This document shows positions 1-59,836 of a stretch of 59,836 nucleotides of DNA, one piece after another. The DNA comes from a virus (lineage: Duplodnaviria > Caudoviricetes), in the IMG/VR virus record IMGVR_UViG_3300026184_000061, positions 1 through 59,836 of that record. One strand, written 5' to 3'. Every line of letters starts with the position of its first letter. Position 1 is the stretch's first letter. The notes below the pieces were generated by a model. That model was not told where the DNA came from. It was given only the letters and a program-made list of their open reading frames with translations, and ran no database searches. The position numbers were made by a program, and so were the translations under genes.

Positions 1-127
1 CTCACAATGGTATGATCCATGTCTATTGGACGGATCACCTGGAAAGTACGGTCCCTGCGACTTGGCTCAAAGCCGTGGAGAAAAATTGATGCAAGCGGCC
101 GGAATCCTTTTCAAGTGTGGCCCCCGC
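1..127. repeat. Terminal direct repeat, copy 1 (probable assembly overlap of a circular or permuted genome)
   Basis: 1-127 is identical to 59710-59836; ORF 59589-59798 and the Nudix gene read continuously across the junction. Confidence 0.95.
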
Positions 128-473
128 CGTACTGCTGCTCAAGCGTAGCGATGAGGGCGATGCCGCTGGGACCTGGGCGCTTCCGGGCGGTAAAGTGGAG
201 GAAGGAGAAACGGACCGCGACGCGGCCTTGCGTGAATTGCAAGAGGAATGCCGGATCGTATTAGATAACAGCGAGAATCTGAAACTTCTTCATGTGAAGA
301 TCGGCAATCCGCTGTGCTACACCACTTATTCGGCGAATGTACGCGAGCCGTTCACACCGCAACTGAACGACGAACATACAGGTCATGTCTGGGCGCGGAT
401 GAATGATCTACCCGAACCGCTGCATCCAGGTGTTCAAGAAATGTTTCAAGACATGGGAGAACTACCACGATGA
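89..473 (+). CDS. Nudix hydrolase, apparently interrupted by a +1 frameshift at the C5 run 121-125
   Basis: Nudix box GGKVEEGETDRDAALRELQEECRI lies in the frame of ORF 117-473. The natural N-terminus MQAAGILFKCG starts at ATG 89 (TGATG overlap, GGAG upstream) in another frame. Confidence 0.8.
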
Positions 474-790
474 AGAAGTTTTTGGAGACAGCTACGCCGC
501 TCGGAGCCAGCGGGACTTATACCGGAGTAACTCGCCCGGTGAACGACACGCCGGATAAGGTCGAAGTATTCGCTGAGTTTCTCGCGGACCAAGCTTCGGC
601 CAACAACGGCGCTCAGCTCCAGGGTTCCGATGACGGCACGAATTGGTTCGTCATCGCTCAGGGAACCTTGACAGCGAGTGTTCCGCTGGCGCTCAGTGCG
701 GTGCTGCTCTATGCGAACTATCGCGTCGTCCTCACCAATGGCGGCACGGCGCAGACTTCTTTGCAGGTCAAGTCCGGCGTGACCGGCTAA
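470..790 (+). CDS. Hypothetical beta-rich virion-associated protein
   Basis: ATGA overlap with the Nudix gene; Ala/Thr/Gly-rich; lies in the head module. Confidence 0.65.
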   Translation: MKKFLETATPLGASGTYTGVTRPVNDTPDKVEVFAEFLADQASANNGAQLQGSDDGTNWFVIAQGTLTASVPLALSAVLLYANYRVVLTNGGTAQTSLQVKSGVTG

Positions 791-809
791 TCAATTTGAG
801 GAGAGCGAC

Positions 810-1073
810 ATGCTGCTGATCAACACCCCACTGAGCAAGCTCGACAGCCCGGACGTGGCTGTAGACTTGAACACTTTGGTAGAACAAGGCGAATACACTG
901 GTCTCGGCGTGACGATGACCAATGCTCCGGCGACTGATTCGAGCACGATCTTCAAGCTTCTTGTCAGCGTAGATCCGAGTACCGGCGACGTTACTCAATT
1001 CATCATCGATGCGGCCGGTACGGCTTCGCGTACCTACACCAAAGCGACGACAACCTGGGGAGCGTGGGCATAA
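810..1073 (+). CDS. Hypothetical protein
   Basis: GAGGAG RBS; 87-aa ORF in the head module. Confidence 0.65.
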   Translation: MLLINTPLSKLDSPDVAVDLNTLVEQGEYTGLGVTMTNAPATDSSTIFKLLVSVDPSTGDVTQFIIDAAGTASRTYTKATTTWGAWA

Positions 1074-2101
1074 TGGCTAAGCATATTCACATCCACTTAC
1101 ATCGGGCTGCGACTCGGGATCGTAAGGCGAAGGACGCTGGTGGTCCTTCCATGGTGCCTTCTATCGAAAAGGCGCTTCGCGGTTGCGAAGAGCGCCTGCG
1201 CTCTGCAAAAAGTAAAAAGGGGAAGGAACTTTTCAAGAGCGCGCTGTGGGACTACAAAGAAGCCTTGGCAATGGCGCATGAGGATTTGGATTACGACAAA
1301 TTCATGCGTCAAGCGATGTCCAAAACATCTCGCGGTGTCATGGCCGAGCAGGACTATCGGGTGAAGGGCGGAGACCGGGCGCGTGCAGGGGATATTGATC
1401 TAAAAGGTCGTGGCGAACTTACCGGCACCATCGTGCTGAAGGACGGCAAGACGTGGTATCGCAAGCCGAATGAAAAAATTCTATACGGTCCGTTCAATTC
1501 TGTGTCGGAGGCTAAAGCAGACGCGAGTAAACGGGGTGTGAAGATCGGCGATGCTAAGGACGAGCACATCGGCTGGAATGCGATGGTCAAAAAGCTGGAA
1601 AAGGAGGGTAACTCTAAGAAGTCGGCGGAAAAGATTGCCGGTGCCATCAACGCCAAGAAAAACGGCGATACGAAAGACGGAGACATCCCCACTACCGTTC
1701 GCACAGCAGACAGCCGCTGGAACGCAATTGTTGAGTGCGACAATTCAGGTACGACTTGTACTGCTGAATTCTATTCCGGCGACCGACCGATGCCGCGCCT
1801 GAACTTCACTGAACGTAACACCAATCACAGTGAAATGGTTAGGAAAGTTCAGACGATGCTACGTCGGATGAAGCCGACTGGTGACGCAGGTAAGAAGGGT
1901 TGGATTTCTTCTTGGAAAGTCACTTATCAAGGGAAGCTGATCGCCAAGGGCAGCATCGATGAGCCTGAAGAAAACCAAAGCGCAGCTCGGAGTCAAGCCA
2001 GAGAGGATGCTATCGAGAATATGCAAGCGTTTCTCGATGAAGATAAGTGGGGTAAGGCCAAAATCCAGATTGATGTCAAGTCTGTGAACATCAAAAGCTG
2101 A
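1073..2101 (+). CDS. Putative internal head (poly)protein with N-terminal KHIHIH motif
   Basis: TAATG coupling; Lys-rich modules separated by short Asp-ended linkers; directly upstream of the DUF2213 gene. Confidence 0.65.
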   Translation: MAKHIHIHLHRAATRDRKAKDAGGPSMVPSIEKALRGCEERLRSAKSKKGKELFKSALWDYKEALAMAHEDLDYDKFMRQAMSKTSRGVMAEQDYRVKGGDRARAGDIDLKGRGELTGTIVLKDGKTWYRKPNEKILYGPFNSVSEAKADASKRGVKIGDAKDEHIGWNAMVKKLEKEGNSKKSAEKIAGAINAKKNGDTKDGDIPTTVRTADSRWNAIVECDNSGTTCTAEFYSGDRPMPRLNFTERNTNHSEMVRKVQTMLRRMKPTGDAGKKGWISSWKVTYQGKLIAKGSIDEPEENQSAARSQAREDAIENMQAFLDEDKWGKAKIQIDVKSVNIKS

Positions 2102-2110
2102 GAAAACGCT

Positions 2111-3592
2111 ATGTCGACAAAAGACAAAAACTTCCACGTCATGGACCGTATGACGTTCTTCACTACTGCGAAGATCGGCCCGAAGCGCTCCACAACTCCG
2201 GAAGGTTTTTTACTGTGTGAAGAAGTGCCGATCGCCCGCACAGGTATGATGATCTACGGCCCTGATGAAACGCCGATTGAAATCGGGGACGAAGGGATCG
2301 CTAAGATCTTCCGAGAAGAAGAGGACGTATTTCGTCCGGAGACAATCGCTTCCGCGCAAGGTAAGCCAGTAGTCGATGAGCATCCGGACGATGACGTAAC
2401 GCCAGAGAACTGGCGTAAGCTCACTCACGGCGTGATGCTGAACGTGCGTCGCGGAAAGGGTGCAATGGATGATCTTCTGATAGGAGATCTCCTGATCACA
2501 ACGCCGGAAGGCATCAAGGCCGTGCAAAACGGCAAAAAGGAAGTCTCGCTCGGGTATGAAGCGGATTACGAGCCGCTAGGACCAGGCCGGGGCAAGCAGA
2601 GCAACATCATCATCAACCACATCGCTTTGGTCGACAACGGCAGGTGCGGACCACGATGTGCCATCAGTGACCATGCAACAGTGAAAGAGGAGCCTACTAT
2701 GGCAAAGCGAAAGGTGACTTCGGACAAACTGAAGGCCCTCCTGACTCGCGCCTTCACGGCGAAGACTAAGGATGAGCTGGAAGATCTGTCCAAAGAAGTA
2801 GAAGACGACTTCCCCGAAGAAGCGGGTTCGGGCGAAAGCGGCGACACGCACATCCACATCCACAGCGAGGGTGGAACCGCCCCGGCGGGCGAGGTCGCTG
2901 ATGAGGAAGAGCCGATCGGCGGCGGCGCTGAGGAAGAGGGTCGAATGGAGTTTCAGGATGATCCGGAAGATCAAAAGGTTCTGGCGCAGGTGCTCGAAGC
3001 CATTCAGAGCCTGACTGCTCGTATCGAAGCCCTGGAACAGGCTGCCACGGCGGGCAGCGCACCGGCTTCGGCCGGCGATGAGCTGACCGACGAAGGCGAT
3101 CTGGGCAAGGTGTCCGACGAAGACATGGAAGAGCAGATCAAAGACGAAGCTCCGGAAGGTCTGGGCGAGGAAGCTGTCAAGGCCAAGGATTCCGCTTATC
3201 TGGGCGAATCTTTCCGCGATACGATTTCGCTCGCCGAAATCCTCGTACCCGGTATCGCCTTCCCCACGTTCGACCGTTCGGCGAACCCTGGCGCAACCGT
3301 GAAGACGCTATGCGGCTTCCGTCGCAAGGCGCTGGATGCAGCGTACAAGGATGACACGAACCGTGCCATCATCGACGAAATCATGGGCGGTCGGGTTCTG
3401 AATACCAAGAAGATGACCTGCGACGCGGTCCGCACCGTGTTCCGTTCGGCGGCTGTCACGAAGAAGAAGTGGAACGCTGCTCAGCGTACTTCGGACTCCG
3501 CCGTGCATCAGCCTCCCACCCAGGGCCAGATGACCGGCCCGCGTTCTATCGCAGAGCTGAATCAGAAGCTTCGCGAACACTACCAGCACTAA
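2111..3592 (+). CDS. DUF2213-family prohead protease/scaffold protein
   Basis: TPEGFLLCEEVPIARTG, GKPVVDEHP, EVSLGYEADY and NHIALVDNGRCG motifs, followed by an acidic scaffold-like region. Confidence 0.85.
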   Translation: MSTKDKNFHVMDRMTFFTTAKIGPKRSTTPEGFLLCEEVPIARTGMMIYGPDETPIEIGDEGIAKIFREEEDVFRPETIASAQGKPVVDEHPDDDVTPENWRKLTHGVMLNVRRGKGAMDDLLIGDLLITTPEGIKAVQNGKKEVSLGYEADYEPLGPGRGKQSNIIINHIALVDNGRCGPRCAISDHATVKEEPTMAKRKVTSDKLKALLTRAFTAKTKDELEDLSKEVEDDFPEEAGSGESGDTHIHIHSEGGTAPAGEVADEEEPIGGGAEEEGRMEFQDDPEDQKVLAQVLEAIQSLTARIEALEQAATAGSAPASAGDELTDEGDLGKVSDEDMEEQIKDEAPEGLGEEAVKAKDSAYLGESFRDTISLAEILVPGIAFPTFDRSANPGATVKTLCGFRRKALDAAYKDDTNRAIIDEIMGGRVLNTKKMTCDAVRTVFRSAAVTKKKWNAAQRTSDSAVHQPPTQGQMTGPRSIAELNQKLREHYQH

Positions 3593-3605
3593 GGAGCAAG
3601 AGCCA

Positions 3606-4145
3606 ATGAGCAAGACCATGCGAATGAAAACTCGTGACGCGGCTTTCACGTATCGTATGGGCGCGGGCTATCCGGGTGATGTCGATCGCACCCATCCCGC
3701 TTCCATCGAGCCGAATCTGATCGATTCGGGTGCGCCTCCGACCGCCTATGGTCAGGGTGTCATCGTGGACGGCACGTCCCATGCAATCCGTCCGCTGACG
3801 TCCGGCGATTCCGGCGTCACTGAACTGTACGGCATCACCGTTCGTCCGTATCCGACTCAGCAGTCTTCGGGTACGAACTACGGCGCGGCTAGCCTCGGTT
3901 CCGCAACGCCGCCGACCTCCGGTATCGTCGATGTCATCCGCGAGGGTTACGTCATGGCCAGCATCGTCGGTTCGCCGGTGAAGAATGGCCCGGTGTATAT
4001 CTGGACGGCGGCCAGTTCTGGCAACCATGTCCAGGGCGGCTTCGAAGCGGCTGATGGCACGACCAACACGGCCTCGATCGCGAATGCGGTCTTCAACGGT
4101 CCTGCTGATGCGAATGGCGTCGGCGAAATCTTCATCCACGCCTAA
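3606..4145 (+). CDS. Capsid decoration/cement protein
   Basis: Sits between protease and major capsid protein; RMGAGYPGDV and GITVRPYPTQ resemble proteins at this position in DUF2213/DUF2184 phages. Confidence 0.7.
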   Translation: MSKTMRMKTRDAAFTYRMGAGYPGDVDRTHPASIEPNLIDSGAPPTAYGQGVIVDGTSHAIRPLTSGDSGVTELYGITVRPYPTQQSSGTNYGAASLGSATPPTSGIVDVIREGYVMASIVGSPVKNGPVYIWTAASSGNHVQGGFEAADGTTNTASIANAVFNGPADANGVGEIFIHA

Positions 4146-4165
4146 TCACGAGGGAAGTATCTGAA

Positions 4166-5284
4166 ATGAGCAAGCTGAATAAGATGCGAGCCAAAACGCG
4201 TGATGGCCTGACTTTCGACGCGCAGGGTTATCAGCCGATGGACGGCGTCGGTAACATGCGCGGCAAAATTCTGGACCATGCGTACAAGACTCACGACGGT
4301 GCCCGCACCGTAGACTCCACTGGCGCTTTCCTGATCGGTGAGCTGGAACGCCTGGACATGACCCTTCACGAGCCGCTGGCGGCAGTGACCTGGGGTCGTG
4401 ATGTCGATCTTCGCGAAGATGTGACCATCGCCGATGAGGTGTCGTCCTTCACGCTGTCGTCCTTCGGTTCGGCGGGCAGCTTGGGCCAGGGCAACGGTAT
4501 CGGCAACGGCAAAGCCTGGGTCGGTAAGAATACCGATCAGATCGCTGGCGTGTCCAACGACATCGCGAAGGTGCCGCACGAACTGCGTCCGTGGGCTCTC
4601 GAGCTGAAGTACACGATTCTGGAGCTCGAATCCGCTGCGAAGATGGGTCGTCCCATCGACCAGCAGAAGTACGAGGCTCTTCAGCTCAAGCATCAGATGG
4701 ACATCGACGAAATGGTGTACATCGGTGACACGAGCCTGAACGCGACCGGTCTGGTCAACAACACGTTGGTTACCAACGTCTCCAACCTGCCGAACGGCGC
4801 GGCGGCTTCGCCGACCTGGGCCAGCAAGACTCCGGACGAAATCCTCGCCGACGTCAACGCGGCGCTGACTTCCGTCTGGACGACGTCCGGTTACGCTGTG
4901 ATGCCGGGCAAGATCCTTCTGCCGCCCGAGCAGTACGGCTACATCAGCACCAAGAAGGTTTCGAATGCCGGTAACGTGTCCATCCTGAAGTATGTCCTGG
5001 AGAATAACATCCTGGCGACTTCGGGTTCTGGCAAGAAGCTGGAAATCTCGCCGCTGAAGTGGTTGGTCGGTGCGGGTTCGGGCGGTACGCTCGGTACGGC
5101 GGGCACGGTGGATCGTATGGTCGTGTACACTCAGGAGAAGAATCGGGTTCGCTATCCGATGACGCTTCTGCAGCGTACTCCGATCCAGTACGATTCCATC
5201 TACCACAAGACCACGTACTTCTGCCGTCTCGGTGAACTCGAGGTCGTGTATCCGGAGACCATCGGTTACTTCGACGGTCTGTAA
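4166..5284 (+). CDS. Major capsid protein (DUF2184 family)
   Basis: GAFLIGELERLD, YIGDTSLNATGLVN, WASKTPDEILADVN and C-terminal VVYPETIGYFDGL. Confidence 0.9.
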   Translation: MSKLNKMRAKTRDGLTFDAQGYQPMDGVGNMRGKILDHAYKTHDGARTVDSTGAFLIGELERLDMTLHEPLAAVTWGRDVDLREDVTIADEVSSFTLSSFGSAGSLGQGNGIGNGKAWVGKNTDQIAGVSNDIAKVPHELRPWALELKYTILELESAAKMGRPIDQQKYEALQLKHQMDIDEMVYIGDTSLNATGLVNNTLVTNVSNLPNGAAASPTWASKTPDEILADVNAALTSVWTTSGYAVMPGKILLPPEQYGYISTKKVSNAGNVSILKYVLENNILATSGSGKKLEISPLKWLVGAGSGGTLGTAGTVDRMVVYTQEKNRVRYPMTLLQRTPIQYDSIYHKTTYFCRLGELEVVYPETIGYFDGL

Positions 5285-5298
5285 AAGGAGTCGCTATC

Positions 5299-5718
5299 AT
5301 GGCTAAGAATCAGAAGGCCAATCAGGCCGAAGAAGCGGCAGTCAAGGAAGCGGCAGCCGAAGAAGCGGCAGCCAAAGCCGCTGAAGAAGAGGCGGCCCGC
5401 AAGGCGGCGGAGGAAGCTGACGCCAAGGTCGCTCAGGCGAAGGTTGAAGCAGAAAAGGCGACTCTGACGGCTGCTGCGAAGCGGGCGGAAGAAGAGAGTA
5501 ACCTGCCTAAAGATGTGGAAGCCGTCATCGTGACGGTCCCCAAGCGGTTGGTCCTTCGCCTGACCCACCACGAGGTTCGTGTCCTCGAAGCGGGCGTTCA
5601 GAAGGTGGAGAAGCACGTCGCCGAACATTGGTGGAGCAAGGTGAACGGGGTCAAGATCTTCGACCCTGACGCCCCCATCGGTGAAAAGCAGGCCGACGCT
5701 CCTAAGGAAGGCGAGTAA
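5299..5718 (+). CDS. Hypothetical protein with Ala/Glu/Lys helical N-terminus
   Basis: AAGGAG RBS; EEAAAK-type repeats; C-terminal VAEHWW motif typical of small post-capsid genes. Confidence 0.7.
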   Translation: MAKNQKANQAEEAAVKEAAAEEAAAKAAEEEAARKAAEEADAKVAQAKVEAEKATLTAAAKRAEEESNLPKDVEAVIVTVPKRLVLRLTHHEVRVLEAGVQKVEKHVAEHWWSKVNGVKIFDPDAPIGEKQADAPKEGE

Positions 5719-5776
5719 TCCATTCGGCGCTTTGTGCAGGGACGCACCTTGCGCCGACTTTTAAGAGGATACGAAC

Positions 5777-5998
5777 ATGCCACTGGAACAAAGCAGTTCG
5801 CAGGCAGCCTTCGAACACAACGTCAAGACGGAAATCGAAGCTGGGAAGCCTCAGAAACAGGCTGTCGCCATTGCTTATGAAACTCAGCGAGCAAACGACG
5901 AAGAGCCGAAGGAGTACGAACCTGATTACGAGGAAACCATTCCCGAAGAAGTTCCAGCCAGCGATTCTTGGGAACGTAGCACGGGAGGTGGGTACTGA
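5777..5998 (+). CDS. Small head-associated protein ([11 protein letters not shown] family)
   Basis: [34 protein letters not shown] matches a widespread phage motif. Confidence 0.7.
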
Positions 5999-6231
5999 TG
6001 GCGACCAGCAAGTTTCAAAAAGCGCAGAAGCAGGCGGCCAAGAACTTGGATGAGCGCTACTACGCAGCCTTGGAAAACATGATGGATGACATGGCTGAAG
6101 CAGACAAACGATCAATGGAAGACGAAGCTTATCCTGCGGATCTGCATGCGATTCGACGTCGATATAACTTCGGCGTGCCGGGCAACGGCATCGTTAACGA
6201 TGCGCTAGATAAATTCGATATCGCGAGGTAG
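5998..6231 (+). CDS. Hypothetical protein
   Basis: TGATG coupling; GGAGG RBS. Confidence 0.6.
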   Translation: MATSKFQKAQKQAAKNLDERYYAALENMMDDMAEADKRSMEDEAYPADLHAIRRRYNFGVPGNGIVNDALDKFDIAR

Positions 6232-6235
6232 AGTC

Positions 6236-6526
6236 GTGGACAAGCATATTCACATCCATGTAACAGATAGCGGCATCGTAAAGAAGTCATCGCGAAAGAA
6301 AACGAAGGATGTTGACGGCAGCAAGCTCAGTGCGCAGGAAATGAACAGTATTCTGAAGCAGTCTGGGTACGGAGATGCGATGGTCAAGACTGCACGATGC
6401 GTAAAGCGAACTGTCATCAAGGCAGAGTATGTCTACGACATCACTTACGACGATCCGGAAGAAGGTGTCGGCCGAGGTAAAGTGTATGTCACCGAAGAAA
6501 ATGGAAGACTGAAGGCGGAGTTCTGA
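6236..6526 (+). CDS. Small protein with KHIHIH motif (putative internal head protein)
   Basis: MDKHIHIHVTD N-terminus resembles that of ORF 1073-2101. Confidence 0.6.
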   Translation: MDKHIHIHVTDSGIVKKSSRKKTKDVDGSKLSAQEMNSILKQSGYGDAMVKTARCVKRTVIKAEYVYDITYDDPEEGVGRGKVYVTEENGRLKAEF

Positions 6527-6527
6527 C

Positions 6528-6995
6528 ATGACTGTCGAAGTAGCGCAGTTCCGAGCAGATTATCCCGAATTCGGGTCAACGACCGACTTTCCAAATTCGA
6601 CGTTGCAGTATTGGATCAAGGTCGCCTATTCCATGCTGAACGCCCAGCGTTGGGGTGCGCAGCTTGACATCGGTGCAGAACTCTTCGTAGCTCACAACGT
6701 TGCACTGGAAGCAAAGGCCGCGAAGGAAGCGAAGCGAGGTGGAGTACCGGGAGAACAGACCGGCCCTGTAAACAGCAAGTCGGTGGATAAGGTGTCTGTC
6801 GGTTACGATACGAACGGGGCCGCCGAAGAAAATGCAGGTCACTGGAATCTGACTATCTACGGTACGCGCTTCATTCGTATGGCGAAGCAGTTCGGGGCAG
6901 GACCGATCTTCGTAGGTGTGGGTGTTGCGCCCCCCATGAACGGACCAGCGTGGCCTGGACCGCTGACCACACCTGGGTTCACCAATTTCGGGTGA
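6528..6995 (+). CDS. Head-tail adaptor (DUF4054 family)
   Basis: FRADYPEF, LFVAHN, SKSVDKVSVGYD and WNLTIYG motifs. Confidence 0.85.
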   Translation: MTVEVAQFRADYPEFGSTTDFPNSTLQYWIKVAYSMLNAQRWGAQLDIGAELFVAHNVALEAKAAKEAKRGGVPGEQTGPVNSKSVDKVSVGYDTNGAAEENAGHWNLTIYGTRFIRMAKQFGAGPIFVGVGVAPPMNGPAWPGPLTTPGFTNFG

Positions 6996-7000
6996 TCGCG

Positions 7001-7552
7001 ATGGCTAAGAAAAACGCCGCCAAGAAAATCGCCAGCAAAGCTGGAAATCTAACGAAAGATCTGGCTCGGTTGACGAAGGATAATGTCTTGGTCGGCGTTC
7101 CTTCTAGCCACGATGCTCGTAATGGAGACAGCGGCATCAACAATGCAACGCTGGCTTATATCCACGACAATGGATCGCCCGCTCGCAATATTCCAGCGCG
7201 TCCGTTCATGAAGCCTGGAATCAATGCAGTGCAGAAGGAAATCACTAAGCTTCTGCGTGGCGGAGCTCTGGATGTTCTCAGCGGGCAGTCAGGCGCGGCG
7301 GAAAAGTGTCTTCATAAGGTAGGACTGACCGCTGTGTCTTCTATCAAAAATACGATCAACGACGGCATCGGTCCTCCGCTCAAATGGGGTACTGTGAAGG
7401 GAAGACTTCGCAATCGTATCGCGGCAAAGGGGGCAAAAGCAGCTCTGGAAAAAGGTGGCGATAAGCCGAGCATGGCTGATGCGAAACCTTTGGTGGCTAC
7501 AGGCCAGATGCGCAACTCCATCACCTACGTGATCAGGGACAAGAAAAAATGA
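7001..7552 (+). CDS. Neck / virion morphogenesis protein
   Basis: LAYIHDNGSPARNIPARPFMKPG and KPLVATGQMRNSITY. Confidence 0.8.
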   Translation: MAKKNAAKKIASKAGNLTKDLARLTKDNVLVGVPSSHDARNGDSGINNATLAYIHDNGSPARNIPARPFMKPGINAVQKEITKLLRGGALDVLSGQSGAAEKCLHKVGLTAVSSIKNTINDGIGPPLKWGTVKGRLRNRIAAKGAKAALEKGGDKPSMADAKPLVATGQMRNSITYVIRDKKK

Positions 7553-7995
7553 CTATTGACGTTACAGACATTCTGGTTGACGCAGAACTGACAGACACGT
7601 TCACTGTCATTCGTCGCAAGGAAACTGTAGATGTACACGGTCGCAGTTCGGTGGTGGAAACCAAGTATCCGAATACAATCGGCGTCGTGACTGCAGTCAG
7701 CCCCAATGATCTGGACCGTCAAGATGGTTATCAGGTCATGAATCGGTCAATCAGTATCGTTAGTAATTTCTTTCTGCAAGGTGAGGTAACGGGTTATCAA
7801 CCTGACCTTATCTTGTGGCGCGGTAACAAATATATCGTCAAGACTGTGGACCCCTATCCGCAGTTCGGAGAAGGCTTCATGCAGGCCGAAGCGATGAGCG
7901 AAGACCGGACTGATACAGCTTTCCCCAAAGCGCCGCCTTCTCAATTGGCGTTCAACGACGCCGCTAACTCAGGTTATATGGTGACACTATGCTGA
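7549..7995 (+). CDS. Head-tail joining (stopper) protein
   Basis: Position in the module; PDLILWRGNKYIVKTVDPYPQFGEGF. Confidence 0.7.
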   Translation: MTIDVTDILVDAELTDTFTVIRRKETVDVHGRSSVVETKYPNTIGVVTAVSPNDLDRQDGYQVMNRSISIVSNFFLQGEVTGYQPDLILWRGNKYIVKTVDPYPQFGEGFMQAEAMSEDRTDTAFPKAPPSQLAFNDAANSGYMVTLC

Positions 7996-8318
7996 TTCAA
8001 ATCTTAGATGCTGTCGGCAGCAACCAGACAGTCATCGTCAAGGCGCAAGAAGCTGTCGTCGACAAGTCAGCTTCGATTGTAGCGACTAACACGGCACAGG
8101 ATCTTGCAGCAGCGAACGTCAATCGCAACGGCTTTGTCATGCAGAACCTGGGGGCGAATGACATGTATGTCAGCGATGTAGGGCCGGCCGACGCCGGAGT
8201 CACGTCGTTCAAAGTTTCTCCCGGCGCATTCTGGCCTCCTGCAGACTATCCTGTCAGTACGGGTGCTATCAGCGTATACGGTACGGCGAACGATGTAGCC
8301 GTTGCGAGGGAATGGTAA
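7989..8318 (+). CDS. Hypothetical beta-sandwich virion protein
   Basis: RNGFVMQNLG motif; inserted in the neck module. Confidence 0.6.
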   Translation: MLIQILDAVGSNQTVIVKAQEAVVDKSASIVATNTAQDLAAANVNRNGFVMQNLGANDMYVSDVGPADAGVTSFKVSPGAFWPPADYPVSTGAISVYGTANDVAVAREW

Positions 8319-8324
8319 TTCGTC

Positions 8325-8912
8325 ATGGCGACTGACAGCTCTACCGGCGGCGCTCTTGTACCGGCTGCATCCCCCGCTCCGTTGGAAGGGGATGCCCTCG
8401 ACAATTTCATTCAGGAGTGGATCATTTCTCTTACGAATGTTGCCGGTCAGAACGCTCGTCCTCGATGGCAGGAAGACCCACCTAACATACCGCCCCACGG
8501 GACGGACTGGCTGGCCTTCGGTATCACTGACGTTGGTGCCGACTCTTTCGCGGCCGAGGTCCATGACGGTGCGGGCGGCGCTGGACTAGGGTCTACTCAG
8601 CTTCGCCGACATGAAGTGTTGGAGATCTACACAACATTCTATGGACCGAATGCTGTAGACAATGCTAAGCTTCTGAGGGATAGTGCGCAGATTGCGCAGA
8701 ACCATGAAATCTTGGATGTAAATGGGTTCGGCTTCGTAGATACAGGTGAACTCACGCGTGTACCGGAACTGATTAAGTCGAGATGGGTGCAGCGAGTAGA
8801 TATCACCATTCATCTTCGTCGTCAGGTGGTGCGTGAATATAGTGTGCTCAACATTGCTTCTGCCGACGGCACGGTGGACAATGAGCATTCGGTGGATCCT
8901 TTCAATACTTGA
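8325..8912 (+). CDS. Tail terminator / neck protein
   Basis: ARPRWQEDPP and FYGPNA motifs; directly upstream of the sheath gene. Confidence 0.7.
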   Translation: MATDSSTGGALVPAASPAPLEGDALDNFIQEWIISLTNVAGQNARPRWQEDPPNIPPHGTDWLAFGITDVGADSFAAEVHDGAGGAGLGSTQLRRHEVLEIYTTFYGPNAVDNAKLLRDSAQIAQNHEILDVNGFGFVDTGELTRVPELIKSRWVQRVDITIHLRRQVVREYSVLNIASADGTVDNEHSVDPFNT

Positions 8913-8924
8913 GGAATGTGACTC

Positions 8925-10415
8925 ATGCCTAATAAGCTCTCTATTAATCGCTTGGTCAAAGCGACGTTGAATCTTGCACCTACCGCCGCGCAGATGCAGA
9001 ACATCAACACGCTTTTGATCCTCGGTTCTACGGATGTCATCGATGTTCATGAACGCTATCGCGCGTATACCAGCATCGATGCAGTGGCGACGGATTTCGG
9101 TACAACTGCTCCGGAATATCTGGCTGCCGTTCTATGGTTCGAGCAGGCTCCTCAACCCTCCACGCTGCAGATCGGACGATGGGCTCAGACCGCGACTGCC
9201 GGTAAGTTGGCGTGTGCTCCGCTAACTACGACCGAACAGCTCATCGCAACGTGGCAGGCTATCACCAATGGCTCGTTCGATGTTGCCGTTGATGGCGCAG
9301 CCGCACAGAGCGTTTCAGCGCTGGATTTCAGCGGAGACACGACGCTCAATGGTGTGGCCAGCACCATCAACACTGCGTTGGCCGGGGCTGCGACTTGCGT
9401 ATGGAACTCGACCTATAGCCGATTCGAATTCACCAGCGCAACGACCGGAGCGACCTCGTCTATCAGCTTCTTGACGGCAGGTGGCGTAGGTACCGATATT
9501 TCTGGTATGCTCAAGGGTCTTTCGACGGACAGCGGTGCTTATGTCGCTGACGGCATCGCGGCTGAAACGCCTCTGGACGCCATTACGCTGTTCGACAATA
9601 ACTTCGGCCAGAACTGGTACGCAGCGATGTTCTGTGGGATTACGCAGGATTCAGATCATGTAGCCGTGGCCGGATACATCGAAGCGTCTGCGAACAAGCA
9701 TATCTACGGGGTCACTACGCAGGAAACAGGTGTGCTGATTAGTACGGATACGACTAACGTAGCTTACCAGCTTCAGCAGCTCAGCTATGATCGTTCAGTA
9801 GTGCAGTACTCCGGTTCCAACGCCTATGCCGTCGCTTCGCTTCTGGGTCGCGCGCTGACTGTGGACTATACGGCGAACAGTTCAGTCATCACGTTGATGT
9901 ACAAGCAAGAGCCGGGCATCGTAGCGGAGTATCTGACAGAAACCCAAGCCGAGGCGTTGGAAGGATTCAACTGCAACGTCTTCGCAGCATACAACAACGA
10001 TACGTCTATCGTTCAGCCGGGCAAAATGGTCTCTGGTGAATTCATCGACGTGATCACCGGAACCGATTGGCTGCTGTTGGATTTGCAGACAACTGTCTAC
10101 AATCTGCTGTATTCGAACACCACGAAAATTCCGCAGACTGACGCAGGCAACCATATCATCGCCACTGCTATGGAAGGTGTCCTCGCCCAGGCAGTCGATA
10201 ACGGCCTGCTGGCCCCCGGTGTGTGGGAGTCAGGCGGCTTCGGGGCTCTGAGTCAAGGCGATTTCTTGAAAAAGGGATTCTACATCTACGCTCCGCCTGT
10301 AGGCCAGCAGTCTGCTGCGAATCGTCAAGCCAGGAAGTCTGTTGCATTCCAAATCGCCGCCAAGTTGGCAGGTGCTATCCATACGATCGATTTTCAGGTC
10401 GACGTGAATCGTTAA
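8925..10415 (+). CDS. Tail sheath protein (DUF3383)
   Basis: 496 aa; APEYLAAVLWFEQAPQP, ITLMYKQEPG, KIPQTDAG and LAGAIH motifs. Confidence 0.9.
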   Translation: MPNKLSINRLVKATLNLAPTAAQMQNINTLLILGSTDVIDVHERYRAYTSIDAVATDFGTTAPEYLAAVLWFEQAPQPSTLQIGRWAQTATAGKLACAPLTTTEQLIATWQAITNGSFDVAVDGAAAQSVSALDFSGDTTLNGVASTINTALAGAATCVWNSTYSRFEFTSATTGATSSISFLTAGGVGTDISGMLKGLSTDSGAYVADGIAAETPLDAITLFDNNFGQNWYAAMFCGITQDSDHVAVAGYIEASANKHIYGVTTQETGVLISTDTTNVAYQLQQLSYDRSVVQYSGSNAYAVASLLGRALTVDYTANSSVITLMYKQEPGIVAEYLTETQAEALEGFNCNVFAAYNNDTSIVQPGKMVSGEFIDVITGTDWLLLDLQTTVYNLLYSNTTKIPQTDAGNHIIATAMEGVLAQAVDNGLLAPGVWESGGFGALSQGDFLKKGFYIYAPPVGQQSAANRQARKSVAFQIAAKLAGAIHTIDFQVDVNR

Positions 10416-10429
10416 TGAGGAGCTAATCA

Positions 10430-10876
10430 ATGGCTGCTACATATTCATTTCTCAACGTAAACGCGTCGTTGGTTGGTCCCGGCGGTGCGATCAATCTTGG
10501 AGCTGGTTCGGGCAGTTCCGAAGAAGGTATTACTATCGAACCGAACGAGGACATCGACACTCTCACGGTGGGTGCAGACGGCACGCCGATGCATTCACTA
10601 CACGCCGACCGTTCCGGCGAAGTGACTATTCGCGTACTGAAGACTTCGCCGGTCAATCAGAAGCTGGCGTTGATGTACGCTCTACAGACTGCTGACGCTT
10701 CTCAGCATGGTCGTAACGTACTGACCATTGCGAATGCCTATACGCAGGACTTCATTTCTTGCCAGCAGGTCGCGTTCAAGCGGGCTCCTTCGCTGACTTA
10801 TGCCAAAGAAGGCGGAATGAATGAGTGGACATTCAATGCGGGTATTATCGAACGTGCGCTGGGTAACGTAACATGA
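10430..10876 (+). CDS. Tail tube protein (DUF3277)
   Basis: TYSFLNV, EEGITIE, VGADG and LKTSPVN motifs; follows the sheath gene. Confidence 0.85.
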   Translation: MAATYSFLNVNASLVGPGGAINLGAGSGSSEEGITIEPNEDIDTLTVGADGTPMHSLHADRSGEVTIRVLKTSPVNQKLALMYALQTADASQHGRNVLTIANAYTQDFISCQQVAFKRAPSLTYAKEGGMNEWTFNAGIIERALGNVT

Positions 10877-11298
10877 AGTTAAAGCTAGGAGAATTTGAAT
10901 ACTCTTCCCGGACTACTATGGACGCCTTTACTCAACTGAAGATCGTCCGTAGAATGGGTCCCGCCATGCCGCTGATGGAAGGGCTGGTTTCCCCAGAAAA
11001 TCTGGCCAAGGACCGGAGTATTGTCATGGTCCTCATGTTCTCTCATATCAGTGAAGAGGACATGCTGTTCGTTGTTCATCAATGTCTGGAATTGGTGGAC
11101 AGGCAAGGCCCTGGGGATCAAGCTCCGGTGCCGGTTCAGCGTAACGGAACAGTGATGTTTGATAACATCACTATGTCGGAAATGCTGAAAATCGCAGTGG
11201 CTGTCGTGGAGGAAAACATCGGAGATTTTTTTCGTACAACGCTTTCCGAATTGGAGGGGAAGGCGAATCAGACAAAGGAAGGCCCTTCGTTCACATGA
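10873..11298 (+). CDS. Tail assembly chaperone
   Basis: Lies between tube and tape measure genes; contains T TTT TTT at 11226-11232. Confidence 0.75.
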   Translation: MKLKLGEFEYSSRTTMDAFTQLKIVRRMGPAMPLMEGLVSPENLAKDRSIVMVLMFSHISEEDMLFVVHQCLELVDRQGPGDQAPVPVQRNGTVMFDNITMSEMLKIAVAVVEENIGDFFRTTLSELEGKANQTKEGPSFT

Positions 11299-11453
11299 CC
11301 AGCGAGGAGGATTGGCTCCTTCGTCCTGTAGTGAAGGGTATGTGTAAGTACGAATCTCTGTTAGATGGTAAGCTCCGCCTGATAGACATTGCCAAGATGA
11401 ACGAAGCATTGGACGTCTGGGCAGAAAACGAGCACAGAGCACGAGGTGACTAA
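11295..11453 (+). CDS. Second tail assembly chaperone segment (52 aa, -1 frame; not in the ORF track)
   Basis: MTSEEDWLLRPVVKGMCKYESLLDGKLRLIDIAKMNEALD; this frame is open back to the T7 slippery site. Confidence 0.75.
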   Translation: MTSEEDWLLRPVVKGMCKYESLLDGKLRLIDIAKMNEALDVWAENEHRARGD

Positions 11454-12635
11454 ATGCCTTCTAATTCAGAAGTCTTAGAAGAATACCTGGTCAGTCTGGG
11501 CTTCCGTACGGATCAGCTCAGCTATCGTAAGTTCGAATACGGACTGACCAAGGTCGAACGTCGTGTCCTCGGGCTCGGTGCGGCTGTCGCTGGCGTAGTG
11601 ATTGCGGTAGATGCAGCAGCGTCAAAGTTTGCCTACTCCATGAGGCAGATGTACTTTAGATCTGAACTGGCGCAGTCTTCAGTGAAGAATCTCACCGGCA
11701 TGGACTACGCAGGTAAGCAGATCGGCGTAGGTGGTGAGAGGATGGCCGATGCGGTACATAGTGTCGCACAAGCGGTTCGTCTGAATCCAGGGTTGCAGGG
11801 ATTGATAGAAAGCTTCGGTATTCGTGTCAAAGGTCGAGACATGAGTGACGTAGTGGTAGATCTGGTCAAGGCGCTTCGCAACATGCCGGAGTTTGTCGGA
11901 GCCAAGTATGCCGGGATGTTCGGCATTGATCCAGACACCTACCACCAGATGATAAACCACATGGATAAGCTTCAGGCGAAGCGACGCCAGATGGCCGCCA
12001 TCTACAAAGAAATGGGATTTAATCCTGATCTGAAGAAGAATAAAGACGCTATCATGGAATATACAGGGGAGCTGGATAAGTTAGAAGAAAAGGTTAAGAT
12101 TTTAGGCCAAGCGATGTTGATTCACTTCATCAAGCCTCTAAATCGGATAACGCACAGTCTTGAAGATGGGGTTGATTGGTGGACAAAGTGGGCGGCTGGC
12201 GTCAACAAAGTTTCTTCGGCTTTCGAAGGGCTTGATGATGTATCTTTTGGGAGCAAGCTGCACGGTTTTCAGGATTATTTAGCGGGGAATCTTCTAAAGA
12301 TCCTTGGTCAAGATGAAGCTGGCAACCGATTGATACACAAAGCAACTCACCAAGATGTGGGGACGGGAGTGCGCAAAAACTTTACATCGAGCATCGGCGC
12401 ATCAACCAATTATGAAAGTATTTACAGAATGATGAATGCTCCTCGCTTAGGTACAATAGGGGATGTTCCTGGTAAAGGGGGAGTGATTATCAACCAGCCG
12501 ACAACGTTCCACGTGCACGGCAGTAATGCGCACGACACAGCCAAAGCCGTCGCAGAAAAGCAGCGACAGCTTCAAGATCGTAATAGAACAGGAATATCTA
12601 ATATCGTTCGTAACGGCAAGGGTAGTGTGCGATGA
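11454..12635 (+). CDS. Tape measure protein (short)
   Basis: EEYLVSLGF N-terminus; helical; follows the chaperones. Confidence 0.7.
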   Translation: MPSNSEVLEEYLVSLGFRTDQLSYRKFEYGLTKVERRVLGLGAAVAGVVIAVDAAASKFAYSMRQMYFRSELAQSSVKNLTGMDYAGKQIGVGGERMADAVHSVAQAVRLNPGLQGLIESFGIRVKGRDMSDVVVDLVKALRNMPEFVGAKYAGMFGIDPDTYHQMINHMDKLQAKRRQMAAIYKEMGFNPDLKKNKDAIMEYTGELDKLEEKVKILGQAMLIHFIKPLNRITHSLEDGVDWWTKWAAGVNKVSSAFEGLDDVSFGSKLHGFQDYLAGNLLKILGQDEAGNRLIHKATHQDVGTGVRKNFTSSIGASTNYESIYRMMNAPRLGTIGDVPGKGGVIINQPTTFHVHGSNAHDTAKAVAEKQRQLQDRNRTGISNIVRNGKGSVR

Positions 12636-13306
12636 GTAATTTCGAAGGTTTTGTCAATGCGGCTATACAGATCGGCGTAGATGCGCTGATTGTAAAGCCT
12701 CAACGCGGAATCTACAACATTACCTTCCCGGACGGTACTACGGTGGACGACATTATTCCGCAGATAGTCGAGGAAGAACGCGGTACCGATCGCATGGAAA
12801 TCACTCGCCACCCCATTGAATTGGGAGCTCCACTGAGTGACCATGCGTACAAGGAACCGGCTGAAATAGATGTACGCTTGTGGTGGTCTAACAGTCCAAA
12901 TTCTGGAGGGTTTTTGGACCAGGCGGTCGGAGCCGCATCGCTCAATACGAATGTTCGTAGGGCGGTGAATGTATACGAGCAGATTGCTTCAGCGCAGTCT
13001 TTGCTGAATGGATCCAATGTAGATCAGCTCTCAGCGGTCTACAATGCATTGCTCGCTCTCCAGGCGAAGCGCGCGATGTTTACCCTGTACACCGGCAAGC
13101 GCATTTATCAAAATATGGCCATTAAGACCCTTGTACAGGAAACGACCAAACAGACAGAGAATTCTCTGCAGGTAGTGATGACTTGCGAGCAGCTGATCAT
13201 CGTGCAGTCGCAGAGCGCGGCGACTCCTCCAGCATTGCAGAAGTACGCGCGTAAAACTGCTCAGCGGGTTAACAAAGGTACGAAAGCCTTGAAGAAGGTA
13301 CAGTGA
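12632..13306 (+). CDS. Tail tube initiator / Dit-like baseplate protein
   Basis: ITRHPIELGAPLSDHAYKEP and TGKRIYQNM motifs. Confidence 0.75.
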   Translation: MSNFEGFVNAAIQIGVDALIVKPQRGIYNITFPDGTTVDDIIPQIVEEERGTDRMEITRHPIELGAPLSDHAYKEPAEIDVRLWWSNSPNSGGFLDQAVGAASLNTNVRRAVNVYEQIASAQSLLNGSNVDQLSAVYNALLALQAKRAMFTLYTGKRIYQNMAIKTLVQETTKQTENSLQVVMTCEQLIIVQSQSAATPPALQKYARKTAQRVNKGTKALKKVQ

Positions 13307-13617
13307 TGGCCGCTATCTATGAAATTCCGCTGACACCTGAGGCGCAGGAATTTGCTATTGCGATAGCAGGTACGACGTATCAGCTCACCTTGTATTGGAA
13401 CGAGTACTCTTCTTGCTGGGTGCTGGACATCGCTGATAAAGACGGCGTCGCTATTCTTAACGGAATTCCATTGCTTGCAGGGGAAGACTTGCTGGCACAG
13501 TACGGCTATATGAATTTTGGCGGAACTTTGACGGCGGTCGTAGATGGAGATGCTACAGCTAATCCTTCGTACGATGGTCTCGGCTCCATCGGTCATGTCT
13601 ACTTTACGGTAGCTTAG
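13303..13617 (+). CDS. Baseplate protein
   Basis: EIPLTP...WVLDIAD...GIPLLAGEDLLAQY. Confidence 0.7.
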   Translation: MMAAIYEIPLTPEAQEFAIAIAGTTYQLTLYWNEYSSCWVLDIADKDGVAILNGIPLLAGEDLLAQYGYMNFGGTLTAVVDGDATANPSYDGLGSIGHVYFTVA

Positions 13618-13621
13618 CATA

Positions 13622-14563
13622 ATGGGCGCACTATTCGGCAGAAAATTCGGCTTGCTCTTGTTCAACGAAAACGAAACGTTGGATCTCTCTGAATTTCATG
13701 TTAAGTTCAGCGTGCAGAATGCGGACGTAGAAACGCCTAATACAGCTCGCATCCGCGTGTACAATCTTAAGCAGTCCACACTGACGAAGATCAAAGGAGA
13801 ATTTCAGAACGTCTCTTTGGACGCAGGCTACGAACAAGGCAACTACGGAACAATTTTTCAAGGTACGGTGCGCCAGTTTCGCATCGGGCGTGAAAGCGCG
13901 ACAGATACCTTCTTGGAAATACTCGCAGCTGACGGAGATGTCGGGTATAACCAAGGAATCATCAGCCAAACGCTTTCCGCGGGAAGTACCCCTGCCGACG
14001 CTATAAGCGCAGCGGCCAAGGCGATGGGAGCTGATCAACCCGATTTATCGGCGCTCACCATTGACAAACAGCATGTCCCTTCCATACGTGGTACGGTTAT
14101 GTTCGGGATGGCAAGAGCTCAGCTTCGTAATCTAGCTTCCACTCTAGACGCAGGCTGGAGCATTGAAAATGGAAGGGTCGTATTCACGGACAATAAGGGC
14201 TACCGTCCTGGCACGCCTGTTCCGATTAATGTTGGCAACGGCCTTATCGGATTGCCAGAGCAGACAAATGAAGGTATTCGCATACAGTGTTTGCTGAACA
14301 GCAAGCTTCGCATCGGAGGGCTTGTAAAGCTTAACAACGAAGAAATCATTCAGTTGATGCAGGCAGATCCGAACGCGGCCCCCATTCCCTACAATCAGTG
14401 GGCGGGCATACAGTACAACGCGGCCTTATCCCCAGACGGATTCTACCGCGCTTATGTCGTAGAGCATGAAGGGGATACTCGCGGCGATGACTGGACTAGC
14501 GATCTTATCTGTCTTGCAGTGAATATTTCCCTGCCAGCAAATAAGTCTGTGGAAGCTCAGTAA
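13622..14563 (+). CDS. Baseplate hub protein
   Basis: PNTARIRVYNL, LDAGYE, GLIGLPEQT and HEGDTRG motifs. Confidence 0.75.
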   Translation: MGALFGRKFGLLLFNENETLDLSEFHVKFSVQNADVETPNTARIRVYNLKQSTLTKIKGEFQNVSLDAGYEQGNYGTIFQGTVRQFRIGRESATDTFLEILAADGDVGYNQGIISQTLSAGSTPADAISAAAKAMGADQPDLSALTIDKQHVPSIRGTVMFGMARAQLRNLASTLDAGWSIENGRVVFTDNKGYRPGTPVPINVGNGLIGLPEQTNEGIRIQCLLNSKLRIGGLVKLNNEEIIQLMQADPNAAPIPYNQWAGIQYNAALSPDGFYRAYVVEHEGDTRGDDWTSDLICLAVNISLPANKSVEAQ

Positions 14564-15288
14564 TGGATCGTAAAGAACGCCTTGATAGCATCAATGATGC
14601 ACTGCTATCCATTCTTACCGGATGGCAGTCCGACATCTATACGGCAATGCCAGGCATCGTCGAATCGTTCGACGCTTCTTCGGACACTTGTTCGGTTCAG
14701 CCTGCCATTAAGGCGCTTGTGACATCCCCGGTCGATGGTTCCCAGAATTGGGTGGATTTGCCGTTGCTTGTAGATTGCCCGGTCTACTTTCCTTCTGGTG
14801 GCGGAGTAACTCTTACATTCCCTGTGTCGAAGGGGGATGAATGTTTAGTGGTCTTTGCGAATCGATGCATCGATGCGTGGTGGCAGAGCGGCGACGTGCA
14901 GCAGCAAGCCGTTCTTCGGATGCATGATTTGTCAGATGGCTTCGTGTATGTTGGTGTGCGGTCTCAGCCTAATAAGATTGCTGTGAATACAGGCGCGGCG
15001 CAGTTACGGACGGACGATGGTGCTGCCGTAGTAGAAGTGAACCCAAGTTCCCATGCCATCAATATCACTACTTCCGGTCCTACGAACGTTACGGCTGGAG
15101 GAACTGCGACGGTAAAGGCGCCGAGTATCATTTTGAAGAATGCGGGTACGGCTTTGAAGAAACTGGTCAACGATACGTTCGTAGCCCTTTTCAATAGTCA
15201 TGTCCACCCAACGGGAAGTCCGAACACAGGTGTACCGACGACGCCGATGGATTCTACGAACACAACTTCGGTGGTGGAAGCAGAATGA
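14563..15288 (+). CDS. Baseplate central spike (Gp138-like)
   Basis: LPLLVDCPVYFP, GDECLVVFANRCIDAWW and RMHDLSDG; C-terminal HxH (HVH) metal motif. Confidence 0.85.
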   Translation: MDRKERLDSINDALLSILTGWQSDIYTAMPGIVESFDASSDTCSVQPAIKALVTSPVDGSQNWVDLPLLVDCPVYFPSGGGVTLTFPVSKGDECLVVFANRCIDAWWQSGDVQQQAVLRMHDLSDGFVYVGVRSQPNKIAVNTGAAQLRTDDGAAVVEVNPSSHAINITTSGPTNVTAGGTATVKAPSIILKNAGTALKKLVNDTFVALFNSHVHPTGSPNTGVPTTPMDSTNTTSVVEAE

Positions 15289-15638
15289 AATACAGAGCTC
15301 TTGATGCAACCGGGGACTACACCTTCGGCCGTGGAAATTCCAATTTCTTGGTAGATTCTCCGGAAGCAGTGGCGCAGGCAATAAAGACGCGACTGCTCTT
15401 AGCTCGCCAAGAATGGTTTCTGAATACCGAAGCCGGTACTCCCTATAAGTCAGAGATTCTTGGAGCTGATAAAGTAAAGAGTTATGACTTTGCAATTCAG
15501 CAGGTCATTCTCAACACGACAGGAGTGAAGAGCTTGGCGGACTATTCAAGTAAAGTAGATCCGGCAACTCGTAAGGCGTATGTGAGCGCCACTGTAGATA
15601 CAATCTACGGCGTCGCTTCTGTTCAAACTTCTCTGTAA
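15285..15638 (+). CDS. Baseplate wedge / sheath initiator
   Basis: EAVAQAIKTRL...EWFLN...GTPY and TVDTIYG. Confidence 0.75.
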   Translation: MKYRALDATGDYTFGRGNSNFLVDSPEAVAQAIKTRLLLARQEWFLNTEAGTPYKSEILGADKVKSYDFAIQQVILNTTGVKSLADYSSKVDPATRKAYVSATVDTIYGVASVQTSL

Positions 15639-15647
15639 GAGGCTGTC

Positions 15648-16826
15648 ATGGCTACGACTTACCCTTTAGGAACTTTGGCCTGTACGATCGACGCCAACGG
15701 CATCTCGTGCCCGTCTTACAACGACATTTATCAAAGCCTGATCGCCCACATGCAAGCGATCTACGGCTCGGATATCTACGTGGCCGCCGATTCGCAGGAC
15801 GGTCAAATGTTGGCTGTGGTTGCTCAGGCAATCTACGATTCCAACATGGCCGCCGTCGATGCGTATAACAGCTTCTCTCCACAAACGGCGCAGGGTGCGG
15901 CGCTTTCGTCTCGGGTAAAGGTGAATGGGCTTCAGCGCAATTCCTCTGGATTCAGCACCGTTGACCTGGATATCGTTGGTCAGGCGGGTACGCTCATCAC
16001 CAACGGAATAGCGAGTGATGGAACCTATCAGTGGGCTTTACCTGCTTCTGTGACGATTCCTACAGGCGGGTCTATCACAGTTCAGGCCACTTGTACGACG
16101 GCCGGAGCGGTCAATGCCGTTGCTGGAAGCATCACGCAAATTTCCACCCCGACTCGAGGGTGGCAGAGCGTGAACAACGCTTCGGCGGCTGTTCCCGGCG
16201 CAGCGGTGGAAGATGACGCAACGCTTCGGGCGCGACAAGCGGTGTCTACCGCGCTGCCGTCGCAAACCGTCTTGGATGGACTTGTTGGTGCGGTTTCCAA
16301 TGTGACGGGCGTTACGGCGTTGAAGGCATACGAGAATGACACTGATACGACAGACGCCAATGGAATTCCGCCTCACTCAGTCAGTTTGGTTATTGAAGGT
16401 GGCGATCCGGTGGTTGTCGCAACGACGATAGCCAACAAGAAAACACCGGGCGCGGGCACTTACGGTACGACGAGCGAAATTGTCACGGGCGTCTCTGGTG
16501 TTCCGACTGCGATTAAGTTTTACCGCCCCTCGGCCTTGGCTGTCACTGTTTCGATGACTATCAAGGCCCTCACAGGCTATGTCGCCACGACAGGAGATGC
16601 TGCCATACAGGCGATTGTTGACTATGTCAACGGCTTGGGGATCGGCGGGGGAAACGGCGACGCAGTGGAGTATGATGCGATGCTGGCCGCCGCAAAAAGC
16701 GTGAATTTCAGCGACACCTTCAACATTCAATCGCTTTCCATCACGGGCGGTTCGCCGGACTTGGCTGTGGCGTTCAATGAACTGCCTGGGATGGCGACTA
16801 CGGATGTTTCTCTGACAACGGTGTAA
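15648..16826 (+). CDS. Baseplate J-like protein
   Basis: DSQDGQ, EDDATLRAR, YENDTD and NGIPPHS motifs. Confidence 0.9.
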   Translation: MATTYPLGTLACTIDANGISCPSYNDIYQSLIAHMQAIYGSDIYVAADSQDGQMLAVVAQAIYDSNMAAVDAYNSFSPQTAQGAALSSRVKVNGLQRNSSGFSTVDLDIVGQAGTLITNGIASDGTYQWALPASVTIPTGGSITVQATCTTAGAVNAVAGSITQISTPTRGWQSVNNASAAVPGAAVEDDATLRARQAVSTALPSQTVLDGLVGAVSNVTGVTALKAYENDTDTTDANGIPPHSVSLVIEGGDPVVVATTIANKKTPGAGTYGTTSEIVTGVSGVPTAIKFYRPSALAVTVSMTIKALTGYVATTGDAAIQAIVDYVNGLGIGGGNGDAVEYDAMLAAAKSVNFSDTFNIQSLSITGGSPDLAVAFNELPGMATTDVSLTTV

Positions 16827-16830
16827 TGAC

Positions 16831-18285
16831 ATGAGCGGAGATATCACACCTTACACAGATCTGATAACCAGCGAACATGCGGACAAGCCGAAGTTCACGG
16901 CGATGGTCGCGGCGTTCGTGCAGGCCTTTGCTGACGCACTTGAAACCAAGGACACGTCTTTTTCTGGTCAGAAAATTTCGGCACAGCAGTTATCAACAAC
17001 TGTTATTCACCTGGCAGACACGGATAACAATCTACTTACGCCTGAAGAGATTACGCACATAGATGGTATCTATCGCACCGACTGGCAGGGGCGGCAATTG
17101 CTCTATGACACACCGAGGACGAATTATCTGCCTTACAGTGATTTTACGACTGCGAATGCATCGCAGTGGAGAATTAATCATCCTGGAAATGTTGTAGCTG
17201 CTTTTAGCCAACCAGGACCAGATGGTGCACTTAATGCTGTGCAACTGACCGGGTTAACTCCGAATTATGATGGGATTTTCCAAGGCATAAGCACCCCTTA
17301 TCCCTTTACGGGGTTCTTGACTGAGCAGTTTTGGATAAAGGGCAATGGAACTTTCCACCTAGACTTTAATGTGTTCCCTTACGGGGATGGTCAGGTCGCT
17401 GTTGGCAGTTCCTTGAGAACAGCTACAAGCCAATGGCAACCTATGTCAAATTGGCTCCAGCAATCAGGAGCTACCTATACCCAATTTAGATGCCTGGTTT
17501 ATCCGGGTGACACTGCAACTGAACTCACGATTGCCAAGGGAATGGTGGTTGAGGGGAAATATACCGTTCCTCAATCAATGGGAGTCCAGATAGACACAAA
17601 CGGCTCCCCCCTCACCGTCACCGACTACACCGCTAAATCCGGTGTGGAATACGCGCTCGATCCACCGTTGGTGATTGGCGATTTAGTAGATTGGGACGGT
17701 GCGTATACACATGAAGAGCCTGTCGGCACGCTTGTCTCGCTTTCCAACGCATTTGATTTAGACAAGGCCGTCGGCGCTCAGCTGGATAAAATAGGCGATT
17801 GTGTCGGCATTAGTCGATACTTAGATGTTGCGCTTTCAAATGTCTATTTTTCGCTGGACACGGCTGGACTCGGGCTGGATGAAGGAACTTGGAGGCGGCC
17901 TTACGATCCGTCTACAGGGCTGACCATTTTGCCGGATGATACTTATCGCACGCTGCTTCGTGCCAAGGTCGCAGCCAATCAGTGGGATGGTAGCCTCGAA
18001 TCGGCACTGGCTATCTGGGACTTGGTATTTTCGACGCAGAATTATGGCTTGGTCATACAAGATTATGGGGACATGTCTATCTTGTTCGGTTTCCTGACGC
18101 CGAAAGGGCTGGACGCAGTGACCAAGGGGCTTATAACGAATGGGAAGTTGAACTTGAAGCCCGAAGGCGTTCGCATTCGGGATTACGTGACACCTTCGGT
18201 GTCGTCTACACCGTTTTTTGGATTGGACGCCGAAACCAACGAAGTTTCTGGGCTGGATGTTGGGGCCTGGGCTACGACTTTATAA
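16831..18285 (+). CDS. Baseplate wedge protein (DUF2612) with a large internal insertion
   Basis: YTDLITSEHADKPKF N-terminus and AFDLDKAVGAQLDKIG...DDTYRTLLRAKVAANQWDGS are separated by about 260 extra aa. Confidence 0.8.
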   Translation: MSGDITPYTDLITSEHADKPKFTAMVAAFVQAFADALETKDTSFSGQKISAQQLSTTVIHLADTDNNLLTPEEITHIDGIYRTDWQGRQLLYDTPRTNYLPYSDFTTANASQWRINHPGNVVAAFSQPGPDGALNAVQLTGLTPNYDGIFQGISTPYPFTGFLTEQFWIKGNGTFHLDFNVFPYGDGQVAVGSSLRTATSQWQPMSNWLQQSGATYTQFRCLVYPGDTATELTIAKGMVVEGKYTVPQSMGVQIDTNGSPLTVTDYTAKSGVEYALDPPLVIGDLVDWDGAYTHEEPVGTLVSLSNAFDLDKAVGAQLDKIGDCVGISRYLDVALSNVYFSLDTAGLGLDEGTWRRPYDPSTGLTILPDDTYRTLLRAKVAANQWDGSLESALAIWDLVFSTQNYGLVIQDYGDMSILFGFLTPKGLDAVTKGLITNGKLNLKPEGVRIRDYVTPSVSSTPFFGLDAETNEVSGLDVGAWATTL

Positions 18286-18300
18286 CGCAGGAGATTAAAC

Positions 18301-19629
18301 ATGCCAGGTTCAAATGATTTTTTGACATTCGCGGGTTCTGGCGCGGCCAATGTAATTACGCAGGCCGCTTATGAAGCACTTACCGCACAGCAAAACGGCT
18401 TCTTGTCGGGTATCGCCAATTCCGATGAGTTCAACAAAGTGTGGCGTCAGTCGTCTATCATCGCTGCTTCTGTTGCTCAGGCCATCGCCGATATCACGGG
18501 CCAGAACGTTGTGGATGACGGAACGACAGCGACGATCATCGCCAACTTCAAGGCGATGTTGGCGGGCGGTGTTGTCACGACGCTGACAGCCACAGGCTCT
18601 ATCACGGAAGCCGAAGCGGGCATGGTGCTGATTGACGCGTCTTCGGCGAGCGTCGTCGGCACGCTTCCCGCCGCGAGTGCGCTGCCCGCGATGAAGATGT
18701 GGATTTACCGCATCGACACGACTGTTGGTAATTCTGCGACGATTCAGCGGGCTGGGTCCGATACGATTGACGGAGCGACGAGCTTGGAAGTGGATTCCAG
18801 CGGACCCATTTTGCTTGTGTCTGACGGCGTATCAGAATGGTACAACATGACGCCGCGCCTTGGCCATCAGATTCAACCGATTGATGTTGTGATGGCTTCC
18901 AACGCGGTGACGGTGACGCTTAACCCCACCACGTTGGAATTCCGCAGCGTCACGCTCGGCTCGGGTGTGATTGACAAGCTCAGTGCTACTTCGCCGGTCA
19001 GCATGAATATCTCAGCTGGTTCGACGTTGGGGACCATTTCAGGACAAAGCCAGCGAATCATCGTGCTGGCTTTGAATGTCAACGGCGTCATCAAGCCTGC
19101 TGTGGTCAACGAAAACTGTGGCATCAATCTGGATGAAACCGGCCTGATCAGCACCACAGCCGAGGGTGGCGCTGGCGCGGCGGACAGCGCGACTGTCGTA
19201 TACTCCGATGCTGCCTATAGCAACGTTCCGTATAGAGTTGTGGGCTTCTTCGATTCTACTCAGGTGACCGCAGGAACCTGGGCAGCCTCAGCCACGACGG
19301 TTCAAGGCTTCGGCGGCCAGGCGCTCGGCGCGATGGCGAGCATTGGTTACGGGCAGACAGCGCAGGGGGTAGGTCGATCAATAAATACGACTTATTACAA
19401 CACGACTGGTAAGCCGATCATGGTGATGATCAAGGCGGGTTCCAACGGCGGCAACGGGTATATTCTACCAACAATCAACGGCGTGCAGTGCATCTGTGGA
19501 ATGTATAACAACTCGAACGCAACTGTGGCGGGCGGCGGCACTTTCATAGTTCCTGCTGGCGCCTCGTATAGCGTAACGCTTAGTGGAGGAACATCGCCAT
19601 CCATCACCGCTTGGTACGAAATTCGATAA
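18301..19629 (+). CDS. Tail fibre protein
   Basis: NDFLTFA...GFLSGIANSDEFNKVWRQSS N-terminus; C-terminal GYGQT...YYNTTGKPI...FIVPAGASY receptor-binding-type domain. Confidence 0.85.
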   Translation: MPGSNDFLTFAGSGAANVITQAAYEALTAQQNGFLSGIANSDEFNKVWRQSSIIAASVAQAIADITGQNVVDDGTTATIIANFKAMLAGGVVTTLTATGSITEAEAGMVLIDASSASVVGTLPAASALPAMKMWIYRIDTTVGNSATIQRAGSDTIDGATSLEVDSSGPILLVSDGVSEWYNMTPRLGHQIQPIDVVMASNAVTVTLNPTTLEFRSVTLGSGVIDKLSATSPVSMNISAGSTLGTISGQSQRIIVLALNVNGVIKPAVVNENCGINLDETGLISTTAEGGAGAADSATVVYSDAAYSNVPYRVVGFFDSTQVTAGTWAASATTVQGFGGQALGAMASIGYGQTAQGVGRSINTTYYNTTGKPIMVMIKAGSNGGNGYILPTINGVQCICGMYNNSNATVAGGGTFIVPAGASYSVTLSGGTSPSITAWYEIR

Positions 19630-19641
19630 GGAGAATTTGCA

Positions 19642-20172
19642 ATGACTTTTCAAGATCAACATTACGTCGATACGAATGGAGACCTACATTTCCTCTCCGC
19701 CGAAGACCAAGCCAATGCCGCAGCTCAGGGTTTGCCGCTTCCCGATCCTTCGTGGACTCCTGTCCCGCCACCGCCCGGCGACGGCTATGTGTGGAACAGC
19801 ACCAGCAACGCTTGGGAGCTACCCCTCGCAACGGCGAAGGGGCAGCAAAAAGGGCTTATCAAAGCCGCGTTCGAAAACGCCGTGGCGCAGGGGTTTGCCT
19901 GCCCTTCCACCGGCATCAAGATGGATTGTGATAGGTTGGGCATATTGCAATTCGATGGTGGTGTGCGCTATGAGCAAAAGACGGGCGGTACGTCCCTGGA
20001 TATTCGTGATTTCAACAACGTTACGCATACGGCCGTTGCTATCGCGGACGCCGACACGATGGTCGCTGAACTCACCGCGCACTATCAATCGCTGCTCGGC
20101 AAGAAATGGTCCCTGGAAGCGCAGATCGACGCCGCTACCACCGTCGCGGATGTGCAGGCGCTAGTCTGGTGA
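19642..20172 (+). CDS. Tail fibre assembly / chaperone protein (DUF4376-like)
   Basis: PPPPGDGYVWN, IRDFNN and IDAATTVADVQALVW. Confidence 0.7.
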   Translation: MTFQDQHYVDTNGDLHFLSAEDQANAAAQGLPLPDPSWTPVPPPPGDGYVWNSTSNAWELPLATAKGQQKGLIKAAFENAVAQGFACPSTGIKMDCDRLGILQFDGGVRYEQKTGGTSLDIRDFNNVTHTAVAIADADTMVAELTAHYQSLLGKKWSLEAQIDAATTVADVQALVW

Positions 20173-20459
20173 GGTGGTATAAGAGCAAGTGGGGTCGATG
20201 GCTTGTGGGTGACGCCGTGGCGCTTGATGAGCTCGGTAATGTGGTCGTCTTGCAGGGCAACCCACACGAGACCATCAGCGCCCACTGCGGGGCTCAGATC
20301 AAGAGCGGCGACCCGTGCCTGTTCTGCTCGGCCGTGTGCTGGTTCATCCAGCGCATCCTGGGCCGCGTCTGGCCATCACTGCGTACTCACTGCCAGGATT
20401 GCTGGAAGGCTGAAAAGCTGTTGGTCAAAGATTCGGCTAATTTGCCAGGAGTTGAATGA
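20169..20459 (+). CDS. Hypothetical protein
   Basis: GTGA overlap; ALDELGN...GNPHETISAHCG...HC pattern seen after phage tail genes. Confidence 0.6.
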   Translation: MRWYKSKWGRWLVGDAVALDELGNVVVLQGNPHETISAHCGAQIKSGDPCLFCSAVCWFIQRILGRVWPSLRTHCQDCWKAEKLLVKDSANLPGVE

Positions 20460-20623
20460 TGTGGCTTTCATTGCTCAGCGTTCTCCTATTCTTCACGATG
20501 CCTGCATTGTTTCTCTGGGATTTAGTGCATGATAGCGTGGGTACAGTGCAGCCGTATTTTTCCGCCTGGGTTGCGTGTTTGGCAGTGCTCGCGTTGATGC
20601 ACGGCTGGGCCTTTTCTTCTTAA
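20456..20623 (+). CDS. 55-aa two-TM membrane protein (holin/antiholin candidate; not in the ORF track)
   Basis: AGGAG RBS and ATGA overlap; MMWLSLLSVLLFFTMPALFLW...AWVACLAVLALMHGWAFSS. Confidence 0.55.
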   Translation: MMWLSLLSVLLFFTMPALFLWDLVHDSVGTVQPYFSAWVACLAVLALMHGWAFSS

Positions 20624-20643
20624 TTTCTAAAAGGTTGCGGGTA

Positions 20644-21063
20644 ATGAGCGAACAGTTAGAAAGGAAGGTTGACGAACATGAAAAGCGTTTGGGGGCGCAC
20701 CAAGAAATCATTGATCATCTGATGGAACGCCAACAGAAGCTAGAAGAGTGGAAGGAAAAAAGTCGCGCTATTACAGACCACATAAAAGAGCGGCATAAAG
20801 ACTTTGAAGAACGACTGCGGAAAGCGCATTCTACTATAGAACGTGTTGACTTGACGCAGGAGTATATCAGAGACCAACTTAACAATATGCCCAACAGCGG
20901 AGATATTCTAGAGCTGAAAGGTCTTGTCATAGAAGCTAAAGGAGAGGCAAGGGAAAGTGTGCCGAAAAGTATCGCCGCTGTTTGGGCGTTCCTTACCGGG
21001 CTCACTGGACTAGGTGTACTGGCTTTAGCGATCTTTGAATTCTACCTCAGGTATCATGGGTGA
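20644..21063 (+). CDS. Coiled-coil protein with C-terminal TM helix
   Basis: Heptad-like charged region followed by AVWAFLTGLTGLGVLALAIF. Confidence 0.7.
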   Translation: MSEQLERKVDEHEKRLGAHQEIIDHLMERQQKLEEWKEKSRAITDHIKERHKDFEERLRKAHSTIERVDLTQEYIRDQLNNMPNSGDILELKGLVIEAKGEARESVPKSIAAVWAFLTGLTGLGVLALAIFEFYLRYHG

Positions 21064-21602
21064 ACGAGGAGAGTTTGATGTTGAAATGGTATCGTGCCGT
21101 TGTCGAACGGATAGCTGAAAAAACGACGATGACGATCGGCACGGCTGAGTACGTTTCTTTGAGCGTGCTTATGTTTACAGGTTGGATTATCTGGAACACG
21201 TCTACGTCTACCTTTGCTTTTAGGTTTGACAATTATCCGTTCCTTATACTCAATCTGGTGCTATCTGCACAGGCGATGATTACAGCTCCTCTCATCATGA
21301 TTGCTCAGAACAAGGCTGCTGAGCGGGAGCGTATCTTAGAAGAAAGGCAAAAAGAAATGGATGACGCCTTTAAGGCGTTCCTGTCAGAATCAATGAAGAA
21401 CCAAGAATCGTTGCTGGCAGGCGTGGACATTGCGATGCAGGGAGTACAGCACAGTTTAGAAGCGGTGGAAGGCGTACTGTCAAAGGATATCCGTTTGGAA
21501 GATGTTAAGGATACGCTGGAAGAAGTTCGTAGGATGCTTTCGCGGGATAAGCGGAACGAAAAGGGGAGGGATCCCCGCCCTAATTGCGGAGATCGTGAAT
21601 GA
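21060..21602 (+). CDS. DUF1003-family membrane protein
   Basis: WIIWN...FDNYPFLILNLVLSAQAMITAPLIMIAQNK. Confidence 0.8.
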   Translation: MNEESLMLKWYRAVVERIAEKTTMTIGTAEYVSLSVLMFTGWIIWNTSTSTFAFRFDNYPFLILNLVLSAQAMITAPLIMIAQNKAAERERILEERQKEMDDAFKAFLSESMKNQESLLAGVDIAMQGVQHSLEAVEGVLSKDIRLEDVKDTLEEVRRMLSRDKRNEKGRDPRPNCGDRE

Positions 21603-22195
21603 AGGCTAATCTAGGCAAGTCTATTCGCCGTATCGGCGCCGCGCTTGGACGCCTTGTACCGAAACACGAGCATCGTGTTCGTGAAACGCTGCACGTAGAC
21701 ATCTACTACCCTGACCATGAAGAAAGATCAGAATCATCAGTGTTTCGCGATACTAAGGAAGCAGGTCATACACAGGGGTTGCGTTGTGCGTTTTCAGGGC
21801 AGCCTTCTCCAGAGTATCATCACCTGTTTATCGAATGGGCCGATACGAACGCTGTGGATTGGGAATTGGTGAAGCAGATCGGCACCGGAGAAGTGAAGCG
21901 ACTGCCAGTCTTGCATCCCAAGACTGACCAGCCTACGACGGAAACTTACCCTGCGGAACATTCCTGGGTTTGGCTGGTCTGTAAAATTGCCGAACTGCGC
22001 GGTTTCGATTGGAAGTCATTCGATCCGAACCAGCCGGAGCAATTCGTCGATTCTATGGCCAACATGCTGCCGTTGTCGGAAAAGTTTCACAGGCATAAAT
22101 ATTTCGGCATTCACATGATTCCCTTCCCCATGTTGGCAGTCATGGGATTGCCGCGTGTTCCCGGTTTTGTTTTCTCAACGAAGGAGGAGGGTTGA
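21599..22195 (+). CDS. Hypothetical protein, possibly HNH-like
   Basis: EYHH...N.LPLSEKFHR...GIH His pattern. Confidence 0.55.
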   Translation: MKANLGKSIRRIGAALGRLVPKHEHRVRETLHVDIYYPDHEERSESSVFRDTKEAGHTQGLRCAFSGQPSPEYHHLFIEWADTNAVDWELVKQIGTGEVKRLPVLHPKTDQPTTETYPAEHSWVWLVCKIAELRGFDWKSFDPNQPEQFVDSMANMLPLSEKFHRHKYFGIHMIPFPMLAVMGLPRVPGFVFSTKEEG

Positions 22196-22205
22196 AGAAG
22201 TGACG

Positions 22206-22424
22206 ATGGGTGATGTGTTTGCGGTTTCACAGGTAACGAAAGCCGTATGGGCCGTGGTCGGGATGCTGTTAATTTTCGGCGTCCTTCGTCTACGGGATTA
22301 TTACTTGAAACTCAACTTGGAGAAAGTGATCGATGGTATCGAAAAAGATCCTTTGGCCTCTGCTGTGTATCTTGGCGTTACTTTTTTCGGCGCCTGCTAC
22401 CTCGTGGGCCAGCTCCTTTCCTGA
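22206..22424 (+). CDS. Holin candidate
   Basis: Two TM segments; overlaps the endolysin start. Confidence 0.65.
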   Translation: MGDVFAVSQVTKAVWAVVGMLLIFGVLRLRDYYLKLNLEKVIDGIEKDPLASAVYLGVTFFGACYLVGQLLS

Positions 22425-22908
22425 CAAGTACGATCATGCCATTCAGCGGGCCGCGTCCACGTGGCTGCCCGGTTGGGACTGGATGCTGTGGAAAGCTCAG
22501 CTCTATCAGGAAAGCCAACTCAATCCGAACGCCAAAAGTGGTGTCGGTGCGGCCGGGCTGGCGCAGTTTATGCCGGGCACTTGGCGACAGATAACCAAGG
22601 CAATGAACCTTGGCGATGTTTCCAGATACGAAGCTGTCCCGAGCATCGAAGCCGGAGCCTATTATATGGGAAAGCTCAGGTTGCAGTGGTCAGCGCCTCG
22701 CCCGATGATGGACAGACACGACTTGGCGGCTGCTTCCTACAACGCTGGACTCGGATCATTGCTAAAAGCTCAACGACGGTGCGGGGGTCCGTCTGCTTAT
22801 AAGGACATTGTTTCTTGCCTGCCATGCATCACAGGTAAGCAGAACGCTGCTCAGACCACGACTTACGTTGACAGAATCCACCGTTGGTGGGGGATGATGA
22901 GACTATGA
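22333..22908 (+). CDS. Endolysin, SLT lytic transglycosylase with N-terminal signal/SAR helix
   Basis: QES catalytic Glu; GAAGLAQFMPGTW and AASYNAG motifs. Confidence 0.9.
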   Translation: MVSKKILWPLLCILALLFSAPATSWASSFPDKYDHAIQRAASTWLPGWDWMLWKAQLYQESQLNPNAKSGVGAAGLAQFMPGTWRQITKAMNLGDVSRYEAVPSIEAGAYYMGKLRLQWSAPRPMMDRHDLAAASYNAGLGSLLKAQRRCGGPSAYKDIVSCLPCITGKQNAAQTTTYVDRIHRWWGMMRL

Positions 22909-23381
22909 GTCGCGCGACCGAGCTGCTTGTCCTCTTCGTCGTAGCGCTCGGCTTGTTCGTAGGTGGCGTCGCTGTAGGTTGGAAAATCTGCAGCGACGCC
23001 AACATGGCGAAACTGTTTCTCGCTAAGCAAGCGCTCCTGGACTATAAGGCGAAGGCTGCTTCTCATAAGGACAAGGTCATCACCAAGTACGTAGACCGCG
23101 TGCATGTCATTCACGAGCAAGGACGCACCATAACTAAGAAGGTCAAAGTCTATGTTCCGTATCCTGTTGATCGCGTTGTGCCTTTCGGCTTTGTCCGCGT
23201 GCTCAATGCTGCCGCGCGTGGAGAGCAACTGCCCGAAACCGCCGGATCTGCTGATGCGAAGCCCTCCGGCGTTCAGCTCTCTACCGTTGCCTCCAACGTC
23301 GCCGGAAACTACACAACCTGCCGCGCCGTCCGACAGCAGCTCATCTCGCTGCAAGACTGGGTCAAAGGAGTGTCGCAATGA
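22905..23381 (+). CDS. Inner-membrane spanin (Rz-like)
   Basis: N-terminal TM; VITKYVDRV and GFVRVLNAAA; contains an embedded lipoprotein gene. Confidence 0.8.
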   Translation: MSRATELLVLFVVALGLFVGGVAVGWKICSDANMAKLFLAKQALLDYKAKAASHKDKVITKYVDRVHVIHEQGRTITKKVKVYVPYPVDRVVPFGFVRVLNAAARGEQLPETAGSADAKPSGVQLSTVASNVAGNYTTCRAVRQQLISLQDWVKGVSQ

Positions 23382-23394
23382 AGCTAGGCCATAA
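23152..23394 (+). CDS. Outer-membrane spanin lipoprotein (Rz1-like)
   Basis: Lipobox LSAC; Pro-rich; overlaps Rz in another frame. Confidence 0.75.
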   Translation: MFRILLIALCLSALSACSMLPRVESNCPKPPDLLMRSPPAFSSLPLPPTSPETTQPAAPSDSSSSRCKTGSKECRNEARP

Positions 23395-23761
23395 GCTACG
23401 CTCCATTGAAGGCGGAGGTGTCATGTTCTTTTGTCCAGGCTGTAAGACGCATCACAGCATCTGGGTGACGGAGCCGCCTGACGGAAAGCCGCGTCCGATT
23501 TGGGGATACAACAATAACCCCGATGCGCCGACATTCGAACCGTCTGTGCTCGTTCGTTCCGGCCATTATGCTCCGAGCCACAAGCCACACGAGAATTGCT
23601 GGTGCACCTTCAACGAAGAGCGTGTGAGAAAAGGTGAAGAGCCGACGAAATACAAATGCGGAATCTGCCACTCCTTTGTACGAAACGGGCGAATCCAATT
23701 TCTGAACGACTCAACTCATGAGCTCGCCGGCCAGACCGTAGACCTGCCCGACGTCGACTAA
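23378..23761 (+). CDS. Zn-binding DUF6527-like protein
   Basis: FFCPGC...H, PTFEPS, CHSFVRNGRIQFLND and HELAGQTV. Confidence 0.75.
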   Translation: MKLGHKLRSIEGGGVMFFCPGCKTHHSIWVTEPPDGKPRPIWGYNNNPDAPTFEPSVLVRSGHYAPSHKPHENCWCTFNEERVRKGEEPTKYKCGICHSFVRNGRIQFLNDSTHELAGQTVDLPDVD

Positions 23762-23773
23762 TTCGCAGGCAGT

Positions 23774-23812
23774 AAAAAGCCCCCTCCGCCGCGAAGGCGA
23801 AGGGGGCTTAGT
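23774..23812. terminator. Intrinsic terminator at the convergence of the two halves
   Basis: AAAAAGCCCCCT...AGGGGGCTT stem; T-run on the - strand. Confidence 0.75.
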
Positions 23813-24170
23813 TAGGTGCGTCTACTTTTCCGTTATTTAATACGATGCGCGTACCGTCCTCCAGCCAGTACAAGCCCCCGCACTAAATACCCACTAAATT
23901 AGTAGGGTATTGGCCTTTATTGGTCAAAAACTGAGCAGTTTGAGGCGTCCTAGGGGTCCGTATGGAGCCCTGTTGCGGGCTTGCAGCGGGTAGCCTAGCG
24001 GCTAGGCCCCAAACCCGCCTAGCACGGACTGTACGGCAGCCTGAGGGCGTATATGCGGCGCACGGCAGCCGCACGGCGCGTACAGGCCCTAAACGGGGCC
24101 GCTAGGGCCTGGGCGGGCAGGCCGCGCCGGGCCGCGCACCGGACACCACAGTGACCACAGCACCGCACGC

Positions 24171-24222
24171 AAAAAAGCCCCGCCGCACCGGGCCCAAGTA
24201 GGGCCAAGCGCGGCGGGGCTTG
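24171..24222 (-). terminator. Long-loop intrinsic terminator ending the - strand operon
   Basis: AAGCCCCGCCGC / GCGGCGGGGCTT stem followed by U6 on the - strand. Confidence 0.7.
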
Positions 24223-24232
24223 GGTGCATAGG

Positions 24233-24568
24233 CTAGTCGTACTTCAGTACTCCGTCCCTGTAGTCGGAAAGGATCCGACAGATACGTTGCAGCTTTTCGT
24301 GAATTTCTTCTTGCTGAGGATGCTTCTCCATGCCGGGAACATAGTCGTATTCCGTTACCGTCATCAGGCTTAGCCCATCCACAGTTAATGTACTGCAGTC
24401 TGTGTGGTCGTTCAGCAGAGAAAGGTCTATCTCAGCAAAAGGTTGGGGTAAGCTCGGAGGTTTCAGCGGATCGTGGCACTTGCCGACGACAGCCCTCGTT
24501 TCTTCGTTATAGACTATACCGTATCCGCCGCAGTCACATGGACCTATTACTGCACAGGTGTCGTTCAT
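24233..24568 (-). CDS. Hypothetical protein
   Basis: Overlap-coupled to the DUF3310 gene. Confidence 0.6.
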   Translation of the reverse strand: MNDTCAVIGPCDCGGYGIVYNEETRAVVGKCHDPLKPPSLPQPFAEIDLSLLNDHTDCSTLTVDGLSLMTVTEYDYVPGMEKHPQQEEIHEKLQRICRILSDYRDGVLKYD

Positions 24569-25071
24569 GCTGAGGGCCCCCGCTGGTCTAGATCAGGGTC
24601 TATATACGAAAGCTCAGGTTCTTCGACCGGTTCGTGCAGTACCCGATATGCCACAATGTCCCAGTCGAGATCGTGATGTGCCCAATCCAACCATCGAGAA
24701 GGTCTGTTGGATTTTGATATTGTTCCGTCACGAAACTTGACCTCTACTACGGTGTCGTCCGGTACCGGGGCACGGGAGTCACCCGTCCATGGGGTCCAGT
24801 TCATCGCCCGTGCGACACCCGGAATTTCTTGCTCTCCCTTGGGTTTAGCCACATCTTCCTTCATCTTGGCTTCTTCTACCTCGATGTACTTGTCCAGGAA
24901 GTGCTTGGCTTTGTAAAGATCCTGCAGACCATTCTTGTCCTTCCACCGGCTGACGTACTTGGTGATCTGACCTTGGAAGTAATCAAGGTCATTAGCCGCC
25001 ACGAAGTCCCAATGCTGAATCTTCTGCTTCTTGTAGTGATCGCCGCCAACCTGAGTTTCGTTTGCACCCAT
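24565..25071 (-). CDS. DUF3310 protein (T7 gp1.7-like nucleotide kinase family)
   Basis: QVGGDHYK...FQGQITKYVSRWKDKNGLQDLYKAKHFL. Confidence 0.8.
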   Translation of the reverse strand: MGANETQVGGDHYKKQKIQHWDFVAANDLDYFQGQITKYVSRWKDKNGLQDLYKAKHFLDKYIEVEEAKMKEDVAKPKGEQEIPGVARAMNWTPWTGDSRAPVPDDTVVEVKFRDGTISKSNRPSRWLDWAHHDLDWDIVAYRVLHEPVEEPELSYIDPDLDQRGPSA

Positions 25072-25721
25072 CAGAAATATTCTCCCGGCAATTCGTGAGA
25101 AGGGGTCGACATTTCGACCAGAATCTCGTTTACGGTATAATTGATGTAGTGAAGCATTGCAATGGCCCTCGGAGAAAGCTCGCCCAACTTAGCGGTCATG
25201 GCTCCCAAGCAGTTATTGAACATAGGCCGTACGAACTGATTGCCTAGCATGAGCTGATCGCGACAGAAAAGCATCAGATCAAACGTGTCCGCCCACTTCA
25301 GGATTTGCTGCTCTTCTGGCGTCAAATCATCATAGACCTTGATGCCGTGCCTGTCTAAGAAGGCATCTTCCTCCGCATCAATAGCTTTGCGAATATCTTC
25401 AGACGCCCATTTGATAGTTGCAGGAGCATCTCCTGTATGTTGCTCAGCTATGTCGTGAAGCAGGCAGGCTCGAAGCAGATTGGCACTTGCCTTCCCCTCC
25501 GTCAGCCAAAGAGCCATGACTGCGACGCCGTGACTGTGTTCTGCATTGGTGTGAGTCCCAACGATGTGAGGGACAACATGAGCTCGGCGAACATTCCCAC
25601 CGAACCTGACAACATTGATCCATTCTGGCTTATCCAATTTTCTTTTCTCCTGGGGTTGTAGTCTACGATGAAGCGCGGAAGCCATTTCCAATGCCGCCGC
25701 CTGGGGGGTTTTGTCTGTCAT
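25071..25721 (-). CDS. HD-domain deoxynucleotide phosphohydrolase (YfbR/DatZ-like)
   Basis: R..H...NAEHS, LLHDIAEQHTGD and KWAD motifs. Confidence 0.85.
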   Translation of the reverse strand: MTDKTPQAAALEMASALHRRLQPQEKRKLDKPEWINVVRFGGNVRRAHVVPHIVGTHTNAEHSHGVAVMALWLTEGKASANLLRACLLHDIAEQHTGDAPATIKWASEDIRKAIDAEEDAFLDRHGIKVYDDLTPEEQQILKWADTFDLMLFCRDQLMLGNQFVRPMFNNCLGAMTAKLGELSPRAIAMLHYINYTVNEILVEMSTPSHELPGEYF

Positions 25722-26233
25722 TCGGCCTCCAACCCGCGAAGAGTTTCTTCTCTGCAGGCGAACATGCTGTAACCCTGCGACCGAGACAACATGGCTAACT
25801 GAATCATCATGAGACCGATATCATCAAAGATCGGTGTATCAGGTTTGCTCTGGATAGGGCGATTTGTAACCGCGAGCTGTACAATATGCAACGCATCTTC
25901 CGTGTCGCCGCCTAAGTCAGCGAATAGAACTAACGCCGCTTCTAAAAGATTAGCTCGCCTAACTTCAGTATCGTATAGTTCGCTGGGGTTGCTGTAATCC
26001 CTCAAAAGCAGTTCGTTCACCCGATCTTGGAATGTGTTGCCGTAGATACCCTTCCGACGAATCACTACCTCCATGGGGAAGCTTTCCTGCCCGTTCAAGC
26101 CGTGCTTGAGGATATGAACCTGTTCGTCGTCGAAGATTTGGCGTACAGCATCTACCTGCTCCGGCTCCGTGATTTCTTGGACGATCTGCCCTTTTTGGGC
26201 GAGCTTTTCTTCCCAGGTTTCTTCGGCTGACAT
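25718..26233 (-). CDS. Degenerate MazG-like protein
   Basis: RRANLLEAALVL...RP...DDIGLMMIQLAML resembles phage MazG-like helices; acidic residues partly lost. Confidence 0.45.
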   Translation of the reverse strand: MSAEETWEEKLAQKGQIVQEITEPEQVDAVRQIFDDEQVHILKHGLNGQESFPMEVVIRRKGIYGNTFQDRVNELLLRDYSNPSELYDTEVRRANLLEAALVLFADLGGDTEDALHIVQLAVTNRPIQSKPDTPIFDDIGLMMIQLAMLSRSQGYSMFACREETLRGLEAE

Positions 26234-26496
26234 GACGTTGTCCTCTTCGTTTTGGTTGATTTCTTGGCTCTCACTTTCTTGCTAACTGCTTCCAGCATTT
26301 CTTCCAGCTTCATACAGGTGGCGCAGTCGCAGTCCTTTGCGTGCACCATGCGCATTCCACGCAGATAGCTTTTTTGCCGTTCTACGATCATAGACGGCAA
26401 TTTCTTTTGAGCTACTTTGATAACGTCCTGCTTCTTACCTGAGATGTTTACCTCCCGTGACCTGGGTGTCGCGGTTGTACTGGCCTTTCGCGGCAT
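26152..26496 (-). CDS. Small basic protein (H..DCDCATC motif)
   Basis: AGGAGG RBS before ATG 26496; Lys/Ser/Arg tail overlaps the next gene. Confidence 0.55.
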   Translation of the reverse strand: MPRKASTTATPRSREVNISGKKQDVIKVAQKKLPSMIVERQKSYLRGMRMVHAKDCDCATCMKLEEMLEAVSKKVRAKKSTKTKRTTSCQPKKPGKKSSPKKGRSSKKSRSRSR

Positions 26497-26992
26497 AGGA
26501 CGCCTCCTGAGGAACAAGTTCATGTTCAAAGAACACCATCTGACCGATCTTCATGCCAAGCTCAATGATCAGATGATGGTGCGTGACGTTCTTGAATTCC
26601 ATGGTCAGCACCGAGCCATGCCACCCCGCATCGCACCACCCCGCCAGCATGTGCTGAAGACCGTTGCGGGCCAGCGTAGACTTCAGCTTATACTCAGCGC
26701 TGATGTATCGCGGCAGGTGGAAGACCTGCTCTGTCTGCGCCAAAATGAAGTCGCCCGGCGCTAAGATGTACTGACTTGCTTCTTCCGTCAGGACACAGGG
26801 TTTCAGCTTGATAGATTCCTTTGCGGCCAAGTTCACCATTCTCTCGTGGTATGCCTCAGGCTGTACTTCGGCTAGTATATGCTTACCTAGCGTTAAGTCA
26901 ATCGATGCCGAATTAACGTGTTCCGGCCTGGAATTTTCAATGACGCCTTCCTTGATGAGAAGAAGCAGTTGGTTATGGCTGAGTAACGACAT
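26435..26992 (-). CDS. dcd: dCTP deaminase
   Basis: NSASIDLTLG, LKSTLARNGL, AGWCDAGWHG.LTME, IGQMVF and YAAKGQY. Confidence 0.9.
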   Translation of the reverse strand: MSLLSHNQLLLLIKEGVIENSRPEHVNSASIDLTLGKHILAEVQPEAYHERMVNLAAKESIKLKPCVLTEEASQYILAPGDFILAQTEQVFHLPRYISAEYKLKSTLARNGLQHMLAGWCDAGWHGSVLTMEFKNVTHHHLIIELGMKIGQMVFFEHELVPQEASYAAKGQYNRDTQVTGGKHLR

Positions 26993-27225
26993 GTATTATT
27001 TCTCCTGCGGATTGATTCGGTGTGTACCGCACCACCAGCACAGCTTTAAGAAAGTGGTGAAGTAGAACGGCGGTCTACCGTCCATGCTTTCCACGTAAAG
27101 CGGGGACCTTAATGGCCGCATCTCTTCTTCGAGCCCCCATACTCTTCGTAACCGTCCTTATCAGAACCACTGTAAAGCCATCCTTGGGATGGCGGCACTT
27201 CATCTGTAATTGTTTCTGGCATAAG

Positions 27226-27450
27226 CTAATCCTTGACTCGGCCGCAAAGTTTATAGAGAAACTTGAATCCTATGTTCTCCGGATATTTATCCAGACCGCA
27301 CTTCTCGCAACACCACGCATCACCCATGCCCCCACCGCCGGTTTTGAATCGATGCCAACAGAACCCTTGATTATGCCCGAACCAGAAAATTACAGCGGAC
27401 ACCAACATTAGTGCCCACCACGCGAGCCAGTACATATACGGATTAGGCAT
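27226..27450 (-). CDS. Small membrane protein with CxxC
   Basis: N-terminal TM; overlap-coupled. Confidence 0.5.
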   Translation of the reverse strand: MPNPYMYWLAWWALMLVSAVIFWFGHNQGFCWHRFKTGGGGMGDAWCCEKCGLDKYPENIGFKFLYKLCGRVKD

Positions 27451-28462
27451 TCAGATTCTCCTTCGCTTTCAAGCGGCGTTCAAGCCACTGTACCATCGCT
27501 ATCGTCCAATCGACGTAGTGCGGCATGTGATGCTTTATGATTTCCAGTGCAGAACGAGTGTCGCCGCTCTTATGTCTGAACCACGCTTCGTGGGCGGGTA
27601 ATGCGACCACCCGGAAAAACGGTTCCTTGAAATGACTGGGATCCCAGATACCTGCTTCTGAGTCTATGAAGAACTGTTGTAGTTCGTCATCCCAGCATTT
27701 TGGATTCACTATCAGCGGTATAGGATTTGCACCGAGCTTTTCATATACACTCGTATCCGCGCTAGAAGGACGTATATCTTTCAAAGCGGCCCACAACGGA
27801 TTGTCTACGTAGACATGCAACGAATCTGAGATTTGCCGGTACTCCCCCACTTCCACGCCTACCATCGCTGCGATGTATTCTTGCAGCATGGAAAACTGGA
27901 CTATGTTGGCGCCGTAAGCACCCCAGATGAGATCATTGCTACGACAACAGACAGTCATGTGCAGTCTGCGCTCGCGGATCTTGAAGAAGATCATGTCATT
28001 GCAGGGTATGTCCTTACTTTCTACGTTTAGATCAAGAGTAGGTTTCCATATCGTCAGCACAGCCCGACGAGTGCTGTGTTCCCTGTGCAGCAAATCAATG
28101 ATTTCTTCTATCTGATCTATGTTGTGTGCGGAGCGTAGACGGTAGCCGTAGGGTGCATGGAAGATAAGGCCGTCGTCACTGTACGCCTTCATCTGCTGAT
28201 TGAACTGTGCCAGCCACTTGACATCAGCGCGACCACGCAAAATCCACAAAGATTCCATCAGGTGGAAAAAAGGGTTGGCGTTACGTGCGGCATTGAACAG
28301 AACGCGCTGCTTAGGAAGCTCGTACACCGTACACACCGGCTCACTGAATTCCAGCGTTTTCTGGCCATCTCTTGGGGCTATGGTTCGCGCCGTGTCTTCT
28401 TGCAGCATTTGGATGGCCTTTGGCAACGCTTCGTTGACATCATGCGCTCGGATTACAATCAC
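27443..28462 (-). CDS. dUMP hydroxymethylase (thymidylate synthase family)
   Basis: NPFFHLMESLW, YGYRLR, TRRAV, DIPCN and RSNDLIWGAYGAN..QFS. The Asn specificity residue and GxxGAN spacing match hmdU phages as I recall them. Confidence 0.85.
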   Translation of the reverse strand: MIVIRAHDVNEALPKAIQMLQEDTARTIAPRDGQKTLEFSEPVCTVYELPKQRVLFNAARNANPFFHLMESLWILRGRADVKWLAQFNQQMKAYSDDGLIFHAPYGYRLRSAHNIDQIEEIIDLLHREHSTRRAVLTIWKPTLDLNVESKDIPCNDMIFFKIRERRLHMTVCCRSNDLIWGAYGANIVQFSMLQEYIAAMVGVEVGEYRQISDSLHVYVDNPLWAALKDIRPSSADTSVYEKLGANPIPLIVNPKCWDDELQQFFIDSEAGIWDPSHFKEPFFRVVALPAHEAWFRHKSGDTRSALEIIKHHMPHYVDWTIAMVQWLERRLKAKENLNA

Positions 28463-29395
28463 CTAAATTCTCCTTTCTAATTGCTTATACAGCTTTTTCA
28501 CGCGCTTCTTCAATTGACTGCGAAAATCTTTTGCAAACCGTTCGTATTGAATCTCAGCGATGAGTTTGGATTTGGGCAGGAATTTTTCTACATCCTTAGG
28601 TCCCGCCACTATAAAATCCTTTACATCAAAGCCTGCTCGCATCAGCGTCGGCGCTGCTTCTTCGTCTATGAACTGAGCCACCTTGGCGGCCAAGCATTCA
28701 TAGAATCTGTTAGCGGGGGAGCAGTAGTAGCGATGGCTGTACTCATCCTCCATGTAGACAGTAGCGCGGTAATGTTGTAAATCTTGCAACAAGTTTCGCA
28801 TCGGACCGAGCGCGTTTATCTTTTTGTCCAGCCCCAAAAATTTTTTCTTGGCTTGCGCTGAAGAAGACGTGGTTACTTCGTACGACGTACTGGCTAGGTA
28901 TTTTTCCAAGTCCGCTTTGCGACCTTCCCGAAATGCTCCGTAGTAGAATAACCCCGGCTCTCGGTACCTATGCTGGACGAAGGTTTTGAATCGTTCAAAG
29001 GGCAGCGCATTCCAATTGACATAGGCGCTTTCCGGCGTACGAAGCTTGTGTTCCACAGTCCCCCACACGATAGGGGGCCGCAAGACTCCTCGGTCATCCA
29101 TCCAACCTTTCTTGCGCATTACCTTACCCACTTGCGATGGAGGCGCAATCGTGTAGTCGTTCTGGATGAATACGAAAGTCTTAGCTTTGCGTACCATCTC
29201 AGCCATTTCTTCACGCCAGTTGCAGAAGGCAGGCGGTCCGTTCACCATAAGAATGACGTCGTTCTTTTCGGCCTTGCCTGTACTCCTGTCCTTGATATCC
29301 AACCCCAAGGTTTCGGCCAGGAACTTAGCAATATTGATACTTGCCAACGTGCTGTTTCCATCTACCTTCGTGGGGTGAGTTATAATAGCCTTCAC
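28463..29395 (-). CDS. T4 DNA beta-glucosyltransferase-like GT-B glycosyltransferase
   Basis: YYGAFREGRK, NRFYECLAAKVAQFIDEE, ILMVNG and FIQND align by eye with T4 BGT YGGSFRSGQR, LRVWETMASDAVMLIDEE, LIVVNS and YLFTD (from memory). Confidence 0.8.
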   Translation of the reverse strand: MKAIITHPTKVDGNSTLASINIAKFLAETLGLDIKDRSTGKAEKNDVILMVNGPPAFCNWREEMAEMVRKAKTFVFIQNDYTIAPPSQVGKVMRKKGWMDDRGVLRPPIVWGTVEHKLRTPESAYVNWNALPFERFKTFVQHRYREPGLFYYGAFREGRKADLEKYLASTSYEVTTSSSAQAKKKFLGLDKKINALGPMRNLLQDLQHYRATVYMEDEYSHRYYCSPANRFYECLAAKVAQFIDEEAAPTLMRAGFDVKDFIVAGPKDVEKFLPKSKLIAEIQYERFAKDFRSQLKKRVKKLYKQLERRI

Positions 29396-29396
29396 G

Positions 29397-30179
29397 TTAT
29401 TCCTCCAGCTTCAATTGTCTGGTCAGCTTACGTAGATTCTTCGCCAGGGTGGAGTCTAGTTTGTCCGCTTCATACCACGTCATCGGCGTGGATTTACGAA
29501 ACCCCGTACCGCGATTGGCCGCAGGAAGTACCGGCATGTCTACCTTCTCCAGCCCGGCTTTGCGAAGCATCCCCAGCCACTTCTTTTCCATGTCTTTCAG
29601 ACGAATAGTTTCGTCACAATTATCGCGGCAGTTCTTCATCATTTCATAAGTGACTTGAAGACATCGCAGATCTTTCGGGCGTACATAGGGGTCGTCCAGC
29701 AACCCTACTTCTGACATCCATTCATAAGTGGTCAAAGGAAAAATTTTCGCCATACTGCGAGCCACTTCCAGCGGATGACGAACAAGGTTTACGATGTACT
29801 GTGCATCGAAGTCCCCTGCGCGTTCACCTACGTGAACTGTACGTTGGTCCTTCACCCACGAATGATACGGATACCAATGGTGATCGCACTGGAAATACAG
29901 AGAAACAGTGCCGTCCTTGCCGACGTATTCGTGCCCTATGTCGAATCCAGCCGCTTGCAACGTGCGGGCAAGCCACGTTGTTCCGCATCGGCCAGTACCT
30001 ATGACAGCCAGCGGAATACGGATAGAACCGCGAAGCTTGTCTACTCCCCATCGCTCCACCTTTGTACCGCTCTTGTTAGCTGCTTCCGTATTCTCGTAAC
30101 GCCATACTTTACGACCGCTATGATGGGGGGAGAGGATTTCCGGCTTTATTTGAACTCTTCTAAGGTCAGTCATGATCAC
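29397..30179 (-). CDS. PAPS-dependent sulfotransferase
   Basis: 5'-PSB loop VIGTGRCGTTWL, GHE, and 3'-PB motif LVRHPLEVARS. Confidence 0.8.
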   Translation of the reverse strand: MIMTDLRRVQIKPEILSPHHSGRKVWRYENTEAANKSGTKVERWGVDKLRGSIRIPLAVIGTGRCGTTWLARTLQAAGFDIGHEYVGKDGTVSLYFQCDHHWYPYHSWVKDQRTVHVGERAGDFDAQYIVNLVRHPLEVARSMAKIFPLTTYEWMSEVGLLDDPYVRPKDLRCLQVTYEMMKNCRDNCDETIRLKDMEKKWLGMLRKAGLEKVDMPVLPAANRGTGFRKSTPMTWYEADKLDSTLAKNLRKLTRQLKLEE

Positions 30180-31021
30180 TTCGCTCCTGGATACTTGCTT
30201 CGCGGACGACCTTCGTTATTCTTGGTACGCATGTACTTGTCGAACTCGCACAGGCAATTCTGCAGATTCTGCGCATCCAAGAAGGGCATCTTCTTTTCAG
30301 CGATGAAATCCTGAACCAGAGTGTGCAGTGCCATCAATCTATCACGCCACGCATCTTCTAACCAGGGACTCTCTGGAGGTAGCCCGATAACCCGATTCAA
30401 TCCGCGCCGACTGCCCGGTCCGCTTGCAGCCCAATACTTCCAGTCTTTAGCTTTCTTAAGGACACCGACATGCTTTGTGTCGGCGATGACCTGCGCCGCG
30501 ATGAAGCTGCCCATGCCGTCATACTGCATCAATCGTTCGTGGAAATCGTTTAGAGTATCTCCTTTCTGAGGGCGCAACCTATTCCTGTCTCGCCACAAAG
30601 GCGTCAAAACATGGGTGGCAAGATATTCTGCCTTGTCCATAGCATTCCCATTGGTAGATACGATGTACGCACCGCTGAAAACTTTTTCACGACGCTTCTT
30701 ACGATCGTGCATCACTTTGATAAACTTCTTCGGATTCCACGGTACGGGGTAGCCTATTTCTTCCAGCGTGTCAGGCCAATTGACCAGACGGGCCACGGCC
30801 ATTGCGAACCAGACGTCAGGATCCTTAGCATTCGGCTTCAGCCAATGTTTGTGAATCCACTGCGTAACTGTGTCGTCTTCACGGTAGACGTTACAGAAGC
30901 GATAAGACTGCAAGATCGTGTCTTGCGTCCAAGGTTTAGCACTTCCACAACGACGACGCAGTAGAATACTATACCGTTCTTCTATCCAGTACAGAAGCTT
31001 TTGAAACATGTCTTTCTTCAT
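30176..31021 (-). CDS. 5-hmdU DNA kinase family protein (aGPT-Pplase1)
   Basis: PWTQDTILQSYRFCNVYREDD, FSGAYIV, GMGSFIAAQVIAD, GPGSRRGL and QNCLCEFDKY. Confidence 0.88.
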   Translation of the reverse strand: MKKDMFQKLLYWIEERYSILLRRRCGSAKPWTQDTILQSYRFCNVYREDDTVTQWIHKHWLKPNAKDPDVWFAMAVARLVNWPDTLEEIGYPVPWNPKKFIKVMHDRKKRREKVFSGAYIVSTNGNAMDKAEYLATHVLTPLWRDRNRLRPQKGDTLNDFHERLMQYDGMGSFIAAQVIADTKHVGVLKKAKDWKYWAASGPGSRRGLNRVIGLPPESPWLEDAWRDRLMALHTLVQDFIAEKKMPFLDAQNLQNCLCEFDKYMRTKNNEGRPRSKYPGAK

Positions 31022-32052
31022 TTTTGTACCTTCACAAATGTTTGGTTGATGAGACGCCAGACAACGCTTTTAGCAATTCCACGAGACTTCGCTTCCATGA
31101 TCAGTTCTTCAACGGTGATTCCTTTCTTTTTCTTTGCTACAACACCGCACAAAGTTTCCAAAGGAGTGCCGGGCTTCGCCTCCTTTTCACCCGGCATCAT
31201 TACTATCTCATCTCCTGTCAGTACGCTCCAATCCACCTTTCCGAGTGGTGCAACCTGACCCATCTTCCGACCGGGCTTTGATTTGGCAGACACAAGCTTT
31301 TTCTTCTTTTCTTCAGCAGTGCGGCGCGGTTTCTTACCCTTGTTAGCGCGACGAGCTTGGGCGGCACGCTGCCTTTCTTCCTTGGCGGCTTCTCGTTTAG
31401 CCAGTCTGTCGGCCTTCTTTTTCTCTCGCTCAGCCTGCTTGGCTTCGCGACGCGCTTCCTTGCGTTCAGCACCCGAAAGATGGGTATACGATACCGTCGG
31501 ATTGGCCGTGCGCGGTTCCGTGTAGGTTTTATTTGGGTCTTCATTATTTCTAAACTCCAAATGAGGTTCTAGTTTAGCGTAGTCAGATATTCCGCAATGG
31601 CCAATGCGAATATCTTCCCACACTCCCAGCAGGGCAAACACAACATTCTTCGTTCTGTCGTACAGCACACTGAGCAGTTCGTCTTCCTTTGCTTTCACAC
31701 CTAAGTCTTCTAGAAGTGCGACATGTTGGCTGGGAATCAACCCCCCGATACGAGCTTTTAATTGATTTACCCAATTCCAATCTCCGGCCGGATCTGTACG
31801 GTCGTAAAGAGGAACCGACATGTGCTGTCGTAAAACGTACACTGCTTCTTCAACGCTACGAACGTCGGCCTCTGCTGCCGGGTTTTTTCTTGCCAGCGAC
31901 TTTTTTCTTGCTGGAGACTTTTTTCTTACCGGCGACTTTTTTCTTACCGGCGACTTTTTTCTTACCGGTGACTTTTTTGCGGCCGCCCTTTTTCTGGACG
32001 ACTGCACTTTCGCTTTCGTCTTCTGTGAACTTACTTGTTTTCGCGCGGCCAT
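31018..32052 (-). CDS. Basic protein with histone H1-like KKSPVR repeats
   Basis: GAGG RBS before ATG 32052; first gene of the modification block; about 200-nt overlap with the helicase 3' end. Confidence 0.7.
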   Translation of the reverse strand: MAARKQVSSQKTKAKVQSSRKRAAAKKSPVRKKSPVRKKSPVRKKSPARKKSLARKNPAAEADVRSVEEAVYVLRQHMSVPLYDRTDPAGDWNWVNQLKARIGGLIPSQHVALLEDLGVKAKEDELLSVLYDRTKNVVFALLGVWEDIRIGHCGISDYAKLEPHLEFRNNEDPNKTYTEPRTANPTVSYTHLSGAERKEARREAKQAEREKKKADRLAKREAAKEERQRAAQARRANKGKKPRRTAEEKKKKLVSAKSKPGRKMGQVAPLGKVDWSVLTGDEIVMMPGEKEAKPGTPLETLCGVVAKKKKGITVEELIMEAKSRGIAKSVVWRLINQTFVKVQK

Positions 32053-33595
32053 TAGGGGCACCTCTTCTAAACGAAATATTGTACCTCTGTTCCATTGCTT
32101 CTAGGAACGCTTTTTGTTGATCATCTTTTGCTTCACGCACCTTGATAACAACTTCATCAATAGTGCCTAGCGCCGTAGGGTGGTGGACACGAATCCTGGG
32201 AACTTTGACGCCTTGACGCCATACCCTCTGCAAGAACTGTTCATAATCTTCTAGGTTATAAGTTTCCGTAAAGATATAGATGTTCGAGCAGGTCCCCTCT
32301 TGCAGATTGAGCCCATGCGCGATGGAAGCTGGATTACCTGCTAAGTAGGGGAGTTCTCCGCGATTCCATTGGTCGCAGATCTTATCTGCTTCCTTATCGC
32401 TAACCCCACCACCGATGTACGGCATGTCTGGAAATATCTTGCGGATACGTTCAATTTCATGCGTATATTCGTAAGCGATAAGTAAAGGCTCACCTTGAAG
32501 TTCTTCAATGATTTCTTCCAGATCCGCCAACTTTTCTTCGTGGATTTCTAGCACCTTATGATGCTTGTCGTAAATAGCACCGCCTGTGAACTGACGTAAC
32601 TTACCTGTAGCGACAGCCGCGTTACTGGCTACGATAACCCCTTTTTCCACCTCCAAAATAAACTCTTCTTCTAGCTCCTTGTACTTTTTCATCGTTTCCT
32701 CGGAGAACTCCAAGGCTCGCGGTACATGCACAAGGGGAGGCAGATCCAACTCTTCGTTACCATAGCGAACTACGATGTCGCCAATAGCATCGTAAATCTG
32801 TTCCTCTGCGCCAGGCAAAATTTTGAAGTCATAGCCCATATACCCTGATGGGTAGAAGTAGCGGTTGCGGTACTGCGTGATGTACGCACCTAGTCTCTGA
32901 CCGCCGTCCATCATGTAGACCTGCCCAAAAATGTCCATTAGATTCTTAGGCACCGGCGAGCCCGTTAGAAGATTGATATACTTCACTGGATGCTTTTTAT
33001 CATGCACCATCTTACGGAGCATTTTGAATCGCTTAGTCTTTGTGTTTTTAATTTTACTGGATTCGTCAAACACAATCATGTCGAAGAATTCGCCCATAGC
33101 TATGCGATGCTTCTTCAACGTGCGTTGCAGCCATTCCAACCCTTCGTAGTTAATTAAGAAGACGTCGGCATTAGATTCTAGCAAACGACCTTCTTTGTGG
33201 GGTCCGTGCAGGATAGTCGTGACCCACGGCAGCATCCATTTATCAGCTTCCTTGGGCCATACGTTATATACGATACGTCGCTTCGCTACGACCAGCATGC
33301 GACGGACATGCCCGAGCTTACGGCGTAATCCGTAGATGCTGTAAGTAATCATGGTCTTTCCAAGACCAGGAGCTAAGAAAAAAGCTGCGGACGGCCGCGA
33401 AACGCCGAACCGAATAGCTTCTTCCTGATACTTGTGCGGTACGAATCGCTGAGCCTTTTTAGGAGTGTGTTCGCCTTCCAAGACTCGGTCACTGCGTTTT
33501 ACGTGCGCTGCTTTTTTCTTTGCGACGCGCTTTTTTCTTGAAGCGTTCGTAGATTTCGAGCGCTTCTTCGTAGGTGTCGACCGTCCAAACGCCAT
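31856..33595 (-). CDS. SNF2-family helicase
   Basis: PHKYQ, APGLGKT, INYEGL, FDESS, LTGSP, HGLNLQ and QRVWRQG. Confidence 0.92.
   Translation of the reverse strand: MAFGRSTPTKKRSKSTNASRKKRVAKKKAAHVKRSDRVLEGEHTPKKAQRFVPHKYQEEAIRFGVSRPSAAFFLAPGLGKTMITYSIYGLRRKLGHVRRMLVVAKRRIVYNVWPKEADKWMLPWVTTILHGPHKEGRLLESNADVFLINYEGLEWLQRTLKKHRIAMGEFFDMIVFDESSKIKNTKTKRFKMLRKMVHDKKHPVKYINLLTGSPVPKNLMDIFGQVYMMDGGQRLGAYITQYRNRYFYPSGYMGYDFKILPGAEEQIYDAIGDIVVRYGNEELDLPPLVHVPRALEFSEETMKKYKELEEEFILEVEKGVIVASNAAVATGKLRQFTGGAIYDKHHKVLEIHEEKLADLEEIIEELQGEPLLIAYEYTHEIERIRKIFPDMPYIGGGVSDKEADKICDQWNRGELPYLAGNPASIAHGLNLQEGTCSNIYIFTETYNLEDYEQFLQRVWRQGVKVPRIRVHHPTALGTIDEVVIKVREAKDDQQKAFLEAMEQRYNISFRRGAPNGRAKTSKFTEDESESAVVQKKGGRKKVTGKKKVAGKKKVAGKKKVSSKKKVAGKKKPGSRGRRS
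31880..31978. repeat. 18-bp tandem repeat (about 5.5 copies) read in two frames
   Basis: GACTTTTTTCTTACCGGC units; encode KKSPVR in one gene and KKKVAG in the overlapping helicase. Confidence 0.85.
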
Positions 33596-33815
33596 AGCCT
33601 AGTCCTCGTAAAATTTTGTGAATGTACTTTTGCAGCTTACGAGCTTCTTCGCCTTCACGCTTGAATTCTAGAAAGAAGAAGTGCGGAAACGTAAGCAACA
33701 CCAGTCTGTCAGGCCAACCTCGCCGCCCGTGAAGATTGAGCTTGAGCGCCACGTAGTCATCTTCTTCTACGCGCTTAGCAAACTTGTTCTCCGCTTTATT
33801 TTCTAAATCCTTCAT
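33489..33815 (-). CDS. VRR-NUC nuclease
   Basis: GWPDRL...FLEFKR...LQKY...G. Confidence 0.85.
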   Translation of the reverse strand: MKDLENKAENKFAKRVEEDDYVALKLNLHGRRGWPDRLVLLTFPHFFFLEFKREGEEARKLQKYIHKILRGLGYGVWTVDTYEEALEIYERFKKKARRKEKSSARKTQ

Positions 33816-33890
33816 GTCCAGTTCTTACTCTAAGCTGACCACAGCCTTACGCAGTTCGAGTTCTTCGGGATCTGTTGGGTGGGTCATGAG

Positions 33891-34235
33891 TTAGTCCTCG
33901 TCGATTTTTGAGAAGTCTTCCGAGGGGCAAAACCAATCATCCTTGACGATGTGTCCAATCGCATGAACCATGGAGTACTCATGCTTTACGCGAACTGTTT
34001 TCCCAGGAAGTTGACTCCATTCGCTTACTCCTGCGACCTCCATCACTCGCCATATAAAATGACCGGCGATACTCTTTAGTTCGTGATGGCGATAGCTTTT
34101 TGGCAGGTAAAGCGCGTACCCGCCAAACCCCTGACCAGAGCCGCCGTAATCGAGGAAAACCCACGCGGATAGCACCCCATGGTCGTCGTTCGTTATTTTC
34201 ACGTCCTCGATTACTGCATTACGAATTTCCATCAC
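33891..34235 (-). CDS. Conserved phage hypothetical protein
   Basis: [22 protein letters not shown]...[10 protein letters not shown]. Confidence 0.7.
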
Positions 34236-34371
34236 CTCACTCCTCGTTTAGGGTGGCGATCCACTGTACGTCCGGGAACTCAACGTGCACATTGAGACAT
34301 CAGAGTTGTCACCAGCTTCACGCCATTGAATCTTTCAATCTATTCTCACAGATGTGGCGACGCTATAGCCT

Positions 34372-34752
34372 TCAGGACAGACTCTGCATTAAATCTTCCT
34401 GGGCAGCCACCCATCTCAGATGATCTTCGATTATCATACCAACCCGCGCCGCCAAGCTGATAGCTTCGCCCTTACCTTTTGGTATGAAGTGGTTAGTGCT
34501 CGGGCTCTGTATTTCCTTCAGGTCCTTCACCACGACAGTCGGATCTACACCCGCCGCCAGTTGTCGGGTCGTCTGTACAGCGATAGCCCGCATCATCTCA
34601 TAGTGTTCCGGGTGTCCGTAGTTGATGAAGATTTCGTGAAGCTTCCCCGCTTCATCGTGATTGAGTGTTATGTACATGTGAGGCTTCTCTGGCATCTCAG
34701 CCTTCCACGTCACCCCTTGCAGTATTTCTTCTCGTTTCGGTATGTGACTCAT
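34372..34752 (-). CDS. Stand-alone NrdJb-like (class II RNR C-terminal, TSCPD-type) domain
   Basis: MYITLN...EIFIN...VVKDLKEI.SP...SLAARVG.IIEDHL. Confidence 0.7.
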   Translation of the reverse strand: MSHIPKREEILQGVTWKAEMPEKPHMYITLNHDEAGKLHEIFINYGHPEHYEMMRAIAVQTTRQLAAGVDPTVVVKDLKEIQSPSTNHFIPKGKGEAISLAARVGMIIEDHLRWVAAQEDLMQSLS

Positions 34753-35039
34753 TGCTTCGCACCTGTGTGACAACCAAGAATTTCTGCCGCGTGCGCACAC
34801 ACTTCGCACAAAGTGACTGTCACCCACTGATGCTGATTGGGGTGGATGATGTTGCCGGTGCTCTTTCGCACCTTATACTTCAAACGATCTACAACCAGCA
34901 TGTCCTTACCCTCACCCCGTTCAAACCCTACGCGCTCCGCATTGGATTCGCAGCTTGCGTAGTAAAACTGACACTTGGGATTGTCGCAGACGCGGACGCG
35001 TGTTTGATGTAGTTCAGTATTTGCATTATTGGCCATCAC
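34749..35039 (-). CDS. Hypothetical Zn-finger protein
   Basis: CDNPKC ... CEVC. Confidence 0.6.
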   Translation of the reverse strand: MMANNANTELHQTRVRVCDNPKCQFYYASCESNAERVGFERGEGKDMLVVDRLKYKVRKSTGNIIHPNQHQWVTVTLCEVCAHAAEILGCHTGAKQ

Positions 35040-35326
35040 TTTTCTCCTTCAAGGCGATATTCTGACAAGACTGCTTGAATGTACAAACGGCCATCTTCAA
35101 AGTCTTGGGTGTAGCGGAAGAAAGGTTGGTCACAAGTTCCCTGCCAGTTAGAAGAATCCTCTAGCTCTTTCTTCATACGATCCCATTCCTCTTCGAATTC
35201 AGGTGGAGGAAAAATCTCTCCATAAAGACCGCGCTGCACCAATTGAAGCATTCCTTCCCATGTTCTTGTATAGGTTGAATCTACGCCATCGCCAGTAAAG
35301 GTGACTACAAAGGCATTTTCGTTCAT
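35036..35326 (-). CDS. Hypothetical protein
   Basis: Overlap-coupled ORF. Confidence 0.6.
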   Translation of the reverse strand: MNENAFVVTFTGDGVDSTYTRTWEGMLQLVQRGLYGEIFPPPEFEEEWDRMKKELEDSSNWQGTCDQPFFRYTQDFEDGRLYIQAVLSEYRLEGEK

Positions 35327-35925
35327 TTCCTACCTCGCTTCTTACCAGAACTGAAATGTGATCTTTGGTTAGTGGCTTTGAGCTGTGATTTACAATTTAC
35401 ATGCTTAGGAGGACCCGGTGGTTTATTATTCTTCGGCGCCGCCTTTTCTTCGTCATCAAGATCACGCCACCAATTTTTCTGCCAAAAAATATCAACGCCG
35501 TCTGGAGTTGTTACACGCTCTACGTCGAAGCCGCCCCCTTTTTCCGACGTTTTCTTGATTCGTTCATTCGCCTCTTCTAGTGCATGACGGATCCTTGTCT
35601 CAAACATACTGCGAAATGTATCGAGCTCAAAAGAAGGTTGTCTGGGCCTGGAATCCCAAGAAGATTTTCTTCCGACTTCTTGTTTCTCCAATTCTTCCGT
35701 CAGAATATTGATGAGAGTGAGCGCTGCGGTATGTTTGTCTTGACACTGAGGGCCTGATATAGACGCGTAAGCTCCATCGCACCTGCCCTCCAACCGTAGT
35801 CCGTCGAGTTCTGGTATATCCGCCGCGCTGGCATAGGCGTTCTCCGAAACGTTTTCCTTTAACTGCTGATCTAACCAAAGCAGTTCTTCAGCGGATATAG
35901 CCACAAGAAACGGTGTCATCTTCAA
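35323..35925 (-). CDS. Hypothetical protein
   Basis: AAGGAG RBS; 200 aa. Confidence 0.6.
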   Translation of the reverse strand: MKMTPFLVAISAEELLWLDQQLKENVSENAYASAADIPELDGLRLEGRCDGAYASISGPQCQDKHTAALTLINILTEELEKQEVGRKSSWDSRPRQPSFELDTFRSMFETRIRHALEEANERIKKTSEKGGGFDVERVTTPDGVDIFWQKNWWRDLDDEEKAAPKNNKPPGPPKHVNCKSQLKATNQRSHFSSGKKRGRK

Positions 35926-35940
35926 ACTCCTTAGGTATTA

Positions 35941-36132
35941 TTAGTCAGGAGGCAGCATGTTTCGCATAGAGCGTAAAAGCCCTTTCACTTCCATTAACTT
36001 GCTGATATCCCCTGTCTTCGTATTTTCTACGGACGCACGATGCACCGCGTTTATCAGTTCGTCGATATCCTTGCGAGTTGGGCTGTCAGCGTTGTATTGA
36101 TCTTTACGCAAAGTTAGTGTGATAGTTCTCAC
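35941..36132 (-). CDS. Hypothetical protein
   Basis: Overlap-coupled ORF. Confidence 0.5.
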   Translation of the reverse strand: MRTITLTLRKDQYNADSPTRKDIDELINAVHRASVENTKTGDISKLMEVKGLLRSMRNMLPPD

Positions 36133-36407
36133 GAGCTGATTCCGTCTAGGTTGTGTACTTCCTTCAACAGTTCTCGTATCTCTTCTATCAGACTTTCAGC
36201 CCGTATGAGCTGTATGTTCAGCCCGTGAAAAACGGGGCCGCAATAAGACCGAGACTTATGCTGCTTAGAAATACTAGAAAACACCGTTCGTTGAAGAATG
36301 TGAATGCGGTTATGAATCTGATTGCGTAATGTCAAAATCGCTTCCGACTTCCTCTCCTGAACGAGCTGTGCTTGACGTTGCTTCTCATCCACGATGATTA
36401 TCCTCAA
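36129..36407 (-). CDS. Hypothetical protein
   Basis: Overlap-coupled ORF. Confidence 0.5.
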   Translation of the reverse strand: MRIIIVDEKQRQAQLVQERKSEAILTLRNQIHNRIHILQRTVFSSISKQHKSRSYCGPVFHGLNIQLIRAESLIEEIRELLKEVHNLDGISS

Positions 36408-36636
36408 CTACTTTCCACAACGGAACTGTGGATTGGTCCTGTGTCACGCAAACCGTATGGAGACCGAGCGACGTGTGCGAACCGACGTATCCGTATTCTT
36501 CACACGCTTGTCGGTCATGGTGCGCTACACCGAAGAATATACCCAATATGAGTAGCACGCATACGAACACCACCACTTCAGACCACTTTAGCATGAGATG
36601 TAATAATTCCATTATACCCCCTACGACTTCATCCAT
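36385..36636 (-). CDS. Small membrane protein
   Basis: One TM segment and a Cys pair. Confidence 0.55.
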   Translation of the reverse strand: MDEVVGGIMELLHLMLKWSEVVVFVCVLLILGIFFGVAHHDRQACEEYGYVGSHTSLGLHTVCVTQDQSTVPLWKVVEDNHRG

Positions 36637-37310
36637 TCTTCACACGGGCCGCCTTCGCTAGTCTTGTAGGGGCACCACTTACACGCCTGTTCTGACGGCG
36701 TCGCCGGGAACTCTGTATCATTCATCATAGGCTTTACCCGCTTTTCCCATGCCTTGCGAATAGCTGGGAATGACTTCTTAGTATACTCGACTGGAGGGGG
36801 CATATCGTCTTGGTCCAAGTACCACAATTCCACTTCTATGGTTTCCACATCAGGGTAGTGCGCGGCAGCGAGCGGAACATACAGCTCGATTTGATCTTTG
36901 TTGGTACCGTACATACGTCCAGTCTTGAAGTCTATGAGATGCAACGCTTTACCGTCTTGCACCACGGCGTCCAGTTTGGCTCGACACCACACGTTGTTCC
37001 AATCGTCGAAAGTAGTAGGTGACCAGCTTCTCGTGACAGCAACGTCTTTTTCCGGATCTGGATTGGCTTTCTTGAGGTTGCGGAATTCTTTGTCAAAGAA
37101 CTTCAGTTCCTTGGGTATGCCGGTGATATCCCCGAGCAGATATCTTTCGGCCAGCTTATGAATGTGAATTCCACGTTCTAAAGCAGGTTTCGGCTTGGCG
37201 GGGGTCTTGACGCGGTCTATGGCGCGGTATCTTGCCTTACGGGGGCATTCTTTCCACGTCGTGTATAGTGAGTAGGACCATGCTTGCAACTTCTTTTTCA
37301 TTTCTGCCAC
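36621..37310 (-). CDS. PD-(D/E)XK Cas4-like exonuclease
   Basis: WSYS...CPR, RGIHIH, AKLD, IDFKTG, QIELY and CKWCPY. Confidence 0.88.
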   Translation of the reverse strand: MAEMKKKLQAWSYSLYTTWKECPRKARYRAIDRVKTPAKPKPALERGIHIHKLAERYLLGDITGIPKELKFFDKEFRNLKKANPDPEKDVAVTRSWSPTTFDDWNNVWCRAKLDAVVQDGKALHLIDFKTGRMYGTNKDQIELYVPLAAAHYPDVETIEVELWYLDQDDMPPPVEYTKKSFPAIRKAWEKRVKPMMNDTEFPATPSEQACKWCPYKTSEGGPCEEWMKS

Positions 37311-37570
37311 TAGTCAATCTCCTCATCTGGAATTGATGTTTTTGGAATATCCGCGCACCAGCAGCGTTTTCTGAACCGCATGAAGTACGCCACCCAATAT
37401 TGTCGCCGCTTTTCTTCCGGCATGTTCGCAACCGGCTCACTTCTATGGTGTATGTAGAAATTAAACCCTGTTCTCTGTGGGTCCCATACTCGGGTTATGA
37501 CCTTACCATTGAGATGAGCCTGTCTGCGAAGCGCCCGGTAACGACACCAGTTGCACTTCGGTCTAGGCAT
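37310..37570 (-). CDS. Hypothetical Cys-rich protein
   Basis: CNWC ... CWC. Confidence 0.55.
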   Translation of the reverse strand: MPRPKCNWCRYRALRRQAHLNGKVITRVWDPQRTGFNFYIHHRSEPVANMPEEKRRQYWVAYFMRFRKRCWCADIPKTSIPDEEID

Positions 37571-37844
37571 TCTTTTCCTCTTCTTCGCATAGATGCTCCA
37601 TCGCCGTTACTATATAGCGGAATCGCTCCGCTTGCCGCTTAGGTATCTTCATACCTTTTTCTAACACCCGCAGTTCTTCGTATATGATACGAAGCTTTTC
37701 TGCCGTTGTGTAATCCCTCACCAACTCACTCTCCACCACACGAGCCTTGCTGTTCTTCGGTGCTCGCTTCACCTTTTCCGCACGACTACAGTGGGACACT
37801 GTACCACCTCTGTTTTCCTGAAACGAAGTACGCATTTGATTCAC
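37563..37844 (-). CDS. Hypothetical protein
   Basis: Follows the polymerase gene directly. Confidence 0.5.
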   Translation of the reverse strand: MNQMRTSFQENRGGTVSHCSRAEKVKRAPKNSKARVVESELVRDYTTAEKLRIIYEELRVLEKGMKIPKRQAERFRYIVTAMEHLCEEEEKNA

Positions 37845-39695
37845 TCATGCAGCAGCCTCCCACTTCTTCATACGAGCCCAACTAACAGCACCCTTCTTAC
37901 CGTCTGACAACATAGGTAAGTCAAACTCCACGCTCTCCATCGCTTCACGAAGCAATTTCATATTCTTACGCTCCGTACCTTTGTCACAGGTGCACAGTAG
38001 TTCGTCATGTACCTGCAACATCATGGCCGCGTCGCTGCCAAACGCGTCATAGACCCGAATCATCGCTTCTTTGGTGCAGTCAGCGGCGCTGCCTTGAATC
38101 AACAGATTCAGCATCTTGTACTCAAAAGTCTTCATGCGACCCGCTATCATACGCGGCTCTTCGACCCAATACAGCCGACCGCCCCAAGTGCGAAGCGGTT
38201 CGTCACGACGGGCCATCTTCTTCAATTCCTTACTTAGGTCTTTGACCCCAGGCAACGCACGCAGAACAGCGTTTTTCAGGGCTGAAGCTTCTTCCGGCGT
38301 ACTACCTGTACCCTTGGCCAGCTTATCCACGCCCATGCCATAGATAAGACCAAAGTTCGTGGTCTTAATCTTTGGACGTGGGTACTCTATACCCATGTTC
38401 TGCAGAATCAAACTGCCGACGAAAGTATGTACGTCCATCTTCGGGTCTTTGCGATACTGTTCTAACAGCTCGCCGTCTTCGAAATGAGCCAAGATACGCA
38501 ACTCTTGCTGCGAATAGTCTCGGCCAATCAACAGCCGACCAGGAGGAGGTATGATGTAATCTCTAAGTTTGGGGAGGCCTATGGTGTACGGCTTAGATGC
38601 GTCCTCCGGGTCGCGAGGTATGTTTTGAAAATTCGGTCGGCTAGAAGAAAATCGCCCGGTCTTCGTACCGCTGCCGCCACCGTTGAAGTCATCAGAACTA
38701 CGCACCTGATTGAACGACGGATATATAAGTCCGCCGGTCTGCTCCGCTTCTACTAACCACGGCTCGGCGAACGTGTTCATGTAGGTACTTAGAACGCCGT
38801 ATCGCGCTAACAGGGTGACCAACTTTTTGTCGTTGCAATACTTCAAAAGATTTTCGCGCTTTGTGCTGCGATTGCCTTTGGCCGTCAGTTCCCACGTAGT
38901 TACTTTGCCGGTTCGGTCTAAGGCATCCGCCAGTTGAACGGAGCTCCCTATGTTAAAATCTTCACCGACCTTTAAAGAACGTTTAATCTTGTTCTCTATT
39001 TCCTCGTGCTCTTTTTCCCATTTCAGTAAGTCCCGCTCTAGGCGCTTCTTCGCGACAGGAATACCGTGCTTTTCCATAGCCACTACAATCGGGGCCAGTT
39101 CCAATTCTCGCTCATAAGCTCCGTCCATACCCATATCTGAGATACGAGGGCGCAAGAACTTAAACAGTTTCCATGTACGTTCAACGTCGCCGATAGCATA
39201 CTTACCCACCAAATCACCAGGCGCTCGCCAGATATGTTCCCCCCAAGTCGAAGGTTTGCGCTTCGCTTCGGGGATATTGGCAATAATCCAATCTTTCAGC
39301 CGGTCCCGTTCAGCAGGGACAAGTCCGAGCAAATCTTGGGCCAAGGGCTTCAACGCCAATTCGCGCGCTCTTGGGTCGTACAGATACGCCAAAAATTGCG
39401 TATCTTCCCAATGGCGAGGCCAGCTTTTCTGACCGTGATGCGCCAAAGCCACTTCGATATCAAAAGGTCCGTTGTGGAAGACCATCTTTTTACGACTCAT
39501 CACCTTTACGATTTCGCGAGTCGCTTCTTTCTTGGTACAGTTGTTTTTACTTGAGTGCCCCCACGCGAAGTATTTTTTCATCTGGTCTGTCATGATAGCG
39601 ACACCGACAGGTTCTGGGGGATAGTGGAAGGGCCGCTTGCCGATAGGCTTTGTTTCAAAGTCCAGTACAGCAAAGTCAGACAGACTAAGTTTCAT
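37845..39695 (-). CDS. polA: Family A DNA polymerase with 3'-5' exonuclease domain
   Basis: LDFET, FHNGPFD, TGRFSS.RPNFQNIP, DYSQQELR, K.TNFGLIYG, IQGSAAD and QVHDE; RBS before ATG 39695. Confidence 0.95.
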   Translation of the reverse strand: MKLSLSDFAVLDFETKPIGKRPFHYPPEPVGVAIMTDQMKKYFAWGHSSKNNCTKKEATREIVKVMSRKKMVFHNGPFDIEVALAHHGQKSWPRHWEDTQFLAYLYDPRARELALKPLAQDLLGLVPAERDRLKDWIIANIPEAKRKPSTWGEHIWRAPGDLVGKYAIGDVERTWKLFKFLRPRISDMGMDGAYERELELAPIVVAMEKHGIPVAKKRLERDLLKWEKEHEEIENKIKRSLKVGEDFNIGSSVQLADALDRTGKVTTWELTAKGNRSTKRENLLKYCNDKKLVTLLARYGVLSTYMNTFAEPWLVEAEQTGGLIYPSFNQVRSSDDFNGGGSGTKTGRFSSSRPNFQNIPRDPEDASKPYTIGLPKLRDYIIPPPGRLLIGRDYSQQELRILAHFEDGELLEQYRKDPKMDVHTFVGSLILQNMGIEYPRPKIKTTNFGLIYGMGVDKLAKGTGSTPEEASALKNAVLRALPGVKDLSKELKKMARRDEPLRTWGGRLYWVEEPRMIAGRMKTFEYKMLNLLIQGSAADCTKEAMIRVYDAFGSDAAMMLQVHDELLCTCDKGTERKNMKLLREAMESVEFDLPMLSDGKKGAVSWARMKKWEAAA

Positions 39696-39697
39696 TA

Positions 39698-39973
39698 TTA
39701 CTCTCCTACGGTGATGGAAATAGCGACGACAGCCGAGACTGAACAAACACGCCAAGATACTCTACTGCGATAATACCTGTAAGCGTCGGCATACATGCTG
39801 CCGAACTGCTTCCAACTGTGTTCCCAATCAGTCTTCTGGCGGAAGAATTCAGCCTGCGCCGCTATTTCCATTCTCTGTGTCGCCGCTTTTTCTGAACCTA
39901 CATACACAGACTGCGGCCAGTCGTTGCACATGATGACATACGCTTTCGTATCCGTTGTTGTTGCTATTGTCAC
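39698..39973 (-). CDS. Hypothetical protein
   Basis: GAGG RBS. Confidence 0.55.
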   Translation of the reverse strand: MTIATTTDTKAYVIMCNDWPQSVYVGSEKAATQRMEIAAQAEFFRQKTDWEHSWKQFGSMYADAYRYYRSRVSWRVCSVSAVVAISITVGE

Positions 39974-39985
39974 TGCATCACCTCG

Positions 39986-40240
39986 TTATTCTTCAGACAA
40001 TTTACTTTCCAGCTCCTCCTTTTCGCGTTCAATGCGAAGCGTACTAAGACGAGCATGGATACGCAGAACGTAGCTCTTACGGCGACGCCCCTTCAGCTCC
40101 ACTTTAAGCATCTTCTTCAACTCTTCCTCAGTGTACTTATGTACATTGGAGTTGAAGACCGCCCACTGATTAGACAAAAAATCACGGATAGGTTGTTTCT
40201 CATTCGTATCGTACTTATAAGACATGACAGCTATCTCCAA
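39986..40240 (-). CDS. Hypothetical protein
   Basis: ELKGRRRKSYVLRIHARLSTLRIERE, a motif seen upstream of PolA in some phages. Confidence 0.65.
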   Translation of the reverse strand: MEIAVMSYKYDTNEKQPIRDFLSNQWAVFNSNVHKYTEEELKKMLKVELKGRRRKSYVLRIHARLSTLRIEREKEELESKLSEE

Positions 40241-40263
40241 GGCCCCCCTTGGATTTAGGAATA

Positions 40264-40293
40264 ACGGGGTCGCCCATTACTAGGCGACCCCGT
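40264..40293 (-). terminator. Hairpin / probable terminator
   Basis: ACGGGGTCGCC / GGCGACCCCGT inverted repeat. Confidence 0.55.
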
Positions 40294-40315
40294 AACAGGT
40301 TAACTCGCTGATAAA

Positions 40316-41194
40316 TTAGCGAGAGTACTTATTGCGCCCAGCGCCTCTTTTCTTGGACGCAGTTTTCTTCGCGGTGGACTTCTTCTTGGCCGCCCCCTTC
40401 TTCTTTCCTCGAGCAGGCTTGCTCGCAGGTTCCGCACCGTAGTTTTCAGTGTTGAAGGGCTGCATAATCAGTTCTCGGGCTTCCGCCCGACGTTCTGCGA
40501 TAACGGCCAAGGCCGCCGGTTTGTTGATGACGTCGACCAGTTCCGGTACGATAATATCGTAATCAGCTTCCTCGTCAAACGCCAGCCGAGTGATGACGCC
40601 GTAGCTCGGGCGATGAACGGTCTTTTCCAGCTTCTTGACATAACCGCTCCAGTGCTTCACGCTGGTAGGAGCCAGCGACACCATCGCTACGTCGGCATCT
40701 TCCAGTTCGTCTACCCATTCCAGCAGAGCCAGCCGACGGCCATTCTTACAGGCTTTGCCTCGGCCGCCGTCAGGGTCCGACCCCCACTTGTTATACTCGC
40801 ATTCGGCGCAGGTATCCGCTTGCGGCTCAGGTGAACTCGGATGGGGGGCCATGTCCTCGCCGTCCTCGCTGATAGCGAAACAGCAGGGAGGCTGCGGGTT
40901 GTCGGGGTCGAATTTCGCTCCGCAATAGTATGAGTTGACGTAACTGAAATCCAGTACGGCCACGTCCATCGCATCGCCGATAACGTCCCCCTGATAGGAG
41001 AACTTACCGTTACGAGTGGAGATGCTGTGGCCCGTGCCGCCGGACTGTTCGCGCGACGAATCAGCTGATGCATCTTCAGCCAGCTTGCGCTCCCAGTCCT
41101 GCATTGACATCAGTTCCTTACCACTTCCCCGCTTAGAAGCGGATTTCTTCGAAGCAGTCTTTTTCTTCGAAGCAGTCTTTTTCTTCGTTGCCAT
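40316..41194 (-). CDS. Putative ssDNA-binding / replication accessory protein with basic tails
   Basis: PCCFA...P.P....C.EC.YN.WGS...GKACKN.RRLA; KKKTAS repeats at both ends. Confidence 0.7.
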   Translation of the reverse strand: MATKKKTASKKKTASKKSASKRGSGKELMSMQDWERKLAEDASADSSREQSGGTGHSISTRNGKFSYQGDVIGDAMDVAVLDFSYVNSYYCGAKFDPDNPQPPCCFAISEDGEDMAPHPSSPEPQADTCAECEYNKWGSDPDGGRGKACKNGRRLALLEWVDELEDADVAMVSLAPTSVKHWSGYVKKLEKTVHRPSYGVITRLAFDEEADYDIIVPELVDVINKPAALAVIAERRAEARELIMQPFNTENYGAEPASKPARGKKKGAAKKKSTAKKTASKKRGAGRNKYSR

Positions 41195-41221
41195 TCAGTT
41201 GAATCCTCTTTAGCTGAAGCC

Positions 41222-41256
41222 AAGAAAAACGGGCCAGCGATGCGCACCGCCGACCC
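41222..41256 (-). terminator. Intrinsic terminator
   Basis: GGGUCGGCGGUG / CAUCGCUGGCCC stem (with G-U pairs) followed by GUUUUUCUU on the - strand. Confidence 0.6.
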
Positions 41257-41271
41257 GCCTAGTGAAGACAG

Positions 41272-41706
41272 TTACTCAGTCACCGTTTCGGTGCCGGTGT
41301 CGCTGCCGCTGCCGCTGAACTTGCTGCGTCCGGTGGACTTCGCCTTGGACGTAGACTTCTTCGAGGTGGATTTTTTGGACGTCGACTTCTTGGAAGTCGC
41401 TTTCTTCTTAGAAGCTGCCTTCTTACCGGCGGACTTCTTCGCTGCGGCCTTTTTCTTCCCTGAGGCCTTTTTACCACCACCCGACGGTTCCACGGACCCG
41501 CCCGCCTTTTCCAAGGCCGCAACGGCTTTGTTGAAAGCATTGCCACACGCGACCAATTCCTTGAGACCATCCTTCATGGCAGCCTCGTTTTCCTTGGTCG
41601 GTTCGTTGGCGTATGCCTTCACCGAAGCGATAACCTCCTTACGGATGGCGGTCTTGTCCTTTCGGGTCTTCCGAACGGTGGCACGCAGTTCTCGAACATC
41701 GCTCAT
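41272..41706 (-). CDS. Histone H1-like basic protein
   Basis: AAGGAG RBS; KKAAAKKSAGKKAASKKKATSKKSTSKK. Confidence 0.75.
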   Translation of the reverse strand: MSDVRELRATVRKTRKDKTAIRKEVIASVKAYANEPTKENEAAMKDGLKELVACGNAFNKAVAALEKAGGSVEPSGGGKKASGKKKAAAKKSAGKKAASKKKATSKKSTSKKSTSKKSTSKAKSTGRSKFSGSGSDTGTETVTE

Positions 41707-41718
41707 GTAGCTTTCTCC

Positions 41719-41943
41719 TTAGTTTAGATGTGACGCTGTAAGCAAGGGTTTGTCTTCGTACTCAATGATGAGCTTTTGACTTCTGTTGTAAATTTCTTTT
41801 ATCAGTGCATCTGTTTCCTCCAATCGCTTGCATAGTTCAGGGATAGGGGAATCCGCAGATTCCCCCGCAGGTTCGGCGGCATGGTACTCCTGTGCTATTT
41901 GCAGGAGTTCCTTGGTTGATAGTTGAGAGTAGTAGTCCGCCAT
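41719..41943 (-). CDS. Hypothetical protein
   Basis: ORF in the operon. Confidence 0.55.
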   Translation of the reverse strand: MADYYSQLSTKELLQIAQEYHAAEPAGESADSPIPELCKRLEETDALIKEIYNRSQKLIIEYEDKPLLTASHLN

Positions 41944-41945
41944 AG

Positions 41946-42338
41946 CTACTTACTCTTGACGGCGGTGAAATGAAGCTTCGTAATCTTCTTCGGCTCCGTG
42001 CCGGGCACAATCTTACCCTGATTGTACCGCTCCCGCCACGCAGTCACTGAAGGGCGTTTGTGCAGTAAATCGAAAGCGCCGGTTCGTTTGATGAACTTGT
42101 AGTACTGGTCCCAGTCTGTGATGTCGGGCACCCAACTTTCGCTGTATGACACTTGCTCCAGCTTACCTGCCGCCCTGGTAAGACCCTGTTCTTTCATCAA
42201 ATCGTCGATGTCGGCTTCCACTTCTTCCAAGTCCACTTTCATCTCAGCCAGCTTTTCTTCCTGAGCCTTCACTTTCTTCTTCAATCGTGCTCTGGTGTCG
42301 ATAAGCTGACCGATATTAGATTGCTTTTTAGCAGTCAT
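41946..42338 (-). CDS. Coiled-coil replication-module protein
   Basis: DWDQYYKFIKRTGAFDLLHKR.S...IVPG motif common upstream of phage SSB-like genes; RBS before ATG 42338. Confidence 0.7.
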   Translation of the reverse strand: MTAKKQSNIGQLIDTRARLKKKVKAQEEKLAEMKVDLEEVEADIDDLMKEQGLTRAAGKLEQVSYSESWVPDITDWDQYYKFIKRTGAFDLLHKRPSVTAWRERYNQGKIVPGTEPKKITKLHFTAVKSK

Positions 42339-42351
42339 AGGTGTCAGCTCC

Positions 42352-42771
42352 TTAGTGGGTCTTTTCGGCAGGCGGGATGTCGTCATCCAGCTCTCCGTCG
42401 TTTAGCAGGTTTTCAGCCAGTTTCCGCATCATTTCCTGCTGGTACAAAGCCCGGCGCATTTCTATTTCTGACACTTCCAGCGCGCGAAGAGCTTGAAGCA
42501 AACTCGCCGATTGAATATAAGGTCCTTCATCCTTTTCCGGCATGCAGAACGAAATGAAGCGGACTTCCTTTCCTTCAGTATCATCAGTTCCTCGCAGCAT
42601 AGTTTCGGTGGTCATTTCCATCCCCAAGACCATCGGGATGTTGTGTGCGATGCAGTGCTCGTAGAGCTCAGACATCATGTCTCGCGCCTTACGTTCGGAA
42701 TCATTCAGCTCTGCAGTAACTTCCTCACTGCGAGCATCGCGATTTTGGTCAAAACCGCTATTGATAGACAT
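42352..42771 (-). CDS. Hypothetical protein
   Basis: AAAGGAG RBS. Confidence 0.65.
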   Translation of the reverse strand: MSINSGFDQNRDARSEEVTAELNDSERKARDMMSELYEHCIAHNIPMVLGMEMTTETMLRGTDDTEGKEVRFISFCMPEKDEGPYIQSASLLQALRALEVSEIEMRRALYQQEMMRKLAENLLNDGELDDDIPPAEKTH

Positions 42772-42802
42772 TGGTAGTACTCCTTTATCGGTTGTGATAA
42801 GT

Positions 42803-43165
42803 TTAGATGGCAGACTTAATAATGGCGTCCGACTCAGCTAAAGCGCCGGAAATCTTTTCTGGCAGACCTTCGTCTTGGGCGCACGCCCTTTCGTATGAAT
42901 CTCCGTATCCGCAGTATTCCAGATGTTCCCGCGCCTTCTTCAGAACAGCGTTGAGTCGGATAGCGGCGGCTAGTAGATCGTTCCGTTGCTGAATAACCGT
43001 TTTCGCATCCTCTACGTGCTGCACAGCAATACGCATTGCTGTGATACCCGCGTCAAACTCTGGCAGTACATTCGGGTCGGTGTGTCCTGTGAGATTCCCT
43101 CGCCATTTCTCAGCAGCATCTACTGCCGCTTTCAGATTCACCACATCTTCTTCGGTGATGCTCAT
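42803..43165 (-). CDS. Hypothetical protein
   Basis: Overlap-coupled ORF. Confidence 0.6.
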   Translation of the reverse strand: MSITEEDVVNLKAAVDAAEKWRGNLTGHTDPNVLPEFDAGITAMRIAVQHVEDAKTVIQQRNDLLAAAIRLNAVLKKAREHLEYCGYGDSYERACAQDEGLPEKISGALAESDAIIKSAI

Positions 43166-43512
43166 TGCACGACCCTCTTGTTTTTGCGCTTGTCGCTCTT
43201 ATCTTTATGCGCTTCGATATACCACGCCTGCCACTGTCTCAAATCGGCCAGCAGTTCTTCATCGTGAGTACGGTCCTTCGCCGCGATTCCGAGGCGTATC
43301 TTCATGAGAGGCAGTGCAGCTTCCACAGCCGCCGGACTTTTCAGTCCTTTAGATGTGGAAGACATCGCGTTGAATACATGCCGAAAATGAAGAGGTTCGT
43401 GATTTTCTATACCCGGTGTAGTGTACTTCGCTGGGTTATCACGGACCGTACGATAGCTTCGCATCGCTCGCTCCACCGCGCGTTCGTAGCGGGCTTCTTT
43501 GCGTCTGTTCAT
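43162..43512 (-). CDS. Hypothetical protein
   Basis: AAGGAG RBS. Confidence 0.6.
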   Translation of the reverse strand: MNRRKEARYERAVERAMRSYRTVRDNPAKYTTPGIENHEPLHFRHVFNAMSSTSKGLKSPAAVEAALPLMKIRLGIAAKDRTHDEELLADLRQWQAWYIEAHKDKSDKRKNKRVVQ

Positions 43513-43523
43513 GGTTATCTCCT

Positions 43524-43718
43524 TCAGTGGCTTGCAGCGTTGACCAACGCTCGCGGGGTTCCGCAGATAAAGCGGGTTTGCTGGTATACGAAAATGTGAC
43601 TGTCAGCTACGCACTGACGCGCGATGTTACGTTGCGCATTGTCCCAGCCCCATGAATACAGTACATAGGCCAGGACAATGGCGAGTATTAGGTAGAAAAT
43701 AGACTTCACGGCTTCCAA
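43524..43718 (-). CDS. Small membrane protein
   Basis: N-terminal TM and two Cys. Confidence 0.55.
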   Translation of the reverse strand: MEAVKSIFYLILAIVLAYVLYSWGWDNAQRNIARQCVADSHIFVYQQTRFICGTPRALVNAASH

Positions 43719-44269
43719 CCCCCCTTTCGCAAGTCCGCCAAGATGTCTTCCTTTTTAGCAGTGGTCTTGTCTGCAGGCGCGTGAAGATTATCCAGATACC
43801 GAGCAAATTCCGGCATCTTCTTTCGGACTTCGTCCACGGTGGAGCACTCTCTTAACAGGTTACGCACTTTGGTGCGAATAGCGTATCGACGTGACTGCTG
43901 TTCTCTATACTTCACACCCATCAACTTGACCTGAGCCTCTACCGCTTTAGGGGGTACGAAAGACATCTTCGCTCCCTCGCTCGCAAACCCTCTTTCTCTC
44001 ACTTCGTCTTCCGTATCTTTTGGATAAATCTTCACTCCTGTGAGAAAAACATCGCCGAGGAATGTGTGGGTGTTATACCGCACTACCTGCAGATAGCCGC
44101 GAAGCTCGGGGTCGTCGTACAACTTAGCCACTTCCTTCGGCATCTGTGTTCTCGCCGAGCTTTGCAACAGTTCCGTCGCTTCGGCACGGTAATCAGTTTC
44201 AGGCAAGTCGTCCAAGACCGCCTTCAGTATCAATGAACGTAGCTTTTCATTCAGCTTACCTTTTAACAT
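43706..44269 (-). CDS. Nmad5-like (nucleotide-modification-associated domain 5) protein
   Basis: KLNEKLRSLILKAVLDDLP.TDY, TVDEVRKKMPEFARYL and ADLRKGGW. Confidence 0.65.
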   Translation of the reverse strand: MLKGKLNEKLRSLILKAVLDDLPETDYRAEATELLQSSARTQMPKEVAKLYDDPELRGYLQVVRYNTHTFLGDVFLTGVKIYPKDTEDEVRERGFASEGAKMSFVPPKAVEAQVKLMGVKYREQQSRRYAIRTKVRNLLRECSTVDEVRKKMPEFARYLDNLHAPADKTTAKKEDILADLRKGGWKP

Positions 44270-44280
44270 TGTTCGTTCTC

Positions 44281-45153
44281 CTATATTTGTGGAGTATGGG
44301 TGTGGCCAGCTTCCTCGTCCAACTGTGTGGCGCAGTTACTGATGACTCTCAGCGCATCTTCCTTGCTGAAGGTGTCGCCCGGTATGTGTAAAATGTGTCC
44401 CGCGTCGCGAACAATGCGCGGGACATGGTTGGCCAACGGATAGCCGAAATGATAGTGGATATCTTCCGGCTGCGAAGCGAGGGACCTGAACACGAAGCCA
44501 CGAAAAGCGGCTGTACTGGTCATCACGGCAACATACTCAAGGTCCATCATATCGTCGAAGTCCTTGATGAGATAGGAAATCACGACTCTTCTACCAAATC
44601 TTGGTATCAAGTCATGCACCGGAGTGACCGCCCAAAGCTGCACGTTTCGCCCGCTAGAAATCAGCATGTCTACCAAAGCAGCCGCTGCGAATCCTCTCCA
44701 GCGAGCCTGCTCAGCCGGTACGTAGCCGCTAGCAACCAAGTTCACTAGAATGACAGCGTTATTACTGCCATGCTGATTATGCGCTTCTCGCTCCGTGGTC
44801 TGCCACGCACGGTCCAGGTTGCCGCTGTACACCCGTTGTATGTCCAGGAAATCTCCTGCATTAGAAAACTGCCTGCGGCGACGGGCTGAACGAATTTGCG
44901 CGAACTGTGGCGTAGCTTCGGCCAGTTCGTTACGAATGATTTCCGCACCTTCCGGCCAACCTACCTTCACCTTGTTCAGAAGCTCTGCAAATCCTCCTTG
45001 CCACCCCCACCAACTCGTCTGGAGATTATCTGCTTCTCGCTGCCAGCGCCTTTTATTGGCGTAGGTTGCGCCGTCTAGGTTTTCCTTCATCAAGTCTTCG
45101 ATAGAATCGTAGGAGATTTCCCGCGCGTCGCTATACTCTTCTACACGTTTCAT
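44281..45153 (-). CDS. VWA-like partner of the MoxR/CobS ATPase
   Basis: GDFLDIQRVYSG, ILVNLVASG and FRGFVF; directly downstream of the AAA gene. Confidence 0.65.
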   Translation of the reverse strand: MKRVEEYSDAREISYDSIEDLMKENLDGATYANKRRWQREADNLQTSWWGWQGGFAELLNKVKVGWPEGAEIIRNELAEATPQFAQIRSARRRRQFSNAGDFLDIQRVYSGNLDRAWQTTEREAHNQHGSNNAVILVNLVASGYVPAEQARWRGFAAAALVDMLISSGRNVQLWAVTPVHDLIPRFGRRVVISYLIKDFDDMMDLEYVAVMTSTAAFRGFVFRSLASQPEDIHYHFGYPLANHVPRIVRDAGHILHIPGDTFSKEDALRVISNCATQLDEEAGHTHTPQI

Positions 45154-45165
45154 AGCAGCGTTCTC

Positions 45166-46410
45166 CTATAAAAGTTCGTCGTGGTCTACCTTAGACCGCT
45201 CGTTATCAGACCAATCTGCGAAGTAAACCTCGCGCACCTTTTCCAATTCCCACACACCCGCTTCAAGGGCTTTTGTAGCGTCGATGAGAAACCGGGTAGA
45301 CATCACCCGGCGAAGCTTGTGAGAACGAATGGCGCTACGGATACTAAGCCCCCACTTCAGCACGTCAGGATGAACCAGGGTCTGCTCCACCTTGGGGCTA
45401 TAATCCATGTGAATGACGCCGGACCGGAAGCGGTCCAAGGTGGCCGCGTCCAACTGATTGCGACCCACGAACATCATATCTGCTCCGTTGCCGTAGGTGT
45501 TACCAGCCGCGATGAGAACGAAGTCCTTATGCTTCGTCACCTTCGGCTTCTTGTACCGCTGCGGAATGAAGAAGTGGTCGTTGGCGATGGCCTGATTGAT
45601 ATACACCATCGTGTTCGGGTCCGCTGCATCCACTTCATCCAGCAGAAACACGCCGCCGTTCTCGTACATATCCACGAAAGACGACTGCACGTATTCAAAG
45701 CGACCGCTGGCTCCGGTGGGCAGCAACCATCCAATAAGCATGGATTCGCTCATGCCTGCGGAGCAGGAAATGGAAGCAAATCGACGCTTCATGGCGACCG
45801 CTACCTGCTCGCTGATAAAAGTCTTACCACACCCGGACGGACCCACGAGCATCAGGTTATAGCCCAATGACGCGCGTTGCAGGATGTCTTCGAATTCTTC
45901 AGGCATCGTGTGCTTCATACGAACGCCCGTCTTTGCCTTGGGCTGAACGATATTCAGCTTGCGGTAAGTCTTAGACGCTTCGGCCAGCGCCTGTTCCGCT
46001 TCCTTTTTCAGAAGTGTGCTGACCTTGGTAACGGCGTTCTGTATCGCAGATTCCACTTCAGACTTGGCGTCGCTACCAACCACTTCTTCGTGAACGATTT
46101 TACGAAGCAATTCTTCGTCCACTTCGGCGACCGGCTGGTCCGGTTTGTCGCTGTCCAATTGCAGCAGCTTATAACTGCGCACTTTGTCATATACTTCGCG
46201 GAACTTGTTCGGGTCTTGTTCTTGGATACGAAGGAGCATATCAACCTTCGCCTGCTTCTTAGCGGGGTGCCTGCGCACCTGCACGCCCAGACTTTCCAGC
46301 ATCAGGCGAAGCTTATACTGCACCAGACGACCAAGGTCAAATTCACAGACTCCGTCCCGAGCAGCTTCATTGACCTTATCTTCTTGCGTTTTGAAATCAC
46401 CGAATTTCAT
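45166..46410 (-). CDS. MoxR/CobS-like AAA+ ATPase
   Basis: GPSGCGKT, LLDEVD, AAGNT.G.GAD and GRNQLDAATLDRF. Confidence 0.9.
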   Translation of the reverse strand: MKFGDFKTQEDKVNEAARDGVCEFDLGRLVQYKLRLMLESLGVQVRRHPAKKQAKVDMLLRIQEQDPNKFREVYDKVRSYKLLQLDSDKPDQPVAEVDEELLRKIVHEEVVGSDAKSEVESAIQNAVTKVSTLLKKEAEQALAEASKTYRKLNIVQPKAKTGVRMKHTMPEEFEDILQRASLGYNLMLVGPSGCGKTFISEQVAVAMKRRFASISCSAGMSESMLIGWLLPTGASGRFEYVQSSFVDMYENGGVFLLDEVDAADPNTMVYINQAIANDHFFIPQRYKKPKVTKHKDFVLIAAGNTYGNGADMMFVGRNQLDAATLDRFRSGVIHMDYSPKVEQTLVHPDVLKWGLSIRSAIRSHKLRRVMSTRFLIDATKALEAGVWELEKVREVYFADWSDNERSKVDHDELL

Positions 46411-46423
46411 TGGATTGCTCCTT

Positions 46424-46855
46424 TTAGTTGGTTAGCCCTTCGCCGTACCATTCCCGCTGCCGCTTCCGCTCCTTGTCTTCTTCGGAATCTTCTTCATCGC
46501 CCGGCTGATTCAGCGGCATCAAGCATTCCGTAGGCCAGCTTACAATAGCTCTGTAAGGACCTACTATCGTTTCCATTGTTGGACTGTATTCCGCACCGTC
46601 TACAATCCAGCCGGTCATAAACCCGGCCCCGGAGTGCGGTAGGCTGCCCGGCGAGAATACGTCCGACGGATGTCCCTTAACCACACCGACATGCCATAAG
46701 CAGTCATGGAAAAACTTTTTGATGACCGCAGGTACGTTCGGCCGATTAACTTCTCCAGGAATCTTGATAATCATCACCACCACGCCCGCTTTGATTTCTC
46801 CTTTCATGGGTTCCATGTTATCGACCTCCTTTTTCTTTGTGACGAAGATTTTCAA
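46424..46855 (-). CDS. Hypothetical protein
   Basis: ORF in the early operon. Confidence 0.55.
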   Translation of the reverse strand: MKIFVTKKKEVDNMEPMKGEIKAGVVVMIIKIPGEVNRPNVPAVIKKFFHDCLWHVGVVKGHPSDVFSPGSLPHSGAGFMTGWIVDGAEYSPTMETIVGPYRAIVSWPTECLMPLNQPGDEEDSEEDKERKRQREWYGEGLTN

Positions 46856-47240
46856 CTACTGAATCCCAGGCATTTTCATCAGCTTCCCAATCTACGTCAT
46901 TCCATGCGGGATGACTGAATAAAAACCGCCCTTCTTCAGACAGAACTTTTACAGTCAGCGGTTGCTGAGGTTCCCCGTGACTGGGGTAGTAGACTTCCAC
47001 TTCCAGAATGGGTACCTGAACGATGTAATCCACGAAACGACGTTCATCTAGCTCACACTTCCATTCTGCGATGAGCTCCACCTTGTGCGGTGGCATAAAA
47101 TCCATATCCGTGTAAACCAGACTCGGCGCGGATTCCAGGGTATTCATGCACACTAAGCGTTCTCCGCACCAGTCCCATACGTATCGGCTGTTGTCATCTT
47201 CGTAGGGAGACGCGACGCCATATTCATCTAGGTCATCCAC
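46818..47240 (-). CDS. Hypothetical acidic protein
   Basis: GGAGG RBS. Confidence 0.6.
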   Translation of the reverse strand: MDDLDEYGVASPYEDDNSRYVWDWCGERLVCMNTLESAPSLVYTDMDFMPPHKVELIAEWKCELDERRFVDYIVQVPILEVEVYYPSHGEPQQPLTVKVLSEEGRFLFSHPAWNDVDWEADENAWDSVVENLRHKEKGGR

Positions 47241-47250
47241 AACACACCTC

Positions 47251-47457
47251 CTACCAGCCGAACAGTTCGACGACGGAATCTTCGTCGTCTATAGATTCGT
47301 AAGCCTCGCGCGCGGCGGACTCAGATTCGAAGGTCTTCAGGTCCGCTGAAGCAACCTCACCCACCATGAATCGGCCGTCTTCGACGTCGCGAAGCAGTTG
47401 TACAATCAGGTCAGCGTTGTCTATAACTACCTTTTCACTAAGCAGTTCAATATTCAT
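47251..47457 (-). CDS. Hypothetical acidic protein
   Basis: Variant of the repeated leader precedes the ATG. Confidence 0.65.
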   Translation of the reverse strand: MNIELLSEKVVIDNADLIVQLLRDVEDGRFMVGEVASADLKTFESESAAREAYESIDDEDSVVELFGW

Positions 47458-47484
47458 TGGGATTCCCCTTTATATGTCTAGCTT

Positions 47485-47520
47485 AAAAAGACGAGCCCTG
47501 CACAATGCGTACAGGGCTCG
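47485..47520 (-). terminator. Intrinsic terminator
   Basis: CGAGCCCTG / CAGGGCTCG stem followed by UCUUUUU on the - strand. Confidence 0.7.
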
Positions 47521-47790
47521 CCGGTCTATTCCTCTAGAGTGTTCCGCTGCTCCAGCGTAACTTACATTAACCTGTCCTCCAATTACGATGCGAACTTGAA
47601 TCGCGCGGGGACCGTCACATCGTTCGGTCAAATCTTCGTGCACCGAGGCTGCGCATTCCGTTCGGTGGCTGACGTTTCTATATTCGTAGTAACAATCAAG
47701 TTATGACTAGGTAGCTACCTTCATCGTCGCCAAGTCATGGTCACCTCCTTTATAGTTGTGGCCATCTGGAGTGGGGGGTGTAGATGGAAT

Positions 47791-47842
47791 AAAAAAGAAC
47801 GAGGCGGCGAAGTAGGAGGATTGCGAGGAGTGCCGCCTCGTT
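47791..47842 (-). terminator. Long-loop intrinsic terminator
   Basis: AACGAGGCGGC / GCCGCCTCGTT stem followed by CUUUUUU on the - strand. Confidence 0.65.
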
Positions 47843-47870
47843 GCTAGAAACTGTTAGTAGTGATTCTTGC

Positions 47871-48110
47871 TTATGCCTGCACATCTACTTCTATGCTGTA
47901 CACACCGCCACGAATATAGTGCAGTTCCAACCGCGTACCGTCTAAGATGAGAATGTACTCTTCACCCTCCGCATTCGTGGCTTCCGCTACAGCGGGGTCG
48001 GCGGATTCAACCCCGGAAAACGCCATGTAGTCCGATTTATCAAAGGGCTGTAAATCTGGCAGGGCGTTGGTCAGGTCACGCAGAATCTTAGGCATCATTT
48101 CACTGTTCAT
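47871..48110 (-). CDS. Hypothetical early protein
   Basis: Repeated RBS leader. Confidence 0.7.
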   Translation of the reverse strand: MNSEMMPKILRDLTNALPDLQPFDKSDYMAFSGVESADPAVAEATNAEGEEYILILDGTRLELHYIRGGVYSIEVDVQA

Positions 48111-48411
48111 TGGATTGCTCCTTTAAGATTTCGCCCATGTCGCCTCGGCCGTATTCTTCAAACGTATAGTGCAGCGGCATCCCCTTACGAACACGGACGC
48201 GCCTGTACTCATACGTGAACTTGGCCAGCGGCCAGATGTCTTCCACGTATTCCGTCTGCAGTTCTTCGGTAGCAGCTTCAAAGGCGGCTTCCTTAGCATC
48301 GGCTTTCGTCGGAAAAGCTTCTTCCAGTGGAATCTTTTTGGAAAGCTTCTTGCCGCGATTATCAAATATTTGAACGGTTACTTTCCAGCCATGATTTTTT
48401 ACGCGTTTCAT
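48100..48411 (-). CDS. Hypothetical early protein
   Basis: Repeated RBS leader; directly downstream of the hammerhead. Confidence 0.7.
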   Translation of the reverse strand: MKRVKNHGWKVTVQIFDNRGKKLSKKIPLEEAFPTKADAKEAAFEAATEELQTEYVEDIWPLAKFTYEYRRVRVRKGMPLHYTFEEYGRGDMGEILKEQSNEQ

Positions 48412-48435
48412 TGGATTGCTCCTTTATTGGTGTAA

Positions 48436-48487
48436 GCGTTTCGCCCGGCATCAGGGCTCATCAGGGTAGGTGCCGTCCTACCGACGC
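48436..48487 (-). ncRNA. Type III hammerhead ribozyme
   Basis: - strand reads GCG-UC | GGUAGG-acggca-CCUACC | CUGAUGA | GCCC-ugaugcc-GGGC | GAAA-CGC. Full core and three stems are present; loop I GGCA is complementary to loop II UGCC. Confidence 0.88.
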
Positions 48488-48991
48488 ACCCCTTTTTCAT
48501 CCGGAGGGGTGGCCGTCGCCGACAAGGCTCACGCTTTCGGGGATGTCCCGAGCTGGCTGATTCCGTACGCTGAACGTTCCGGGTCGCTACTCCGAAACGC
48601 TGTACGCTATAACATGGGGTGACTCACTCGCAGGTATCGCGCCTGGGGATTGCATCGCTGCAATCTGTCTTATGCTTGACGAGGACGATTTGGACGAGGT
48701 CCGAATGGAAAGGATCGCGGAAGTGTGCGCTGCAATGCGCGTCCGGTCTTTGCTTTGGGCATAGCTCCGCCCATGCTGCCTTGACGACAGTGCCGCAATC
48801 GTGCGGCCCGACCTAATTTCTAGTATGGCATTGCACCGCCACTTGTAACGCGCTGGCTCCATACTCGGTAACTTGGCCAGCGGGCCACAGCCTTTTCGGT
48901 GCGCCGCTATGGGGCTTAGGCTGCCGGGTACAGTGCGGGGGGCTTGCCCTATATAAGGTGTGCCGCGTGCCGTGCTGTACCGTTAAACAGT

Positions 48992-49020
48992 ACCCTAGCG
49001 CATACCGCCAGGCAGTGCAA
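48992..49020 (-). promoter_or_regulatory. Sigma70-like early promoter
   Basis: TTGCAC-N17-TAGGGT on the - strand with an A/T-rich upstream segment. Confidence 0.55.
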
Positions 49021-49058
49021 GCCCCTTCAAACCCTTGTTTTGGTTACTAAAAAAGCCC

Positions 49059-49095
49059 CCAAAACGGCCGCACCAAGCCGCCAGGGGGCGATTTT
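49059..49095 (-). terminator. Long-loop terminator-like hairpin
   Basis: GCCCCC / GGGGGC stem with U6 on the - strand, upstream of the early promoter. Confidence 0.5.
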
Positions 49096-49182
49096 TCGGT
49101 CATTTTGTGACCGGGTAGTGGTCAGTTTTTGAGCAGCTATTTCGCTCAGATTTTGATCAGCGCCCAGGCCGTCCGGCGCGGC

Positions 49183-49755
49183 CTAGTACGCGGCCCACAG
49201 GTACTGAAAATTCATGGCCGTGTTGCGCGTGTTCCAGAACAACGTGGTCCAAAAGTTGAAGAACGGATACCGCGCACGTACGTCACCTAGGTCAAAAGCA
49301 TTGCCGTACACGACACTCTTCAGTTTCGCGTTCATCAGTTGTTTGCGGAACAATCGAGCGAAGAACCCATGGCGCCGATCACCTGTGATCAAGGTCTGAA
49401 TGTAATCACGTGACGTGGTGTCTTCGTTGGCATCGTCATCCAAGAACATCCACGGCAGTACCGCCAGTATAAATAGTGCAAAGCTCACGTCTCTTTTCCT
49501 GCGCAGTATATAGCCGGTTCTGCTCGGTTTCGTATGTCCAGGAGGTGTCGCCCTTAACAGCCAACTACGAACCGGCGGATCATACGTTGGTCGCCGCTGC
49601 CACAACCTGCCAAGCCAGTTTCTTTTCTCGTTCAGCAAGACATAGTTATAGACTACGCTCCGTGCCCAGGCTCGGAAAGGCGTAGCAGGGAAGACCATGA
49701 CGAGTCCCAGAATCTTCAGAAAGAAGGTGACAATGTTCAGCAGTAAGCTTTTCAT
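49183..49755 (-). CDS. Hypothetical membrane protein
   Basis: Two hydrophobic segments; FWNTRNTAMNF. Confidence 0.65.
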   Translation of the reverse strand: MKSLLLNIVTFFLKILGLVMVFPATPFRAWARSVVYNYVLLNEKRNWLGRLWQRRPTYDPPVRSWLLRATPPGHTKPSRTGYILRRKRDVSFALFILAVLPWMFLDDDANEDTTSRDYIQTLITGDRRHGFFARLFRKQLMNAKLKSVVYGNAFDLGDVRARYPFFNFWTTLFWNTRNTAMNFQYLWAAY

Positions 49756-49917
49756 TTCGCAACCCTCTCGCAACAATACGCCTGAGTGGAATAGCGTACG
49801 CCGTCGTCACCTTTGACGATCATACCTCCTTCGCTGCTGATGTACTCCACAGTTCCTGCGGTTTTCTTGTAGCGCATTTGCACGCGCTCACCTTTTTTCA
49901 GTTTCTTCTTCGGCATG

Positions 49918-50532
49918 TCAGGCTCCTTTCTTGAAGGGATGTGCCGACGCTTTAATGAGTATCTTATCCATCAGCACGCCGATGATTGAATGGATGTGAC
50001 TGTCCAGATCGCCGGCGGCTGTGTTCAGGTATATATCCGGCTCCATCGGCGCTTCGTACGGTGCGTCCAGGCCGGTCAGCCCCTCTACGTCACCCATTTC
50101 CGCACGGGCGTACAACCCTTTCGGATCTCGGCTGGCGCACACACGCACGGGCGCATCGCAGTGAACCTCAAGGAAGTCCTTACCGAACAGCTTGCGCACT
50201 TCTTCTCGGTCGCGGGAGTATGGCGACACCATCGCTACGATTGTAATAGTACCCACACGGAGGAACTGATTGGCTACGGCAGCCACGCGCCGCACCGCTT
50301 CGTGTCGGTCAAGGCGTTGGAATCCCAGATCGCGGTTCAGATCTTCTCGGAGTTCGTCACCGTCTAGAACCGTTGACTTGAGCCCCATATCAAACAGCAG
50401 TTGGTCCAGCGCCTGCGCAATCGTGGTCTTCCCCGAAGCGGGTAGTCCCGTGAGCCAGACGATACAACCTCGGTGCTGATTGGCCTGCTCATGACTTTCG
50501 CGAACGTTGCGTACTTCTTCAGTCATTATCAA
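49918..50532 (-). CDS. cysC: Adenylyl-sulfate (APS) kinase
   Basis: VWLTGLPASGKTTIA, LDGDELR, LGF...DR, VSPY..DR, RDPKGLY and TGLDAPYEAP. Confidence 0.95.
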   Translation of the reverse strand: MIMTEEVRNVRESHEQANQHRGCIVWLTGLPASGKTTIAQALDQLLFDMGLKSTVLDGDELREDLNRDLGFQRLDRHEAVRRVAAVANQFLRVGTITIVAMVSPYSRDREEVRKLFGKDFLEVHCDAPVRVCASRDPKGLYARAEMGDVEGLTGLDAPYEAPMEPDIYLNTAAGDLDSHIHSIIGVLMDKILIKASAHPFKKGA

Positions 50533-50941
50533 TCCCCTTCAAAATGCCGTTCAGACGATCAGCCGCTTCGTCGTAAGGGGTAGCCGACTGAACCAATCGG
50601 TCCCGAACAAATTGTAGATCTTCTTTACTTACTAGCGTATAGCCTTCTGGAACGACTGTTTTCTGCTGTTGTAGTGACATACGTAACGCGACCATTCCGT
50701 TGTCTAGATCCACCCATTCGCCGACGCGTACAGACTTTCCATTTGAGTCGTGTACGTCGACAAAGTAGCTATGCCCTGGTCCTGGCGGCTTGTCGAATAC
50801 GACGTCTACATAATCAGGAGGAACTATTTCTGGGTCCGTCATTATATTCTCAAACAGATGCGAAATGAATTCCTTATCTTCAGTATTCTTCGCAGTTTGT
50901 GAAAGAGCCATCAGCATCCACCACAGTTTGGTTTTAGCCAT
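50519..50941 (-). CDS. Hypothetical protein
   Basis: VVFDKPPGPGHSYFVDVHDSNGKSV.VGEW phage domain; likely start MAKTK. Confidence 0.6.
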   Translation of the reverse strand: MAKTKLWWMLMALSQTAKNTEDKEFISHLFENIMTDPEIVPPDYVDVVFDKPPGPGHSYFVDVHDSNGKSVRVGEWVDLDNGMVALRMSLQQQKTVVPEGYTLVSKEDLQFVRDRLVQSATPYDEAADRLNGILKGIDND

Positions 50942-51173
50942 TTTTCTTCTCCTCGAGATCAGTTCGAGTTTCGATCGCTCGTTTAACGAACAGAAATTCT
51001 GGCCAGTCGCTTTCAACGACCAGGGCCTGAAACTGCCCCGGCACTCCACGCGACAGACGAGCTTGCGTTACTTTTTTAGTCACACTGACCAGGGCTTCCC
51101 ATTCTTCGTTGGTCAATCCCGCCGCTTCGATGTCCTTGACCTTAAAGATGATATAACGACGTTCCCATTCCAT
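50934..51173 (-). CDS. Hypothetical protein
   Basis: ERRYIIFKVKD...LVVESDWPE conserved phage motif. Confidence 0.7.
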   Translation of the reverse strand: MEWERRYIIFKVKDIEAAGLTNEEWEALVSVTKKVTQARLSRGVPGQFQALVVESDWPEFLFVKRAIETRTDLEEKKNG

Positions 51174-51174
51174 C

Positions 51175-51438
51175 TCAGAGTCTCCTCATGATGTCGGTGA
51201 TTGCCAGGATCTCTTTCTTGAATTTATCCACACCTTGGGTATCGCCACGTTTGTCAGCGTCCCGTAAGTAGTCGATCGTATTCAGCAAATCCTGACGACA
51301 ACGATTCAACATCTTCGCCCGCTGTACGCGCTTGTAATAGGCAATCATCATGATGACAACCGCCACGACGATGATGTTGACTGCAATCACGAAACTGTTC
51401 GGCCCTAGCATTTCCACGTCCCCCGCAGCTTGCGCCAT
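51175..51438 (-). CDS. Small membrane protein
   Basis: One TM segment. Confidence 0.55.
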   Translation of the reverse strand: MAQAAGDVEMLGPNSFVIAVNIIVVAVVIMMIAYYKRVQRAKMLNRCRQDLLNTIDYLRDADKRGDTQGVDKFKKEILAITDIMRRL

Positions 51439-52016
51439 GCACGACTAATCACTTCCGCCTGAAACACCGCGTCATCCAGGGCGTTGTGGTGCGTACCTTC
51501 GCGCTTCAAGTCGTTTTTGTCAACGGCAGCAACATCTACGATCGTACGCATGTCTCGGATATTCCAGAACTCCCACGGCGGCAGCAGCTTACATCCCTGG
51601 AAGGCGTGCTCCAGGATTGAGATATCGAATGTCGCACCGTTACCCCACGGCTTGACACGCTTCTTTTCTTCGATCCCAAGCATCCAAGTGTGCATGTTCG
51701 TCAGTGCGTCCGGCAGCGGTATACCGTCGGCGTTCTTATTAATCAACGCCAACCGCGCTTCTTCGCTTTGCTTCAGCCACCACTGCATCGTTCCCGGCTG
51801 TAGCGCCCGACCGAGTTCTACGTTGCTGTGCCAATCCACGTTCAGGTAGAACTTGTCGAAGATAGTGCCGTCGTCGATGTTGAAGGCCGCAACGCCGATG
51901 GCAATCACAGGCGCGTTGAACGACAGACCCAATGTTTCCAGATCAATGCTGAATTGAATATTATCCACTTGGCTCTCCTCTTTAGTTTCGCGGAGCGACA
52001 ACTCGCTCCCAGACAT
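51405..52016 (-). CDS. DEDDh 3'-5' exonuclease
   Basis: IDLETLG, WGNGATFD, RDMRT and HHNALDDA. Confidence 0.88.
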   Translation of the reverse strand: MSGSELSLRETKEESQVDNIQFSIDLETLGLSFNAPVIAIGVAAFNIDDGTIFDKFYLNVDWHSNVELGRALQPGTMQWWLKQSEEARLALINKNADGIPLPDALTNMHTWMLGIEEKKRVKPWGNGATFDISILEHAFQGCKLLPPWEFWNIRDMRTIVDVAAVDKNDLKREGTHHNALDDAVFQAEVISRAWRKLRGTWKC

Positions 52017-52164
52017 CGTTGATCATTTCTACCTGGCGAGTGTACAACTCGTCTCCATCCTCTATCTGGCGCTTGTACGCCTTTAAGCAGTCACGCTCCC
52101 AATTTGACATATTCTCTGGGTAGCGTAGACATTCGTCAATCATGCACAATGTTTCCACGCTCAT
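51982..52164 (-). CDS. Hypothetical protein
   Basis: Overlap-coupled ORF. Confidence 0.55.
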   Translation of the reverse strand: MSVETLCMIDECLRYPENMSNWERDCLKAYKRQIEDGDELYTRQVEMINDVWERVVAPRN

Positions 52165-52541
52165 CTCCGAGTTCCCCCGTCATGAAAGAAAAGAACCTGC
52201 GCCGGTAAGCCCGCGCCGAACAGCATATTGCTCACACCGCTTCGCAGGTGCGTGCAGAAGTAATAGTCTGGGCGACTGTACTCGCCGAACTTCGGCACGT
52301 TTTCTCCAATCCCCAATAACCAGTTCCGAACCCGCTCGGTTTCATAATTAGAAATAGGTACGCCTTCTACGACGACTGCGTCCAGGTTCTTTTCGTCGAA
52401 GGCGCGAAGCAATCCAGGATTTGGGGTTATTAGTTGTATCAGATCAACTATGATCAGATCACCCTTACGTCGCGCTTCTTTCATCGCTTCCGCAGTAGCG
52501 CCGCTACCTTGTGCTCCGGTGTAGATGTAAATCTTGTTCAC
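52161..52541 (-). CDS. Small protein with degenerate P-loop
   Basis: IYTGAQGSGAT (Walker A Lys replaced by Ala) and AVVVEG. Confidence 0.55.
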   Translation of the reverse strand: MNKIYIYTGAQGSGATAEAMKEARRKGDLIIVDLIQLITPNPGLLRAFDEKNLDAVVVEGVPISNYETERVRNWLLGIGENVPKFGEYSRPDYYFCTHLRSGVSNMLFGAGLPAQVLFFHDGGTRR

Positions 52542-54568
52542 TTCCCCTTACCTCCTTTGATGACCTTGAACTTCTCAGTCTTCTTTTCGGCGTTGGCTTT
52601 GTCCAAAGGGCTGCGACTTCGTTCGTACTCCTTGGCCCACAACCTCGTTTCTTTGCGATTCCATTTATGGGGGTCGCGAATGGCCCACAGCCTCACGCGT
52701 TGTCCATTGCCCATGTAGCCTTGTCGCTGAGCAGGAAACCCCGCCCGACGCAGCGCCCCACCCAAAGCCTTTTCGGTCGTACGTTTCATACCGTCAGGGT
52801 CGTATAGAAAAATGAGCTCCTTGCTGGTAAACATGGCCCGCTCTATCGGCACGCCGTTCACCGTCAAGGTGCTGTCAGGATCGCTGTATAATTGATGGGC
52901 GAAATTGTCCAGGTCCGAACGAGAAAGGTCGATCATATCCATCTTCGCCGAAGTCATCATGGCGTGCGCCTTGGGGTTGAACCCTTCTAGGCTGACTTCG
53001 TTCATGAGATGGTAGAGGAGGTGGGACGCGCCGTCTTCGTGATTGATCCAATGGTCAATGCGATCGTAGAAGCTCATCGGCTTCGGTTTCGCAGTTATTT
53101 CATGCACGGCCACTCGTCGGTCGTTGGTCTCTATGAACAAGGCGTCTGCGTAGTTACTGGTGAAGAACCAATTAGTGCAGTCGCGTAGATTATAATGCGG
53201 TTGGAATTTTTCGTTGATCAGGACTGATTCCTGAGTAATGAGGTCTCGCAGTTTCGCCGCTTCTCTTCGTTTGTCTGATGCGGTCACCTCTTCGCCCATG
53301 ATGAACTGCTTCCCGGCCATCCAGCCGTTGTGCGAAGCGTGCAGGTGCTCTTGACCGATTTTGACGAAGTTACTTTCGCCATAGACACGGCCCATGATAT
53401 AGCCGATGAATGATTTGCCCGTACCGTGCGCGTTGCTGTGCAGTAGTACACAGGAATTCAACTTCGTACCAGGGTGTTGGATCGGATAAGCCAGCCATTG
53501 AATAAACCATTTTTTAAACTTCTTGTCTTCGCTGAAGATGAAGTCCAACAGGTCGTTCCAAGGTTTGATGTTCCCACGCTTCGGTTCCACGCCCCAACCT
53601 GTCCAGGTGTTCAGGTAGTTGTCTTCGGTAATCTGCGGTTCCCCCGGTGCGTACTTCAGTCCTCGGTGCGTGCGCCGCAGCGGCCATGATATCCATTCTT
53701 TCGCCGTACTGACTTTTTTCATATCCCCCGAAGCGGTGAAAGCTACGTGCTGCCGCGTAGCCAAGACCGCGTTGACCAACTTGGTTTCGTTCCACATCTT
53801 CCGAGTACTGAATTCGTAGAACGCGCCGTGTTCTTCAATATAGGCAACCTCGTCGTTGAGCGCCCAGAGCATCGCGCTTTCTTCGTAGGCTACTACATTG
53901 ATATCGTCGACGTCTCCCCCGTCTACGATATAATCGTCTAAGCCTGCTTTCGCTACTTCGCCCGCCGGTACAGGCGGCGCAGGTACTGAACCAATGAAGA
54001 CCTGAGCGCCGAGAGCTGTCAGTTCATCGGCGAGCTTGCGAATGGCTTGTAGAATATTTTGATTCGTGTTCATGTCACTGTCGAACACCAACCAAACTGG
54101 ACGTTCTTCCCATTTAATAAGGTCGAAGTCTTCGATCAAATTCTGACGATGCTTCTTACTGCGAAACGACCACACGCCGCCCAGTCCTATGCAAGGGACG
54201 CCGGACTTGCAAGTCGTCGCAGCTTTTTTCTCACCTTCGGTGATAACAATGCGTTCTTCGGTATCTTCGCCGATGCCTTCCCAATCCATGAGCGGAGGAA
54301 AGTAGAGCCTCGGTGCGGTGCCGCTCGGCTGTTGATAGCGTATTAGCTTCTTACTAAAAGGCTGCTTGACCGGCTCCAAGAAACGGAGTCGGTAAAAATC
54401 GGTAAGCTTTCCTGATGGATCAGGATATGGAATTTTGTAAGATAGGACCTTATGTCGTCCCCCGGTCAACTTGCCGGTTTGCTCAGCGGATAGAAGCTTC
54501 AGCTTCAGTTTCTTCGCATCGTTGGCGCTGAGTCCAGAGCGAGCGAGATCCTCAAGGACTTCTTTCAC
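52538..54568 (-). CDS. Primase-helicase (TOPRIM DUF3854-like domain plus SF3-type NTPase)
   Basis: ITEGEKKA, GLGGVW, VFDSD and GLDD; HGTGKS, INEKF and FTSN. Confidence 0.9.
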   Translation of the reverse strand: MKEVLEDLARSGLSANDAKKLKLKLLSAEQTGKLTGGRHKVLSYKIPYPDPSGKLTDFYRLRFLEPVKQPFSKKLIRYQQPSGTAPRLYFPPLMDWEGIGEDTEERIVITEGEKKAATTCKSGVPCIGLGGVWSFRSKKHRQNLIEDFDLIKWEERPVWLVFDSDMNTNQNILQAIRKLADELTALGAQVFIGSVPAPPVPAGEVAKAGLDDYIVDGGDVDDINVVAYEESAMLWALNDEVAYIEEHGAFYEFSTRKMWNETKLVNAVLATRQHVAFTASGDMKKVSTAKEWISWPLRRTHRGLKYAPGEPQITEDNYLNTWTGWGVEPKRGNIKPWNDLLDFIFSEDKKFKKWFIQWLAYPIQHPGTKLNSCVLLHSNAHGTGKSFIGYIMGRVYGESNFVKIGQEHLHASHNGWMAGKQFIMGEEVTASDKRREAAKLRDLITQESVLINEKFQPHYNLRDCTNWFFTSNYADALFIETNDRRVAVHEITAKPKPMSFYDRIDHWINHEDGASHLLYHLMNEVSLEGFNPKAHAMMTSAKMDMIDLSRSDLDNFAHQLYSDPDSTLTVNGVPIERAMFTSKELIFLYDPDGMKRTTEKALGGALRRAGFPAQRQGYMGNGQRVRLWAIRDPHKWNRKETRLWAKEYERSRSPLDKANAEKKTEKFKVIKGGKGK

Positions 54569-54594
54569 GACGGATTCTCCATCTTATAATTCGT

Positions 54595-54684
54595 AAAAAA
54601 TGCCGCGCCACGTCTCTCCTCCTCTAAGGTTCGACAAGGGGGGAGAGCCAAGACCGGAGTCGGAGATATACGACGTGGCGCGGC
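54595..54684 (-). terminator. Branched terminator/attenuator-like structure in the primase leader
   Basis: 13-bp GCCGCGCCACGTC / GACGTGGCGCGGC stem enclosing inner hairpins, followed by U6 on the - strand. Confidence 0.6.
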
Positions 54685-54726
54685 CAACAACGTTGTCTAG
54701 TGCCCCAGGCGGGTACACTAGCGGCA

Positions 54727-54756
54727 AATATACTGTGAAACGGTGCACCCCTGCAA
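54727..54756 (-). promoter_or_regulatory. Sigma70-like promoter for the primase operon
   Basis: TTGCAG-N18-TATATT on the - strand. Confidence 0.5.
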
Positions 54757-54899
54757 CTACCAATTTTTAGCCAGCGGTCACTGTTTGATCTGGATCAAAA
54801 CGTGACCAAACAAAATTTTTACGCTTGATTTCGGAGCACTTTGATCTGAGTACGGGGGAGCTGCGACGCGTTGCGCGAAAACTCTCGGAATGGTCCGAT

Positions 54900-55290
54900 T
54901 TTAACTCACGTTGGCCCTGGTGGGGTGCGAGATAGATCGGAGCTATTTCGCGGATGGGTGAAAAAGGTCGGATAACTCAGGTTCGAAGGCCTATAACACA
55001 CGTTTAACTCACGTTTTTTGGCATTAGGAAATTCTGCACTTAGATCGAGTATTCTCTGGGATAATTAAAATTTTAACTCGCTTTACTCACTTTACTCACG
55101 TTCGACGCGAACGCATTTATATATCCCCAGCCAGGGCCCTCCCCATCGAAGTTCTAATTTCTTTCCTAAAGTGAGTAAAGTGAGTTAAAAAATAGATATT
55201 CCCTATAAATACTCGAATAAACCTCCGAATTTCCGTTTGGCTCGAACGTGAGTTTTAACTCACGTTGTACCCGAGTAACGTGAGTTATTT
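54900..55290. repeat. Iteron-like (T)AACTCACGTT array with inverted repeats: candidate replication origin or pac site
   Basis: About a dozen direct and inverted copies (54901, 54973, 54994, 55005, 55074-55102, 55168-55187, 55245, 55257, 55277) in an AT-rich non-coding gap. Confidence 0.75.
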
Positions 55291-55473
55291 CGCTGTCGTC
55301 CTCCCCCACCCATTCGAGCGTCGACTCACCCAAGCACGATCTATGCTACCCGAACGAAGTTACTCCGATATTGCGTCCCCAGGGCCTTGTGCCCCGCACC
55401 CGCGTATTGTCCCCGCCTACTGGTTTTAGGTAGTATATTCACCATCGTTGGTCAATCAGTAGCAGGGGGCTCC

Positions 55474-55782
55474 GTGCCGCGTAGCCGAGAAACATCTTCC
55501 AGAGGTCGGAAGACATCGTCAAAGACGAAGTCCGAGAAGACTGATCTGATCGAACCGAAAAAGTCGAAGAAGCAGGACGTTTCCAAGATGCTGCCTCACG
55601 AACTTCTTCTTGCGATCTCACGAGGCCAAGTCATCAACGGTCATCGCCCGACATTCCAAGAACGATTGCACGCCGCCAAGGCCGCTGCTCCGTTCTATGC
55701 TCCGAAGCTTCAGAGTACGACGATGAAAGGGAGCGAAGACGAGCCAGTCGTTACGCACGCCAAGGTGAGCTTCGTAGAATGA
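55474..55782 (+). CDS. terS: Terminase small subunit
   Basis: RLHAAKAAAPFYAPKLQS motif; overlaps the TerL start; AGGGGG before GTG 55474. Confidence 0.75.
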   Translation: MPRSRETSSRGRKTSSKTKSEKTDLIEPKKSKKQDVSKMLPHELLLAISRGQVINGHRPTFQERLHAAKAAAPFYAPKLQSTTMKGSEDEPVVTHAKVSFVE

Positions 55783-57032
55783 GCGTGCCACTCGGAACTC
55801 TTTCGGAACGAATCGTAGATGTTGAGATTCCGAAGAAGCTCAAGTTTCTATTTGAACCGCATCGCTACAAGGTCGCTCATGGAGGACGCGGAGGAACGAA
55901 GTCGTGGAACTTCGCTCGCGCGCTCCTAGTTATCGGAGTGACTCGCCCTATCCGCGTACTCTGCACTCGCGAACTTCAGACTTCAATTCAAGAATCCGTA
56001 CACAAGGTTCTGTCATCTCAGATAGAATTACTTGGCTTTGATTCATTCTACAAAATTCAGAAGACAACGATCGAAGGAATCAACGGTACAGAATTCATCT
56101 TCGCGGGCGTTCGCAACAATGTCACGAAGATCAAATCCATGGAAGGGATTGATATTTGCTGGGTAGAGGAAGCCGAGAAAGTCTCGGACGATTCATGGAA
56201 AGTTCTCATTCCTACGATCCGAGAAGCTGGTTCTGAAATCTGGGTTAGCTTCAATCCCCATGAGGCGACAGATCCTACTTATAAACGTTTCGTGCTGCAT
56301 CCTCCGCCGGATGCGAAGGTCGTAGAAATTGGCTGGCAAGATAATCCTTGGTTCCCTGAAGAATTAGAAAAAGAACGTCAGTACTCGTTGAGTCTGATTG
56401 AAGAAGCGAAGGACGAGCACGAACGACAGCAAGCTCAGATGGATTATGATCACATCTGGGAGGGCAAGGTCCGCACCAATACGAAGGCGGGTGTCATCAA
56501 ACGCTGGAGAATTGAAGCGTTTGAAACTCCAGCTAAAGCTCGCTTCTATCACGGTGCGGATTGGGGCTTCGCTAACGATCCGACAGTCCTCATTCGGTGT
56601 TTCGTAGAAGATGATATTCTATACATTGATCAGGAAGCATTTGGCTATGGTGTAGAAATCGACGAGATTCCGCAGCTCTTTGATACGATAGAGACCGCTC
56701 GGAAATGGCCGATCAAAGCGGATAACGCTCGCCCCGAAACGATTTCGTATCTGAAACGTCAGGGCTTTAGCATTTCGCCCGCCGATAAATGGAAAGGCAA
56801 CGTTGAAGATGGCGTCGCGCATATCAACGGATTCAAGCGTATCGTCATTCATCCGAGATGCAGACACATCGCCGAAGAAGCGCGGCTGTATTCCTATAAG
56901 ATAGACAAAGTCACTGAGGAAATCCTTCCCATCATCGTAGACGCATACAATCACGGATGGGATTCCGTGCGCTACGCTCTGGATAAATACATTAAACGAC
57001 GCGGCGGAACGGGCGTCTGGGCTAAACTTTAG
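55779..57032 (+). CDS. terL: Terminase large subunit (PBSX/XtmB-like)
   Basis: HGGRGGTKS, WVEEAE, SFNP, GADWGFANDP and NHGWDSVRYAL. Confidence 0.95.
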   Translation: MSVPLGTLSERIVDVEIPKKLKFLFEPHRYKVAHGGRGGTKSWNFARALLVIGVTRPIRVLCTRELQTSIQESVHKVLSSQIELLGFDSFYKIQKTTIEGINGTEFIFAGVRNNVTKIKSMEGIDICWVEEAEKVSDDSWKVLIPTIREAGSEIWVSFNPHEATDPTYKRFVLHPPPDAKVVEIGWQDNPWFPEELEKERQYSLSLIEEAKDEHERQQAQMDYDHIWEGKVRTNTKAGVIKRWRIEAFETPAKARFYHGADWGFANDPTVLIRCFVEDDILYIDQEAFGYGVEIDEIPQLFDTIETARKWPIKADNARPETISYLKRQGFSISPADKWKGNVEDGVAHINGFKRIVIHPRCRHIAEEARLYSYKIDKVTEEILPIIVDAYNHGWDSVRYALDKYIKRRGGTGVWAKL

Positions 57033-57045
57033 TCGGAGTAATTTC

Positions 57046-58653
57046 ATGGCAACGAAGAAGCGACAGCAGAAGACTCGGCGAGTCAGCGTTCGTAGCGCGG
57101 CGCAGAAAGCAGCCCGAGAAGAGAAAAAGGTCCGAGACGCTCAGCAAGGGGGAAAGTCGTCCGTGGCGGCTCCGACTGCAGATTCCTTCGTGAACTTCGG
57201 GATGAATCTCGGCATTGGCTCCGACAACCCTATGACGGGGAGCTCGTATGGATTCAATCCAATCACGAGGAATCGCACGCTCCTTGAGTGGATTCACCGA
57301 GGTTCGTGGGTTGGCGGCATGGCGGTCGACGTGGTTGCGGATGACATGACTCGCGCCGGAATCACCTTGAAGGGAGAACTGGCTCCTGAGGATTCTGATG
57401 CAATCCACGAAGAAGCGACGCGACTGGGGATCTGGAATCAGATCAACGATTCGATCAAATGGGCTAGGCTGTATGGCGGTTCCATCGCAGTGATGCTCAT
57501 CGACGGTCAGGACCTGGAAACGCCGCTTCGTCTTGAAACGGTTCGCAAGAATCAGTTCGGCGGGCTGCTCGTCTTGGATCGTTGGATGGTTGAGCCGAGT
57601 CTTGAGAATCTCGTTACCGACTACGGCCCTGAGCTCGGCTTGCCGAAGTTCTATCGCGTCAATGAGTTCGGCCCGGCGCTTCGCAACATGAAGATTCACC
57701 ATTCCAGATGTCTCCGATTGGAGGGACTGCGACTGCCGTACTGGCAGCGACTCATGGAGAATCTCTGGGGTCTTTCTGTGTTGGAGCGTCTCTACGATCG
57801 GATGGTGGCGTTTGATTCAGCGACGACCGGAGCAGCGCAACTCGTGTACAAGTCATATCTCCGCACGCTGAAGGTGGAGGGTCTTCGAGAACTCGTAGCG
57901 GCAGGCGGAGATGCACTGAACGGGTTGACAGCCTACGTAGATATGATGCGCCGATTCCAAGGAATCGAAGGTATCACGCTTCTTGATAAAGAAGATGAAA
58001 TGACAGCTGAAGCACACGGCGCTTTCGGTGGATTGTCCGACGCGCTCGCAGAGTTTGGTCAGCAGCTTTCTGGCGCTCTTCAGATTCCGTTGGTTCGCAT
58101 GTTCGGTCAATCACCTGCTGGATTCAGTACTGGCGACACCGATCTGAGAAACTACTACGATACGATCAAACAGCAGCAGGAAAAAGAACTACGAGTCGAC
58201 GTAACTCGGATCTATCGCTGCATCGCGGCTGGGTTGGACATCGATCTTCCAGAAGGATTTACGATTGAGTTCAATTCGCTATGGCAGCTTGCGGACGATG
58301 AAAAGGCGAACATCGCGAACACTGTTACTCAAGCAGTCAGTCAGGTTGAAGAATCCGGACTGATTGACTCGGCCACGGCGCTCAAGGAACTGAAGCAGTC
58401 GTCGCAGATAACCGGCATCTTCTCCAATATCACGGAAGACATGATCAAGGATGCCGAGCAGGCAGGGCCGCCTCTGCCGGAGAGTCTTGGCGGCGAAGGA
58501 AATAATCCTTTAGATCTGAACCCGCCGACCAGTCCGCACGAAGAGCCGACAGCCGCTGAAGGCGTGGAGTCTGATCAAAAAGGAAATGCGCCCGATGCAG
58601 GCAGTCCTCCCGCTGCGATACGAGACAAGTCTCGGGACGATGTTCAGGAGTAA
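57046..58653 (+). CDS. Portal protein (DUF1073 family)
   Basis: VDVVADDMTR, WARLYGG, IHHSR and IPLVRMFGQSPAG...DLRNYYD. Confidence 0.9.
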   Translation: MATKKRQQKTRRVSVRSAAQKAAREEKKVRDAQQGGKSSVAAPTADSFVNFGMNLGIGSDNPMTGSSYGFNPITRNRTLLEWIHRGSWVGGMAVDVVADDMTRAGITLKGELAPEDSDAIHEEATRLGIWNQINDSIKWARLYGGSIAVMLIDGQDLETPLRLETVRKNQFGGLLVLDRWMVEPSLENLVTDYGPELGLPKFYRVNEFGPALRNMKIHHSRCLRLEGLRLPYWQRLMENLWGLSVLERLYDRMVAFDSATTGAAQLVYKSYLRTLKVEGLRELVAAGGDALNGLTAYVDMMRRFQGIEGITLLDKEDEMTAEAHGAFGGLSDALAEFGQQLSGALQIPLVRMFGQSPAGFSTGDTDLRNYYDTIKQQQEKELRVDVTRIYRCIAAGLDIDLPEGFTIEFNSLWQLADDEKANIANTVTQAVSQVEESGLIDSATALKELKQSSQITGIFSNITEDMIKDAEQAGPPLPESLGGEGNNPLDLNPPTSPHEEPTAAEGVESDQKGNAPDAGSPPAAIRDKSRDDVQE

Positions 58654-58800
58654 TTCGTGCACGATCTTTCCTCGACTTATATCAACGCACTCCGTGCGGA
58701 GCTCTGGGGTTCGGCGTGGGTTTTGCCGTCGCGACTTCCTTCGTAGAGCAGCGATAACCGGAGCCGACACAAATGAAGAAATTCTCTGGGAAAATCTCCG

Positions 58801-59589
58801 ATGTCTGACGTCATTCTGAAAACTTCGGTCCGCGATGTCAGCGCCAAAACCCTCCGCCGCAAGGCGAAGGAACGGTTTGCAATCGCCAAGAAATATGAGC
58901 GACAATATCTACGTTCATTAAGGCAAGTCACGCGGCAGGTAGACCACTTGGTCAAGGGTATGATTCCGGAGACAGGATTCGGACAGTCGCACGAGCTTCA
59001 ACGTGCGCTGCATCAATATTCTCAGGTCATCACGCCGTGGGCTCGTGCTGTCGCAGGACGGATGCTTTGGGACATCGCTCGGAAGGACGAAGCAGCTTGG
59101 ATCCGACTTGGCGATGAAATCGGCAGAGGACTACGCGAGGAACTTCAGGATGCTCCGGTAGGAGTATTCCTAAACAAGATGCTTGAGGAACAGGTTCATT
59201 TGATTACGAGCCTACCAACGAACGCTGCGAAGCGTGTGCATCTCCTGACTGCTGAAGCATTAACGTCGGGACGTCGCGCTGCCGATATCACAAACGAAAT
59301 TCTTCAGACCGGTGATGTAACCGAATCACGCGCTAAGCTCATCGCCCGCACCGAAGTCGCCCGCACCGCATCCGGGTTGACTATGGCGCGGGCGACGCAT
59401 ATTGGCAGCACGCATTATATATGGCGCACGTCGCGCGATTCAACGGTACGTGAATCGCACAAGAACATGGAAGGCAAGGTCTGCGCCTGGGACGATCCTC
59501 CTGAGGTAGAACCCGGCAAGCACTATCACGCTGGGATGTTTCCGAATTGTCGCTGCTTCCCCGAGCCGATTGTTGGGGAGTACGACTAA
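58801..59589 (+). CDS. Minor head morphogenesis protein (SPP1 gp7 / Mu F family)
   Basis: RAKLIARTE, YIWRTSRDSTVRESH and HAGMFPNCRC. Confidence 0.92.
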   Translation: MSDVILKTSVRDVSAKTLRRKAKERFAIAKKYERQYLRSLRQVTRQVDHLVKGMIPETGFGQSHELQRALHQYSQVITPWARAVAGRMLWDIARKDEAAWIRLGDEIGRGLREELQDAPVGVFLNKMLEEQVHLITSLPTNAAKRVHLLTAEALTSGRRAADITNEILQTGDVTESRAKLIARTEVARTASGLTMARATHIGSTHYIWRTSRDSTVRESHKNMEGKVCAWDDPPEVEPGKHYHAGMFPNCRCFPEPIVGEYD

Positions 59590-59798
59590 TGGACGATCTG
59601 TACTTTGAAGTGGATGACTGCGTTGTTCTGAATGCGCCGATGGGACGTCTTCGCACACCGGAGTATATGGAAGATTTGAAGAACGGACATACAGGTGTTG
59701 TACTGAGCGCTCACAATGGTATGATCCATGTCTATTGGACGGATCACCTGGAAAGTACGGTCCCTGCGACTTGGCTCAAAGCCGTGGAGAAAAATTGA
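59589..59798 (+). CDS. Small SH3-like hypothetical protein
   Basis: TAATG coupling; FEVDDCVVL...GVVL...HVYW. Confidence 0.6.
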   Translation: MDDLYFEVDDCVVLNAPMGRLRTPEYMEDLKNGHTGVVLSAHNGMIHVYWTDHLESTVPATWLKAVEKN

Positions 59799-59836
59799 TG
59801 CAAGCGGCCGGAATCCTTTTCAAGTGTGGCCCCCGC
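59710..59836. repeat. Terminal direct repeat, copy 2
   Basis: Identical to 1-127. Confidence 0.95.

Follow-up and report, generated by a model that had tools for sequence, protein, structure and literature searches.

To our knowledge, the base hypermodifications of phage DNA consist of sugars, amino acids, amines or phosphate. Phages M6/YuA, ViI and phiW-14 (Lee et al., PMC8989533) resemble the DNA analyzed here in having an M6-type hydroxymethylase, an HD hydrolase, a DUF3310 protein and a gp55-type protein in similar order, and the same modular, post-replicative tailoring of hydroxymethyluracil (hmU) is predicted for it. The window (the whole stretch of 59,836 nt analyzed, from a virus of the Caudoviricetes) contains a cluster of four coupled minus-strand genes, in the order ORF1-ORF2-ORF3-ORF4, spanning positions 27443-31021 (coordinates rechecked; Table 1). 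The tight coupling described in an earlier note on this DNA was confirmed by the coordinates: with its ATG start ORF2 leaves a 2-nt gap to ORF1 (an alternative GTG at 30179 produces a 4-nt overlap), followed by gaps of 1 nt (ORF2/ORF3) and 0 nt (ORF3/ORF4). The dcd, HD-hydrolase and DUF3310 genes that the note placed downstream were also recovered by profile matches; for the HD hydrolase, we infer a role in shaping the dNTP pool. Promoter-like sites were fewer than in shuffled sequence, and no RNA run was listed among the sequencing runs that hold this DNA.

Table 1. Positions, predicted products and basis of assignment for the cluster and associated genes
Feature	Position	Strand	Predicted product	Basis
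ORF1	30176..31021	(-)	PF18723 helical protein, M6 gp55 orthologue, not P-loop kinase	PF18723 154 bits
ORF2	29397..30173	(-)	PAPS-dependent sulfotransferase fold, 258 aa	AF2 model, structure matches, motifs
ORF3	28463..29395	(-)	T4 BGT-like GT-B glycosyltransferase ("GT3")	AF2 + Foldseek
ORF4	27443..28462	(-)	dUMP hydroxymethylase, thymidylate synthase superfamily	43% to M6 gp58
dcd	26435..26992	(-)	dCTP deaminase, dUTP supply	PF22769 108 bits; phrog_1663
HD hydrolase	25071..25721	(-)	HD nucleotide hydrolase, M6 gp59 relative	PF12917/PF01966; 39% to M6 gp59
DUF3310	24565..25071	(-)	DUF3310 protein, M6 gp61 relative	Profile match + M6 comparison
cysC	49918..50532	(-)	Adenylylsulfate (APS) kinase	PF01583 199 bits; TIGR00455 213 bits

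The identity between ORF4 and M6 gp58 extends across the full length, and a motif is common to both enzymes. In synthases of this type, Asn or Asp at one position distinguishes uracil from cytosine-type substrates. ORF4 has Asn at the uracil-specifying position, and this residue aligns near the Asp of its best PDB match, CMP 5-hydroxymethylase. ORF4 is thus predicted to be an M6-type dUMP hydroxymethylase, in agreement with the earlier note. No C5 methyltransferase was found (0/4 genomes searched). The glycosyltransferase assignment of ORF3 was borne out by structure: in a Foldseek comparison of its AF2 model (pLDDT 95.4), the six best matches were all T4 BGT (E 2.4e-9, TM 0.64-0.68), and its ESM Atlas neighbors were PF09198 clusters. 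ORF3 itself had no PF09198 match in the Pfam profile search and shares 14% sequence identity with BGT. The model places it as a GT-B fold nearest T4 beta-glucosyltransferase. Two cultured E. coli phages, IME392 and EP_H11, encode a distant relative of ORF3.

When the AF2 model of ORF2 (pLDDT 85.8) was compared with 48,161 chains, the 11 best matches were sulfotransferases (top Z 10.2, rmsd 4.1, 173 aligned residues), and dephospho-CoA and shikimate kinases appeared from rank 12 (Z 7.8). Sulfotransferases aligned over 151-206 residues and kinases over 109-129. Foldseek also ranked sulfotransferases at the top, yet returned no match at E <= 0.001; those ESM Atlas neighbors of ORF2 that bear a Pfam label were sulfotransferases. 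By the usual definitions of the 5'-PSB and 3'-PB motifs, ORF2 carries a 5'-PSB-like GTGRCGTT, a conserved H81/E82 and a 3'-PB-like R132-x-P134...S140. R62, R132 and S140 were conserved in 48/50, 50/50 and 48/50 sequences, respectively, and the Walker A pattern GxxxxGK[ST] was found in 0/156 ORF2-family proteins. Fold and motifs support PAPS as the probable donor class. The earlier claim of a PAPS-dependent sulfotransferase therefore stands on fold and PAPS motifs, the Pfam sequence score alone being below threshold (PF13469, 21.7 bits; gathering cut-off 27). The sulfotransferase clade of ORF2 is divergent, has an HVGER-x-x-D motif not shared with other sulfotransferases compared and an N-terminal extension rich in basic residues, and is not a curated Pfam family. 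Profile sequence searches of the PDB gave nothing significant. A quick ORF2 tree, in which 30 of 63 branches stayed open, carries no weight in the conclusions below. ORF2 had no match among 50,697 GenBank phage records, and GTDB genomes yielded 8 weak loci with no close relative among them; no cultured carrier is therefore known to us.

ORF1 is 34% identical to M6 gp55, which is dispensable in M6 (Lee et al., PMC8989533). It carries PF18723 alone and not PF18748, the domain of the M6 kinase gp54. Pfam calls PF18723 "5-hmdU DNA kinase, helical domain", a label that misleads in this case and yields false kinase calls; we take the PF18723 group of ORF1 to be the one named aGPT-Pplase clade 1. Its Cys258 was invariant in 7/7 aligned sequences and had a weak, non-significant alignment (E 0.059) to Cys247 of the amino acid:DNA transferase gp51. 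A profile search of the PDB with ORF1 gave nothing significant. The 5-hmdU DNA kinase (PF18748) was not found in the complete window genome, nor the amino acid:DNA transferase (PF18724) in genome G000, and both were missing from all seven sulfotransferase genomes described below (0/7 each); the M6 control was positive in these searches. ORF1 was considered as a kinase and rejected, being a gp55 orthologue of the PF18723 type with the true kinase absent from the search results. Its earlier assignment to the 5-hmdU DNA kinase family was thus not sustained, and since neither the kinase nor the transferase was found, the phosphorylation step was dropped from the pathway. We propose for ORF1 an accessory role that is general among hmdU phages.

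Close ORF2 relatives with readable context were present in seven genomes (the window, G001-G004, G020 and G029). In 7/7 the sulfotransferase gene lay inside a cluster for making hmU. Six of these clusters include an ORF4 relative, and the seventh has ParB and TET/JBP, an unrelated route to hmU. In all seven the gene was located between DNA-modifying genes, outside virion modules. A glycosyltransferase was likewise present in every cluster: GT3 in four (the window, G020, G029 and, spanning the join of its circular sequence, G002), TAGT in two (G003 and G004) and, in the remaining genome, a GT-B-like protein that scores under the Pfam cut-off. ORF1 relatives occurred in 6/7, the exception being G020 (89% complete), whose row reads ParB, TET/JBP, sulfotransferase, GT3, APS-kinase-like protein and nucleotidyltransferase. 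According to PMC13229309, ParB-linked phage dioxygenases are T-oxidizing enzymes that act on DNA; the substrate in G020 would therefore be polymer DNA. GT3 was found without a sulfotransferase in 18/20 genomes searched, a pattern expected of a tailoring step that follows glycosylation. Among 80 GT3 loci, 41 had an ORF1 relative and 5 a sulfotransferase, and distant sulfotransferase loci had an ORF1 relative in 1/116 and an ORF4 relative in 0/116. Three pairs of ORF2 and ORF3 relatives on equally sized Logan contigs (53601, 4484, 2522) suggest further co-occurrence. This context support comes from n = 7 genomes.

The cysC gene reported at 49918-50532 was verified by a TIGR00455 score (213.2 bits) above the curated cut-off (138.7). 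It is located 19 kb from the cluster, is rare (6/50,697 GenBank phage records match) and probably supplies PAPS. The survey of sulfotransferase and cysC co-occurrence that the earlier note called for gave a divided answer: an APS kinase above the Pfam cut-off was present in 3/7 sulfotransferase genomes versus 0/18 (Fisher test, P = 0.015), but under stricter counting P was 0.05-0.25, so the link is suggestive, not firm. Of the four sulfotransferase genomes in which no APS kinase was found, three are rated 57-62% complete. The G020 kinase is short (TIGR00455 71.7 bits, cut-off 138.7), and the G003 match is a weak 28-bit fusion. One further genome (30% complete), in which no sulfotransferase was found, encodes a good APS kinase close to a distant relative of GT3. 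ATP sulfurylase and PAPS reductase were each found in 0/5 genomes searched. Single-protein scans with cysC and ORF1 as queries and one DNA pattern scan found nothing. If it serves DNA modification, the phage cysC advises caution against reading such genes as sulfur-cycle auxiliary genes.

Our best model, drawn from folds, motifs and gene context and considered moderately probable, is sulfated glycosyl-hmU in DNA. In the pre-replicative step, ORF4 would convert dUMP supplied by dcd and the HD hydrolase into hmdUMP, so that hmU would replace T in new DNA; the family assignments are observed and the reaction is presumed from M6. After replication, ORF3 would move a sugar from an NDP-sugar onto the hydroxymethyl of hmU, giving a base J-like glycosyl-hmU whose sugar, like the substrate, is conjectural beside the predicted fold. 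ORF2 would then use PAPS to sulfate a hydroxyl on this sugar, an acceptor suggested by the constant pairing of ORF2 with glycosyltransferases, and the phage CysC would turn host APS into PAPS. By analogy with known phage hypermodifications, the purpose would probably be to block restriction, CRISPR or sugar-recognizing nucleases by a bulky anionic group. Of the pathway envisaged earlier (hmdU, sugar, sulfate and phosphate), the first three components are retained on folds, motifs and the 7/7 contexts, including the TET/JBP locus, and the phosphate is not. Set against the best model are the three families of partner glycosyltransferase, which make a single sugar-specific acceptor not obvious, the moderate Z-scores of ORF2 with kinases next in rank, the gaps in the APS-kinase record and the missing ATP sulfurylase described above, and the fact that distant phage sulfotransferases can occur in glycan-type loci (L006).

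A minor possibility is that ORF2 sulfates the hmU hydroxyl directly in place of the missing kinase. The resulting 5-sulfooxymethyl-dU would be the end product at sugar-free sites or a leaving-group intermediate displaced by the ORF1 Cys, as amino acid:DNA transferases do with phospho-hmU. The lack of PF18748 in all seven genomes fits this reading, as do the ORF1 relatives in six of them with an invariant Cys weakly aligned to Cys247, a residue catalytic in the PaMx11 enzyme (PMC11472151), and the three partner families, which are compatible with an acceptor other than one specific sugar. However, no ORF1 relative accompanies the sulfotransferase in G020, ORF1 relatives are frequent in GT3 loci that have no sulfotransferase (41/80 versus 5/80), gp55 is dispensable in M6, the Cys alignment is not significant, and the glycosyltransferase in 7/7 genomes is left unexplained.

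ORF2 might also be a true sulfotransferase that acts on something other than DNA, namely a glycan of the virion or host, a protein, a free NDP-sugar or a nucleotide. An NDP-sugar sulfated before transfer would still give sulfated DNA. Small molecules, peptides and glycans are the substrates of the closest structural matches, and in L006 the gene of a distant phage relative has a capsule/GT9/methyltransferase fusion as its neighbor. In G004, the stretch that separates the glycosyltransferases from the sulfotransferase encodes kinase-like, phosphatase-like and NTP-transferase proteins, with which this phage may make a nucleotide sugar for itself. This reading is unlikely given that the close relatives are among DNA-modifying genes and not in virion modules; they are also more basic than the distant ones (median net charge +4.7 versus +2.7 per 100 aa, P = 0.002, kinship uncorrected). 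Sulfotransferases and P-loop kinases have a common fold, and the kinases from structural rank 12 and the missing canonical hmdU kinase would fit an ORF2 with kinase or other transferase activity and with phospho-hmU or a phospho-sugar as its product. That outcome is very improbable, however, as the Arg/Thr of the 5'-PSB and the R-x-P...S of the 3'-PB are conserved, the Walker A lysine motif is absent, sulfotransferases align over more of ORF2 than kinases, and the rare cysC is present.

Sulfate on the DNA in some form is quite likely, and it is likely that this phage clade of PAPS-sulfotransferases gives DNA an O-sulfated base, either sulfo-glycosyl-hmU or sulfooxymethyl-U. The clade would be a portable module serving hmU pathways of two kinds, pre-replicative (dUMP hydroxymethylase) and post-replicative (ParB-TET/JBP), and a role in DNA modification would account for some of the cysC genes that phages carry. 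If so, a sulfate ester made on DNA by a PAPS enzyme would add a chemically new class to the base hypermodifications, would provide a new means of labeling hmU or glycosylated bases and, if chemistry confirms it, would amount to DNA armor of a type not yet described. ORF2 would be the first sulfotransferase acting on DNA within reach of the literature searched, in which no phage DNA sulfotransferase or sulfated DNA base was found (Iyer et al. 2013 lies outside this coverage).

Arg and Glu are catalytic in TPST/CurM. The PAPS-dependent sulfotransferases of Synechococcus OLS/CurM (ST domain) and TPST1/2 resemble ORF2 in fold, 5'-PSB, 3'-PB and an Arg-Glu pair ~20 residues apart, whereas ORF2 is 12-16% identical to them and differs in its clade motif, its N-terminal extension and a predicted nucleic-acid-linked acceptor. 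The glycosylation systems of phage TET/JBP (5mYOX) enzymes (Pyle et al., bioRxiv 10.1101/2023.12.21.572611; PMC13229309) are related through G020, where ParB and TET/JBP stand beside the same sulfotransferase and glycosyltransferase, and through the TAGT partners in G003 and G004; the main texts of both papers do not mention a sulfotransferase. In contrast to M6/YuA, ViI and phiW-14, the window has a BGT-like glycosyltransferase and a sulfotransferase instead of PF18748 and PF18724. T4 glucosyl-hmC (BGT) and trypanosome base J share with the window a sugar on a 5-hydroxymethylpyrimidine, with a predicted GT-B enzyme nearest T4 BGT; the window differs from both in that the predicted acceptor is hmU synthesized ahead of replication, its enzyme is distant from BGT in sequence, and a sulfation step would be added.

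The four coupled ORFs reported in the earlier note were confirmed (spacing of 0–2 nt or 4-nt overlap), as were the dcd, HD hydrolase, and DUF3310 genes downstream of them and cysC. The window, an entire virus record, has direct terminal repeats and a completeness rating of 100%; the one sequencing run listed is from a soil metagenome, its possible source. Its plus strand holds capsid and baseplate genes, and its minus strand holds polymerase A, helicase, and primase genes that resemble those of the hmdU phage M6 and its relatives. Gene presence, family and fold assignments, and co-occurrence are shown here. Several replication-region ORFs carried histone-like Lys-rich repeats (KKSPVR, KKVAG, KKST), and in relatives the region separating the helicase from the PF18723 gene encoded comparable low-complexity proteins of basic or acidic composition. 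One ORF weakly matched nucleotide modification associated domain 5 (Nmad5; 26.1 bits, cut-off 27); beside it lay two larger ORFs, both uncharacterised, of which one has a P-loop.

Coordinates and gene content of the features (relatives refer to the window ORFs; TAGT, another glycosyltransferase family)
Feature	Locus	Coordinates (strand)
ORF1, PF18723 protein	window	30176-31021 (-)
ORF2, sulfotransferase	window	29397-30173 (-)
ORF3, GT3	window	28463-29395 (-)
ORF4, hydroxymethylase	window	27443-28462 (-)
cysC	window	49918-50532
Nmad5-matching ORF	window	43706-46410 (-)
Lys-rich repeat ORFs	window	31018-32061, 40316-41706 (-)
PF18723 protein	L004	11950-12810
ORF1 relative, GT-B-like, sulfotransferase, radical SAM, hydroxymethylase	G001	
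ORF1 relative, GT3, sulfotransferase, hydroxymethylase; spans circular join	G002	
Sulfotransferase, TAGT, ORF1 relative, hydroxymethylase	G003	
ORF1 relative, GT-B-like ORF without Pfam match, TAGT, three sugar-nucleotide-type genes, sulfotransferase, hydroxymethylase	G004	
Gene order almost as in window	G029	
ParB, TET/JBP dioxygenase, sulfotransferase, GT3, short APS-kinase-like, cytidylyltransferase-like nucleotidyltransferase, in a row	G020 (L167)	7801-11985
APS-kinase-like and nucleotidyltransferase genes	G020 (L167)	11103-11985
APS-kinase-like/nucleotidyltransferase fusion	G003 (L045)	973-1848 (-)
Distant sulfotransferase, PF18723, GT-B-like	L058	6772-10600
Distant GT3 relative, phage IME392	L211	4301-9933

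The assignment of ORF2 as a sulfotransferase was borne out by predicted fold and conserved motif residues, with a Pfam match below the cut-off. Sulfotransferases occupied ranks 1–11 of 48,161 chains compared with the ORF2 model (pLDDT 85.8; top Z, 10.2), and G59, R62, G64, T65, H81, E82, R132, P134, and S140, which correspond to the two PAPS-binding motifs, were 94–100% conserved among 50 aligned relatives. Kinases began at rank 12, over shorter alignments, the GxxxxGK[ST] motif was found in none of the 156 ORF2-family proteins, and we consider it highly improbable that ORF2 acts as a kinase. Three relatives (P0040, P0048, P0038) had an additional N-terminal region of 90–200 residues with no Pfam match.

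The ORF3 model was confident (pLDDT 95.4), and T4 BGT supplied its top six Foldseek matches, in agreement with the proposed T4 BGT-like glycosyltransferase. ORF1 or ORF4 relatives flanked ORF3 relatives in 47 of 80 viral loci, many of the remaining loci being short; when the loci were clustered at 80% identity, 31 clusters out of 48 had such a flank. Thus, the GT3 family commonly accompanies hmdU synthesis, and a radical SAM gene is often present as well (31 of the 80 loci). A recurrent cluster (L128–L190, e.g., L129, L134, L148, L161) comprised an ORF1 relative, GT3, a radical SAM/SPASM gene, and a hydroxymethylase, and such clusters suggest another undescribed tailoring of glycosyl-hmU. The distant GT3 relative in the cultured Escherichia phage vB_EcoM_IME392, and likewise in EP_H11, neighboured PIG-L deacetylase, PF18723, P-loop protein, and thymidylate synthase-like genes; both phages likely carry modified DNA, possibly with an amino sugar.

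ORF4 also kept its assignment as dUMP hydroxymethylase, being 43% identical to the M6 hydroxymethylase gp58 over the ORF4 length; its best solved relative was CMP 5-hydroxymethylase, with thymidylate synthases ranking behind. Where this cytosine enzyme has Asp, ORF4 has Asn, a difference that we take to separate uracil-type from cytosine-type substrates; together with the nearby dcd, it points to dUMP.

The phosphorylation step in the title of the earlier note was left without a gene. ORF1 matched only PF18723 and was 34% identical to M6 gp55, which is separate from the M6 kinase gp54 (PF18748). Neither PF18748 nor the amino acid:DNA transferase family PF18724 was found in the seven sulfotransferase genomes, whereas the M6 positive controls matched; therefore, no gene stands behind this step. 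Passages of Lee et al. (PMC8989533) describe product still forming in reactions without gp55. Cys258 of ORF1, invariant in all seven aligned PF18723 proteins, aligned nonsignificantly with Cys247 of the M6 transferase gp51 and may be catalytic. The window and L004 proteins read LQNCLCEFDKY, compared with IEH[ST]LCE in the other five, the Glu/His pair preceding the Cys being replaced.

Nine distinct loci, window included, scored <1e-50 on the ORF2-family profile; L048 and L049 were too short and L167–L170 were counted once, leaving seven for comparison. At all seven, the ORF2 relative lay in an hmU-making cluster together with a glycosyltransferase. The APS kinase link is plausible but not established. 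The window cysC was a full APS kinase by profile score; few GenBank phage records carry such a gene (6 of 50,697), and PF01583 exceeded the cut-off in 3/7 sulfotransferase genomes vs. 0/18 GT3-only genomes (Fisher P = 0.015; 0.07 without the weak G003 fusion; 0.054 or 0.25 without the window). Outside this set, L205 (record 30% complete) combined a distant GT3 relative with a nearby APS kinase, and no sulfotransferase was found. Host PAPS could supply phages without cysC. APS-kinase-like and cytidylyltransferase-like (HxGH) nucleotidyltransferase sequences were fused in G003 and adjacent in G020; this pair, whose profile scores are weak, could be a minimal PAPS synthase.

The six-gene row of G020 immediately precedes terminase genes, no C5 methyltransferase was found in that genome, and the row is the best compact cassette for reconstitution. 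ParB-linked phage dioxygenases are described in passages of PMC13229309 as making hmU on DNA. Comparing this locus with the hydroxymethylase loci, the same sulfotransferase and GT3 are recruited by two unrelated hmU routes.

We consider sulfo-glycosyl-hmU the probable product: hmU would substitute in DNA and be glycosylated there, the sugar would be sulfated from PAPS, and the modification would serve defence. Of 20 GT3 genomes searched (larger contigs picked from the 80 loci), 18 lacked the sulfotransferase, whereas at the seven loci compared the sulfotransferase always accompanied a glycosyltransferase; such a dependence, running one way, is consistent with sulfation as a step after glycosylation. 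Direct sulfation of hmU seems unlikely, and slightly less likely again is an acceptor other than DNA. Distant sulfotransferases were found at 116 loci, a redundant set with many short members; an ORF1 relative occurred in one and an ORF4 relative in none at the threshold used, as against the hmU-making clusters around the close relatives. The distant sulfotransferase of L058 adjoined a PF18723 gene and a GT-B-like gene close to terminase genes, and its flanks contained no hydroxymethylase.

A literature search for work on phage DNA that also mentions sulfotransferases or sulfation found no match, most subscription papers being outside its reach, so an earlier computational mention is possible. 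Main-text passages of Pyle et al., PMC13229309, PMC13326640, PMC11472151, PMC13458397, and PMC8989533 contained no sulfotransferase; their supplements could list such neighbours. With the phosphorylation claim removed, the gene set is a real and well-supported candidate for new chemistry in a known kind of system.

Follow-up and report, generated by a model that had tools for sequence, protein, structure and literature searches.

A phage operon with a T4 BGT-like glycosyltransferase, a uracil-type hydroxymethylase and a sulfotransferase-like protein suggests a base J-like and probably sulfated thymine replacement

Phage DNA is known to carry glycosylated hydroxymethylcytosine (T-even phages) and amino-acid-derived modifications of 5-hydroxymethyluracil (hmU; phages M6, ViI and PhiW-14), and a natural glycosyl-hmU in phage has, to our knowledge, so far been implied by gene associations only. 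The glucosyltransferase of T4 (BGT), which we take to be CAZy family GT63, is encoded by a gene (b-gt) adjacent to gene 42, the gene of a dCMP-type hydroxymethylase of the thymidylate synthase (TS) family. The same enzyme glucosylates 5hmU in DNA in vitro (PMC4111573). Thymidine hypermodification of the M6/YuA type employs a dUMP hydroxymethylase, the kinase 5-HMUDK, an amino-acid:DNA transferase, and PLP and radical-SAM enzymes (PMC8989533), and in SP-15 and YerA41, the characterised members of a DNA-polymerase group, sugars sit on an alkyl linker and not directly on hmU (PMC12686479). In kinetoplastids, O-glycosylated hmU (base J) is the product of JBP1/2 and JGT, the latter grouped with GT-A enzymes (Pyle preprint, 10.1101/2023.12.21.572611). 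Metavirome surveys have reported T4-betaGT-like GT-B enzymes ('subclass III') adjoining genes for ThyS (~28%) or 5mYOX (~10%) (Pyle et al., 10.1101/2023.12.21.572611) and T-dioxygenases co-occurring with glycosyltransferases (31%; PMC13229309). These reports share with the present work a T4-betaGT-like GT-B enzyme in phage base-modification clusters, but the enzymes tested there act on 5hmC; in the passages and main text searched, neither a glycosyl-hmU product nor a sulfotransferase or APS kinase comes up, and the supplements may list such neighbours. As far as these parts of the two sources go, the basic proposal has already been published in the form of an association in metagenomes, with no product demonstrated.

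The window analysed here is the whole of record IMGVR_UViG_3300026184_000061 (59,836 nt), the complete genome of an uncultured phage of the Caudoviricetes (direct terminal repeats; CheckV 100%). A preliminary description had paired a T4 BGT homolog with a uracil-specific hydroxymethylase and proposed a base J-like nucleotide made by an independent phage route; it placed the two genes on the minus strand exactly where we find them, a putative T4 BGT-like GT-B DNA glycosyltransferase (GT; 28463-29395, 310 aa) and a candidate dUMP hydroxymethylase of the TS superfamily (27443-28462, 339 aa). They close a series of four minus-strand genes running from 31021 to 27443, which opens with an HMUDK_hel protein (30176..31021, 281 aa) and a PAPS-type sulfotransferase-like protein (29397..30173, 258 aa, with its start taken as the ATG at 30173; the ORF list gives a GTG at 30179). 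The HMUDK_hel stop codon lies 2 nt ahead of the sulfotransferase ATG, a single nucleotide separates the sulfotransferase TAA from the GTG start of the GT, which is preceded by GGAGGA, and the GTG start of the TS homolog directly abuts the TAG stop of the GT: the four genes form a translationally coupled operon. Nucleotide-metabolism genes surround it, among them, also on the minus strand, a dCTP deaminase-like protein (26435..26992, 185 aa; Pfam DCD 4.8e-31, phrog_1663 8e-44), which bears out the dCTP deaminase of the preliminary description, and an HD-domain YfbR-like nucleotidase (25071..25721, 216 aa; Pfam YfbR-like 3.7e-10, HD 2.2e-7). Searched with megablast, the operon matched none of 50,697 phage records.

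In sequence searches the GT belongs to no Pfam family, with only a sub-threshold match to AtTam9, and finds nothing in PHROGs; phmmer and a 62-sequence profile run against all PDB sequences retrieved no BGT at E ≤ 10. Its predicted structure is another matter, as the AF2 model (pLDDT 96.5) has T4 BGT entries as its top six Foldseek matches throughout (best E 1.8e-9), and a Foldseek-independent VIA search of 48,161 chains ranks T4 BGT first (Z 21.0, rmsd 3.0, 279 aa, 16% identity), followed by T4 AGT (Z 17.2) and other GT-B enzymes (Z ≤ 16.5), dozens of which score between 12 and 17. The modelled fold matches T4 BGT far beyond chance, which supports the assignment of the GT as a structural homolog of T4 BGT, in a separate sequence family with the same predicted fold. 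The BGT-like motifs previously read from the protein, FIQND (76-80), YYGAFREGR (151-159) and NRFYE...IDEE (229-246), are all present and align, at low significance, with the catalytic Asp100 and the presumed UDP-binding motifs of T4 BGT. An hhalign comparison of the family profile with T4 BGT, weak in itself (E 0.015, probability 3%), is collinear across 261 columns and pairs D80 with D100, R156 with R191, D217 with D258, R230 with R269, E233 with E272 and FIDEE with LIDEE; BGT R195 falls opposite K160 of the GT in this same weak alignment, the invariant R159 lying one position off. Arg191, Arg195, Arg269 and Glu272 of BGT are presumably its UDP-phosphate and ribose ligands. Each of D80, R156, R230 and E233 either never varies across the 62 family members or is conserved in at least 90% of them, and N79 together with D80 reaches at least 90%; Asp100, the counterpart of D80, is named as the catalytic residue (general base) of BGT in a legend of the Pyle preprint (10.1101/2023.12.21.572611). 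The two enzymes would share the two-Rossmann GT-B fold, the aligned catalytic Asp and Arg/Glu motifs, and a gene position beside a TS-family hydroxymethylase, whereas the window GT is 13-16% identical to BGT and ~40 residues shorter, has a neighbour with a uracil-type signature where that of T4 is dCMP-type, and is coupled to a sulfotransferase-like gene. In the GT tree it sits on a long branch, outside any well-supported clade.

The TS homolog (Pfam Thymidylat_synt 4.1e-21, phrog_5131 1e-110) matches the catalytic Cys146 and Arg166 of ThyA with C154 and R174, and its signature D151/C154/R174/D177/N186 fills the ThyA columns L143D/C146/R166/D169/N177. The Asn claimed at the specificity site is N186 in 'GAN', which aligns with the Asn of ThyA 'PFN' (3ix6) and with the Asp of the CMP hydroxymethylase MilA (5b6d). 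By the criterion given in PMC13326640 (section 24), Asn in the ThyA N177 column denotes uracil and Asp cytosine, and an acidic residue replacing the bulky hydrophobic L143 leads to a hydroxymethyl and not a methyl product (PMC13326640, sections 24 and 28). The acidic D151 in the L143 column of the window enzyme is a correlate, not proof, of such a product, and D177 keeps the Asp of the D169 column, unlike 5-hydroxy-dCMP synthase, which has D169N (PMC13326640, section 28). These residues support a uracil-type dUMP-hydroxymethylase signature. The TS homolog has 43% identity to the phage M6 enzyme and 43-45% to the M6/YuA-group enzymes.

The likeness to these phages, which are also of ~60 kb, extends to HMUDK_hel (formerly aGPT-Pplase1), which matches PF18723 over its full length (6.8e-45), is 34% identical to M6 gp55 (E 7e-53) and has no similarity to the amino-acid:DNA transferase (ADDT) M6 gp51. 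Residues C258-E259-K262 (LCEFDKY) are invariant in a 29-sequence alignment of HMUDK_hel. The Cys of 'RFCNVYRE' had been a candidate for its catalytic motif and was dropped, as the consensus there is Thr and the Cys is not conserved, the conserved pair being C258-E259. A predicted complex of HMUDK_hel with the sulfotransferase-like protein scored 0.01 against a mark of 0.32 and is evidence neither way. The difference from M6 lies in what accompanies these genes: the complete genome holds no match at E ≤ 0.1 to the P-loop 5-hmdU DNA kinase (PF18748) or to ADDT (PF18724), no PLP genes and, among the ORFs scanned, no radical-SAM gene, and it has the sulfotransferase-like gene and the GT between HMUDK_hel and the TS homolog. 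Tet_JBP is likewise absent (no PF12851 match in the complete genome). Given the absence of kinase, ADDT and Tet_JBP, the GT and the sulfotransferase-like protein are the only recognisable decorating enzymes, and their presence instead of kinase and ADDT suggests a decoration of sugar with or without sulfate, not an amino-acid-derived group.

PAPS sulfotransferases carry a 5'-phosphosulfate loop of the K/R-x-G-T-T type and a 3'-phosphate motif R-x7-S, and motifs of both types can be recognised in the sulfotransferase-like protein, as GTGRCGTTW (GCGRSGTKY in locus L038) and VRHPLxxxxS, without a Walker-A Lys. The family keeps GxGR(C/S)GT, E82 and R132-x-P134, with S140 in at least 90% of members; 14 sequences agree without exception at G59, G61, R62, G64, E82, R132 and P134. 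The Pfam Sulfotransfer_3 match is sub-threshold (21.7 bits; cut-off 27) and covers the P-loop stretch only, a profile and phmmer picked up nothing among PDB sequences but a chance ribosomal match, and tblastn against 50,697 phage records gave none. With the AF2 model (pLDDT 88), the top ten VIA matches are all sulfotransferases at Z 8-10 (best 4gox, Z 10.0, rmsd 4.0, 172 aa), and the best-ranked other entries, P-loop kinases where named, reach Z ≤ 7.8 over ~115 aa; Foldseek returns nearly all sulfotransferases, weakly (best E 1.9e-3), and the named Atlas neighbours are sulfotransferase clusters. On these moderate scores (Z 10, Foldseek E ~2e-3, Pfam below cut-off) we call the protein sulfotransferase-like. 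Its top structural matches are the sulfotransferase domains of CurM and olefin synthase, which we take to be activating domains that sulfate a hydroxyl to create a leaving group. Elsewhere in the genome the phage encodes an adenylylsulfate (APS) kinase (49918..50532, minus strand, 204 aa), in which PF01583 (4.8e-59; confirmed at 9.2e-61) spans positions 1-151 of 152; such a gene is rare in phage, with 5 of 50,697 records matching at E ≤ 1e-8. A search of the window for ATP sulfurylase, PAPS reductase/CysD, NTP_transferase and epimerase found none of them. The combination of a sulfotransferase-like protein and a phage APS kinase suggests that the sugar-base is also sulfated, and we found no paper in the literature connecting sulfotransferases to phage DNA modification.

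The context of the GT family was surveyed in 80 IMG/VR metavirome loci (blastp E ≤ 1e-5; flanks ≤ 10 kb, many contigs short). A TS homolog is present in 36 and a Tet/JBP dioxygenase in 17 (21 at E ≤ 1e-4), never both in one locus (0/80); one or the other link recurs in 53, and 27 loci show neither within flanks of ≤ 10 kb on many short contigs. That the two never occur together suggests that hmU DNA is reached in two independent ways, with the GT coming after either of them. In the N177 column the 36 GT-linked TS ORFs have Asn 32 times and Asp 5 times, with one truncated (a tally of 38, one fragment having been counted twice), and the five Asp-type (dCMP) homologs suggest that the GT family is not strictly hmU-specific. 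ParB accompanies 13 of the 17 Tet/JBP loci, one of which, L038, has the gene order ParB, Tet_JBP, sulfotransferase, GT, APS kinase and, in its record, no C5-methyltransferase; these features match the ParB-dependent T-dioxygenases described as making 5hmU (PMC13229309). Taken as comparative genomics, the survey supports a tie between the GT family and hmU-producing routes.

Within the same 80 loci the sulfotransferase occurs in five, with the GT adjacent in all five, a distribution that fits the sulfotransferase as an add-on to the GT; the GTs concerned occupy three distinct positions in the GT tree. Besides a weak terminase match, L038 and the window have only three genes in common, those for the sulfotransferase, GT and APS kinase, which recur together in this unrelated Tet/JBP phage. 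L038-L041 have all three genes and no HMUDK_hel, and L053, a complete genome, has the sulfotransferase and no APS kinase. At E ≤ 1e-5, scans centred on the sulfotransferase (39 viral and 17 metagenome loci) turned up no homolog of the GT, TS, Tet/JBP or APS kinase, these 56 loci holding distant partial relatives only (24-61% identity over short segments).

From these results we lean towards the view that the operon and its helper genes make a hypermodified thymine replacement, sulfated O-glycosyl-hmU; its most likely core is the base J-like O-glycosyl-hmU, probably with sulfation. Judging from the signatures, dCTP deaminase and the HD nucleotidase would feed dUMP to the TS-family dUMP hydroxymethylase, hmdUTP would replace dTTP at replication, and HMUDK_hel would belong to this pre-replicative (TS) route. 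The fold, conserved residues and gene context of the GT suggest that it would then flip 5-hmdU out of duplex DNA, take a sugar from a host NDP-sugar and, with Asp80 (the counterpart of BGT Asp100) serving as general base, join it to the 5-hydroxymethyl oxygen. The O-glycosyl-hmU formed would have a beta linkage under an inverting mechanism like that of BGT. Motifs, fold and co-occurrence point to the adjacent sulfotransferase-like enzyme as one that would O-sulfate the sugar from PAPS, its supply boosted by the phage APS kinase. The predicted product would belong to the same class as base J, and L038 and other sister loci even use a Tet/JBP-family hydroxylase, with the GT behind it; in the window, by contrast, hmU would be made before replication by the TS homolog with no Tet/JBP, the GT has a modelled GT-B fold where JGT is grouped with GT-A (Pyle preprint), and replacement would probably extend over the whole genome instead of being confined to specific loci, with sulfation probably added. 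The base J-like nucleotide first proposed for this locus is supported in part, in its BGT homolog, its uracil-type signature, its dCTP deaminase and its independence from the kinetoplastid route, which follows from the missing Tet/JBP and the different GT class, but the end product is probably not plain base J, given the sulfotransferase-like and HMUDK_hel genes in the operon and the phage APS kinase. More tentatively, and with less confidence than doubt, we propose that the window phage, together with two or more unrelated phage lineages, makes a sulfated DNA base: with PAPS supplied by the phage's APS kinase, the sulfotransferase would modify glycosyl-hmU or hmU in genomic DNA, the glycosyl-hmU core being a phage analog of base J reached independently via a TS homolog or a Tet/JBP hydroxylase.

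Sulfate might instead go straight onto hmU, with the sulfotransferase modifying 5-hmdU itself in DNA and so standing in functionally for the 5-hmdU DNA kinase; the resulting 5-sulfooxymethyl-dU would be an end product or an activated leaving group, substituted by HMUDK_hel through its invariant Cys-Glu, and the GT would add its sugar to the hmU left over or to the newly installed group. We consider this unlikely, for all that the sulfotransferase gene directly follows HMUDK_hel, in the gp55-adjacent slot that holds the P-loop kinase gp54 in M6, that the PF18748 kinase is absent from the genome, and that the best structural matches are presumed makers of leaving groups. A sulfate ester of the benzylic type on the C5-methylene would be labile in virion DNA, HMUDK_hel is lacking from L038-L041, every locus examined that has the sulfotransferase has the GT beside it (5/5), and the 56 loci with distant sulfotransferase-like genes lack all of these partners. 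The invariant C-E-K of HMUDK_hel does recall the catalytic Cys and Glu of clade-2 transferases, as described in PMC8989533.

It is quite improbable, in our estimate, that the GT is a late decorator placing its sugar on a longer hmU-built side chain, of the kind that carries phosphate and sugars on an alkyl linker in SP-15, YerA41 and Carin-5. The cultured phages with a detectable GT homolog (25% identity) do include IME392 and EP_H11, IME392 being listed with the YerA41/SP-15 DNA-polymerase group (PMC12686479), and the IME392 cluster adds a PIG-L-family protein (Pfam GlcNAc-PI de-N-acetylase), a methyltransferase and a P-loop protein. In both of these coliphages the genes run GT, HMUDK_hel, P-loop protein, TS. 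However, the complete genome of the window has no kinase, ADDT or NDP-sugar gene for a linker and no radical-SAM gene among the scanned ORFs, a minimal module of HMUDK_hel, GT and TS exists in locus L016 (no kinase, sulfotransferase or ADDT within ~7 kb), and in the Tet/JBP loci the GT is placed directly behind the hydroxylase (L038). Highly improbable, too, is a GT that acts on hmC or not on phage DNA at all, with the TS homolog an ordinary thymidylate synthase or a dCMP enzyme and the GT and sulfotransferase directed at host envelope, protein or a small molecule. GT-B enzymes serve many acceptors, as the dozens of matches at Z 12-17 recall, function here is inferred only, and 27 of the 80 loci show neither TS nor Tet in the available flanks; yet a DNA glycosyltransferase clearly leads the fold matches, with T4 AGT next, the TS signature is unlike ThyA at L143 and has Asn at N177, and the operon sits tightly amid nucleotide-metabolism genes, in a family linked to TS or Tet/JBP in 53 of 80 loci.

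If glycosyl-hmU is indeed made, a base J-like nucleotide has arisen in viruses through a BGT-fold enzyme, with two ways to hmU, and a sulfated base, on glycosyl-hmU or on hmU, would be the first nucleobase modification in DNA to carry sulfate, the link of sulfotransferase and APS kinase implying a chemistry not reported for DNA. With its bulk and strong negative charge in the major groove, such a group would have a bearing on the evasion of restriction, CRISPR and DNA glycosylases, on DNA packaging and on enzymatic tools for 5hmU labelling, and the module is small, a GT with or without a sulfotransferase. As a side observation, three sulfotransferase and three GT homologs have longest contigs of equal length (4484, 2522 and 53601), their co-location on these being unproven. 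The HD nucleotidase probably influences the make-up of the nucleotide pool. In 10 of the 80 GT loci one of its homologs comes after the TS gene, and an HD-superfamily hydrolase follows that gene in the window and in M6, where gp59 is annotated as a putative member of that superfamily.

We lean towards a reading in which the window encodes the synthesis of hmU ahead of replication, followed by O-glycosylation of the resulting DNA by a BGT-fold enzyme and probably, in this phage, by sulfation; DNA sulfation, if real, would add a class to the known DNA modifications. The preliminary description had proposed a base J-like nucleotide made by a homolog of T4 beta-glucosyltransferase (BGT) and a uracil-type hydroxymethylase. 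That interpretation holds in part, in its hmU-type thymidylate synthase (TS) signature, its BGT fold and its non-kinetoplastid route; both genes that it named were confirmed, but its operon picture was incomplete, having missed an HMUDK_hel protein, a sulfotransferase-like protein and an APS kinase. The record is complete (59,836 bp, direct terminal repeats, CheckV completeness 100%), and its family A DNA polymerase shares at most 42% identity with that of any cultured phage, the closest being Stenotrophomonas and Pseudoxanthomonas phages. Four minus-strand genes form an almost gapless operon, with 0-2 nt between each stop and the next start and Shine-Dalgarno-like sequences lying within the preceding gene: the HMUDK_hel protein (31021-30176, 281 aa), the sulfotransferase-like P-loop protein (30173-29397, 258 aa), the glycosyltransferase (GT; 29395-28463, 310 aa) and the TS homolog (28462-27443). 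Downstream are encoded a dCTP deaminase-like protein (Pfam DCD, 4.8e-31), an HD/YfbR-like nucleotidase and a DUF3310 protein. Searches of the complete genome found no 5-hmdU DNA kinase, amino-acid:DNA transferase (ADDT) or Tet/JBP dioxygenase, and likewise no ATP sulfurylase or NDP-sugar genes, so that APS and the sugar donor must be host-derived.

The GT has no Pfam family above cut-off and no PHROG, no glycosyltransferase was matched among all PDB sequences by phmmer or by a 62-sequence profile, and none of its 68 metagenomic homologs is named. Its AlphaFold model, built from 62 homologs, is confident (pLDDT 96.5, pTM 0.92). In the structural comparison with T4 BGT that the preliminary description had suggested, the top six Foldseek matches were T4 BGT entries only (best E 1.8e-9), and VIA, a structure search independent of Foldseek, ranked T4 BGT first among 48,161 chains (Z 21.0, rmsd 3.0, 279 residues, 16% identity), followed by T4 alpha-glucosyltransferase (Z 17.2) and then generic GT-B enzymes (Z 16.5 or less). 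The family profile matches T4 BGT weakly on its own (E 0.015), yet is collinear across 261 columns, and this weak alignment pairs FIQND with BGT LFTD (D80 with D100), YYGAFREGR with YGGSFRSGQR (R156 with R191) and NRFYE...FIDEE with LRVWE...LIDEE (R230 with R269, E233 with E272). Across the family, each of these four GT residues is either invariant or shared by at least 90% of members. In BGT, R191, R269 and E272 bind the UDP phosphate and ribose, and the Pyle et al. preprint (10.1101/2023.12.21.572611) gives D100 as the catalytic residue in a legend. Fold and motif placement bear out the earlier observation of BGT-like motifs. As modelled, the GT has the BGT fold and a sequence family of its own.

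Over its whole length, the TS homolog (Pfam Thymidylat_synt 4.1e-21; phrog_5131 1e-110) shares 43-45% identity with enzymes from phages of the M6/YuA group, whose DNA bears hmU-derived bases (PMC8989533). We took diagnostic positions from sections 24 and 28 of PMC13326640, according to which hydroxymethylases carry an acidic residue at the ThyA L143 position and methyl-forming synthases a bulky hydrophobic one, D169N homologs make 5-hydroxy-dCMP, and Asn at N177 marks uracil specificity. The window protein has Asp in the L143 column, keeps Asp169 and is therefore not of the D169N type, and has Asn in the N177 column, as the preliminary description had read the TS specificity site. Such a combination of residues is what one would expect in a dUMP hydroxymethylase, and is a sequence correlate of that activity. 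Upstream in the operon, the HMUDK_hel protein (Pfam HMUDK_hel 6.8e-45) shares 34% identity with M6 gp55, formerly 'aGPT-Pplase1' (naming per the SN1 genome note, PMC9476957), which PMC8989533 describes as not needed for the in vitro reaction; it has no relationship to the M6 ADDT, gp51.

Scanning IMG/VR with the GT profile gave 80 loci, whose flanks extend to 10 kb at most and in which partners were called by blastp (E<=1e-5) on all stop-to-stop ORFs. TS homologs and HMUDK_hel each occurred in 36 of the 80 and jointly in 32, the most frequent gene order being HMUDK_hel, GT and TS, adjacent. A Tet/JBP dioxygenase was present in 17 loci (21 at E<=1e-4), 13 of the 17 also having ParB, and no locus among the 80 combined Tet/JBP with TS or with HMUDK_hel. 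A recent study (PMC13229309) showed that phage 5mYOX enzymes associated with ParB convert T to 5hmU by oxidation. The GT family accompanies two mechanistically unrelated routes to hydroxymethylated uracil in DNA, which is the strongest argument for hmU DNA as the GT acceptor. Both TS and Tet/JBP were absent from 27 loci, many of them short or ending close to the GT; an M6-type kinase occurred in four and ADDT in none of the 80, and L016, a locus with the adjacent HMUDK_hel, GT and TS genes, had no kinase-, sulfotransferase- or transferase-like gene within ~7 kb.

Among the 36 GT-linked TS ORFs, the N177 column was Asn 32 times (30+1+1), Asp five times and truncated once, a tally that includes three references and sums to 38, one fragment having been counted twice. 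Given the five Asp-type partners, some family members probably serve hmC. These Asp-type (dCMP) enzymes lie in L017, L057, L066, L075 and L077, where the GT relatives may glycosylate hmC; L066, L075 and L077 nevertheless contain HMUDK_hel, which is therefore not restricted to uracil systems. On a maximum-likelihood tree of 63 distinct GTs (nine of the 80 loci left out for having fewer than 220 residues aligned, nine identical rows merged), context labels cluster: they change 18 times, whereas shuffled labels averaged 30.9 changes and none of 200 shuffles went as low. The window GT sits on a long branch outside every well-supported clade.

The system resembles T4 hmC glucosylation, in which a hydroxymethylase is followed by a BGT-fold transferase and the two genes are also adjacent, and its precursor arm belongs with the M6-type hmU pathway; it is neither the kinetoplastid J pathway nor the kinase/ADDT pathway, and its GT falls outside the BGT sequence family. 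Glycosyl-hmU chemistry is plausible, since T4 BGT can glucosylate 5hmU in vitro (PMC4111573). The Pyle et al. preprint associates metavirome T4-betaGT-like GT-B enzymes with ThyS (~28%) or 5mYOX (~10%) and suggests many 5mYOXs as 5hmU makers, and a PNAS 2026 paper (PMC13229309) places GTs in 31% of 5mYOX neighbourhoods; phage glycosyl-hmU was thus already anticipated, and our literature search found no published demonstration of it.

Encoded between HMUDK_hel and the GT, the 258-aa protein resembles a PAPS-dependent sulfotransferase. Its sequence contains a GTGRCGTTW loop that lacks the Walker lysine, a VRHPLxxxxS motif and a sub-threshold match to Pfam Sulfotransfer_3, and its family has an invariant Glu 20 residues past the loop Arg. 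With its model (pLDDT 88), every one of the VIA top ten was a sulfotransferase (Z 10.0 to 7.9), and the top non-sulfotransferases (P-loop kinases where named by the depositor) scored lower over a shorter core; Foldseek agrees weakly (best E 1.9e-3), and its named neighbours in a protein-language-model Atlas include sulfotransferase clusters. A full-length APS kinase (4.8e-59), a gene rare in phages (5 of 50,697 phage records), lies ~20 kb from the operon. Our literature search, which took in main text of the Pyle et al. and PNAS 2026 papers, found nothing linking a sulfotransferase or APS kinase to DNA modification.

Sulfotransferase homologs occur in five of the 80 loci (the near-identical L038-L041, plus L053), in all five immediately upstream of the GT. 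L053, a complete 68-kb genome related to the window phage, repeats its gene order, and no APS kinase was found in it. The L038 group (ParB, Tet_JBP, sulfotransferase homolog, GT, APS kinase, small nucleotidyltransferase-like gene, terminase; no C5-cytosine methyltransferase in the L038 record) is a phage unrelated to the window, with only the sulfotransferase, GT, APS kinase and a weak terminase match in common. The three lineages occupy separate positions on the GT tree, and APS kinase was absent from three examined GT-bearing records lacking the sulfotransferase. A rival reading, direct sulfation of hmU, would fit the position of the sulfotransferase gene next to HMUDK_hel, like that of the kinase in M6, and the invariant Cys-Glu-x-x-Lys motif of HMUDK_hel, which recalls the catalytic Cys/Glu of clade-2 transferases; the closest structural matches of the sulfotransferase are also 'activating' sulfotransferases. 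Across the loci, however, the GT is constant and the sulfotransferase an occasional addition, placed also in a locus without HMUDK_hel, so that sulfation of the GT-installed sugar is the simplest reading.

Right after its APS kinase, L038 encodes a 149-aa cytidylyltransferase-like (HIGH-type nucleotidyltransferase) product (11536-11985) that may synthesise APS or some other activated donor, with homologs in L039-L041 and L062 and none in the window. Within the window, an 18-nt tandem repeat (5.3 copies, 31883-31978) falls in two minus-strand ORFs overlapping by ~200 nt, encoding in one frame KKSPVR-type lysine-rich repeats of a 347-aa protein without a Pfam family, repeats that resemble SPKK-like DNA-binding motifs, and in the other the K-rich C-terminal tail of a SNF2-family helicase (ORFs 31018-32061 and 31856-33595). 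Three neighbouring minus-strand genes (43706-46410) encode a 187-aa protein with a weak, below cut-off match to Nmad5 ('nucleotide modification associated domain 5'; 1.1e-5), a DUF7192 protein and an AAA_5 (MoxR-like) ATPase, and could be part of the modification system; an Nmad5 gene is listed in the thymidine-modification cassette of M6-like phages (PMC9476957), and among the 80 loci the only homolog of the three is that of the AAA_5 protein in L045. A protein with an Rv2179c-like 3'-5' exoribonuclease domain (51405-52016, minus; Pfam 1.3e-50) is encoded between the APS kinase region and a primase-like gene.

Two cultured coliphages, IME392 and EP_H11, carry a GT homolog at 25% identity in the order GT, HMUDK_hel, P-loop protein, uracil-type TS and HD, with a PIG-L-family protein (Pfam: GlcNAc-PI de-N-acetylase) close by, and offer an experimental entry point to these systems. 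The IME392 region (Escherichia phage, MH719082; 1078-10616), its genes mostly annotated as hypothetical, runs from a methyltransferase, an unknown gene, a transporter-like gene, the PIG-L-family protein and another unknown gene to the GT-family homolog, HMUDK_hel, an AAA_28 P-loop protein, the uracil-type TS and an HD nucleotidase. These coliphages also caution that bigger structures may be assembled by related systems, for instance linkers of the SP-15/YerA41 type described in PMC12686479. From their gene content, two loci look like additional uncharacterised thymidine hypermodification systems: L020 (9069-14145), in the order ParB, GT, a TET-associated glycosyltransferase (TAGT) and two radical-SAM/SPASM genes, and L007 (6186-13037), in the order HMUDK_hel, a 5'-3' exonuclease, a B12-radical-SAM gene, GT, a SPASM radical-SAM gene and a 5-hmdU DNA kinase fused with a methyltransferase.
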